Origin: Octopus bimaculoides
Taxonomy: Eukaryota
DNA length: 50,609 nt
Direction: 5' to 3'
Assembly (NCBI RefSeq): GCF_001194135.2
Contig: NC_068993.1
Location: 22,538,286-22,588,894 of the forward strand
Positions 1-50,609 of this stretch are shown piece by piece (the first letter of the stretch is position 1; each line of letters begins with the position of its first letter). The notes below the pieces were generated by a model. The model did no database searches. It was not told the origin of the DNA and saw nothing but the letters and a program-made list of their open reading frames with translations. The translations under genes and the position numbers were made by a program.

Positions 1-909
1 TATATATATAGGTAGGTACATAGAAAGATAGATAAATAGATAGATGTACAAGTATAATAAACGGAATGGAAAAAGTTCAAATCAGGCAAACTACAATGAA
101 CACATGTATACGGATTTCATTAAGATAAATTTGTCCAACATGATTATGGGCACTATAATTGGCAAATGTAGACTATGCATAAAATATCATACACTATCCC
201 TCACTTGTCGAATTCTCCTGTATTAAATTAGTTTTCCGATGCTATTCATTCATGTAACCACAGATATTACTCAACTTTCATGAGACTTTTTAAATCCGAA
301 TATACTTAACAATAGCCTTACTAAGTTCCGCGCACAACTTAACATCACATTGCCTATAACATGATATTGTCTATAACACGATATTGCTAATATAAATATA
401 AATTTTAATAAAGACACTAAGTAAGGTGATTTTTACTCCCATCATCCCTCAGACAGACTTCCACAATTTGCAAGATATATCTGTTCTTCCATAAAAGCTT
501 CCAGTTACCTTATATCTTGGCAACGAACTGAATGCATTTCTACTGTAAACATTATTTTGTCCCTGAAAATGAATTTTAAGAGTCATTTATTACTCGGAGG
601 ACTGAACCCTTGAAACGGCCGTAGGAATATTTTCTTTTAATATGTAACCTAAAACGTTTTTTGACGCCAATTATTTTCTCTTCACTATATTTTAAATTCT
701 TTATCTAAATAAACGTTTCTATCTATAACCCTATATTCCATTATATTATTACTATTTTGGTATATTCATATATTTATATGTCCATATATATTTTAATATT
801 CATATATCTTTATTTGTATTTTTATATGTATTTTTAATATATCAATATGTTTTTTGGGCAATTTTTATCTTAATTAATCCGTTGAAAGTACCAACTAGAA
901 TTTTCATTA

Positions 910-1375
910 CCTTCGTGCGCTCAGGACAGCGGATCCATTTCAAGAAGAAAAACAACAAACATCCTGTGAGCGATGAAAAGTGGAACGGCTATTGGTAGGC
1001 GACTGCAGATTTACCAGGGTGCCAGGGACTCTTTCCCATCCCAGTTACGAAGAAACCGGACACTTTAATGTGGTGTGAATGAAGGAAATGAATCTAGTCG
1101 AGTTAACGGTTCCTCATGAAGAGAACATGGACGTCGCTCGGGCTCGAAAGATTGACTGTTATGTAAACCTCCTCGAGGAATGTGAAGACACAGGTTGAAA
1201 AGCAGAGCATTTTCCAGTCGAAGTCGGATGTAGAGGGTTTGTTAGACACAGTCTGAGACGACTGTTGTTATCGTTAGGCCTAACTCATCGTAAAGTAAAT
1301 ACCACCATGACCGATACCCAAACTTTAATAGAAAAGGCTAGCCACTGGATTTGGTTAAAAAGCGACAATGAGTGA
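910..1375 (+). mobile_element. 3' fragment of an RLE-bearing non-LTR retrotransposon (Hero/R2/NeSL-like); pseudogenised restriction-like endonuclease domain
   Basis: Manual translation, with one frameshift and two stops: FVRSG...W*ATADL...FPIPVTKKPDTLMWCE / NLVELTVPHEENMDVARARKIDCYVNLLEECEDTG*KAEHFPVEVGCRGFVRHSLRRLL...EKASHWIWLKSDNE*. The PD..ELTVP..E..K..Y..EVGCRGF..S.WIW pattern is typical of Hero-type RLE C-termini. Confidence 0.8.
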
Positions 1376-1423
1376 TGGCTAGAAGAATATTGAGTGTTTT
1401 CGCTGAACCATCCGAGTAATGGG

Positions 1424-1475
1424 GTAGACACTGCTGATGAGTCGAAGTAACTGATGAAACTAGTCCAGTATTTCC
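1424..1475 (+). ncRNA. Minimal type I hammerhead ribozyme, core intact
   Basis: ACTG-CTGATGA(1434-1440)-GTC/GAAGTAACT/GAT-GAAA(1456-1459)-CTAG-TC|CAGT. Stem I is ACTG/CAGT, stem II has 3 bp (G.U, U-A, C-G), the palindromic ACTAGT replaces stem III, and the cleavage triplet is GUC. Confidence 0.7.
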
Positions 1476-1802
1476 AGATTTGCTCATGTAGTGGTTATCT
1501 CCCTTCTTAGTATATATAGATGTGGGTTTATGCAGCTTTCTAAGTATTAACCCTGATTTCTAGCAATATAAGAACTATTTCGCACACTCAGTCACAATTA
1601 GTGACGGTTAAAATTTTCCTGTATGGGTTTATATTGTGTATGAATTCGTTTTGTGTATTTTTTAATGTGCTTTGGCAAGCTCGAGCTACATATATGGTGA
1701 CTGGCCCACCCATACATTTTACAATAGGCGCAGCGCTCAAAATCCGCATTTAATGTTACTGCTATTTTTGCACCTATTATTTATATGTATGTTTGTATAC
1801 AT

Positions 1803-1823
1803 CTCTGTCTCTCTCTCTGTCTG

Positions 1824-1884
<61 letters not shown>

Positions 1885-1890
1885 CTGTGT
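1803..1890. repeat. (CT)n/(CTGT)n microsatellite
   Basis: Seen directly. Confidence 0.95.
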
Positions 1891-3239
1891 GTAATTAATT
1901 ATCTTAAAGTAATTTAGTAATATTTCACAATGTCTCTTTTTCAAAACCCCGCGGTCACTCTATGTCATCAATTTATATCTCTATGCATTTATTCATTCTC
2001 CCATCTGACAATCCACATGTACCTTCCACCATCAAGCTGTCAATCCAAACTTCTATCAGTCGATCAGTTCATTCATTGATTACTCGATGAACTATATATT
2101 TATCGATCTAGCAATCCATCAAAAAAAAAAAAAACACAGATCATCTACATTTAAACAGCTTTCTTAAATACTGAGCCGATATCACTGTTATGGAGGATCT
2201 GAACATGACGTGAACCCAAGTCATACCCCTGACCAAACTAATACATCCTCCCCATGAAAAGAAAAAAAAAAAACAGAAAACAGAACTTTATACATTATTC
2301 TTTATTAGGAAGTATTTTTTCAGTGAGTTGTATTTTTCAAATAGAAATACATTTCTGGTAGATTATGTTTTGCAGTTCGGTATATTAAACTGTCAGCTAA
2401 TAGAACCTTTTAAGTAAAAATAAATAAATGAAATTCAAAATCGATCCAGTTTTATCGTTTAAAACAAAAAAATAAATAAAAACATTAAAAAATTAACAAA
2501 TAGATATAAATAAAATGCACAAGTAAACACGCTGGAGTGTTAGCTAGAAGATATAGATCAATAGCCGAGGTTATTATCTAAGACATAAATCAATAGCTGA
2601 AATCAATACCGGAGGGGGCGTCACAGCAAGCAGTTAGTCTTTAATTATGGTTAATTTTCCTCAAGGGAAATTATGAAATAATCCAGGATTATGATACTTG
2701 ATGTCACTAGTAAATCATTTTACGTTTCAAGTTTAAAAGTTAAGCTGGATAGTGAGTTATTTGACTGCAAATATTTATTGTATTCTGTTGTGATTGATAA
2801 ATTTGGGACAAAAACAGTTGCTTTAAGAAGTTCCACTTTCGGACTGATTAGGTTTCTTTGTACGTGAGAGTATCAGTTCGGTTCTTTATTGTTGAATCTT
2901 CCAACAGAATTTGCTTTTTTCGAACGACATCAGATATATCACATAAACACAGAAATATTAACAATATGCATATTACAGGCATAAATTACAGATGCATGGA
3001 TATATATAATTATTTGAGATATGTTCTATACGTGAATATTCATATCTTTGAGTATTTGTAAATATGATTATTCCAGTAATATTCATAATCTGTTGTCACT
3101 TATGAAATATTCACGTGTATTTCACATATTTGAAAGTTTATCACTGTTTGCAAATATACATATCATAACGAACCGAACCGACACCTCAAAGTACAGGCAG
3201 ACATCCAGACACACACAGACACAGACACGCGCAGGCACA

Positions 3240-3303
<64 letters not shown>

Positions 3304-4210
3304 NNNNNNNNNNNNNNNNNNNNNNNNNNNNNNNNNNNNNNNNNNNNNNNNNNNNNNNNNNNNNNNNNNNNNNNNNNNNNNNNNNNNNNNNNNNNNNNNN
3401 NNNNNNNNNNNNNNNNNNNNNNNNNNNNNNNNNNNNNNNNNNNNNNNNNNNNNNNNNNNNNNNNNNNNNNNNNNNNNNNNNNNNNNNNNNNNNNNNNNNN
3501 NNNNNNNNNNNNNNNNNNNNNNNNNNNNNNNNNNNNNNNNNNNNNNNNNNNNNNNNNNNNNNNNNNNNNNNNNNNNNNNNNNNNNNNNNNNNNNNNNNNN
3601 NNNNNNNNNNNNNNNNNNNNNNNNNNNNNNNNNNNNNNNNNNNNNNNNNNNNNNNNNNNNNNNNNNNNNNNNNNNNNNNNNNNNNNNNNNNNNNNNNNNN
3701 NNNNNNNNNNNNNNNNNNNNNNNNNNNNNNNNNNNNNNNNNNNNNNNNNNNNNNNNNNNNNNNNNNNNNNNNNNNNNNNNNNNNNNNNNNNNNNNNNNNN
3801 NNNNNNNNNNNNNNNNNNNNNNNNNNNNNNNNNNNNNNNNNNNNNNNNNNNNNNNNNNNNNNNNNNNNNNNNNNNNNNNNNNNNNNNNNNNNNNNNNNNN
3901 NNNNNNNNNNNNNNNNNNNNNNNNNNNNNNNNNNNNNNNNNNNNNNNNNNNNNNNNNNNNNNNNNNNNNNNNNNNNNNNNNNNNNNNNNNNNNNNNNNNN
4001 NNNNNNNNNNNNNNNNNNNNNNNNNNNNNNNNNNNNNNNNNNNNNNNNNNNNNNNNNNNNNNNNNNNNNNNNNNNNNNNNNNNNNNNNNNNNNNNNNNNN
4101 NNNNNNNNNNNNNNNNNNNNNNNNNNNNNNNNNNNNNNNNNNNNNNNNNNNNNNNNNNNNNNNNNNNNNNNNNNNNNNNNNNNNNNNNNNNNNNNNNNNN
4201 NNNNNNNNNN
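3304..4210. other. Assembly gap (largest of many N runs, most flanked by microsatellites)
   Basis: N run preceded by (CA)n and followed by (TA)n. Confidence 0.99.
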
Positions 4211-4746
4211 TATATATAGGATGCCGTGGAAAGTAGTTTGAAAAAGACTTGTACTCTTACAAGAAGTTCTAATAAGCAGATATTTTCATATACATTTCCA
4301 GACTAACTCTGAAATAATATGGAAATAATTCATTTGCCCAAATATTCTTTTTTAATATTTCTTTAATAGCTTCCTCTTCAATGTTAAATTACACAACATA
4401 ATTTTCTTTCTTTCACACTCTTGTTTCAGGTTTATATTATTATTTTCATTATCGTTATCATTAATATCACAATTATTTTTCAATAAATAGATAAAAATGA
4501 AGAAAGAATTATTATGACTACTAATACTAATATTACGAGCCATGTATAACGCCTTCTATTTTAATTTTCCTTGATATATAGTCTACATATATTCACGTGC
4601 ATTCGCATGCATTCTTAAAACATCCTATACACACACGTGCGCTCACACGCACGTACACGCACGCACATCTACACACCCATGCAGAGACATATTTTCTCAT
4701 TTTCCTTATGCCGTTCATTTTCTAAAATCTTTTGATTATGTTTTTT

Positions 4747-4752
4747 TTTATT
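4747..4752 (-). promoter_or_regulatory. Candidate polyadenylation signal AATAAA for the iGluR transcript
   Basis: Lies about 100 nt 3' of the candidate terminal stop at 4854. AATAAA is common by chance in this AT-rich DNA. Confidence 0.25.
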
Positions 4753-4853
4753 AATTTTTTTATGTTAAACATTTTTAGTTTTCTCATTGAAAGACATTTT
4801 GAATTCCTTTGCCTGGCCAATTAAGCCAACAGAAGCGCATAATGTGCCTACGT

Positions 4854-4938
4854 CTAATTTGACGCCGCAGAGAATGGCGGTAGTTCTATTTTCAAAACTT
4901 TAGATATAATTGGACTTATTTCTGCGAGTTCTGTTTTC
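4854..4938 (-). CDS. Candidate last coding exon of the iGluR (KTELAEISPIISKVLKIELPPFSAASN* if phase 2; ENRTRRNKSNYI* if phase 0)
   Basis: Very strong acceptor cttttttactttcttttgcag|G. Phase-compatible with the 5331-5404 exon spliced at AC|GTAATA. No homology support. Confidence 0.35.
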
Positions 4939-5071
4939 CTGCAAAAGAAAGTAAAAAAGTTATGACGGACAAGAACAAAATGATGTTTTCAGATCTAAAA
5001 TAGAACACAATTTAGAATGATAAATGATAACACAATCTACCCCACTCTCTCTACCTCACTGTCGCGCTCTC

Positions 5072-5102
<31 letters not shown>

Positions 5103-5330
5103 GTCTTTCTCTTTCACACGTACCCATATATAAAATTGAAATAAAATTCATTCTGTATTACTATCAAAACGACTAAATGAGTAAAAGAAAGACAAACAAC
5201 ACAGTTTAAACAACTTGTCTTTCTAACTTCTGAAATGACTTGATACATAGTTTAGAAGCGGGTATTTCAGTTAAAAGGTTTATAAAAGTAACAAAAATAA
5301 CAACAATTAACAAAGAAATTAGGGTATTAC

Positions 5331-5404
5331 GTCAAAACTTCTTTGTATTGCATCTTGTCTAAATTCTGTTGCTCCGCTACTTCGATCATCCTTGTGGTGA
5401 TCAC
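5331..5404 (-). CDS. Candidate C-terminal exon of the iGluR (VITTRMIEVAEQQNLDKMQYKEVLT)
   Basis: Acceptor cttcatttcgcag|G. Open in phase 0 after the M4 exon. Ends either at donor GTAATA or at TAA (5327-5329). Confidence 0.4.
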
Positions 5405-6000
5405 CTGCGAAATGAAGATTCCTAAACCCGTTTCGCACGTGAAAATGTAATCGAATTTAAACAATATCTTTTTCCCGATACAAAGGCGGGAAAACTCGTT
5501 TGAATCTACTTATCACTAGGCTGATAGTGGTCGTTTATCTATATCTCTCCCCCTCTCAATGTCCTAAGTTGCTGTGGCGTAATAACAACTATCTTTTATT
5601 TTCTCGTTTTCTTTTCGTTTCCATTTCCAACTTTTCAGAGGATATTTGTAATTAAAATATAATCTGGTAGCTTTATGAGAACGATCAAAATAATTTAAGG
5701 AATAAAAGAAAGCCCAGTAATGTCATTTAAACAATTTAGCACATCTATCTACATCGAAAAGTTGATACAAAGATTAAAAGGTGATAATTCGGCGTAAAAT
5801 ATCTTTTTTAATGATTGGGAGACAATAGTAATAAACCGAGTAATATATTTGTTTTGTTTCTCTCACCCTCTTTTAAGTTTAATAGCACTAAATTTGTTTC
5901 TTCTTTTCTCCCCCCCCCCGTTGACTGCAAAAAAGAAGCATAAACTATCTCCATCTAACACATCATACCAAGATTCCATATCTTGCCAGCAGCCTTGTCA

Positions 6001-6073
6001 TAATTTATTCCTCTTAATTTATTCCTCTTAATTTATTCCTCTTAATTTATTCCTCTTAATTTATTCCTCTTAA
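6001..6073. repeat. Minisatellite, 5 perfect copies of the 14-mer TAATTTATTCCTCT
   Basis: Seen directly. Confidence 0.95.
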
Positions 6074-7248
6074 ATGGTTGTTTGCATAAATTCTCAGTTT
6101 AACATCGTATGTCTCTGTGTGGTAGTCGTAATTAACACTGCTGCTTACTGGCTTATATTTGGAGACCGCAATTGGGAACTATTTTGCTTTGTATTGAAAA
6201 CTTCCCCTTATATTTTTGCGGATATCATGCAAAGTATGCACGCCCTGCGAAATTTCAGCAAATGTCATAAAAATAGTCATCAGTGACGGCAAAAGAAGAT
6301 ATCTTGGATTTTTTGTTTCTCCATCCTAGTGGCTGCTGGAAGATTTTGAATTTTTTGGTTAAATTCGATGTGTAATTTCCGTTCCACCTGTGTATGTTCC
6401 AGACTATGCTGAATGTTCCATTCTGCTGTTCGTTAATTTCCAAACCATATTAAACAGGGAAGTAGAAATTTTTCCTGACACTTGACCTCAATGAGTGTAT
6501 GTATTGGTTATTTCCTTTCTTAAAATATATGCAGTCAGGCCCCAGAAGGCTTTGGGAACGAATTTTCTTTACATAGAGTTGTGGTTTTAATAGTTCTGGC
6601 ATACTCATTTTCCCAAATTTCATATAACCTCAAAGATGTTCTTTTGTATGAAATCAGTGACAAACTTTCAAACAATATATTTTAAGTAATTATTAACTAT
6701 AAATTAATTAAAGAAATAAGACTACTGAAACAGGTGTTCGTATATATTAATTAAAGTTGCAGATTACGTTACTATGCGCTTTATAGTAATCATACGGTGT
6801 GATTTTGGTTCGTTTGATCCACGGATTTCGTTATTTCTCGTCGTTTTCTGTCTCTGTGCAGGTTGCGCACCACAGTTACATGCATAGGCCCAGAGAGGCA
6901 ATTACAGTTGTATGTGCATATGTGTACTTTAAGATTGTAATGCTTTATTTGAGGCAGATTTGGTTCCTAATTCTTGTGGCTCAGATACCTATAGCGGTTG
7001 AAAATATAATTGTCACACTTGAAAATGTGTGCTTCTTAATATGTCTGTGCGTCTATGAGCCTCATTTCGTAGTTTTCTTTTATCAATCAAGGCCAAGGTC
7101 ATGATAGCGAACACTCGCCTCAACACATATTTCGTCTTGAATAACAATTATTTTAACTTCAGAACTTGTCATGCATTTTATAACATTTTATTTCCTTCCT
7201 TATCTTCAGTATGTTCTACTTCATAATCATTAGCTTCGATACTATTAT

Positions 7249-7249
7249 T

Positions 7250-7319
<70 letters not shown>

Positions 7320-7352
7320 GCAAGAACAACGACGACAACAACAACAACAACA
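7249..7352. repeat. (AAC)n microsatellite
   Basis: Seen directly; explains the poly-N and poly-V ORFs. Confidence 0.95.
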
Positions 7353-8194
7353 GAACAAAACACAAATATAAATTTTTAACAACAAACGTTCTCATGACAC
7401 AAAGAAAAAGTTAGTAAAAGCAACAGCCACACTTTAAATATAGAAAATAAAATTAGGAAGACAAAAAGAAACAACACAGGTAAATGTAAAAAAAAATATA
7501 GAATAAAAGAAATTAAAAATATTATTTCAGGTAATTTTCCCCTTTGTTATACTCTGGAGGCAACAATTAAGGAAATAATGATGTAAATTGATAATGAAAT
7601 GTTAAATCAGTAGCAGGAGAACGCAACACCCAGAGGGTAAGGAAGTACACATACACACATAGACAGATGTACTGTACGTTACATGGATAAACATTACATA
7701 CACAAAAACACGCACGCATACTTCCGCAAACAAAATTCACACACATACACAAATCCAAACCTGCGTATACATATACAGAATTGTACACAAGTATATGTTG
7801 ATGCACACACACGTCTACATGCATTCGAACATATACAGATATATTGGTACATAACGAAGCAGACAGATAATTTATTTTAATTCTTGTCAGTTGATGTGGC
7901 AAGATTCTGTCTATCACAACATGGGCCTGCAGGAATCAGAAATAAAAGACAATATCTGAATAATTTCTACCAAGAATAGCTGACTGATGATCACATTCAT
8001 AATTAATATAATTTTTCATGCTATTCTGCATGTTAGACCGTCCTTGGACGGGTCTAATAACACATCCGTTTTCTTTGAAAAAGGGTTTGTAGGACATCAC
8101 TCAAACCGTCTCTATTTCTATCTAGAAGAAAAGACACTGTACATAGTCTCCCTTGACCTTTCTCAAAACCCAATGTAGCTACATTAATAAGAGC

Positions 8195-8324
<130 letters not shown>

Positions 8325-8334
8325 TCCCTGGGAC

Positions 8335-8440
8335 TTTTATTTATCGACCCTGAAAGGATAAAAGCTAAAATGGACATCGGTAGGAGTTTAACGCAGTATG
8401 CAGAAAATTTTACACGACGTTCTAACGAGCCTACTAACAA
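8335..8440 (-). mobile_element. Degenerate tRNA-derived SINE fragment
   Basis: tttatcgaccctgaaaggataaaag matches the central motif of the copies at 30398 and 38176. Confidence 0.55.
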
Positions 8441-9061
8441 ATAAGCTACAATCATTTTGAAACACTTTATTCTCAGCGATCTTGCCAACAGTCTACCTAA
8501 CTTTATGTAGGTAGCACAATACAGTAAAATACCTGTTGTTGTTGATTAGCCCCCTATTCATTCCTTGTTCAATACGCCGAAGCTGAAATGTAATGTATCA
8601 GCTGTAGCTATTCTGATCTCTTTTCGGCCTAGTGTAACAAGCACTGTATAATTCAGTGAATATTTCCTTCTTTTGAAGAGTTTATTTTAACTGTTAGTTC
8701 TGGTAAGTCGAACAACTACGTAAATGGTCTTCTAGATGGGTTGGTGATAATTAAATGTTTAGCTGCAAGCGTAGGTTATTAATATATATGTTATATGGTA
8801 TATGTTGATTGCAGCTGAACTCTAGGGTTCATTGAATGTCAGTCGTAACTTTGCAAGTCTTTACTGCAAGGCATAATTTCCTAAAATTCGAAACAAAGAT
8901 TGCGGTCTACGATTTGTTCACTTCATTGAAGAAATTGTATGAATATATAGAGGTTTACTTAATAACTGCTTGTCTCATTACTTTCCTAGCTGTGTTAACT
9001 CAAGGCAACTCTTATAGAAGTGATCCACATATAGTGATTTATTATTATTATTATGCGCCCT

Positions 9062-9190
9062 TTTAAAGCCTAGCCAGGCTCATGGGCCCGGTTTCTCAGT
9101 TTCTATGGTGTATGTGTTCCCCCAGCTGGACGAGACGCCAGTCCATTGCAGCGTTACTCAAGAAACAGAAAGAGTACAACAGGAGTCGCC
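9062..9190. mobile_element. Interspersed repeat fragment (SINE-like)
   Basis: GC-richer block agcctagccaggctcatgggcccgg...gacgccagtccattgcagcg; its gagtcgccagtcc-like segment recurs at about 19450. Confidence 0.35.
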
Positions 9191-10605
9191 CCCACCCCAT
9201 GCAGGAGCAGTTCTAATTACACTGCTTTAATTATGATGTCTCTCCGTTTAATATACCTTCATACTCTTGTGGTGTTTGTTTTAGCGCTCTACATCTAAAT
9301 TTTAATTCCTGTCGAGGTTAGATTTACCTGTCATAAATTCTCATCGATACAGTACCTGTCTTGTATAGGGGATTATAGGAATTAGAATATTTTCTTCCGG
9401 ATCATTGCGTTCTGAGTTCTTGAGTGGTATAATTATTTTGTCACGTGTTTCAACACATTCTTTGGTCCTGGGATGATTTCAGCAATCACTTTGTTTCAAA
9501 ATTTCTGGTCAGATTAGAGTATAAGGTTTTTCTTCTTCAGCGTAGAACGGAAGAAATAAAATGATTTCTTTTCTTCATGACTAAATGGTATAAAAATATT
9601 CTGATATGCAATGACTCATTGTGTATAAGATGTAATAGCACAATTCTTATACGTTGCTCTATGGTAAATGTGCAGTGAGATAGTGTATGTCTGTCGGTTC
9701 CATTACTAACTATTTGTAAAGTAAGAAGTGTTTGTTGTAATGGTGACGATTTTGATACTTTGGTGTTAGCATTGTTATTTTTCCGCGATGCTGTTTTCGT
9801 TTAAGTGGTTATCCTTTCAGTCTTTTTCTTTTTTCTTCATTGTTCTTTGTATTTTTGTCATTGTTGTAGTTGTGTAGTCGCAGGTTAACTGAAATTGTTC
9901 ACACATGCTCATAAGCGTTAACGCCATGATATTTTACGAATACGAAAGACACATTATGCAATATGTCCTGTCTATTATCAAAGAGTGATTTTTGAAGGGG
10001 ATTTGGCTGCTGTTTCTAGCAACTATTTCTTGAGTGATCGTGTAAAGACTTCAAGTGGTGATGGTAGTGATGGTAATATTCAAAAAAGTCTTTATTGTTT
10101 TTATCAAGAAAGCAATACCGATCTGAAAACTGAAGCTGTATTTCGTTGTGAAACGATAATAAAATAATCTATGTTTCTCATCTATAAAATTAATAATACA
10201 ATTTACATCATGTCCTTTCATTATAAACTGATGCCATATCTAAGGCTAATAAATGCTATTATTTCGGTTGCTAGTATAAAATGCTCTGTTAAAAATGTCA
10301 AATTCAAATGTAGAATAGTAACACTTAAGTGTGTGTTGAGTATAATAGGAACTGGGGACAACATCAGAAACATAAATATAGACAAATAACACGGTTTGAT
10401 AACTATCAGAGCGTTTGTAATAAACTCCAGTAAAATTGATGCAGCAATCCAGGTGCCGTCTCCCGCCGTAGAAACATCAATAACCTCCAGAGAAATTATT
10501 ACTCCACGTTTAATATTCCTCTACCTTAATAGTCATTGACTGGCATTATAATTGATGGCTGAGAAGAATAAAGCATAAGGAGAAAGGAAAAGGAGAGAGA
10601 AAAAA

Positions 10606-10670
<65 letters not shown>

Positions 10671-10806
10671 AAAGGGGGAAAAGTGAAAGGAAAAACGTTT
10701 AGGGAAGAGAGAAAGAGAGAGTGAAAGAGAGAGAGGATAAAGAAAGAAATACATATAAAGAGAAATGAATGGAATCAATATGGTGAAGTAGTGAAAGCAA
10801 CGTTAC

Positions 10807-10981
10807 CTTTCCAAGGTGCATCACCTGACCGCTACAGTACTCAATAAGACATACAACACCAGCTACTAGAATACCAGTAACTAAAAGAAAGAACACACCA
10901 GCAACGTTCTCGAATTGTAACTCGGATGTCTCCACAGCCGAAGCTTTGTTCATATCTGGACACATTCGATTATTCCACCAT
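10807..10981 (-). CDS. iGluR exon: end of S2 and M4 (R|WWNNRMCPD...LQFENVAGVFFLLVTGILVAGVVCLIEYCSGQVMHLGK)
   Basis: Acceptor ttttattatacacag|A and donor AAG|GTAACG; 175 nt, phase 2 to 0. The WW..C and ..ENVAGVF M4 motifs are typical of iGluRs. Confidence 0.92.
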
Positions 10982-11687
10982 CTGTGTATAATAAAACAAA
11001 AGCCACATATAATATGGTTAAATAGAAAGCGACAGTAATAAGCAGTAAGTTACAAGTTTCTTGATGTTATTAATGAAATATCGACAACAGCAACGATTTC
11101 AAAGTACATTTAATGCAAAGGAAGTGAATAATCTATAAGGTATAGATTATAAAAGAATATTATTGGTAATTATTCTATTATCGACCTATACTTCAGTTTG
11201 TGGAATAGTTCCTATCACAAACAATTAAGGACGGCTGAAAATCACTGATAGAAATGGCCAGTGATATTTGGAAATGAGGGACCAGTTTCGCAAATTTGAT
11301 TCAGACAGAATCTTACCACGTATTGTATGTTGACTGTGGGTCACACACAAGGATAATCGAATAGACCTAAGATAAAAAGCATTCCATTCTCTTTATTATG
11401 TAGGTGTGCATTATCCACTGAAACCTTTTTAAAAGACGGTAGTAATTTATTTGTATGAATATGTCTGGTGGTTGTAGCAGGCTGAATGGCATACTTCAGG
11501 CAAAATATCCTACTTACTTTCATTTGATCTGGAATATCCATTCTTAGACTGACGTCCAATAATTGTTTCTGGCAACTTTGGTTTTGAATTAAGACTTTTG
11601 TTCTGATTACAGATTGTTTGTGGTAATTTGTGGGAAACGGCCTATTCCTTTTTAAATTATATATATATATATACATACATACATACT

Positions 11688-13340
11688 GTTTCAGCTGGTC
11701 TCATCAGGGAAGAGATTAATGTCGTGTTGACCGCCAGAAAATCTATCATAAAATTTGACAATCTGTGGGTCCGTAAAGACACACCCGATGGTTTTGATGT
11801 TACAATGGGAAATTCTGATTCAGCACAACTAGCTGATTTGGTCAGTATATATATATATATATATATNNNNNNNNNNNNNNNNNNNNNNNNNNNNNNNNNN
11901 NNNNNNNNNNNNNNNNNNNNNNNNNNNNNNNNNNNNNNNNNNNNNNNNNNNNNNNNNNNNNNNNNNNNNNNNNNNNNNNNNNNNNNNNNNNNNNNNNNNN
12001 NNNNNNNNNNNNNNNNNNNNNNNNNNNNNNNNNNNNNNNNNNNATATATATATATATATATAGATATATACTTTATGAAATGGCAGACCAGTTCCCAAGC
12101 ATCAATAGAGGTCTATATCGTGATGCTTGTTTACTTTACCTTCAAAATGTTTCTGACCAAAAAGTACAAAAAGTTACGAATAGTTAAGTTTTTCCGTAGA
12201 ATGGCCTTAGGCATCATTTTTGATGATGATGTAACGAAAGCCAACGTTTTAGATATTACACTCAACTTACACAATAATTCGTACTTCTCATACCACAAAC
12301 CATCGACAAATCTTAAGTATATTATCAATTCACTAATCATTCTAGGGCAATCATTAAGAAGTTAGTTAAGAATATTTCATTTAGATTGTCTAATTATCTG
12401 CTAATGTTGACATTTTCAACAAGGCTGAATTTTATAACTCTGCCTTACTTAAAGCAGGCTATTATAGAAAAAGTTACCTGCATTAATTCCATTGAATCGT
12501 ATTCTACTTTTAGTAATGGAGACATGAAATCTAGTTGTAAGGTTATAAACGATATCAATTTAAATTTATACGCCAACACAAGAGGAAGGTTTTTTTTACA
12601 ACGTAAGGGACATAACCGTTTATATAAACCCATTTTTTTCATTCTAAAGGTCATTCTAAAGATAGTTACACTAAAAACAAGGCAACTAATAGCAAAACTA
12701 TTTGGTTGATTATTCTTTATGGGAGGAAAATTAAATCTAATCTTCCTTTCCAGTTACGGGAAGCTGTTATTAGGAATTTTCCAAAGAATTCTAGGTATTA
12801 CTCTATTATCAACTCGCACGCGGTTAGGATTGGTTTTTCCAACACAAAAAATCTCTCACAAATTATCTCCTTGCCTAATATTAGTCTGTTAAATAAGAAT
12901 CCAACTACTAATACTAACGCTAATTTAGCTAATACCAACCATTTCCCTAGAAATATTAATAACAAGGTTATTGTCTCTGAAGTCAATTCCAACAGAATTA
13001 AGTTAATGTCTAGTAATTCTAAGATTAAAAACTCTATATACCAGTGTAAAATTACTTCAGGTACCGATGTCTTTTTTATATAGGTAGTTCTTCTTCTCAG
13101 TTATTTAAAATAATTTCTAATCATTACTCTACATTTAGGGATAGTAATAAAGGCAATAGTACAGGGCTTAGTAAATTAATTTGGTATCTAAAAGACCATA
13201 ATAAACAATTTAATTTAGATTGGTTGATTCTCGCCATTTCATTTCGATATGATAAAGGCAAAGAATTCTGCCAACTCTGTAATATTGAACTATTTTCTAT
13301 TCTTTTCTCTAAGAATTCCCATTGTAAACACGGTTATAGA
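11688..13340 (+). mobile_element. Decayed Penelope-like element: RT plus GIY-YIG endonuclease (interrupted by a gap)
   Basis: RT-like pieces ARKSIIKFDNLWVRK..FDVTMGNSDSAQLADLV, VLDITLNLHNNSYFSYHKP and VIRNFPKNSRYYSIINSHAVRIGFS. Endonuclease NSIYQCKI...FYIGSSS..FK...NHYSTF....STGLSKLIWYLK.....DWLIL......FCQLCNIE across a frameshift. Confidence 0.85.
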
Positions 13341-13690
13341 GCGTGCTTATCGATGTAAGCATTGGAAGTAACATACCTTTAGTTCATATAAGTGATATCT
13401 ACCATTATATATAATTTGAACATTGATTTTCGTCTTACATTTCACTTCCACGAGATATATCTTTTTCCAAGCCATTAAGATTTTATTTAATTTACATATC
13501 GCTCTATATTTCTTATTTATTAGTTTTTTGCTTATTCCTTTCTTTTACCCCTCCTCTTTCTATAGGCTACCTTTGACGTTATATCCTCTAACAGTTTAAA
13601 AAAAAACAACTTAATTGCGTTCCGTTCATCATTATACACATCCATCACATTCTGTTAAAATGCCTTATTGATGAGTTTGGTTTCTTTTTC

Positions 13691-13780
13691 TTCTTTCTCC
13701 GATGAGAAGATCACATTGTTTTACACTATTTAATTCCTTTGGAATAATACCAATGTTCTCTTCGAAACATATGACGGAAG
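13691..13780 (+). ncRNA. Degenerate hammerhead motif in the 3' repeat of the upstream PLE
   Basis: CCGATGA (13699-13705); long stem II GAAGAtcACATTG...CAATGTtcTCTTC; GAAA (13764-13767); CA-TA. Core has U4>C and stem I is weak. Confidence 0.5.
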
Positions 13781-14379
13781 TAAAAGAATTTTAATAACAT
13801 TTGCGTTTAACTCCATCTATATATATATATATATATATATATAGGGAGAGATAACATCCGGACACTGTCGTCCTCAATTGTGAAGATTTATNNNNNNNNN
13901 NNNNNNNNNNNNNNNNNNNNNNNNNNNNNNNNNNNNNNNNNNNNNNNNNNNNNNNNNNNNNNNNNNNNNNNNNNNNNNNNNNNNNNNNNNNNNNNNNNNN
14001 NNNNNNNNNNNNNNNNNNNNNNNNNNNNNNNNNNNNNNNNNNNNNNNNNNNNNNNNNNNNNNNNNNNNNNNNNNNNNNNNNNNNNNNNNNNNNNNNNNNN
14101 NNNNNNNNNNNNNNNNNNNNNNNNNNNNNNNNNNNNNNNNNNNNNNNNNNNNNNNNNNNNNNNNNNNNNNNNNNNNNNNNNNNNNNNNNNNNNNNNNNNN
14201 NNNNNNNNNNNNNNNNNNNNNNNNNNNNNNNNNNNNNNNNNNNNNNNNNNNNNNNNNNNNNNNNNNNNNNNNNNNNNNNNNNNNNNNNNNNNNNNNNNNN
14301 NNNNNNNNNNNNNNNNNNNNNNNNNNNNNNNNNNNNNNNNNNNNNNNNNNNNNNNNNNNNNNNNNNNNCTATTAACTAT

Positions 14380-14530
14380 TTTCTCTCCCTGTTTATTTCT
14401 GTGTTCCTTTCTGTTGAAGAGCGTAGGCTCGAAACGTAAAAGACTTTCTCACTTCGCGAGCGTTAAACTAATACATCAGTTTGTTGTTTACACACCCGTC
14501 TTCGTCTTTTGTTTTCTGTAAATTCTCACT
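14380..14530 (+). mobile_element. PLE terminal-repeat fragment (family A)
   Basis: Homologous by eye to 16590-16730 (minus) and 22930-23110 (plus). Confidence 0.7.
14407..14442 (+). ncRNA. Minimal type I hammerhead, family A (one core substitution)
   Basis: CTTT-CTGTTGA-A-GAGC/GTAG/GCTC-GAAA-CG-TA|AAAG. Stems I and II are perfect and A6 is changed to U. Confidence 0.7.
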
Positions 14531-15333
14531 ATATATATATATATATATATATATAGGGAGAGATAACATCCGGACACTGTCGTCCTCAATTGTGAAGATT
14601 TATTTAAATAAACTCTAAAGATGGTACAAAACCTACTGTAGAAGCGGATATAAGATTGTATTTTTTGTTATTCGTTTCTTTCGGACACAATCGTAACAGT
14701 TGGAAACACATATAATTAAGGGTAAAAATTTACCCTAATATAATACTACCAGAGAGTATGACAAATCACATATCGATAGCGAAATATGATTAACAAAAAA
14801 AGAATAATTGAAGCTATTTTTTTCTATCGGTCATGTGTGGCCTATGCAAACAGTCAGTTTTTTTTTTATCGACCATGATCATCAATCTATATGGGAAAAG
14901 TAGAGTCAAATATTGTAGCATTTTAATACAGAGTGCAAGGTGAAATATTGAATACTATCATTTCTATCTTCTAACTATCCAATTACTCCACTGTTTACTT
15001 GTAATTAGCAGAGCGAATCATTCAGTGATGAATGCGTTTCATGTAAATATAATCAAGTATTTCTTTATATCATTTACACTTCCAGACAAAAATCATTTAT
15101 TTACTTGTTGATTCTAAAAGTACATATTTTATTGATACCAGCTGAGAGGAAAAACTAGGAAGAATATACAACACAAATATTGGAAATATATAAAGTCACA
15201 TAATCTTTTCCTTACGTTCAATCCTCTGCCATAATTTGGCAGTCACAACTGTTGCTGCAATACATTGGATGTGACTCTTTAGAAAGACTGTAAGATGTAA
15301 CCCCCATCTTTCTTACAATACATCAAATTATGA

Positions 15334-15378
<45 letters not shown>

Positions 15379-16589
15379 ACCTGCATCTAGTACTTGACTC
15401 GTATTTCAATTTTTCGCTTCTAAACTGATGAAAAGTAGAGTTGACCTGACCTGGATTCGAACTTGGAAAGCAGTGAACTGGAATAATTGTCTAACTGATC
15501 TTTCTACTAAGTCCTAACAAAACTATCGAGTCAGTTGCTCAAATATTTACACCTGTGGTGCCCAATATGGAGCGTATGTCACACGAGGAGGTACTTTTAA
15601 AATATGTATATAGTATTTTAGCTGAAGCCTTGTCTACGAATATCTACAAAAATCTACGGGTGTGGGCGTGTCATCCTTTGTTCGTATTTTGCACTACAAA
15701 ATGCGGCGGTCATCGTTGGTGTCATTCTGGCAGCACTTCGTATATCCTTATACATCGATTCAAGTAATCGCTAGACTCGATTCTTGTCGTGATATAAAAG
15801 TTGCAGCAAGTGTGAAAACTTAGAAATTGAAAAGCACGACATGGGAATGCAAAAACCGGAGATTGATCAACATAATGACGGAAAGTGACGAATTGGTGGC
15901 ACAAGTGAAGAACGGAAGTTGTAGCATTAATCTCAGTCTCCCTATCCGAAATCAACCTCTTCACTGGGCGCTTATAGAACTTAATCAGTAGATATTAAAT
16001 GGGTTTAAGCTTTACTGGTAACCATCAGTAATCGCTACCTGGATTGTAGTATATACTCGCTCTTTATTCTAAGTTCTGGCACTTAATGTGTCACAGTAAG
16101 GGTAATGCGGTTCTGATCTAACAGCCTGTTTTATTTTGGCGATTACTTTCAGTGCTGACTGATAGTGTGTGGGCATCAGATCCTGTAAGTTTTCATATAT
16201 TCATCTAACTTGGATATAGTGTATGTGACGCACCCTGCTATCGATTAGCAACCAGTATAGACATTTAAGCCTATCGCTGTCGAATTTCGTGATCCTCTTA
16301 AAACAGTAGGATGTAATGTGCACTAACTTCTTAATTCTTTCGTATTGGTTATTTTCTCAGTAATAAAACCTTCGATCGGAGAAGGCGACAAACTTGATGA
16401 CAGTGAAGAACTGCATGAATCAGCTTCCACCCCACCCACTGAAGGGAGCAATAAAGGCACTAAGGAAATCCTTTTTATGCAGATTGACAGAACCACATCT
16501 TCAGTGAAAGCTAGACATCTTGTCACTTTCAATTGCTCGAAAAGCATTGAATGATCAAATATACACGCACGCATATATATATATATATA

Positions 16590-18200
16590 TAGTTCAAATT
16601 TGCGGAAAAACAAAAGACGAAGACAGGTGTGAAATCGATAAGTAGGTGTATTAGATTAACGCACAGGGAAAATGGGAGAGTCTTTTACGTTCCGAGTCTA
16701 CGTTCTTCGACAGAAAAGATTAAGAAGTAAAAATGAGGAGAGAATGAAAAAAGAAAGAAAAAAAAACGGACAGAGAAAAACTTGGCAAGATGACTATAAA
16801 AAAGAGGTTGATTGAAGAGAAGATGATAATAACAAGAGTTTGAAAGAAAGGGAGATAATAATGGTGATCCCAAAAAACTAAAGTGCGCAAACGTGTATGT
16901 GTATGTGAGAATGGTTTGTGTGAGTGTGTACGTGTCTATGTGTGAATGGAGGTGCATGAGTCTGACGTGTGTGTGTAACGTGTATGTATGTGCGTTGTGT
17001 GTTGCAGATGATGTATGCATGCTTTTTCAAGTGGTGTGTGCACATGTGTACATATGTGTGTGTGTGAGTGTCACCAAATAGTGTGCATGTGTATAGTGTA
17101 TGTTTGTGGACGAAAGCTATCTTTTTCTATGCGTGTGTTTATGCATGTTGTGTGTGTGTGTATATTGTCTGTGTTCAGGTATTATGTGCTTGTGTGAGTG
17201 TAGGAGTGTGCATGATGATGTGTGGTGTGTGTACTGGGCTAAACAGTGTGTGTATGACTGCTCTTATAATGGTATAATGGTACAGTGTTATGTGTGGTGA
17301 CGCTATTGATGAATGTGTGTGGGTGTCTGGATGATGGTGTGTGGTGTGGGTACTGAGAAATGGTCAGTGCTAGTATGTATGGAGTGGGAAGGTGTTGTGT
17401 GTGTGTTTGTAATGGTGTGTAAAGAGAGTAATGAGTTGAACAATGTGTATGAGTATGTGTAAAATGGTGTGTGTGTGGTGAAAGTACTGAGGTGGGAAGT
17501 ATGCAGGTTTGTAGGTGGAGGGGATTGTTGAATGTGAGAAGTGTGTGAGAATCCACGTGAGATTAGTGTCAGTTGAATAGAGGAGGAGAGTTGAACCCGT
17601 ATGGCGCAAAATAACGAAGTGAGAAGATTAATTCCTTCTCACGGTGAAAGCGGAAGTCTGGGTGGCCCCTGTGCAGAAAAAGTTCGAAAACAGACAAATC
17701 TTGTAGCGAATGACCAGTAGATCGCAAATGGCACGAGTTGTCTTAAACGTAATCCGTGAACCGGTCATCCAAGCGGCGTCCCGTTTGACCAATGTACAGG
17801 GAAGGACAAACTGAGTAAGGGATGCAGTAATTAAAATTACTAGATGTGCAGGTAAAGGAGTGAGTGACGTAATAGGAACGGCGATGGCTGCCTCTAAGGA
17901 TGGTGGTATTGGGTAGGTGCGACAGCGTAGGCGGGAGTAGGGGAAGAAGCCAGGCTGAGAGGCGGGGATAGGGAAGAAACTGTGGACCAGGTGGTCACGC
18001 AGGTTATGGGCTCATTTGAAGGAGGGAAGAAATAGGTTAGGGAAGATGTGCGAGGTGGAGTTGTTGAGCTGGAATCACCCGAAGGCTCGGAGAATGGTGC
18101 ATTGGAGGGTAGTGTGGAGGAGTAGTAGTCGAGGGGAAACACGAAACGGGTAAGGGTGGGGCGGGTGCGAGGAGAACGAGCAGGGCCATGTTCCACAGGT
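16590..18200 (-). mobile_element. 5'-truncated Penelope-like element: RT C-terminus, GIY-YIG endonuclease, CA-rich 3' region and terminal repeat
   Basis: Minus-strand translation with frameshifts: HNLRDHLVHS...PGFFP..R.RC; SFTCTSSNFNYCIPYSVCPSLYIGQTGRRLDDRF; HSLQDLSVFELFLHRGHPDFRFHREKELIFSLRYFAPYGFN. Confidence 0.85.
16681..16718 (-). ncRNA. Degenerate family A hammerhead
   Basis: CTTTT-CTGTCGA-A-GAAC/GTAG/ACTC-GGAA-CG-TA-AAAGA; several core and stem II changes. Confidence 0.55.
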
Positions 18201-18297
18201 CATACCCAGGCAAGGGCAGTATGGATAATGGTGAGGAGATACCTACGTAGGATAAAGTGGCGAGTCATGAGTTGAGATTGAGTTTCAAAGTCATGGT

Positions 18298-18340
18298 CAT
18301 CACGCACGCACGCACGCACGCACGCACGATCGCACGCACG

Positions 18341-18386
<46 letters not shown>

Positions 18387-18394
18387 CACACACA
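18298..18394. repeat. (CACG)n/(CA)n microsatellite
   Basis: Seen directly. Confidence 0.95.
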
Positions 18395-18904
18395 CGAATA
18401 AGTACCTTGTTGAATGCAGTGGTCGTAAGGGGTATTTGAAGTAAGACATAGAACTGTCGAAAATTCAAAATTATTTAAAAATCACTAGGAGAGAAATCTG
18501 AAAATTGATAGATAATGAAATTATTATTCTCTGCGCAAAACGTAACACCTATCATACACGAGTGGCATGTTACAAAATATTTCTTATAAAGCTGAAAAGA
18601 ATCATTTTAGTCCGGGATATCAACTTTTCCCAAAATAGTTCTATATAATGATGGAAAATATGTCCATGACATGCCCCCCAATGGCGCAAGAGTGCAGTTA
18701 TTCAAAAGTTAATAGCACGGAAATTCACAGTACAGATGAATCTATTTACTGTAAGAGACCAAGCGGCCACGTATATAGCATGAATATATATTATACATAC
18801 TACAGCATACGTGATACATATGATATAGTGATTATGAAGAATGTTTTAATGTTATTTTTCGAAACATTAGAAAGCAGTACTATTACAGCATAGAAACAAC
18901 AAGA

Positions 18905-18961
<57 letters not shown>

Positions 18962-19050
18962 GATGCTGCTGCTGCTGCTGTACAACAACAACAACTACTG
19001 CTGCTGCTACTACTACTACTACTACAACTACTACTACTACTACTACTATT
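18905..19050. repeat. Compound (CTA)n/(CTG)n/(CAA)n microsatellite
   Basis: Seen directly. Confidence 0.95.
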
Positions 19051-19394
19051 ATAAATTTTAAAATATTTGGTTGATAATAAAATACTAATAGAAAACAATG
19101 AATGTTGTACTGCAATTGATGTTTATTCTCTGATGGCAACGAAAATGGCGGTTAAAAATTGATGAAGCATGACGATCCGTTATTGATGTATGTGAAATCT
19201 GTTATTCACAGAGAAAATTTAGTTGTCAAAAGATGTTTCACCTCTTCTAACAGAGATATAGAATTCAAAACTATCAAGTTTAGTACAAAACTTGAGCGTC
19301 TCTTTAAAGAGATTTATAGCGATAAAAACGCAGGCCATCCATATAATATTCTTAAAAGGGTCAAAAACCGAAAGTCCTCCCCTAACCATAGACT

Positions 19395-19605
19395 CATAAG
19401 GCCGCTTTCCCGGAATTCATGTCGTATATATATCTCACCACCCGGATGAGTCGCCAGTCCGTCGTAGTATTATTCATATTTACCGGTTGAGCTGGCTGGA
19501 TCAAGCTAAAATGAAGTGTTATGCTCAAGAAGCAACGCAACGCCCAGTCCAGGAATCTACAATCTTACGATCATGAATGCAACACACTAACTAATAAGTC
19601 ATGAG
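19395..19605 (-). mobile_element. Degenerate tRNA-derived SINE (same general type as 50192)
   Basis: Minus strand reads ...catgatcgtaagattgtagattcctggactgggcgttgcgttgcttcttgagc..., similar to 50220-50290. Confidence 0.55.
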
Positions 19606-20213
19606 ACTCCACATAGATTATTATTACATCACACTGGTGTAAGATGATTATCAAGAGGTAATTGGCTGAAAAGATTCCCAGGCTGTTCTCAGCAATATTC
19701 TCCTTGGTATCTGATATTTCCAGTGACATTTTATAGGAAAACCTGAAACAGCATTTGATGGCAAATCTTCTCTGAGTTATTTGGCACATATTTTCTGAAT
19801 AAGTAACTTTAAGAATTAACTATGATTCTTGTTGATTGAAAGATAAAGATTTGTGACTCCATAACATTTCTGGAATTATGTCAAAAGAATATTTTTACAA
19901 TAAAATAAACCCAGTTATATTGGCTAAATAAAGTAAGTGATTATGAATCTATTTGTCATTATCGTTTCAGTTCAAAATACTGGCCAGCGATTTAAATTTC
20001 AGATTTTCTGATTTAAAAGAAACGAAATTTCCATTTTGGCTAAATTAACCATTAGTAGGGGATTTATTTGAATTGGTAATATGGTACAGAGGAAATGTCT
20101 GAAATACCAAATGATGTAGTTATTAAAAGTATATTTTAAGTAAAAGAAACCATAGCGTGGTTCTGTGATGCGACTAATACACACTCGTTTGAAGAGAGAG
20201 GGAGAGAGAGAAA

Positions 20214-20277
<64 letters not shown>

Positions 20278-20865
20278 AACTGTTACTATTTCCACCTCCT
20301 TTATTTAATGGAATGTGATTTTAGTGCAGTGAATTAATTGAGAAAAAAGAAACGGAATGGGTACCACAAAACGAGGTGACGGAATACCGAAGATAACTAA
20401 GTTAATATATCGGATCAATAGTTTTTATAATAAACATCAAACAAGGTCTTAGCAACTCGAGTTGATCAAACTTTATATTTGTTGTATTTTTTTCTTTTAA
20501 AATATTGTGAATTTAAAGTGATACTATTTATTCAATATTTTTTTTAATATTTTAAGATTTTAACTTTTAACTAAAGTTTTATTTCAAGGAAATAATTTAG
20601 CTTTACTCTCCTTTTTTTACTCATATTTAATGGAATTCATATTGAACATACTCATATTATTGAAACTTAAAATTATAGCATACTGATCGCAAATTTGTAC
20701 TTATATGATTTGATGGGTTGGGGTGAGGCTGTCACGTTTTGTAAGTGTAAGTATACGGCATGGCGCAAAAAGGTTGAAAATCATTGATTTTTCTCTAAAT
20801 TTACCGAGCAAAAATTTTACGAATCTTTTCCAATTTCAGCAATTATTTTTTGTCGTTACACTCAC

Positions 20866-21137
20866 CTGCTTTCAAGTTCATGAAGTTTTCCTGTATCACT
20901 GAGATTTAAAATAACCATAGATAAATCTTCTCGGTAAGTGGCTCCTGGTGGGACGGCAATACCAAAACCTTTCGGATCAAAACGTGGTCCGATCTCTGTT
21001 AATTCACAATCTTCAATCGATTTGTATCTACTCACTGTTGTATCCCAGAAGAACGCATAGTTACCTTCCTTAACCTTATGAAAGCCTTCAGTTGTTGTGG
21101 AAACCATTGATTCGGGATCAAGTTCTGCCATTTGAAC
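20866..21137 (-). CDS. iGluR exon: S2 lobe (VQMAELDPESMVSTTTEGFHKVKEGNYAFFWDTTVSRY...C...GFGIAVPPGATYREDLSMVILNLSDTGKLHELES)
   Basis: Acceptor tttcag|GTT and donor AG|GTGAGT; 272 nt, phase 0 to 2; canonical S2 motifs. Confidence 0.95.
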
Positions 21138-22859
21138 CTGAAATAATAATCAGTGATTTAACGACAGTTCAACTAAAATTATTTAATGGATTTAAGAGAT
21201 AACATCAAAATATCAGGAACGTGGGTATATATTGTGTTGTTAAGATGCTCAATTCGAAAAACTTTTGGTTGGTGATTCGATCATACTGCTCGGGTAAGTG
21301 TTTTATACTATATCCTCGAATTGACCATTACATTGTGAGTGAAATATGTGCGCTCGCACACACTCAAAAATATATGCATACACAGGCGAAAGATATCTTA
21401 GTGCGTATTCGTTACACTTTGAAAACTTAAGTATCTGATAAGGAGACCAATTTCTAGAAGCTATAAAATTATTTTAGAGCAAGCCTAATTATTCGTCTTC
21501 GAGCAACTGAAGAAGAACTGCGTTATGGCTTCAGTTCTAATTGCAAGGAAGAACCGCATTAGTTAAGTTCGCATTGAAGACATAAACTAGAATGTTCTGA
21601 ATAACTTGTCGACTTGTATCTAATCTCAACTTTGATAGCATGTATCTCTCGCCTTTCTCTCTCTTGCGATAACAACGAAAGATAATGACGTCCTCCTAAA
21701 GAAATATTCTCATTATATAACTTTCTTGCCTGTCTATCACTTTCTGGGAAGTTAATAAATCTATTTAATGTTATATTATAATTAAGAGGCTCTAGATTCT
21801 TGACCACGTCATACTTATAAGATCCAAATAGATCGAAATAGCAGCTATACACAAATGTAAAGGACTTTATGATTAGAAGGAAAATTAAAGGAAAGAAAAT
21901 TAATGAAACAAATATAAATGCTTAAAATATATTCTATTACTTTTACTTACGATAGAATAAATTAATATGGATTTATGAGAGTTGCTTCTATCTCACGCCA
22001 TACTGATGAACAGCTGAACGATTGAGAGATTATATAAATATATTTTTTACGCAGTAAAAATGATTTTCCTAAGAATATGTCATATGAATTTAATCTGGTT
22101 CAGTGTAATGCAGCTCTGAGACATTTATTTATTAATATAATTCATTTATTAATATAATTCATAGGTATCAGTAAATTCGGTAGTCCTGAAGAATGAAAAA
22201 TATGACGCTTCAGAAAGGGCTTTTCAGTGACGTGGTATTCTATTACCCCGGTAAGCGTGACAAAGATTCTTCTTTGTACAACTTACCCGATTTATATATA
22301 GATCCACTTGCCATGACATATATCTATACTAGATGTACCCACTGTGACCCGTTGGGTCAAAACCACTCCCAGTTGAAAATGTCGATGTGCAACGGATAAT
22401 TTAAGGCATTCTATTCAACTTTTTAAAGTCCTTGCAATTTGCCACCATCTGTTTAGTAACAGACGGTTCTTGCCAAATATAAGACAAGTCATTTCTTTTT
22501 TTTTCCTTTGTACAGAAGTCTTTCTTCCTTGTCACCAGGTCAGTCCCAAATGATCAGTACTGTTATCAAAATAGGATTTTCTTTTGAAAAGACCCACATA
22601 TACTGGGATTTTCTTTTGAGAGAGAGAGTCGAGAGATGATATCTAAAGATGCTGAATATAGAAAATACTTTGTAGTGCTTAAATAATTTGAACTTAAACT
22701 CTGAAATCTTTACTGTGGAGTGAGTTAATAAGTTAATAGGGACTAAGTGGCTAGAAGAGAAACTCAGGCAAGCAGACTAAATATCTTCAGTTTTTGTCTT
22801 CCTCTGTTTACATATATAAGTATGCATATTTTATATATCTAGCCCAATCAGTTCTAGCT

Positions 22860-23860
22860 GCTTACTCGCATCATTCTCTCTCTCTCCCACTCCCTCTATA
22901 CCACGTTGAACCGTTATTCCTAACACATTTTTCTCTCTATCTTTGTTTTTCGTTCTCTATTTTTCCCTCTCAACCCTTTCTGATGAAGAGCGTAGGCACT
23001 AAACGTCAAAGACTTTTCCATTCTTTCCGAGCGTTAAACCTATACACTTGTTTTCCTTCACCTTACTCGTTTCTCCCTCACCAGTCTTGGACTTTTATTT
23101 TCTGTAAATTTGAACTACACTGACACCTCAGTATCGCACCTAATCCGCTCCATCTGTCATTCGCTACAGCATCTGTCTGTGCTCGGACTGTCTCTGCACA
23201 GGGGCCACCCGGATACTTGCCTTCGTCGTGAACAAGAATTAATCTTCTATCTTCTTTCCTTTGTTCCTTACGGTCTCAAATTCGCCACCTCTGTTCGTCT
23301 AACACAACCCTACACAGATTCCGATACACTTCTCACATTCAACTCCCCTCCCCTCCACCCCACAACTTCACACCACCTAACTCGGCACCCTCACCACTGT
23401 TCAACAATACACATTGTTCCACTCATTACTCATATCACACACCATTACGCACACACCCACTCACACCTTTCCCACTCCATATCCGCTAGCACCAAACACC
23501 TTTCAGTTTCCACACTACGCACCTTTATCCATACACCCACACGCACTCTTCAATATCGTCACCTCACACACTTCAATTTCCTCACCACACACACACACCA
23601 CTATACGAACACCCTTACACACTGTTCAGCTCAGTATACACACCACACACACATTATGCACACTCCCACACTCACACACAATCACATACACATGTACTCA
23701 CACTCGCCTTCCCACACCATATATATTAGCACCCAATATCTACCTAACCCACTTCCTCTCAACCCATCTCACCTACCCTATCCCACCTCTCCTCACGCCG
23801 ATCCCACCACGCACCTATATATGCAGAGATATGTATGGGTCTCTGTATACTGCTTATAGT
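22860..23860 (+). mobile_element. PLE family A fragment: terminal repeat followed by endonuclease C-terminus and CA-rich region
   Basis: HSLQHLSVLGLSLHRGHPDTCLRREQELIFYLLSFVPYGLK at about 23160-23280; homologous to 16590-17730 in the opposite orientation. Confidence 0.8.
22976..23011 (+). ncRNA. Degenerate family A hammerhead
   Basis: CTTT-CTGATGA-A-GAGC/GTAG/GCAC-TAAA-CG-TC|AAAG; G12>U and one stem II mismatch. Confidence 0.6.
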
Positions 23861-25084
23861 GACAGTGACTTCTTAGACGGCCATGACCTCAGAAGATTTT
23901 GCCCCACCAGGTCATAGAGGGGAAGACCACACACTATCACCTCAGCAGTGAAAAGGTTGCAAGACGCAACGAAAATTTTAGAAAAATAAATAAGTAAATG
24001 AATGAAAACTTTACTGGTGAGTGTGTTAAACTATAAGGCACTAAAAGAGAATGACTTTCCCCAGACACAACAGTATATGTGGGTCTTTTCAAAAGAAAAT
24101 CCCCTTTTGATTACAGGACTTATCATTTGGGAGTGACCTTGTGAAAAGGAAGAAAGACTTCATACAAAGGAAAAAAAAAAAAAAAAGAAATGTCTTGTCT
24201 TACCTTTGGTAGGAACCGTCTGTTACTAAACAGATGGTGGCAAATTGCAAAGGCCTTAAAAAGTCGAATAGAATGCCTTAAGTTTTCCGTTCTCTATGCG
24301 TCACATGTCTAACTCCCATCGAAGCCAACTTACTCGTGATAATTTATCACTGGAATTGTTAGAACATCGGATGAGATGCCCTGCGGTGTTTCCGGCGGCT
24401 CTACGCGTTCTGAGTTTAAACCCTACGTAGGTACAGATGTCTAGGGTTAATCATTCGACTATAGGAGCACACCACCTTTTCGGCACTTAGGGTAAAAAGC
24501 TAAATTTAAAACCTCTATAGATAATCTGACAACGGAATGCTGAGGCTTCCTCCAATAGCTAAATGGTCGCTAAGTTTCTTGGTAAAATTGGGACAATGCC
24601 CATAAAATTAGGAGTCCTCTTGTCTGGTGAGGTTGACACAGTTCATAATCAGTCTACCCATCTTTAAATCGATGTCGGCGAGAGGTTGATGGGAATAAAG
24701 AAACCAGGGGTGGGGGTAGTGAGTGTTTCTGGTTCGAATAATGCTTGCATCAGAATAAATAGTCAAAGAGCAGGTGGTGGTGTTAAGAAGTGGTGGTGTT
24801 AGGTCACTCTTCTTCAGTCTCTTGTCTTCATCTTTACCTTTGATCTTCTGAATTTTTTGTTTTGCTTTTCTATTATTGTTTGCATTGTTGGCGTCATGGC
24901 TGTTGTTCTTTTTATTATCATTACTACTCCAGTCATGACAACCCCCCCTATCNNNNNNNNNNNNNNNCCACCACCACCACCACCACCACCACCACCATCA
25001 CTGCTATTGCTGCTGAAGAATCGTGATTTTATTTTTCCAATACAAGTGTCGATGCTAATCGATAATTAAATATTTCATTTCCAA

Positions 25085-25215
25085 ATTCTCTTTCATTCTT
25101 TAACACACACAACACTGCCAACACTACCTGTACATCACTCCCTGTACCGACTCCACCACAACCTTCAATACCGATACAGCATCGCTACCACTACACAACA
25201 TGATGTCTCAACATC
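25085..25215 (+). repeat. CAC-rich interspersed repeat, direct copy at about 28665-28805
   Basis: Both share caacactacctgtacatcac...accgatacagcatc.ctaccac.acacaaca.gatg.ctc.acatcaac.tcactac. Confidence 0.8.
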
Positions 25216-28169
25216 AACTTCACTACCGGCACCAAATCCACATCACCATTACTACTATCGAACGTCTACCATAACCTCACTACCTTTACACGCCACCATA
25301 AACTCTCTATAATACCATCACCATCACCATCACCTTTATTACAACTAAACTATAATAAAATCTCATCATCATTATCAACATCACTATACAACAGCATAAA
25401 ACCTCTGCATCTCCTTCACTATGGCTGCATATTCTAGAAAACTTTCATATTATTATCAGGAAGACAATCACTACATACCACCATAAACCTTTATCCACTC
25501 CTCATAATCAAAACTCCACATCGAGCCATAGAGATACCTGTATGACAATTTGTTTCAACCATCTTCTTGCATATGGACCCCTTTGATTCTTATTTTACTT
25601 GGGTGAAGCTTCATAGCATTTTTATACTTTAAAATATCCTAATTTAAAAGCTGCACCAAAGAGAGTTAAATAGCATGACTATAATACGTTTATAATGACT
25701 ATATGTCCCGGTGGTGTTTAATCAGAAGTTAAGGACGGATGAGAATTAATTCTGTAATGCAATCATTCTAATGTTCCAGTCTCAAGCTGAATTCCAACTG
25801 TTGGCCAATTAGTTCCAATATTCTTATCTCGACGTAAAATTAACGAAGCGAATGCAATTTACTTTATCTCTGACATCATCCGAAAAACCCCAACTAAGAT
25901 GGCTTGAATCAGCCACGGTTTACCTGCTAGAAATAGCAACCAGGATGCTTTTAAACCAGATCACAATGCTGGATGTTCAAGAACCAAATGAAAGGCAGAT
26001 TTTCAATCTCAGGATCATCCTGATTCCATAAAGGTATATGTACGTCTTTGTAGAGCAAATGTAGACTGAGATACAGAGGTCCCAGACGGACAGACAAAAT
26101 TTTGTTTTTATTAATATAAGTTGTATAAAAAATGTATTAAAATATTTTATGTATTGTAGAAGTATAACCAATCTATTTCAATTAAATTTTAACAACAAAA
26201 TCTTATATATTTCTACAAAAGAGTCATATGGACACCCTATTGAGAACCACTGCTCTATATGTGATCAGTCAGCCCCCCTGAAGTGGTGGCCATATCTGTT
26301 TCAAATCCCATTCTTCCATCTTATCTAAAGAAGGATACATTGGAAAATATAGTTATTGATAAATAAAAAGACGGGATGCTTGCATCTGGAAAGCTTTCCA
26401 TCATAGGCTTGTGCGATTATATCAGACTTGGTATTCAACACATTGGAAGTAATGCTTGCACCATACCATAATTCCGTGTCTTAGAAACTAACAACACTAT
26501 TCCTGTATCAATGATATACCTATATAAATGTGTTAACAAAATTTCAGTAGATTAATTCATTGATTTCATGTTACATAGTATCACTTCAAGCTCTTGATAT
26601 ATTTATCTAAACAGCAGACGGAAATTTGGTTTGGTATTTGTTAAGGCTCAGGGAACAGTCATATTACAGCTGGTTTTCAACCAGAAATTGGTTTATATCG
26701 ATTCTCTTTAAATATCAAGTTACGTCCATTACCTCGTATCAACATTTAAAAAATTATGTCTAATTGATTTGTTAGTAAGGTTCAAATTAACAATTTACTA
26801 AATTACGAAAATTTGTGGTACATTATTCTCTATGCAACAGTCTAGACGTTACATTCTAATCTACAGTACACACCAGCCATTGAAATGAAACAAGTACAAA
26901 TAATTTTAAAAGTTTGTTTTCTGTAGTTTATCATCCATCAGTGATGTCATGTTTACTATTTAGCATACAGATAAAACCAAAGGGACTCGAGTACACAACT
27001 AACCACATTCACAAAAGAATGAAAATTTAGCACTGCAAGTCAACAAATCGAGTATTGAGTGAGAGATACACAAATTAATGAATTAACATTAACAAAATCT
27101 AACGCCTCATGATGCATCACATAAGCAAAACGAGCAGAGATGTTTGTCGCCCATTCTGGTTATAAACAGTCTTTGGCTCTGTGTAGAATAATAGTATAGC
27201 ACAGCTAAGCTATTCATTTCAAAATAAATGAGCAAAACAACTCTAGTTTAAATAATTTTCTCTCGAGAAAACATTAAAATGTTTTCTTTTAAAAGAAAAT
27301 AACCCCCAAAATATGATCTACTGCTTAAATGTGGCTTTGACGTGGCCATGATATGTAAAACGGATGCAGAGTACGGCATATGCGCTGGCAAATTCTCCCA
27401 AACTGAGTAGGTTCTAAGCCAAAAATATCCTTCACTTTTTAGTAGTGGTCATCTAAAGTGCAAAGATAAACGTGGAATCCATCGACAAAAAGTTTCTCAA
27501 TGTTTGTATAAGCACAAGAAGACAATACCAAAAAGGATTGACTAGAAAGATGTGATTGTTGCGGAATCGGTGGCAATCTTTTGCAGTTGTATCCCCTAAT
27601 CTTGCTTGTCTTATTCTAGAAGTACCACAGAAGATGGTCGGTGATCAATGTGTATCGATCACTCCCTGACAAAAAGGAATTCACAAAGTAAATCTTTGCC
27701 ATCAGCATATTTTCTGGCTGACTTTTTTATAAGCATCCAATGATGAAAGGATATGGATGACTGGAGCAATTTATGGTGAAAATGGGGTGTTCAAGTACCG
27801 ATGTGCAGTTGGTAGCAGATGTCATAATCACCTTTCAGAGATGTGTGATTATATTGAAATCCTGTCCTGCATTTTATCTATAATTCCTTTTTGTGATCAC
27901 TACTGCTACACCAAATTAAGAGGACCTTAGAAAATGTAGGTAAATCATCAGAAGATACTCCTGTACCTGAGCGTAAAACTGCAGGTCAACTTCAAAATAT
28001 ATCTTTCGCTTAGTAGAACGTTACATTCAAGACGCTGGTTTTGCCTCGAAAATAGATCAGGTGAAAAATCCCCACCAACGCCTACAGATGAGTGATTCAC
28101 GACATACTCCATTCTTAGGTAATAATTTCATCTCCACCTGTGTACCTGTTTTTAATGGAGTTGAAAATA

Positions 28170-29350
28170 TTAAGGAACAATTCTTCTTTCAAGACAGCAC
28201 TATTCTCTGCAAGGTACAAACAAAAGACAAGCTCATGATACTCGAGGAAATCGTTCCTAGAATCGAAAAGACAATCGATTAATGCTTCTGGGGCTGAGTT
28301 AAGAACATGGACTCATGATTACAATCAAGCTCCAGCTTCCAAAGCATTTCAGAACCAAGTCGATATCTATAGACGCCACGTTTTATTAGTGTAAAACGAA
28401 TAGCTGATCTATCCCTTGAATAAAACTCAACGTCCAGCAGAAACAAAAAATCAGATTTTAATAGGTCAAACGATTATGTCAAACTCACTCAGAAAGATCC
28501 AAAGCAGTTTGTGCCATGGAAAAGCTAAGAGCTTTAAAAAAATCAAAAATTCTATGCAAAAAAAAAAGAAAAAAAGAAAAAAAAGCAAACAAAACAAATG
28601 GCTGTACGAACCTATACACTTTTCTATAGAAAAACAACTGGCAATGTCAGCTGCCTCATTCCTTAACACACTCACCACTGCCAACATTCCAACACTACCT
28701 GTACATCACCACTCTCTATACCGATACCACCACAACTTTCACCACCGATACAGCATCACTACCACCACACAACAAGATGCCTCGACATCAACCTCACTAC
28801 TGTCACCAAGTGCTCCTACAAACAAATAAGCTATTCAGATTTCGATATCACTATTTCGAACTCTCTTTCCGAATGTGTAGAACAATTCCGATATCTTGGA
28901 AGTTCCCTCTCGATAAAATGCAGATCCAGGATGGAGTTGAAGAAAGAGTTTTGTGTTGGCTGTGTTGCATGTGGAAGACTTTCTCTTCAGAAATAAAAAC
29001 TTAAAGTAAGAAACCAATATCTTCGTGTGCTAGGCTATCGTTCTCTCAGTTTTCCTCGTTAGATGTAAGCCATGGAATCTTTACCATCGAGATACGATAA
29101 AACATGAGCTCTTTCACCAGCAGAAGCTCTGATCAGTTATGAATATGTTATGGTATGGTTAGGCGCAAAAATTGTAATCCCTGAGAAAGTTCAACTCAAC
29201 AATATTGACTATCATAATAAAATATCATTCCAGATGGACATACATCTGCAGACTTTCCACCCATTTTTCTAAATTGGACTGAACTCGGAAAAAGAACCGA
29301 TGGTTTCCTTCTGAAGCGTTACACGGTTCAACACAATACTCTGAATCAAT
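28170..29350 (+). pseudogene. Highly decayed RTE-type LINE reverse transcriptase relic, interrupted by the CAC-rich repeat
   Basis: ILCKV...LEEIVPRIEKTID*CFWG resembles the ..ILPESQCGFR motif; VEQFRYLGSSLS...CVACGRL resembles V..F.YLGS...AFGRL. Many stops. Confidence 0.5.
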
Positions 29351-30397
29351 TGCTCTGCATCCATAATAATTATTTTTATCAACTACTTATAAGAGAATAT
29401 GAAGAAAGCTAACCTGGAAAGAAGCAAATAGATGGCAAAATCTGGCGTCAAACGATCTCGACACATGCAAAACTTCTCGAATAAATATGCTACAGAAATA
29501 CCTAAAAGAATGAAAGGGATAAACAACAAAAACAAGAATATCCGTCAAGCGCAACAACATCCAACTTCGTCCAGTAAGGAAAACTTGGTTGATCTTCTTA
29601 GCCATCAAGAAAGAAGAAACCAAACACTAAGTAAACACAAGGGCCGACGAGTAAGAAAACATAGAAAATGAAAGTAGTGTATTTCGTAGATCTATCAGTA
29701 AATTCCCTGTGTACTGAGTTTTTAAACTAATTTTAATTTCTGGTTGATGCAATGTCTCTGCAGCTCTTTTTCGAATGTGAAATGAAGCAACATCTCATAA
29801 TCGCATTATCAGCTACATGATTTCTTGTAACTAAGCAAGAAGCAATGATTTAGTAAAGTAATTCTAACTGGGAATCGAAACTAGTTCGGTACTCGCCTCA
29901 TTGATCGTAATACAGAGATTTTTTTCAAAAGTAGCGGAATTCATGCGAATTGTAAAATTAGTAATCCGGAAGACCGTAAAAGTAATCCAAAAGTAATCTT
30001 AACACAAAAATAAAACGAAACACTGAATCCTCAGTCGGGATCATCGTTGTGTATAATAACTGCCCTACCCTCCCTTATAATTCTATATAAATTAGCTATA
30101 ATACTTGATACATGGTATCAAAAACTCTCATCAAAAGTAAATGTGAAGTAAGTGAAGTCAAATACTTCTAGCCGGGAGTTGAAAAAGACTTACAAAGTAA
30201 TCTCTCTTGAAACAAAGCTCTGCAGTTTACTTTTTACGAATAAAAGGACATTAAAAGTTGCTGTATTAGGAGATTTGGGGTTAAGTGGAAATATAAGGAG
30301 GAAACATTCAAGAAGTATTCTTTTCTTTCGTTGCTGCATCTAATTCACAAGAGTGGCTTGCAGGTCAGTGGACGTGCAAAAGAAGGTATTATTCTTT

Positions 30398-30608
30398 TCT
30401 GTTCTAGGCACAGAGCCCAAAATTTTTGGGGAGGGGACCAGTCGATTAGATCGACCCCAGTGCGCAACTGGTACTTAATTTATCGACCCCTAAAGGATGA
30501 AATGCAAAGTCGATCTCGGCGGAATTTGAACTCAGAACGTAAAGACAGACGAAATACCGCTGAGCATTTCGCCTGCTGTGCTAACGTTTCTGTCAGCTCA
30601 TCGACTTA
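30398..30608 (-). mobile_element. tRNA-derived SINE, near full length
   Basis: Minus strand has a B-box-like GAGTTCAAATTCC, then GTCGA(T/C)TTTGC(A/C)TTTCATCCTT..GGGGTCGATAAATTAAGTACCAG and 3' ...GTGCCTAGA. At least 6 homologues in the window. Confidence 0.85.
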
Positions 30609-30654
30609 AAAAGCTATTATTGTCATCTTCATTATTGTCATATTCCCATACTTC

Positions 30655-30810
30655 TCCTTCCTATGTGCCTTTTTTGTACTTCGTTCTCTTCCTTTTCTTC
30701 TCCTCTTTCTCATTGTCAGCATCATCATCATCACCACGACCATGACCTTCCTCATCCACAACATAACATGATTATAATCTCCATCATCCCATCGCCGACA
30801 TACCAAGATG
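30655..30810. repeat. Low-complexity (CAT/CTT)-rich tract; similar tract at 31100-31330
   Basis: Seen directly. Confidence 0.75.
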
Positions 30811-31466
30811 ACAACAACCTTCTCATCATCCTCAAGGGCGTGGCATTTAATCTTTCTCGGAATCCCCCCTTCCCCGATAAGGCCTTCACCTACTTTAATA
30901 GCAACCAAAGAGTGAACGTCTGAAATTATTGAGGAATCCTAAATTTAAAAAGAGACGGGATGGAGACGCCTAGAATACATTTGATCAAGTCCTTTCGAGC
31001 AGAGCTGACCTGTGCTAAACTACAACATGAACAACATGAATAGTACTGCCACTGTAACTACAATTACCACCATCCTGAACAAGATCAACACCATTCTCGC
31101 CCCATCATCACTCCAATAGTAATATCATCATACCCATTATATTAGTTATTATTATGTTGACGACGACGACGATAACGACCACGGCCTCCCCTACCATCAT
31201 CATCATCATCATCCTCATCACCACTACCATGGCCAGCGCTGCCGCAACGATCCCACTCCGTCTACCACAACCACTGCTGTCGTAGTCGTCAGTTATAATC
31301 GCTTTCCTCCTCGTCATATTCGTTATTATTGACAGTTGAATAATCAAATAAATTCTGACAGAAATTATAATTAAATGTAAAAATATGAACAAAAATGAAT
31401 AAATACATTAAATAATTGAAGAGAGAAAAAAAATAAAGAAAACGGCAGTAAAACTCATTAACTCAC

Positions 31467-31720
31467 CCACATCTTTGCGAATGTTTCGATTTTCGTATTC
31501 TTAAAGAAAGCCATGACACCACTGTTTTTGACAGTGCCGTATTTGATTTTGGTTTGTTTTGGAAGATCAGAAATTGTTTTGATGGGAGTATTGATCTTCT
31601 TTACTGTAAGGAAGGCAGCTAGATTAGCAGTGTACGAAGAGATGAGGATGAGAGCAAAAAACCACCAAGCGCTGGTAAGGATACGTCCGGGCACTGTGTT
31701 TGGGGAAGCATCTGTGTTTC
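31467..31720 (-). CDS. iGluR exon: pore-loop end, M3 and start of S2 (G|[39 protein letters not shown]...[15 protein letters not shown]...FAKMW)
   Basis: SYTANLAAF gate motif; acceptor ctctaccag|GA and donor TGG|GTGAGT; 254 nt, phase 1 to 0. Confidence 0.97.
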
Positions 31721-32242
31721 CTGGTAGAGTAGAAGGTGAAAACAATTATGGAAAGGATTTTGTGTAAAAAAAAAAAAAATATATATAAATGTATTATAAC
31801 TTTGGACAAACTAAACTGTTTCTTGCAGATATAATAAACTTTCTAAACATGTCTACCTAGCTGGATTTATAGAGAAGTCAGTAATTCAGTATAAAGAAGA
31901 AAAAAATGTAGTGCTCCAAACAAAAAGCGGACTGTTTATGCAACAAAATCAAAAGGAATTTGCACATGTAGGTCTAGTGGTTAGAATTTCGCGCTTTCAN
32001 NNNNNNNNNNNNNNNNNNNNNNNNNNNNNNNNNNNNNNNNNNNNNNNNNNNNNNNNNNNNNNNNNNNNNNNNNNNNNNNNNNNNNNNNNNNNNNNNNNNN
32101 NNNNNNNNNNNNNNNNNNNNNNNNNNNNNNNNNNNNNNNNNNNNNNNNNNNNNNNNNNNNNNNNNNNNNNNNNNNNNNNNNNNNNNNNNNNNNNNNNNNN
32201 NNNNNNNNNNNNNNNNNNNNNNNNNNNNNNNNNNNNNNNNNN

Positions 32243-32290
<48 letters not shown>

Positions 32291-32391
32291 CGTGTGTGTG
32301 TGTGTGCGTGTGTATGTGTGTGTGTGTGTGCGTGAGTATGTGTGTGTGTGAGTGCGTGTGTATAAATGTGTGTGTATGTCTGTATTTGTCC

Positions 32392-32530
32392 TCCCCCACC
32401 ATCGCTTGACAACCGATGCTGGTGTGCTTATGTCCCCGTAACTTAGCTGTTCAGCAAAAGAGACCGACAGAATAAGTACTAGGCTTACAAAGAATACATC
32501 TTTCGACTAAAACCCTTAAAGGCGGTACTT
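32392..32530 (+). mobile_element. 3' part of a second SINE family
   Basis: ccccaccatcgcttgacaaccgatgctggtgtg...gaataagtactaggcttacaaagaata; recognised as a common octopod repeat tail from memory only. Confidence 0.5.
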
Positions 32531-33395
32531 AAAAAAATAAAGAATAGCAGAATGTAGTGTAAATGATTGTTGAAGTGCAAAATAGACTAAGCGTGATTAT
32601 AAAGTTATTTGTACGGAACTACACTCAAGCGGCCAGCGCTATTTGAGTATAGTTCAATGAAATTGTACATCAGACACGATAAATTAATGGAATGACTCAA
32701 GCTGGAACTCTAATATTATCTGTTGATTTTAACGAAGCTATTGAGTTTTATTTTAATTTAGTAGTAGAATTATCGTGTACACAATATTTCCTTCCTCTTT
32801 ACTACTTAATCAAACGCATTGGCATACACATACATTTGAAGTTAGTGTTTTCAAAATTAAATAAAAAAAAGACACAGCTAGCATTAATAGACGTATAGTA
32901 TACATTAGAGATTTTTGAATGAGTTAAAAACTGAGCGGAATGTTTATAGACGGAAGAGGGGGTTGTAAATAAAAATAAAAATAAAAAATGACAATTCTTA
33001 AAAAATAGCCAAGGTAACTGAAAATTGTTTTACAAGTGTCAAAAATGAATAAATGAAGAATACACACACACACACATACACACACACTCACACACACACA
33101 GTGTATATCATGCGTGAACAGTTAGATGTACGATTGCTACTTTTGATTTTAGAGCTCTTCATATATTTTCATCATCCAGTCTGCTTCCAGTATAGTACTT
33201 ATGTTACAGCTAAGTAGTACAATTGGTTATGATGTACAGAGCAAGTTTATCGTTTCTCTTTTCCTCTCCCCCTCTCCCCATATATATATATACAGAGAGA
33301 GAGAGAGAGAGAGAGGGTGGAGAGNNNNNNNNNNNNNNNNNNNNNNNNNNNNNNNNNNNNNNNNNNNNNNNNNNNNNNNNNNNNNNNNNNNNNNN

Positions 33396-33463
<68 letters not shown>

Positions 33464-33540
33464 TGATAGATTGACAAACAGCCTTACGCGTTACACAGAT
33501 TCAGAGATGCTTATATTTATATATACAGAGATATTCTTGC

Positions 33541-33844
33541 CTTGTAGTAAAGATCCAAAGATGAACCAGAAGCTCTCCCTGAACGAAATCGAAGGATAAT
33601 CCTTTTTCTTACGCATGCCCAGTTTCTCCAGGAAGTACAGTATTACACTGACGACAATAAATGCCCCGAATGTGCATATCCAAACAGGTGGCGAGAGGGG
33701 GTTGAGGAACTCAAAATATGATGTTTCTAGTTTAGTTTTCTTCATGATTACACTAATGTAGCGAGTCATAAAAGGTTTAGTGAAATCCACTGCCTCCTCG
33801 CGCTGTGAATTAATGCTGAGGGGCGATACTGTCATAGTGGCGTT
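33541..33844 (-). CDS. iGluR exon: end of S1, M1 and M2 (NATMTVSPLSINSQREEAVDFTKPFM...FLNPLSPPVW...SFRESFWFIFGSLLQ|G)
   Basis: Acceptor ttttag|AAC; 304 nt. The frame of the next exon requires a phase 1 end at CAA G|GCAAG, a GC donor. Confidence 0.93.
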
Positions 33845-34189
33845 CTAAAATAAAGAGAAGACATTAATCATTTAGTGAAGTGAGAAAAAGATGAGGCAGA
33901 ACGTGAGATATTTACATAGATAAACGAAGTGAGGGTTAAACAAGAAATATTAGCTAGAAAAATTTGATAGCCATCAAAATAACAAATTAAATGGAATAAA
34001 AAGATGTAAAATAAATATTAGGGTTACCGAAAAGTAATCTCATATTTCATGTCATGAACTCAAATGAGCATAAAACATATCGTTCATATATTTATTCATT
34101 CAAAATATAAGGGCCTCGTAAGCAGCAAAATACGGCCCACAAATCAGGTTCTTTAAAGTGAAAAGTTTTTGGTGTGCCTTTTCCACATC

Positions 34190-34620
34190 CATTATTCTTC
34201 TACATGTCTTTCCTCTTGTAGAATGCTGAAGTGACCAGAATGGTGCTAGGTGTTAACAGTAGGGAGTTGGAGGTAGAGCTTCCCAGCCTAATGAATATAT
34301 TTTTGCACGGATTATTTTCGCTGAATGTGGGCTTGTATTATCATGTTACAGAACGATTACATTTCTGTTAACTGGAGTTCACGAAGTATGCACTTCACTT
34401 TTCTGTACACTTACTCAATCTGTTGATGAACTTGTAAAGTGAACCCGGCTTTATTAAGCTCTCAGAATAAGTACCAGACATTTTGACACAGTTTTTACTG
34501 TGTCACTATAGAGCATAGTTCATCTTTCTGGTCGAAACCCAACTAAATGATCGAAATAACCGATTTCGCATCTGCTGAAGCATCGTTGGCATTTTCAAAC
34601 ACTCGCACCATCAAGATATA
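34190..34620 (-). mobile_element. Mariner (Tc1/mariner) transposase relic
   Basis: Minus strand RNVIVL*HDNTSPHSAKIIRAKIYSLGWEALPPTPYC*HLAP matches the mariner HDNARPH...LGWEVLPHPPYSPDLAP block. Confidence 0.8.
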
Positions 34621-35171
34621 CATTACATATTTTTCTCTTGTACTTGTGGAATTTTTGCACAAAGGAAATTAGTAAAGCATGCCATACCCAATATGCAGCT
34701 TACTTAAGTTATTGTCTCCCAACAGGAAAACTGTAATTGTTATAAAATATGACGGAGGGTAATAGAACTCCTGCAAGGTAAAGTGCCCTGATGCTCAGTC
34801 AATGCACATAATTGTGTACATACATACTGACAGTCAGCGTAAACGGCCAAATGTGGTGGTCGTGATACCCGTAAACCGTCGACGGTTTCAGCTTTTACTC
34901 CGAAGCCTCTTCAGTAGGGTCGGCAAAACTCGTCCGATTCCGGATAAGATCGCTTCCTGTATATATGTCTACACCATAGAAATCTATGGATAATTTATGG
35001 AATCGCTAAAGTGTATACAAATAATTAAATTAGGCAGCGGTTTAGCAATGTATGAGAGCACTTTAGCTCTTATTTCTAGCATTTTAGGTGTTCTAACACA
35101 ATGTCATATTTAATGGCAATTATAGTTTCCCTCTGTGTGTGTGTGTGTGTAATATTTTGGACTAATAGGTA

Positions 35172-35247
35172 TACATATATACATACATACATACATACAT
35201 ACATGCATACATACATACATACATACATACATGCATACATACATGCA
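35172..35247. repeat. (TACA)n microsatellite
   Basis: Seen directly. Confidence 0.95.
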
Positions 35248-37989
35248 TCGTGTGTCCACATTAATATTTAATCATTAAATCCATGCTCGTTGGTTGACTT
35301 CAAAGACACCTTTGATTGGCTTGTTATACCAAAACTATCGTTGGTATAGTGTCAAAAATGTTTTCTTGAAAAACGAATATTCTTTTCGGTACCTCTGATA
35401 GAATAGAATTTACAATACAAAATGTGCAAGAATACTGCATAGAGTACATAATCTATACAATTAAACGATTTAAATGAACGATTGATGTACTTAATTTTAC
35501 TCTCTATTTTAAAGTCTTTCTGTGTTTGAATCAACGTATATCCTGTATTCAACTGACCCATCTCCAGACAATAAATCTATAGCAAATGTGGTCTCTAGCC
35601 TCAAGCATTTACGATGGAGTGGTATTTGATATTGAGTGGTATTGGATTGGAAATAGGCCCGTGTCGTCAGCACTTTTCTAAAGGATCACAACCACGAGAG
35701 GACCAGTAACGAGTCAACGAGGGAATTTCTACGGAATCCATCGCCATGCTAGAAATAATAGCAGTTAAATATTCCTCAACTTCCTCCATTGCGTCTTATA
35801 TGACAAGACATTTAAAAAATATAGTGATTATACTTAAAAGACTGGATGGTCATTATCTGAATTCTATTCATCACAAGTCTCCCCAACTAGGGTTGACTTC
35901 TAGCTAAACAATAATACAGACTAACGGGATACTCATCAAATATTCAAAGTTGTTTCTGCTAATGATAATTATAACGGTTAATCATTTGGCCCTTTAGCTC
36001 CTACTTACAAATAGGTGGATTGAACTATTGAGAATAAGTGTAATGCCAGTATCAATATACAAACCGCTATCCTCTTGCTTGGTTGCACAGTATCCTATTC
36101 ATTCGATTTATGAAACTCTCACTAAATCGATAGGATTGTCTATTTCACTTTATCGTATTCAGATATTTCTTCTCAAAGCACATCAGTATACATCACACTT
36201 CGACTTTCATCAGTAATCTGTCTACTTAACAGTTTACAGATAAAAAATTATCTATTTGACAGTTTGCTAAGACAGCCTTTTAATCAAAATTATTTAACAA
36301 TCAATGTTCAGTCAGTAAATTATGTCCTAGCTTCCTCTCTAGCTAGGCTTCTGCACCTATAAACGAGCCAGATATTTCAAACTAACTCGATGCACCATCA
36401 TTATTTCTGTCAATTACTCTGATATGTCGCACTCTGGGCTCTGTTTTAAATACTTTATCTTGTCTTACTTTCTCTGAATTACAACCCATTGAAAACCTGG
36501 AAACGTTCAAGAAGATATACTAATCTTATATTCTAGCATTAAAACTTTTTTCTAATAACAAATAAGATGTAAATCCAGTCTATAAATAGATTAGTCAATT
36601 AAACTATAATCATATAACTAGGGAATTCCACGGTTATCTTGAAAGTTATAAAATTAGCAGAAGTTTATGCAGAACTATCATAATTTCTCATGAAAGTTAT
36701 CAATTGTTGAAGCAATTGATGCTTTAGATAATGTAAATAACATGTAGACTGTATTGAAAGGTCAGTCTTTACACTTGTCGCTTCTTCCAACTCGTGAAGT
36801 GAACGTGCTCGAGGAAATGTTACGCACGATTTTCTTGAGAAACACCTGATCCACTCTTGTTTCTTTTTTATTAAGATTTTGTTATGAAAATTATTAAAAA
36901 TGTTTTCTAAGAATAATGTATATAAGGAAAAGTTTAAGTAATCTTAACTCTAAAAGGAAATTGAAGACATGATCTATTTATATCATTATTCTATTAGACT
37001 ACACAAAAAACGCTTTAACAAATCATAACACGATAAACTACGATACATGGGGAAAGTGGAGCTGGCTGAACTTAAACCTACACTAGTAATGAATGAAGTA
37101 TAATAGTTTGCTCTCCGTGTTATGATTCCCATCAAAATATATCAGTTACATATATTAAATTTAATTTTAAATATTGATTTTCCAGTCAATAAATCTATAA
37201 GTCACTTCTTTGATTCCATTTCATTGTTTAACAGCCAATTGTTTACAGAGACAATAAATGTTGTGTGTGTAACTGTTTAAGCATTCCATTTCATCCCACG
37301 GTTAAAGCATTACATACGTAGACAGTAACAGAATAGTGTAATACATTTCATATGAAAGCAGTATTTTATCTGCACTAGAAGGTGGGAATTGTTATGATAA
37401 GCTCCTCAATCGCATTGCGTCATGTGATAGAATAAATTAAGGTCGCACGTGAAAGTGTTCACTCGGAACAAAGCTACATGGAATAGGAAGAAATATTGTT
37501 TATCATTAGATAAACAATATATCATAGATACTTGTGGTCGTAAAACAGACTTTATCTTTTGACTTCCATGATATCATCAGTATTTTGACACATATGTGAA
37601 AGAGATATGTTTTACTTGATAAAATGTTTATCATAGAGGTGAGCACAATGCAAGCGACATCCGCAAGTTTCAATATCTGATAACCGTTTTACGTCTCTCA
37701 TGTGCTGTTTACCTAAGCATAGCTATCATGGGTTTTCTTTGTTGCTATCGTCAGGAGATAAAACTTACATACTTTATCAGAAATAGGAAACGATACGATT
37801 TCTTTTGTTGACAAGCGCAGAAGATTCCGACGATCCAGGTTCACCTCTCTGACGAATCTGTTTATTTCATTTATGTCACTAATGCCTTTCTACAAAAGTC
37901 CCTCTCAATCGAATATGAACACCGCAGTAAAGGAACTGTTTGTTAAAATTTTCAAGATCACCACAACAAGGTAAATAACTCTAAGCACT

Positions 37990-38147
37990 CTTTCTACTAT
38001 AAGCACAACGCCTGAAAATTTTTTGAGAAAGGACCTAGTCTATTACATCCACCCAAGGATGAAAGTCAACGTCGATCTCAGCGGAGATTGATTTCAGAAC
38101 TAAACATTTCGTCCGATCCGCTAACTATTCTGCCAGCTTGCTGCATT
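37990..38147 (-). mobile_element. Internally deleted, diverged SINE copy
   Basis: Homologous by eye to 30398-30608. Confidence 0.7.
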
Positions 38148-38175
38148 AACAATAATTATAATAGCAAAATATTCT

Positions 38176-38367
38176 GTTCTACTCTAGGCACAAGGCCCGA
38201 AATTTTGGGGGGAGGGGGCTTGTCGATTAGATCGACCCTAGTACGCAACTGGTACTTAAATTATCGACCCCGATGGATGAAATGTAAAGTCGACCTCGTC
38301 GGAATTTGAACTCAGAACATAAAGACAGACGAAATACCGCTAACGTTCCTGTCAGCTCGCCGCCTTA
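38176..38367 (-). mobile_element. tRNA-derived SINE next to an (AAT)n tract (38378-38447)
   Basis: Close match to 30398-30608; the minus-strand 5' end reads AGGCGGCGAGCTGACAG. Confidence 0.85.
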
Positions 38368-38374
38368 TATCACA

Positions 38375-38448
<74 letters not shown>

Positions 38449-38581
38449 TTAATTATTTATGTCTTACTTTAGCAACAAGAACATTAACAGTAACAAATAC
38501 AAAGATATTCATAAAGGAAATAAAAATGCCGCAAAAATAAATGAAGCCAATATATAAAAAGCAAGATTATATCATAATTAC

Positions 38582-38785
38582 CCCAGCAAGGACTTCGCCA
38601 ATCATTCCATTCCAGTCTCCGTTGTCCATTTTAGCGCCAAAGTTTCCGTCGCCAACGAGATACAAATCATATTCAAAACCCAAGCGTTTCGATACGACAT
38701 CCATTAAATCAACCGCGAAACCTCTAAACCGGTCGTTTCCGTATCGTTTTTCGTAATCGTCTTTATACATAGTGAATGGCTTTTC
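38582..38785 (-). CDS. iGluR exon: S1 (EKPFTMYKDD...RFRGFAVDLMDVVSKRLGFEYDLYLVGDGNFGAKMDNGDWNGMIGEVLAG)
   Basis: Acceptor tttttttccag|GAA and donor GGG|GTAATT; 204 nt, phase 0 to 0; GF..DL and WNGMIGE motifs. Confidence 0.96.
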
Positions 38786-39549
38786 CTGGAAAAAAATTTC
38801 AAGCTTGACTGTGTGTAAGTACGCACGCATATGGACATGTACAACCATAGATATTTACAATTGGTGTTAGGAAAAGCGGAATAATTTGAACAAATTAAAG
38901 TATACCCAATATCTGAAACAGAAAGAATATCTAACATAGTATAAACTTGATTGCTTCTCATTAATTCAAGTCACTTCACTTTAGTCAGCACCACATCACC
39001 GAAGCCCACAAGAAACTCGGAGTAACAGTAAGATAGTATACTTTAATATATACATTATTTCTGCTCTGTCATAGCGAGATAAATAACCGTACGTTAGAAC
39101 TCAATATTCTTATAATCATCGTCCTCTGCGAGCACCGACACGTCAAGTAACAGTAATACCTTCACTCGGACCAGAAGACAGCAACAGAAGTGCAGAATAA
39201 AGTGCTAATTATAAATGTCAAAAGAATACGAACTAATATCTAAATCCATTGGCTTACATGTGTACGAAATTAAAACCATGCATAGTAATGAATATTGTCT
39301 CATTCAAATTCAATTCCCTTAGTCAGAGCCTCGATGAATATGATTATTTGACAAAAAACAAAAAAAAAAAAATTAAAAAACTGAGAGTAAACAAGTAAGA
39401 TTTTAAACTCTAATAACATTTTTGCATTTACCACAAGGAAGGAGAGTGAAAAATCATTAAAATAACAACTTACAAAACCTGTATATTTTCATGCAAAATA
39501 TATTACAAAAATCACTTATGAAACTGTTTACAAGAGGTCTTGCTTCAAA

Positions 39550-39750
39550 TTTTGTACAATGCCAACAACTTGGCGGAGGAGTTACATCGATTACATCGAT
39601 CCCAATTCTCAACTGGTACTAACTTTATCGACCCTAAAAGATGAAAGCAAAATCGATCTCGGCGGAATTTGAACTCAGAAGGTAAAGTCGAAGGAAATGC
39701 CGCAATACATTTCGTCCGGCCTGCTAATGCTTCTACCAGCTTACCGCCTT
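39550..39750 (-). mobile_element. Diverged SINE copy
   Basis: Homologous by eye to 30398-30608. Confidence 0.75.
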
Positions 39751-40195
39751 ATAGTTATTGTAGTAACATTAATATCAATGTTTTCTTCAGTCTTTGTCAA
39801 AACTTCTTACATTTTCACGAGGGGCTATGGTCGGCTACATTTTCCTGGTAATTATGTTGAGAAAAAAAAAAAAAGATTTGTACTCTGTAAGTAACATGAC
39901 GCAACTAAATACTGAAAGCCCGACATTGTATCATTACTGTAAATATACGGAATGGAATAAAATCACAGTAATGATTAATTCATTACATTACTCAAAGCAG
40001 ACATAAATGTATTGTATAGACTCATAAAGATTATGAGAAAACCTCGAGCGTAAAAGGAGGCAAAAACTAAATATACTTATATATATTTCCAGGTTCGAAC
40101 TTCCTAACTTTCTATTTAAAGAAATATTCTGGAGGAAATGACATAGTCGATATGATGCACCAGAGTACTTCCCTGGAATTATAAAAATAACTTAC

Positions 40196-40315
40196 CAAGA
40201 TAGAGACCACTTTCACTCTGCGTCCCTTTAAAGGAAACATATATGTGATATTCGGATGGATTTTACGTTGATACACATGAAACTGTTTGGAAGTAGTAGA
40301 ATTCCAGATTGCAAT
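40196..40315 (-). CDS. iGluR exon: ATD-S1 linker (IAIWNSTTSKQFHVYQRKIHPNITYMFPLKGRRVKVVSIL)
   Basis: Acceptor ttttcag|ATT and donor TTG|GTAAG; 120 nt, phase 0 to 0. Joins to EKPF to give the usual V..ILE.PF S1 start. Confidence 0.88.
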
Positions 40316-40568
40316 CTGAAAATATATGTAACAAATAAATATTAAGAGAAAAAAATTTGAGGGAAATAACCATAGAAATATTAAATCAGGTAACTAATTA
40401 GTCTTGTATTGAAAAAGTAAAAATATCTCATTCATCAATGAATAATTAGATTTTCAAATTATACATGTTACTTGAATTATTACATACATGTAACCTAAGT
40501 TATATACATACTATTGAATACTTTGCTGCTTAAGTTATCATATATTTGGCTCCAGCTGCTACATATAT

Positions 40569-40780
40569 CCTTTCTACTAAAGACACAAGGCCTGAAATTT
40601 CACGAGAGGGGCTAGTCGATTACACCGACCCCAGTGAAACACAGGTACTTAATTTATCGACGCCGAAAGATTGAAAAGCAAAGTCGACCTCGGCAGAATT
40701 TGAACTCAGAACGTAAAGAGGGATAAATACCGTTATGCATTTTCCCGGTATGCTAACAATTTTGCCAGTGCGCCACCTTA
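40569..40780 (-). mobile_element. tRNA-derived SINE copy
   Basis: Homologous by eye to 30398-30608. Confidence 0.8.
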
Positions 40781-41207
40781 CAGCTACCACGTATATGTCA
40801 CTTCTACTACCATGCACATTGCTTCAATTCGCAAAAACATACAACTTCAGTTGTTATATACATATTGACCCCTACATATAATTTGTCACATTAGGGGAAA
40901 TTACATGCAGGCATATACTCCTTAAGAAGAAACTCAGTCTCAAAGTTAGTAAAGATCAAAAATGTTCACACACGAGTAGAATGTTTAAAATATGAATTGA
41001 GTGATTACATGTTGTAGAATCGCATTACTGAAGGAGATACACATTTTATAAGAAAGTTTAAAATACCGCTCAAGGCGTCTGCTATGTATTAAGGTGATGG
41101 CTTTTGCTCCAAGGTATTGTATATACTATAGTACGCTAGGCGTTCTGAAAAGAAATTGGCTTTTATATATCCTCGAGAAAACATATTAAAGAGAATGAAA
41201 TACTTAC

Positions 41208-41312
41208 TTTTTGTGTCATTTCCCCAAAAACTGCTGTAAAGTATAGATTAATACCTTTTCTTTTCCCTCTTTTGCTTAAGTGCATACATCCAGTTTCCAA
41301 ATGTTTCTTAAA
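41208..41312 (-). CDS. iGluR exon: ATD end (FKKHLETGCMHLSKRGKRKGINLYFTAVFGEMTQK)
   Basis: Acceptor tgctttgctttcag|TTT and donor AAA|GTAAGT; 105 nt, phase 0 to 0, open. Confidence 0.8.
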
Positions 41313-41436
41313 CTGAAAGCAAAGCAAAAGCAAGTTGTTTTGAAAATACTGAGAAAAACTACAGAAGAAAGGACAGATCGGAAACAAATTTGTTTGCAGA
41401 GAACTCGTGTGCACTCATTTCAAATATATACCAAGA

Positions 41437-41438
<2 letters not shown>

Positions 41439-41522
<84 letters not shown>
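41439..41522. repeat. (CA)n microsatellite
   Basis: Seen directly. Confidence 0.95.
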
Positions 41523-41527
<5 letters not shown>

Positions 41528-42753
41528 CGCACTATATTTGGCCTAACAGACTTTTTAGTTGAGTTCATTTATGGACTGTTGGTTGACAACTGAAGCTTCT
41601 AAACGTTGATTATAGTATATTCTTATAATTGTTGTTACCCTGGATTGTGCTAGTAAATGTTCAAACATGATTACGTTAGCAAATGTTTGAACAGAAACTT
41701 TGAGATAATGCGATTTTCGAGTATGGAAAACAAAGTGTGGGAATTCAGTCTGTAAGCAGGAGAGTAAATATATACAGAAGTTTTAAATGTTCGCTCTATG
41801 ACTCTGCATACTTTTAATGTGAGTTTTAAAGAAGCTTTGTTTTTTACAAATAGGATATTTCTCTAGGGCTGACACACTCACGTACGTGCGTACATACTCG
41901 TATTTTGATACGAATACATTGATGTTGCAAAATAATTGAAGTCATAATGATACATAAAATGACGTGAATGATTGACCACTTTTTACGTTTTTTCTCAATC
42001 TCAGTCCTTCAAATGATTTTCTTTGATCGACTGAGCACAAAATCCCTTTATTATTAACGCTGAACTGTATCCTGTGACATTGTAACATTTATATATGTCC
42101 TAAAGTAATTAACATCATGAACGATTACTTGCAAGAGATGAAAATTAAAAGTTGATTGCTGTTTCAATTCGCCGCGAGCTTACATGATCCTCGATGGTGT
42201 ACACCAATCATGCATACATATTTTAATCGATAAAATCCTCATTAAAGAAACAAGAATGACATCATAGGCTTTAGTTCGTCAGATGGATATTCTGTCAAAT
42301 TCAATCAGGAGTATTATAATTGTTCAATCAGCGGAACTACTTTCTGAGTTTTACGCAAACACATTAAATAGTTTAAGTTGATTCAGCTTGTCATTATGTG
42401 CGACCCCCCCCCCAAAAAAAAAACACTATACATTCGCATTGGAGGGATGCTAAATTGGACGGGCTTCAATTTAGTTTCCGTTGAAGCACTTCTACTACAG
42501 TCTTTGAAACTAAGTTATTGTAGCGAAGTCTTGCCTACAGCTTTCCACTATGGAGTCGAATGTGAAATCTCTGGTTACAAACAAAATTACTGAAATATTT
42601 AATCATCTCTGAGCCCAAATTTTTACAGAGTTGTGTACATGCATAATCACAAATAGTGACATAGAAAATTACAGAAGCTGACACGTTCACCCCTACACAG
42701 ACACAGTTACACTCATATATAATCAATTACAGCATTATCATTTTTAACGTTAC

Positions 42754-42990
42754 CTTCTGTAGTTTCCGTTTAGTTTTCTCCCTCATTTCCTCGATGTTAG
42801 GATATCGTTTCAATGATATAGATGCGTTCTTCAGCATTTCAACTATATCTGAAACCACTGCCCGTGGATAACTTTTAGTGTTACTCAAGGTATCATCACT
42901 ATGACCCTCTCTTAACGGTAAATAACTGAGAACAGTGAAATTGGTGTTCATGGCCACAAAGGAACGTAGGGTTGAGCTTATATAACCATC
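42754..42990 (-). CDS. iGluR exon: ATD (DGYISSTLRSFVAMNTNFTVLSYLPL...YPRAVVSDIVEMLKNAS...KTKRKLQK)
   Basis: Acceptor ttcttttccttatcag|GAT and donor AAG|GTAACG; 237 nt open, phase 0 to 0. Assignment rests on splice signals and phase rather than motifs. Confidence 0.75.
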
Positions 42991-43559
42991 CTGATAAGGA
43001 AAAGAATAACATCATATTATAACAGAAACATATATAGACATATAGACACACATAAACAGATATATACATATATAACTTCCACATACATAAAAAATACATG
43101 ATATTATTATATTTATGATATTGTTGAAACTCACAAATTTCACAAATCGTTTCTATGAGCCGTACGTAATCGAACTTAGGATGAAAGTAAAACAATTGCA
43201 ACAACAAAAATGTATTTAAAGACTGCAAAGTGCATTTTGATGGAGAAAAATGGTAAATGTCTTTGGCTTAGTGACTAGAGCATACTTTTAGAATATAAGG
43301 AGGACGTTGGATTGATCGTATGAACGGTAGCGAAAATGAAATAGTCATTTCCAAAGAAAATTTTAATAATATTAAATAAAAATATTAAAAAAAAAAAATC
43401 GATGCATTACGAAATAATTATTAATGCATTGCTAGTTTTGGCAGATGTGAACTGCAATAAAAATAGCAACATATAATCAACTTGGAAAAACAAATTAAAA
43501 TTAATATACGTGTGCTGAAGCTTGAATTTTAAAGCATAAGCGTGAGAGAAGAATGGGAG

Positions 43560-43565
<6 letters not shown>

Positions 43566-43650
<85 letters not shown>

Positions 43651-43687
43651 GAGGGAGAAAGAGAGAGGAAGAGAGAGAGAGAGAGAC
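43566..43687. repeat. (GA)n microsatellite
   Basis: Seen directly. Confidence 0.95.
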
Positions 43688-44099
43688 ACACACATTGCGT
43701 GGAGATTAGACATATGTTGAGCGCTGACATCATTTCTCGCTTAATTTTAACAAAATGAATACATTCGAAACTTACATGCATGTGTTTATGTGTAAAAGAA
43801 AAACATGGAAATGATCAAGCACACCAAAACATGTATGACAAAGAAGACCTGCATCATGGAAACGTTTAACATCAATTGACAGAAATTTTAAAAACAATTA
43901 AAAGTTATAACAAAATAAATTATAATAAAAATATGTTAGTTAAATATAACAGATGATAAACAGTATTAATTTATGGAACGATAATTGACAGTCAAAAAGT
44001 TCAAATTCGTACGCTTTATCATATTCGCCTCATATGGTAGATAAACAAGGAACCTATTCCAAACGTCTGGTAACATGCATTTATCTAGGAGTGCCTATA

Positions 44100-44242
44100 A
44101 AAGACGGAAGATGGCAGAATCGTTAGAGCGTCGGGAAAAATGCTTTACGTTGTTTCTTCTGACACTATACATTCTGAGTTCAAATTCCTCCGCGGCCAAC
44201 TTTGCCTCTCATCACCCCGTGGTTGATAAAATAAAGAATAGT
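44100..44242 (+). mobile_element. 5' part of a SINE (opposite orientation to the copies at 30398-40780)
   Basis: ggcagaatcgttagagcgtcgggaaaaatgct...ttctgagttcaaattcc...actttgcctctcatc...gataaaataag. Confidence 0.75.
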
Positions 44243-44689
44243 CAAATACAACGGACGAGTGAGAGAACTACAGTAAGAGCCGTACATGTAAGAGTTTGAT
44301 TTTCCCAAAATCTAAGCCGGGTTTTTACATGTTCTAAATGTATTTAGAAATATTTGTTAAAAACCTATTTTCCGGAGTTGCTGAACGAATTCTCTTGCAT
44401 GTAGAGTTTGTTTTCAAATGTTTTGTTAATTTGGTATATGTATCATATAGATCCTATTTTGTTATTAGTTTGCACTTTTTCCCTGCTCAAACGCTTGTCA
44501 TTAAGGTGTAATATGTTGAGATCTGTACAAATACAAGTTGGAATTTTTCATTTTCCTTCATTTCGGAATGTCTTTTTACATTCAATTACCTTCAACGTAA
44601 TCAGTTTAACTTTTTCACCAAAGTTGAATGTTGGGTTAACCAACTAAAATTCCCCGGCTCTACAGTTCTATATTTAAGAGATAAGGAAT

Positions 44690-44935
44690 TATGTACATTA
44701 TTTACATTTAACGAATATTTGTCCTCATCTTGTTTGTTGTTAACACAATGTTTCAGCTGACATACCCTCTAGACTTCATCAGGTGTCTTGGGGGAAATTT
44801 CGAACCTGGGTTCTTATTCCTAAGGTATTTTTCGATGTTATTATTATTATTATTCAGGTCACTGCTTGGAGTTGAACTCAAAGTCTTGGGGTTAATAGCC
44901 CACGCTCTCAACCACAACGCCATATGCCCGTAGGC
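44690..44935 (-). mobile_element. PLE terminal repeat (family B): tRNA-like head, (AAT)n, hammerhead
   Basis: Directly follows the stop codon of the PLE endonuclease; inverted copy at 45455-45710. Confidence 0.8.
44742..44787 (-). ncRNA. Type I hammerhead, family B (stem II decayed)
   Basis: GACAC-CTGATGA-A-GTCTA..CAGCT-GAAA-CA-TT|GTGTT; stem I 5 bp and core intact. Confidence 0.6.
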
Positions 44936-44959
44936 AATTTTAGAGTGAATTTTGGGACT

Positions 44960-45430
44960 TATAAATCTAATATTTTCCTATGCTTCCTTAACACCGGTTC
45001 CCATGTGCTACTCATATCTACACTCAGTCTGTTTAGGAGGTCGTTGTGTCCTAGCATATATGCTACTTCTTTTAGTTTTCGTATTTTCCAGTGGTGTTCT
45101 CTGCCTATTATTTTAACTTCATTCTAGAGGGAGAGGTGGTCTCCATTTTTCTATACATGATCAGCTATACCCGATTTATCAGTGTCTTCTCGTGTCACAG
45201 CTTTGCGATGTTTGTCTACTCTTATTCTGAGGGGGCGACATGTTTCGCCTTTGCATAACCTAACACAGCTGCATGGGATGGAGTACACATAGTCTTTGGT
45301 CATATTCTCTTCTATTGGTGGTTTTAATAGGAGGGGATATTTGCGAAGTGTTGTATTACTTTTGAAAACTATGCTGATGTCACATGGCCCGCATATCTCT
45401 TGTATATTTTCGGAGAAGCTTTTCACACAT
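44960..45430 (-). mobile_element. PLE GIY-YIG endonuclease coding relic (5'-truncated)
   Basis: VKSFSENIQEICGPCDISIVFKSNTTLRK...KDYVYSIPCSCVRLCKGETCRPLRIRVDKHRKAV...KSGIADHV, then (frameshift) VKIIGREHHWKIRKLKEVAYMLGHNDLLNR...WEPVL. Confidence 0.88.
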
Positions 45431-45454
45431 GTGAAAGCCCTGTCCGAAAAGATA

Positions 45455-45710
45455 CATATGGCGCAGTGGATAAGAGCGCGGGCTACTAGACCCAAGATTC
45501 CGAGTTCGATTCCAGGCAGTGAATTGGATAACAACAACAACAACAATAACAATAATAATAATAATAATAACATCGAAAAATAACTTAGGAATGAGAACCC
45601 AGGTTCGAAATTTCCCCAAGACATCGGATGAAGGCTGGAGGGTATATCAGCCGAAACGTTTTGTTAACAACAAAGATGAGAACAAATATCCGTCAAAAGT
45701 AAATAATGTC
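45455..45710 (+). mobile_element. Inverted copy of the family B terminal repeat
   Basis: A box TGGCGCAGTGG (45459-45469), B box GAGTTCGATTCC (45502-45513), (AAC/AAT)n, then a hammerhead. Confidence 0.85.
45620..45665 (+). ncRNA. Type I hammerhead, family B (U4>G)
   Basis: GACAT-CGGATGA-A-GGCTG/GAGGGTATAT/CAGCC-GAAA-CG-TT|TTGTT; perfect 5 bp stem II and palindromic ACGT. Confidence 0.7.
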
Positions 45711-46955
45711 CCTGGTTCTAATTTTAAATAAGTTTCTAGGTCTCATAGTGCATCTATGCAATTGTTCTGCTCCGAGTCTTTATAACTGGGTGCGACTGTT
45801 TGGAAGGTAGCTTCATCCACAGCTACATAATACATACATACATACATACATATGTATAAATATTTTATAATTATAAACATAATTATAATTAGGGGTCAGC
45901 TAATTACTTCACCACGCACCGAATTTAGAAATAGGAGTTAAAATTCCTTTTCTGCTACCATAAAGATCTCCCAGATAGTTATACACTTTTTTACGTAGGC
46001 AAAAAGAAAAAAAATAACGAATCCACACAACTCAGATTAGCTACATACGCGTTTCGTGATTAAAGTAAAGTTATATTTACTCACTTAATTCGCCTCATCA
46101 GTGCAGCAGTTCAAATATAAATTTGAGAGTGCTAGGATTAAATATGTACACAATCGAGCGTCATCGCATAACTGATATCCGACCAACACTTCCAGAAATA
46201 TACAGCCGAGTGTGAACACATATTTATCCTTAATACCCACGTTTATGTTACGAGCAATCCCGCATATATATGTGTGTGTGTGTTTCAGGAATTCATCTGC
46301 GTGTTTGTCTATCTGTCAGTCTGATTAACAATCAGTCTGTCATTCTGAATATAACTAGTATGTTAAACATCACACGAGAAAAAATGTTTCAGTTATTCCA
46401 ATGATATATCCTTGCGGGAAGTAAACAAATGCCTCATGTTAATTTGCCATTGAACTCAAATCAGAAATTAAGACAATGGCAAAAACAAAGATTCTCTTGA
46501 ATTGGCATGCCACTGAAATAACCCTCCCCCCCCCATCTCTGAATGTTGAGAGGTAAAGGTGTAACTGCAAAAATATTATTTCTCCCACCATAAACATCAT
46601 TATCAGAACAGTTTTCCAACCTTCAGGAGAGTGGCGTAGCTGTGTACAAAAAGAGGAAATAATATTCATGGCCTACTTTCATTCGCATAATTTATACAAA
46701 ATCGAGCTGAGGGAAATAACGGAGTGGTATGAAGACGGACAACAAATACGAATTAAATATATTTAATTAAAAACCATATAAGACAAATATTTGATTTATT
46801 ACTTTATTGAAATTATCTTCCATCAACAGAAAATTAAACAAATGCCTAGTTATAAATAAATAAGTATATGTATATATGTGTGTATGTGTACCATGTTGTT
46901 ATAGCTGCCATTTTCTCATTTGTATTTCTATATGTAAGTATGTCAGTGTTGTGCG

Positions 46956-46990
<35 letters not shown>

Positions 46991-48176
46991 ATATATGATT
47001 ATAAGCACACTTATGTGTTTTTATGTAGAAGAAAATTGCAATTGAAACAAAATTTCATTTTATGTATATTTTTAATAGACACAGATATACACACACATGC
47101 ATACATATTCATATATCTATTCATATACATATGTAGCTGACTATGCGTATATTTATTTACATATATGTATACACAAATGTAAATATATATGAATAATATA
47201 TATACAGCCATGCTAATATACATACATATANNNNNNNNNNNNNNNNNNNNNNNNNNNNNNNNNNNNNNNNNNNNNNNNNNNNNNNNNNNNNNNNNNNNNN
47301 NNNNNNNNNNNNNNTATATATATATATATATGTATATGTATTTATAGAAACACGTACATACACATATATGTACACATACAAATTCACATTACACAAATAG
47401 CTATATGTATATATATGAGCATATATTTAGAAAATTGCAATTCAAATGAAATATGTCATTTGATTATATATTTGTTTTTAACGTAGAAAAAAAAATCATT
47501 ATTAATCGAACTCTATCTAACGTAAGAAATCATTAATTACATAATTTGATTTTTAGACACATTCGCACCCGCACATACATCACCCTACTCCCCACACATG
47601 CAAGCACACATTTGCAGTCTCGAAAATCCGCCTTCCAGTGTCTTCAATAGAATGTACTTCCTTTCTGTTTTCTATCATATTTTCAAGTTTCTTCCCATTC
47701 CCAATTTCGTTAACAATCACGTTTCCTCCAGCATAATGCAATGTTTATTCTGCCTTAAATGTCGATATTTTCACAGTCTCAAAAGCCAGATTCTGTGTAA
47801 TTTTCTATCTAGGTTCGTCTTTTTTATATTTGCTTTCATTTCCTAAAAATAATTATTCTTTATATTTTTCAACTTTCTTATATTACTTTGAAGTCAATCT
47901 TTAACACGTACCATTCTAATTTCAATAGTCATTTTATATGTCTAAAAGATAAATTCTCAGCAAATCAATTCTAGTTATTTAATTTAGAAAATATCGATTC
48001 TTTTAGGCTCTCTTTAGGCGGTAAAATGAAGTTTTCGGTACAAGAAGAATTGTTTTCCTTATATTTCTTCTTCTTCCGCTTTTGAAACAAATTCAAATAA
48101 ATTAACACAGCTACATGATCATACATGTCCACCCACATATACACACATATGCGCACATACATATATACATACATAC

Positions 48177-48215
<39 letters not shown>

Positions 48216-48419
48216 TTTTAAATCAATTGTATATTCCATAACTGATCTCCGTCTTACGATAACCTATCGTTGAAGCTCTATGAAAATTATTGTGAGAGAG
48301 TTTGAGCAATTACACAAGCATGAAATCTAGAGTAACGGTGGAGGGAATAATCGACTGAGCGAACCATCAAGTAATTTCTGCCGCATATATTGAGTTCTCT
48401 TCGCTTCTGTGCACAAACG

Positions 48420-48545
48420 TAGATCGACTTTGCCTTTCATCCTCTCGGAGTTGATAAAATAAGTAGCATTTGAACACTGGGGTCGATGTAATCGACTAGC
48501 CCAGTTCCTACAGTTTCAGGCCATGTACCTATAGTAGAAAGGACT
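48420..48545 (+). mobile_element. 3' part of a SINE
   Basis: gatcgactttgcctttcatcctctcggagttgataaaataagtagc...ggggtcgatgtaatcgactagccc...atagtagaaagga. Confidence 0.75.
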
Positions 48546-49003
48546 ATTTTAGAAATTATTTTAATGATTTTAGTCATAGAACAAATAGAACAATAGAATG
48601 CTTGATTGGGTTATCGAGTACTTTGACTTACGGAAGTAGTTCAATGAGGTCATAACTCAGAGGTGACCTCTGAGTGATGTTACTGCTCGAAAGCACTATC
48701 AATGAATGTATTGCACTTGAAGTAAATCTAAAAACTAAATATCTGTTCGCTTGCATCAAAATCACGTCATCGTTAGACGAGAAACACCAGCTCAACGTGA
48801 GATATGTGCAGTTGGATTTAGAAATATCCCGTTTATCTTATCGGTCCTAAGAAAAGCTGCAAGCTGAAAGTTTCAGACATAGCTTTTAATGAAGAGAGAA
48901 TACTGATTGTACTGGCTGTGTTCAGATCCCTACGAACTAAACTTATAAATAATCTCCGAATTGAGGAATTTTATTCCTTTCATAAACATTAGTCTAAAGT
49001 GTG

Positions 49004-49056
<53 letters not shown>

Positions 49057-49091
49057 NNNNNNNNNNNNNNNNNNNNNNNNNNTAAAGTGTG

Positions 49092-49157
<66 letters not shown>

Positions 49158-49199
49158 AATGTAAGAACTTAGTGCGATCAAGGCTGCGTGGCGTTCGAT

Positions 49200-49960
49200 C
49201 ATAAACATTTAAAATAAAATATACAGGACACCACCAACGAGTGAAAAATAGGTAAACACACGAGAGATAGGTAGCCGACAAAATACCAAACGAAGATAAC
49301 TCCTCATCAGTTGTCGGACTATTTTTTACTCCTATCTCATGCTTTCAACGACAATAGAGAGGAACTTCATAAGACAGCAGCATCGAGGCGTTAGTCATCA
49401 CAATTCGTCTTTGCCTTAATGTTTGTCCTCGTCGATTGTTTACTCTATTCATCCATTCTGTCATTGTTTGTTTGTTCGAAGCTCTAACTCTCCATGAATT
49501 TTATATTTTTTAAATAACCGATGAGGAGTTGTCTTCTTTTGGTATTTCCCCCTTTACTTTTCTCCATATTGCCCCTTTGGATGTCATTTTTCTCGGCTCC
49601 CGACATTTTTTCTTCTACATTTTTTTCTACTATTTTCTTCTCTTCCAATTATTCTATTGCCTTGAAAAAATTTCTACCAGGCTCAACGGCCCTTAATGTT
49701 TTTCTTCATCGATTGTTCACTCTGTACGTCCACTCTGTCGTTGTTTGTTCGTTGGAGGCTCTAACTTGCCTATGAATTTTATATTTTAAAAATTTCTGGG
49801 TACTGCTGTCTTATGAAGTTTCCCTATATTGTCGTTGAAAGCACGAAATAGGAGTAATAAACAGTCCGACAACTGACGAAGAGTTATCTTCTTTTGGTAT
49901 TTTGTCCTGTACTTTTCTCTCGTCTGTTTACGTATTTTACACTCGTTTGGCATCTCCAAC
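49200..49960. mobile_element. Rearranged repeat with tandem and inverted copies, probably a PLE 5' end
   Basis: 49215-49382 is inverted relative to 49800-49950, and 49395-49550 is a direct repeat of 49690-49900. Minus-strand translation shows only weak PLE N-terminus resemblance. Confidence 0.5.
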
Positions 49961-49988
49961 GAGTGTGCCCAACAAAATGTGCATTTTT

Positions 49989-50025
<37 letters not shown>

Positions 50026-50147
50026 NNNNNNNNNNNNNNNNNNNNNNNNNNNNNNNNNNNNNNNNNNNNNNNNNNNNNNNNNNNNNNNNNNNNNNNNNNN
50101 NNNNNNNNNNNNNNNNNNNNNNNNNNNNNNNNNNNNNNNNNNNNNNN

Positions 50148-50183
<36 letters not shown>

Positions 50184-50191
50184 GAGAGAGG

Positions 50192-50487
50192 AAGCAGCAT
50201 GACTCAGTGGTTAGAGCGTCGGCCTTACAATCGTGAAGCTGTGAGTTCGATTCCTGGACTGGACTGGGCTATGCGTTGTGTTCTTGAGATTTATTTCTCG
50301 TTGGTCCATTTCACTCAGCTGTAAGAATGAGCTGCGATGTCACTAGTAGCATGCTCTATCGGCTTAAGCCTTTCCCTCGGAAGAGAGACTGGTATGCAGA
50401 GCTGACTGCTGGTATTCCACAAAACAACTCTGGCCGGACTTGTGTCTCGGAGGGGAACTTTCTGTGGGGAATCCCATGGTTGTTCTG
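50192..50487 (+). mobile_element. tRNA-derived SINE with A and B boxes
   Basis: A box TGACTCAGTGG and B box GAGTTCGATTCC, followed by gcgttgtgttcttgag...actcagctgtaagaatgag. Confidence 0.8.
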
Positions 50488-50491
50488 TGCA

Positions 50492-50524
<33 letters not shown>

Positions 50525-50565
50525 GTCTGTCTGTCTGTCTGTCTGTCTCTGTCTGTCTGTCTGTA

Positions 50566-50609
<44 letters not shown>
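50492..50609. repeat. (TCTG)n/(CT)n microsatellite
   Basis: Seen directly. Confidence 0.95.

Follow-up and report, generated by a model that had tools for sequence, protein, structure and literature searches.

Related receptors described previously

The 'glutamate receptor 8' (GluR8) of Aplysia was placed in 'AMPA' by Greer et al. (2017), and later work did likewise; Aplysia GluR6 was listed as 'orphan' in the same study. Singh et al. (2025; PMC12226733) described, as sister to AMPA/kainate/Phi, an uncharacterised 'group II' of AKDF receptors from molluscs and annelids, in which cephalochordate and Ptychodera receptors are also included. Mollusc 'GluF/Zeta' classes were reported by Zeng et al. 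(2021), who predicted that some of the scallop AKDF genes that are neither AMPA nor kainate encode glycine-binding receptors. Two classes, a Phi of lophotrochozoans and a Zeta confined to molluscs, appear in published maximum-likelihood trees (PMC8437780, PMC12226733). Q586 is reportedly absent from Phi subunits, and separate predicted transcripts were given as the Aplysia and Crassostrea deltas by Ramos-Vicente.

D-serine and glycine are ligands of vertebrate GluD1/2, and GABA gates invertebrate GluD (Rosano et al. 2024), in agreement with the remark in an earlier sequence-only reading of this locus that GABA gating is reported for some invertebrate delta receptors. Mutagenesis and a functional survey (PMC13648236) tie the alphaF and W-D motifs to non-glutamate selectivity. 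In that survey, glutamate-selective receptors all have G at the first alphaF position and receptors for glycine or other ligands have S, and replacing GST with SSV or SAV in GluA2 sharply lowered glutamate potency and raised activity with glycine, alanine and D-serine. The authors warn that mutation effects are hard to predict, and GABA and D-serine selectivity of delta receptors are not separable by pocket residues alone (Rosano et al. 2024). Ligand preference in iGluRs switches often, and contact residues are an unreliable predictor of it.

Structure of the gene

An iGluR gene was found on the minus strand of the window (the whole stretch of 50,609 nucleotides that was analysed), with at least eight exons running from 42990 down to 10807. 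When joined in the order N1-N2-N3-A-B-C-D-E, the exons gave a 557-aa frame with no stop codons and no frameshifts, extending from the second half of the N-terminal domain to M4. All eight have an AG acceptor, and the donors are GT with the exception of one GC. The 5' end of the gene lies beyond the window edge, and a search for the last ~20 codons within the window did not find them. The limits previously drawn for the gene (20866-38785) fall exactly where exon D ends and exon A begins, but the gene extends past both, and exon E lies outside them.

Exon N1 (42754..42990, minus strand; AG acceptor, GT donor, phase 0) encodes part of the N-terminal domain (DGYISSTLRSFVAMNTNFTVLS...KLQK). It matched positions 223-292 of the clade profile HMM (iE 0.0018), collinear with the other exons, and aligned with the Pecten orthologue. 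Exon N2 (41208..41312, minus strand), a weakly supported candidate for a further part of this domain (FKKHLETGCMHLSKRGKRKGINLYFTAVFGEMTQK), gave a weak match to the same profile when taken alone (iE 2.2); it is in frame and collinear, its AG acceptor is perfect and its donor reads GTAAGT, and it falls within the single collinear BLASTP alignment of the window protein to residues 286-804 of the Pecten orthologue (61 % identity). Exon N3 (40196..40315, minus strand), which encodes the linker between the N-terminal domain and S1 and ends MFPLKGRRVKVVSIL, was matched by the Aplysia, Lymnaea and Elysia orthologues in tblastn and by the profile (iE 0.0022), and its splice sites were located.

The remaining five exons, also on the minus strand, encode the ligand-binding and channel segments. 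Exon A (38582..38785) encodes the first half of S1 and contains DGNFG (38650-38636), with F at the position of GluA2 Y450. Exon B (33541..33844) encodes the second half of S1, in which PLSINSQR (33823-33800) provides P478, S480 and R485 in GluA2 numbering, followed by the pre-M1 segment FLNPLSPPVW (33709-33680), M1 and the initial part of the pore loop as far as the Q/R-site Q. The GC donor is that of exon B, and was chosen because no other donor gives the frame of the orthologues and FGSLLQ-GNTDASP across the junction. Exon C (31467..31720) encodes the rest of the pore loop, with D at Q/R +4, M3 with an intact SYTANLAAF (31637-31611), and the start of S2, including a 13-residue segment (31541-31503) with the alphaF motif, where S-G-V replaces G-S-T. 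The second half of S2 is encoded by exon D (20866..21137), which contains YAFFWDTTV (21059-21033), where W-D replaces L-E, the hinge KGFGIA, whose F aligns with Y732, and, of the two S2 disulfide cysteines, the first. Exon E (10807..10981; alternative donor at 10825) completes S2 (WWNNRMC) and continues through M4 into the beginning of the C-terminal tail. Each peptide quoted in the sequence-only reading is thus genuinely encoded on the minus strand where it had been placed.

Two assembly gaps (32000-32242 and 33325-33395) are found in the intron between exons B and C, and another (24953-24967) in the 10.3 kb intron between exons C and D. As the gaps are intronic and the protein is continuous across the B/C and C/D junctions, with no residues missing relative to GluA2, GluK3 and the mollusc orthologues, the reading frame is unaffected by them.

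Family membership and channel core

The spliced core matched GluA2 with E = 1.8e-102 and GluK3 with 1e-100, full-length alignments to both were obtained, and the Pfam scores for Lig_chan (132-133 bits) and Lig_chan-Glu_bd (115-122 bits) were well over the cut-offs. The motif matches are far beyond chance. The predicted protein has the iGluR layout of S1 and S2 lobes split by M1, a re-entrant M2 and M3, then M4, and an AlphaFold2 model (mean pLDDT 77) retrieved AMPA/kainate LBD-TMD structures in Foldseek with TM-scores of 0.6-0.7. All invariant iGluR residues are retained, as are M1 to M4 and the S2 cysteines, and Q occupies the Q/R site, with D at +4; together with SYTANLAAF, these features make the channel core look functional. 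That the locus encodes an iGluR subunit of a mollusc-type organism is therefore supported by Pfam, by the GluA2/GluK3 alignment and by mollusc orthologues.

Among solved structures, AMPA and kainate receptors (GluA2, GluK2/3) were the top matches (E ~1e-100, 40-41 % identity), with the same domain order and length, almost no indels, and the same Q/R-site Q and D at +4. However, their pocket carries G-S/A-T and L/M-E in place of the S-G-V and W-D found here. FLNPLSPPVW had been described as kainate-like, and the pre-M1 segment is indeed almost identical to that of kainate receptors, but it is the sole kainate-like segment.

Orthologues and relatives

Judged by its alignments, the gene is an orthologue of Aplysia GluR8 and of Pecten XP_033742742. 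Identity to the gastropod and bivalve orthologues, including Aplysia GluR8, was 69-72 % over S1 to M4. The orthologues belong to other mollusc classes, and the mutual identity of those from gastropods and bivalves is 74-80 %, with the window protein just outside this pair. The GluR8 orthologues (Pecten maximus XP_033742742, Pomacea, Lymnaea, Mactra and Sinanodonta) have the same pocket as the window protein (F, S, R, S-G-V/I, W-D, F) and share its pore motif and kainate-like pre-M1 segment; their C-terminal residues are -SFI or -SFL. Database records contain no protein identical to that of the window. Relatives were found in bivalves, gastropods, annelids and nemerteans, and no deuterostome members of the clade were found among the sampled sequences. 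The lineage has already been catalogued, and the gene adds a member to it.

A GluR6-like group restricted to lophotrochozoans (Aplysia GluR6 NP_001191542, Octopus A0A0L8I6N7) is sister to this clade and joined it in 94 % of quartets. Its members also have a W-D pocket but with S-Q-T/I, have ~41-43 % identity to the window protein, and have R at the Q/R site and, in some members, Y at 450/732.

Phylogenetic placement

Trees were constructed by neighbour-joining only, with bootstraps and quartets, and a rooted tree was obtained. The sampling included one NMDA receptor, few epsilon receptors, and three very divergent Phi references (~28 % identity, long branches). The core clade was monophyletic in 82-83 % of bootstraps. 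The window lineage was excluded from a monophyletic AMPA clade in 88-96 % of bootstraps, from the AMPA+kainate clade in 93-99 %, and from a monophyletic kainate clade in 100 % (reduced set). Delta, sampled without mollusc deltas, excluded it in 79-91 % of bootstraps; the two were joined in 11-12 % of quartets/bootstraps, and 74 % of bootstraps and 71 % of quartets placed the window lineage with AMPA/kainate/Phi rather than with delta. The deep nodes were weak, with 49 % for core plus GluR6-like and 44-58 % for a sister relationship to AMPA+kainate.

In the rooted tree the window protein lies inside the AKDF part, apart from NMDA and epsilon. Its identity to AKDF classes is 36-40 %; GluN1 gave 32 %, and the epsilon-type sequences of placozoans and amphioxus gave 34 %. 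Profile scores were 431 bits for AMPA, 435 for kainate, 456 for delta and 699 for its own clade.

Assignment to the AMPA class was rejected, as the AMPA clade excludes the lineage and the pocket has S-G-V and W-D rather than G653-S654-T655 and L704-E705. The kainate class was rejected too, the lineage being outside the kainate clade and its pocket lacking G-S/A-T and M-E. The delta class was rejected by clade membership despite the delta-type alphaF S-x-V/L and W-D pocket; S-x-V/L and W-D are not delta-defining because they also occur in GluN1 and epsilon-type outgroups. The suggested check by phylogeny thus yielded a non-AMPA, non-kainate, non-delta placement, and its comparison with Phi draws on the three divergent references. 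The view of the protein as an AMPA/kainate-like receptor with a foreign pocket was not upheld, as the trees point to a separate lophotrochozoan AKDF lineage (molluscs, annelids, nemerteans) that branches between delta and Phi+AMPA+kainate.

The window lineage probably corresponds to 'group II' of Singh et al. (2025), which has the same position (sister to AMPA+kainate+Phi, inside delta) and the same mollusc and annelid content; this correspondence is drawn from tree position and taxon content, not from accessions. The scallop GluF of Zeng et al. (2021) differs in having G or V at 653, where the Pecten orthologue of the window gene has S653.

Ligand pocket

Relative to GluA2, the HMMER alignment gave Y450F, T480S, R485R, G653S, S654G, T655V, L704W, E705D and Y732F. 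The equivalents F, S, R, G, V and D with W before the D, as originally read, were recovered both against rat GluA2 (9mrk) and in a multiple alignment, and the motifs used for comparison (TVKQSSV/AFIWD in GluN1, GTVLDSAV/AFVWD in GluD2) are correct against the solved-structure sequences. The anchors for the carboxylate and amine of an amino acid are kept (R485, S480, P478 and acidic D705), and the gamma-carboxylate positions are swapped in the manner of GluN1 (G653S, T655V, L704W, plus Y450F and Y732F). Alignments to GluA2 and GluN1 thus bear out the presence of the GluN1/GluD signature S-x-V plus W-D and the loss of the residues that hold the gamma-carboxylate.

The pocket is identical to that of GluN1 at 11 of 16 positions in the multiple alignment. 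The GluN1 glycine-site contacts, through which glycine is bound and glutamate kept out, namely F484, P516, T518, R523, S688, V689, W731 and D732, correspond to F, P, S, R, G, V, W and D, the hydroxyl of Thr518 being retained as Ser, and the hinge F at the GluA2 Y732 position is also shared. In GluN1, the S688 contact is made via the backbone amide. However, GluN1 belongs to another subfamily with only ~32 % identity, has N rather than Q in the pore, and carries a long S1 insert that is absent here. Delta receptors (vertebrate GluD1/2 and invertebrate GluD; ~36 % identity) share alphaF S-x-V/L, W-D, the Q/R-site Q and the AKDF subfamily, but have Y450, Y732 and A/G478 where F, F and P occur here.

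All clade members with at least 45 % identity keep S/T-x-V/I/T and W-D, whereas W-D was found in none of 180 AMPA/kainate relatives, nearly all of which carry G-[SA]-T and [LM]-E. Conservation of S-x-V/W-D through the whole orthogroup marks it as a selected feature, not an error. As the outgroups, delta and the window lineage share S/V/W/D, the pocket is most simply seen as an ancestral AKDF state that was kept here and lost by AMPA and kainate receptors, rather than as convergence on GluN1. The likeness to GluN1 is probably the same shared ancestral state, not descent from a common 'GluN1-type' subunit.

Among the points against a neutral-ligand reading, the Gly at the S654 equivalent has no counterpart among characterised receptors, and, if the source is a coleoid cephalopod, mRNA editing could alter coded residues. 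The S653 codon is AGT, which a single A-to-I edit would change to Gly.

Predicted function and alternatives

As the pocket resembles that of glycine-binding GluN1, a response to a small neutral amino acid is probable. The subunit would bind such a ligand, not L-glutamate, with glycine, D-serine or alanine most likely and GABA or beta-alanine possible, and non-glutamate gating by glycine, D-serine, alanine or GABA is plausible. Once ligand-bound, it may open, or contribute to opening, a cation channel for which Ca2+ permeability and polyamine sensitivity are probable, acting as a homomer or as the co-agonist subunit in a heteromer. An intact iGluR subunit gene, orthologous to GluR8 and of the AKDF lineage, with an ancestral GluN1-like pocket for a small neutral amino acid, is given a probability of about 0.6.

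There is a small but real chance that the product is a glutamate-gated AMPA-type subunit after all, whose unusual pocket still accepts L-glutamate. GluA2 and GluK3 are the best solved-structure matches, GluR8 was listed under AMPA by Greer et al. (2017) and later work followed, and the anchors R485 and D705 are present; some glutamate-selective receptors have non-canonical beta10/alphaI pairs (YD, ED, TD), and a GluA2 G674S mutant has unchanged glutamate potency. However, the lineage lies outside the AMPA clade (96 %) and outside AMPA+kainate (93-99 %), and G653S, T655V and L704W have changed together and are conserved across phyla. G653 is present in every glutamate-selective receptor of the published survey, and GST to SSV/SAV drastically cuts glutamate potency in GluA2.

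It is unlikely that the subunit binds a ligand without gating of its own, as a GluD-like synaptic organiser or an obligate partner with no activity by itself. Such a role would fit the GluD/GluN1-type pocket, since D-serine/glycine binding does not open vertebrate GluD and GluN1 depends on GluN2 or GluN3. No currents were obtained from oyster CraGluD, a large number of spiralian AMPA receptors function only as heteromers, and the C-terminal -SFI/-SFL of the orthologues looks like a PDZ ligand, a function suggested by its form. Against this, no change is seen in the gating motif SYTANLAAF or in the pore residues, and pockets of this sort occur in invertebrate delta, AKDF and epsilon receptors that gate as homomers. 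This possibility overlaps the preferred reading, a neutral-ligand subunit, because a non-glutamate ligand is still implied.

Membership of a protostome branch of a named class, either an 'early-branching protostome delta' of the CraGluD type or 'lophotrochozoan Phi / Zeta', appears improbable. The pocket is of delta type and, of the three class profiles, delta scored highest (456 bits), a lophotrochozoan Phi and a mollusc-only Zeta do occur in the published maximum-likelihood trees, and only three long-branch sequences represented Phi here. However, delta was monophyletic without the clade in 91 % of bootstraps, and joined it in just 11-12 % of quartets/bootstraps, and exclusive grouping with the three Phi references was seen in 4 % of bootstraps and 9-20 % of quartets. 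The window protein has Q at 586, unlike Phi as reported, the Aplysia and Crassostrea deltas of Ramos-Vicente are separate predicted transcripts, and NCBI automatic names, which are 'delta-like' for invertebrate deltas, are never so for members of this clade.

A pseudogene or assembly artefact, which the draft assembly with its many N gaps, the one non-canonical donor, the failure to locate either end of the gene within the window and the lack of an identical protein on record might suggest, is very improbable given intronic gaps, eight exons and 557 codons free of stops and frameshifts with every invariant iGluR residue kept, and 70 % identity to orthologues from other mollusc classes.

Gene structure of the receptor

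The receptor peptides quoted in the sequence-only reading were each found once in a six-frame scan of the window, all on the minus strand. The scan placed DGNFG at 38650-38636, PLSINSQR at 33823-33800, FLNPLSPPVW at 33709-33680, SYTANLAAF at 31637-31611, the quoted 13-residue S2 motif at 31541-31503 and YAFFWDTTV at 21059-21033. The limits originally proposed for the feature, 20866 and 38785, were found to coincide with the end of exon D and the start of exon A.

Five exons (A to E), with splice sites read by eye, gave a stop-free frame of 397 amino acids (aa) that matched the solved structures of GluA2 (E = 1.8e-102) and GluK3 (1e-100) and scored above the Pfam thresholds for Lig_chan and Lig_chan-Glu_bd. 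The window was also searched by tblastn with the closest homologues, and a profile HMM built from 13 members of the GluR8-type orthogroup was run against all stop-to-stop open reading frames (ORFs) on both strands. Together these searches yielded a set of minus-strand exons in collinear order. Exons N1 (42990-42754) and N2 (41312-41208; weak on its own) encode parts of the N-terminal domain, and N3 (40315-40196) the linker from that domain to S1, the first lobe of the ligand domain. Exon A (38785-38582) encodes the first half of S1, exon B (33844-33541) the second half of S1, M1 and the start of the pore loop, exon C (31720-31467) the remainder of the pore loop, M3 and the start of the second lobe, S2, exon D (21137-20866) the second half of S2, and exon E (10981-10807) the end of S2 and M4. 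Acceptors were AG in every exon and donors were GT except in exon B, where a GC donor (TACAAG/gcaaga, 33535-33541) was chosen because it is the sole site that gives both the frame and the FGSLLQ/GNTDASP residues of all orthologues. The B-C junction could be a genuine GC-AG intron or reflect a base error in the draft assembly.

The eight exons encode 557 aa without a stop, and the product aligned with the 823-aa Pecten orthologue (XP_033742742) as a single collinear BLASTP segment (residues 286-804, 61 % identity, 7 gap positions). Three runs of N are intronic, two in the 1.8-kb B-C intron and one in the 10.3-kb C-D intron. As alignments with GluA2, GluK3 and the orthologues cross the junctions without a missing residue, these runs hide no coding sequence. 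The first ~220 profile positions, corresponding to the signal peptide and the first half of the N-terminal domain, were not found by tblastn or profile search in the window, including the 7.6 kb upstream, and the gene continues past the high-coordinate end.

For the exon encoding the last ~20 residues, a regular expression for a -[ST]-x-[ILV] stop motif and the profile search gave nothing convincing in the window. Five gastropod and bivalve orthologues (P0003, P0005, P0008, P0034 and Aplysia GluR8, P0006) end in -DSFI, -ESFL or -DSFL, and the resemblance to a class I PDZ-binding motif hints at synaptic scaffolding. Exon E ends in two in-phase GT donors 18 nt apart after M4 (CAG/gtgatg at 10825 and AAG/gtaacg at 10807, minus strand). 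The distal site (10807) is favoured by the orthologue alignments, and the pair could permit alternative splicing of the C-terminal tail.

Residues of the ligand pocket and channel

Pocket residues (mature GluA2 numbering) were mapped using a HMMER alignment to rat GluA2 (9mrk) and a 229-sequence alignment. Both bore out the assignments made earlier from the translated DNA, with Y450 replaced by F, T480 by S, G653-S654-T655 by S-G-V and L704-E705 by W-D, and with R485 unchanged. The GluN1 and GluD motifs used for comparison in that reading were also correct, the GluD2 and GluN1 bait sequences being nearly exact or exact against the 6lu9 and 9jnn chains. At further pocket sites P478 is retained, L650 and M708 are both V, and the hinge residue Y732 is F. 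GluN1 carries F, P, T, R, V, S-S-V, W-D, V and F at the equivalent columns, and the window protein was found to be identical to GluN1 at 11 of 16 pocket columns but to GluA2 at just 4 of the same 16.

The channel part appears normal, with SYTANLAAF intact, Q at the Q/R site and D at +4, and both S2 cysteines present. All columns invariant across 26 diverse ionotropic glutamate receptors (iGluRs) are kept. An AlphaFold2 model of the protein (pLDDT 77) retrieved only AMPA and kainate LBD-TMD structures in Foldseek, a result that does not discriminate ligand type; the model and search confirm the fold and nothing beyond it.

Residues S653, G654 and V655 are encoded by the codons AGT GGT GTC (31515-31523, minus strand). 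One A-to-I edit in the S653 codon would give Gly, the residue of all glutamate-selective receptors. Such recoding would matter only in a coleoid cephalopod whose mRNAs are heavily recoded, and is pure speculation.

Relatives and conservation of the pocket

The nearest proteins were molluscan, with 69-72 % identity over the core, and came from Pomacea, Pecten (XP_033742742), Lymnaea, Sinanodonta, Mactra, Candidula and Aplysia (GluR8). Further members of the clade were Plakobranchus and Elysia GluR8, a protein of Ostrea edulis (51 %), Capitella CAPTEDRAFT_92293 (54 %) and proteins of the nemerteans Tubulanus and Lineus. A looser sister set, referred to here as GluR6-like, comprised Aplysia GluR6, an Octopus-series UniProt entry, a Nucella protein, two Owenia proteins and additional Tubulanus paralogues. 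AMPA and kainate receptors ranked after these (37-43 % identity), and no protein more than 81 % identical was found in either database searched. Looking up the exact exon-B ORF gave no hit either, so that this species' own copy is not on record. In an identity matrix, the window protein shared 69-72 % with gastropods and with bivalves, which shared 74-80 % with each other, and 51-54 % with the annelid and nemertean members, placing it as molluscan but slightly outside the gastropods and bivalves. Low GC content, long introns and microsatellites tentatively suggest a cephalopod.

Down to ~45 % identity, position 653 is S or T in all clade members, 655 is V, I or T, and 704-705 is W-D; the mollusc core additionally retains F450, S480, G654 and F732. 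The W-D pair is absent from all 180 sampled AMPA and kainate proteins, nearly all of which combine G-[S/A]-T with [L/M]-E. Conservation of the signature in the clade members indicates that the lineage has kept it stably, under selection, in several phyla, which rules out a sequencing error or a one-off change as its source.

Two proteins of Owenia fusiformis in the wider clade (P0127 and P0128) have T-Y-C and F-D in place of S-G-V and W-D, and the bulky Tyr at 654 might fill the pocket. These paralogues recall the amphioxus epsilon subunits with Tyr653, which are predicted to be unable to bind amino acids. The records for Aplysia GluR8 (P0006) and GluR6 (P0130) both give a contig of 1,058,179 bp, and as the contigs are equal in length these two W-D paralogues may be neighbours on one scaffold and possibly tandem duplicates.

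Placement among iGluR classes

Neighbour-joining trees (Kimura distances; 229, 74 and 102 taxa) were rooted with GluN1. The reference sequences were the solved structures GluA2, GluK3, GluD2 and GluN1 together with GluD1_Hsa, two Saccoglossus deltas and three amphioxus Phi rows from the alignment of Ramos-Vicente et al. Unlabelled rows in that eLife alignment were found to be Trichoplax and amphioxus epsilon-type receptors and not Phi or members of AKDF (AMPA, kainate, delta and Phi).

The core clade was monophyletic with 82-83 % bootstrap support and AMPA with 88-96 %, and AMPA plus kainate formed a group excluding the window clade (93-99 %). The label 'AMPA/kainate-like' initially given to the gene was therefore not upheld. 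The trees also do not support the placement of Aplysia GluR8 under 'AMPA' by Greer et al. (2017), who filed GluR6 among the 'orphans'.

The possibility of a delta receptor was considered because YAFFWD resembles the GluD motif YAFVWD. Delta formed a group excluding the window clade (79-91 %), the window clade joined AMPA, kainate and Phi against delta in 74 % of replicates and joined delta in 12 %, though these trees are distance-based, have weak deep nodes and include no mollusc delta. Four-point quartets, analysed both with gamma correction and without it, agreed with the trees, pairing the window clade with AMPA/kainate in 71 % and with delta in 11 % of quartets, and the core with the GluR6-like set in 94 %. 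Against the delta sequences sampled, the trees and quartets thus reject a mollusc delta receptor. Class profile HMMs scored the window protein roughly equally for AMPA (431 bits), kainate (435) and delta (456), and its own clade profile scored 699 bits.

Phi was difficult to place, as the amphioxus GluF rows are ~28 % identical to everything. An exclusive grouping of the window clade with Phi received 4 % bootstrap support, and a reciprocal database search with GluF2 (56 proteins found) revealed no special affinity to Phi, the references being ~28 % identical. Trees, quartets and profile scores together indicate a distinct AKDF lineage that is not AMPA, kainate or delta and, against the three divergent Phi rows sampled, shows no specific affinity to Phi.

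The branching order obtained was (delta, (window clade, (Phi, (AMPA, kainate)))). In this order and in taxon content the window clade fits 'group II', an uncharacterised bilaterian AKDF clade described by Singh et al. 2025 (PMC12226733). Zeng et al. 2021 (PMC8437780) described subclasses of Phi, together with a 'Zeta' class confined to molluscs, and predicted glycine binding for some scallop genes.

The S/V/W/D residues (at 653, 655, 704 and 705) are common to GluN1, epsilon-type outgroups, delta and this lineage, so this pocket is most simply taken as the ancestral AKDF state, and the acquisition of a foreign pocket implied in the sequence-only reading does not hold. On parsimony, the G-S-T/L-E pocket would have arisen on the AMPA plus kainate stem. 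That a lineage adjoining AMPA, kainate and Phi has kept S/V/W/D likewise suggests that the AMPA/kainate pocket is derived.

Predicted ligand and significance

In structures of the GluA2, GluN1 and GluD2 ligand-binding domains, the alpha-carboxylate and amine of an amino-acid ligand are held by R485, the backbone amides of 480 and 654, P478, the hydroxyl of 480 and the acidic residue at 705. The gamma-carboxylate of glutamate is held by the T655 hydroxyl and the space beside L704, a site that V689 and W731 abolish in GluN1. The window protein retains the anchoring set and has the gamma-carboxylate set substituted exactly as in GluN1.

In a survey of functionally characterised AKDF and epsilon receptors, G occupied the first alphaF position of every glutamate-selective member and S that of the receptors responding to glycine or other ligands, and some glycine-selective receptors carried the W-D pair (PMC13648236). 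Changing GST in GluA2 to SSV or SAV sharply lowered glutamate potency and made alanine, glycine or D-serine the best agonists (PMC13648236). Together with the conservation of the signature, this recent mutagenesis sustains the pocket argument of the initial interpretation, the parts that failed being its class label and the foreign origin of the pocket. The predicted ligand of the subunit is a small neutral amino acid, as opposed to glutamate. Given the Q/R-site Q and the D at +4, the subunit would form part of a cation channel, probably one that is permeable to Ca2+ and blocked by polyamines. Contact residues do not reveal which ligand it binds: invertebrate deltas with nearly identical contacts prefer GABA, and mutating those residues did not switch the preference (Rosano et al.), and closely related amphioxus epsilon paralogues have different agonists (PMC13648236).

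It is tentatively proposed, with a probability of about three in ten, that the GluR8-type and GluR6-type proteins constitute a lophotrochozoan-wide, unnamed AKDF class. Members would open as excitatory cation channels in response to glycine, D-serine or alanine (or GABA), or serve as obligatory co-agonist subunits like GluN1 that make some mollusc 'AMPA-like' receptors two-transmitter.

Aplysia, Lymnaea and Octopus are standard models of synaptic plasticity, and their iGluR subunits are usually sorted by name into AMPA, kainate and NMDA. Expression studies of ageing sensory neurons (Greer et al. 2017 and later work) include GluR8 among the AMPA subunits, and if the proposal is true it has been wrongly counted as such in learning and ageing studies. 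Were the orthogroup to bind glycine, D-serine or GABA in place of glutamate, it would be an excitatory receptor, in protostomes, for a normally inhibitory transmitter, and the occurrence of such receptors in protostomes was explicitly left open by Rosano et al. It would also be a possible candidate for the missing receptor in the glycine signalling that has long been suspected for the R3-R14 neurons of Aplysia, for which early work on vesicular glycine and glycine modulation is referenced in PMC2114117.

The surprise is limited, as iGluRs with ligands other than glutamate have by now been recognised in many clades. Uncharacterised AKDF clades of molluscs and annelids (Singh et al. 2025) and the scallop glycine-binding prediction (PMC8437780) have already been published, and neither the lineage nor the general notion is new to the literature. 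The gene is a good and cheap candidate for a first functional look at a molluscan iGluR of an excitatory glycine, D-serine or GABA type.

Repeats and other features of the window

Exon D is flanked, in the introns, by two sets of inverted repeat arms (17291-17714 with 23156-23650, and 22391-22605 with 24071-24291), the sets being 75-76 % and 86-89 % complementary. Strong GC skews of opposite sign (+0.36 at 16-18 kb and -0.34 at 22-24 kb) and mechanical ORFs rich in His and Thr coincide with the arms, which are probably copies of an interspersed repeat. Their translations had no Pfam match.

Upstream of the detected exons, a 157-aa ORF (45151-45624, minus strand) includes a stretch rich in Leu and a C-terminal part rich in Cys (…YSIPCSCVRLCKGETCRPLRIRVDKHRK…), and was presumed to resemble a mobile-element endonuclease fragment. 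An origin of the repeat ORFs as retroelement endonuclease fragments was not supported by Pfam, the 45151-45624 ORF giving no match.

Runs of N are located at 3304-4210, 11867-12043, 13892-14368, 32000-32242, 33325-33395, 47231-47314, 49057-49082 and 50026-50147. Wherever their flanks were read, they consist of dinucleotide microsatellites, (TA)n, (CA)n, (CT)n or (GA)n, which translate as YIYIYI, HTHTHT, SLSLSL or RERERE. As microsatellites border the runs at every flank read, the assembly gaps are likely to be repeat-induced breaks.
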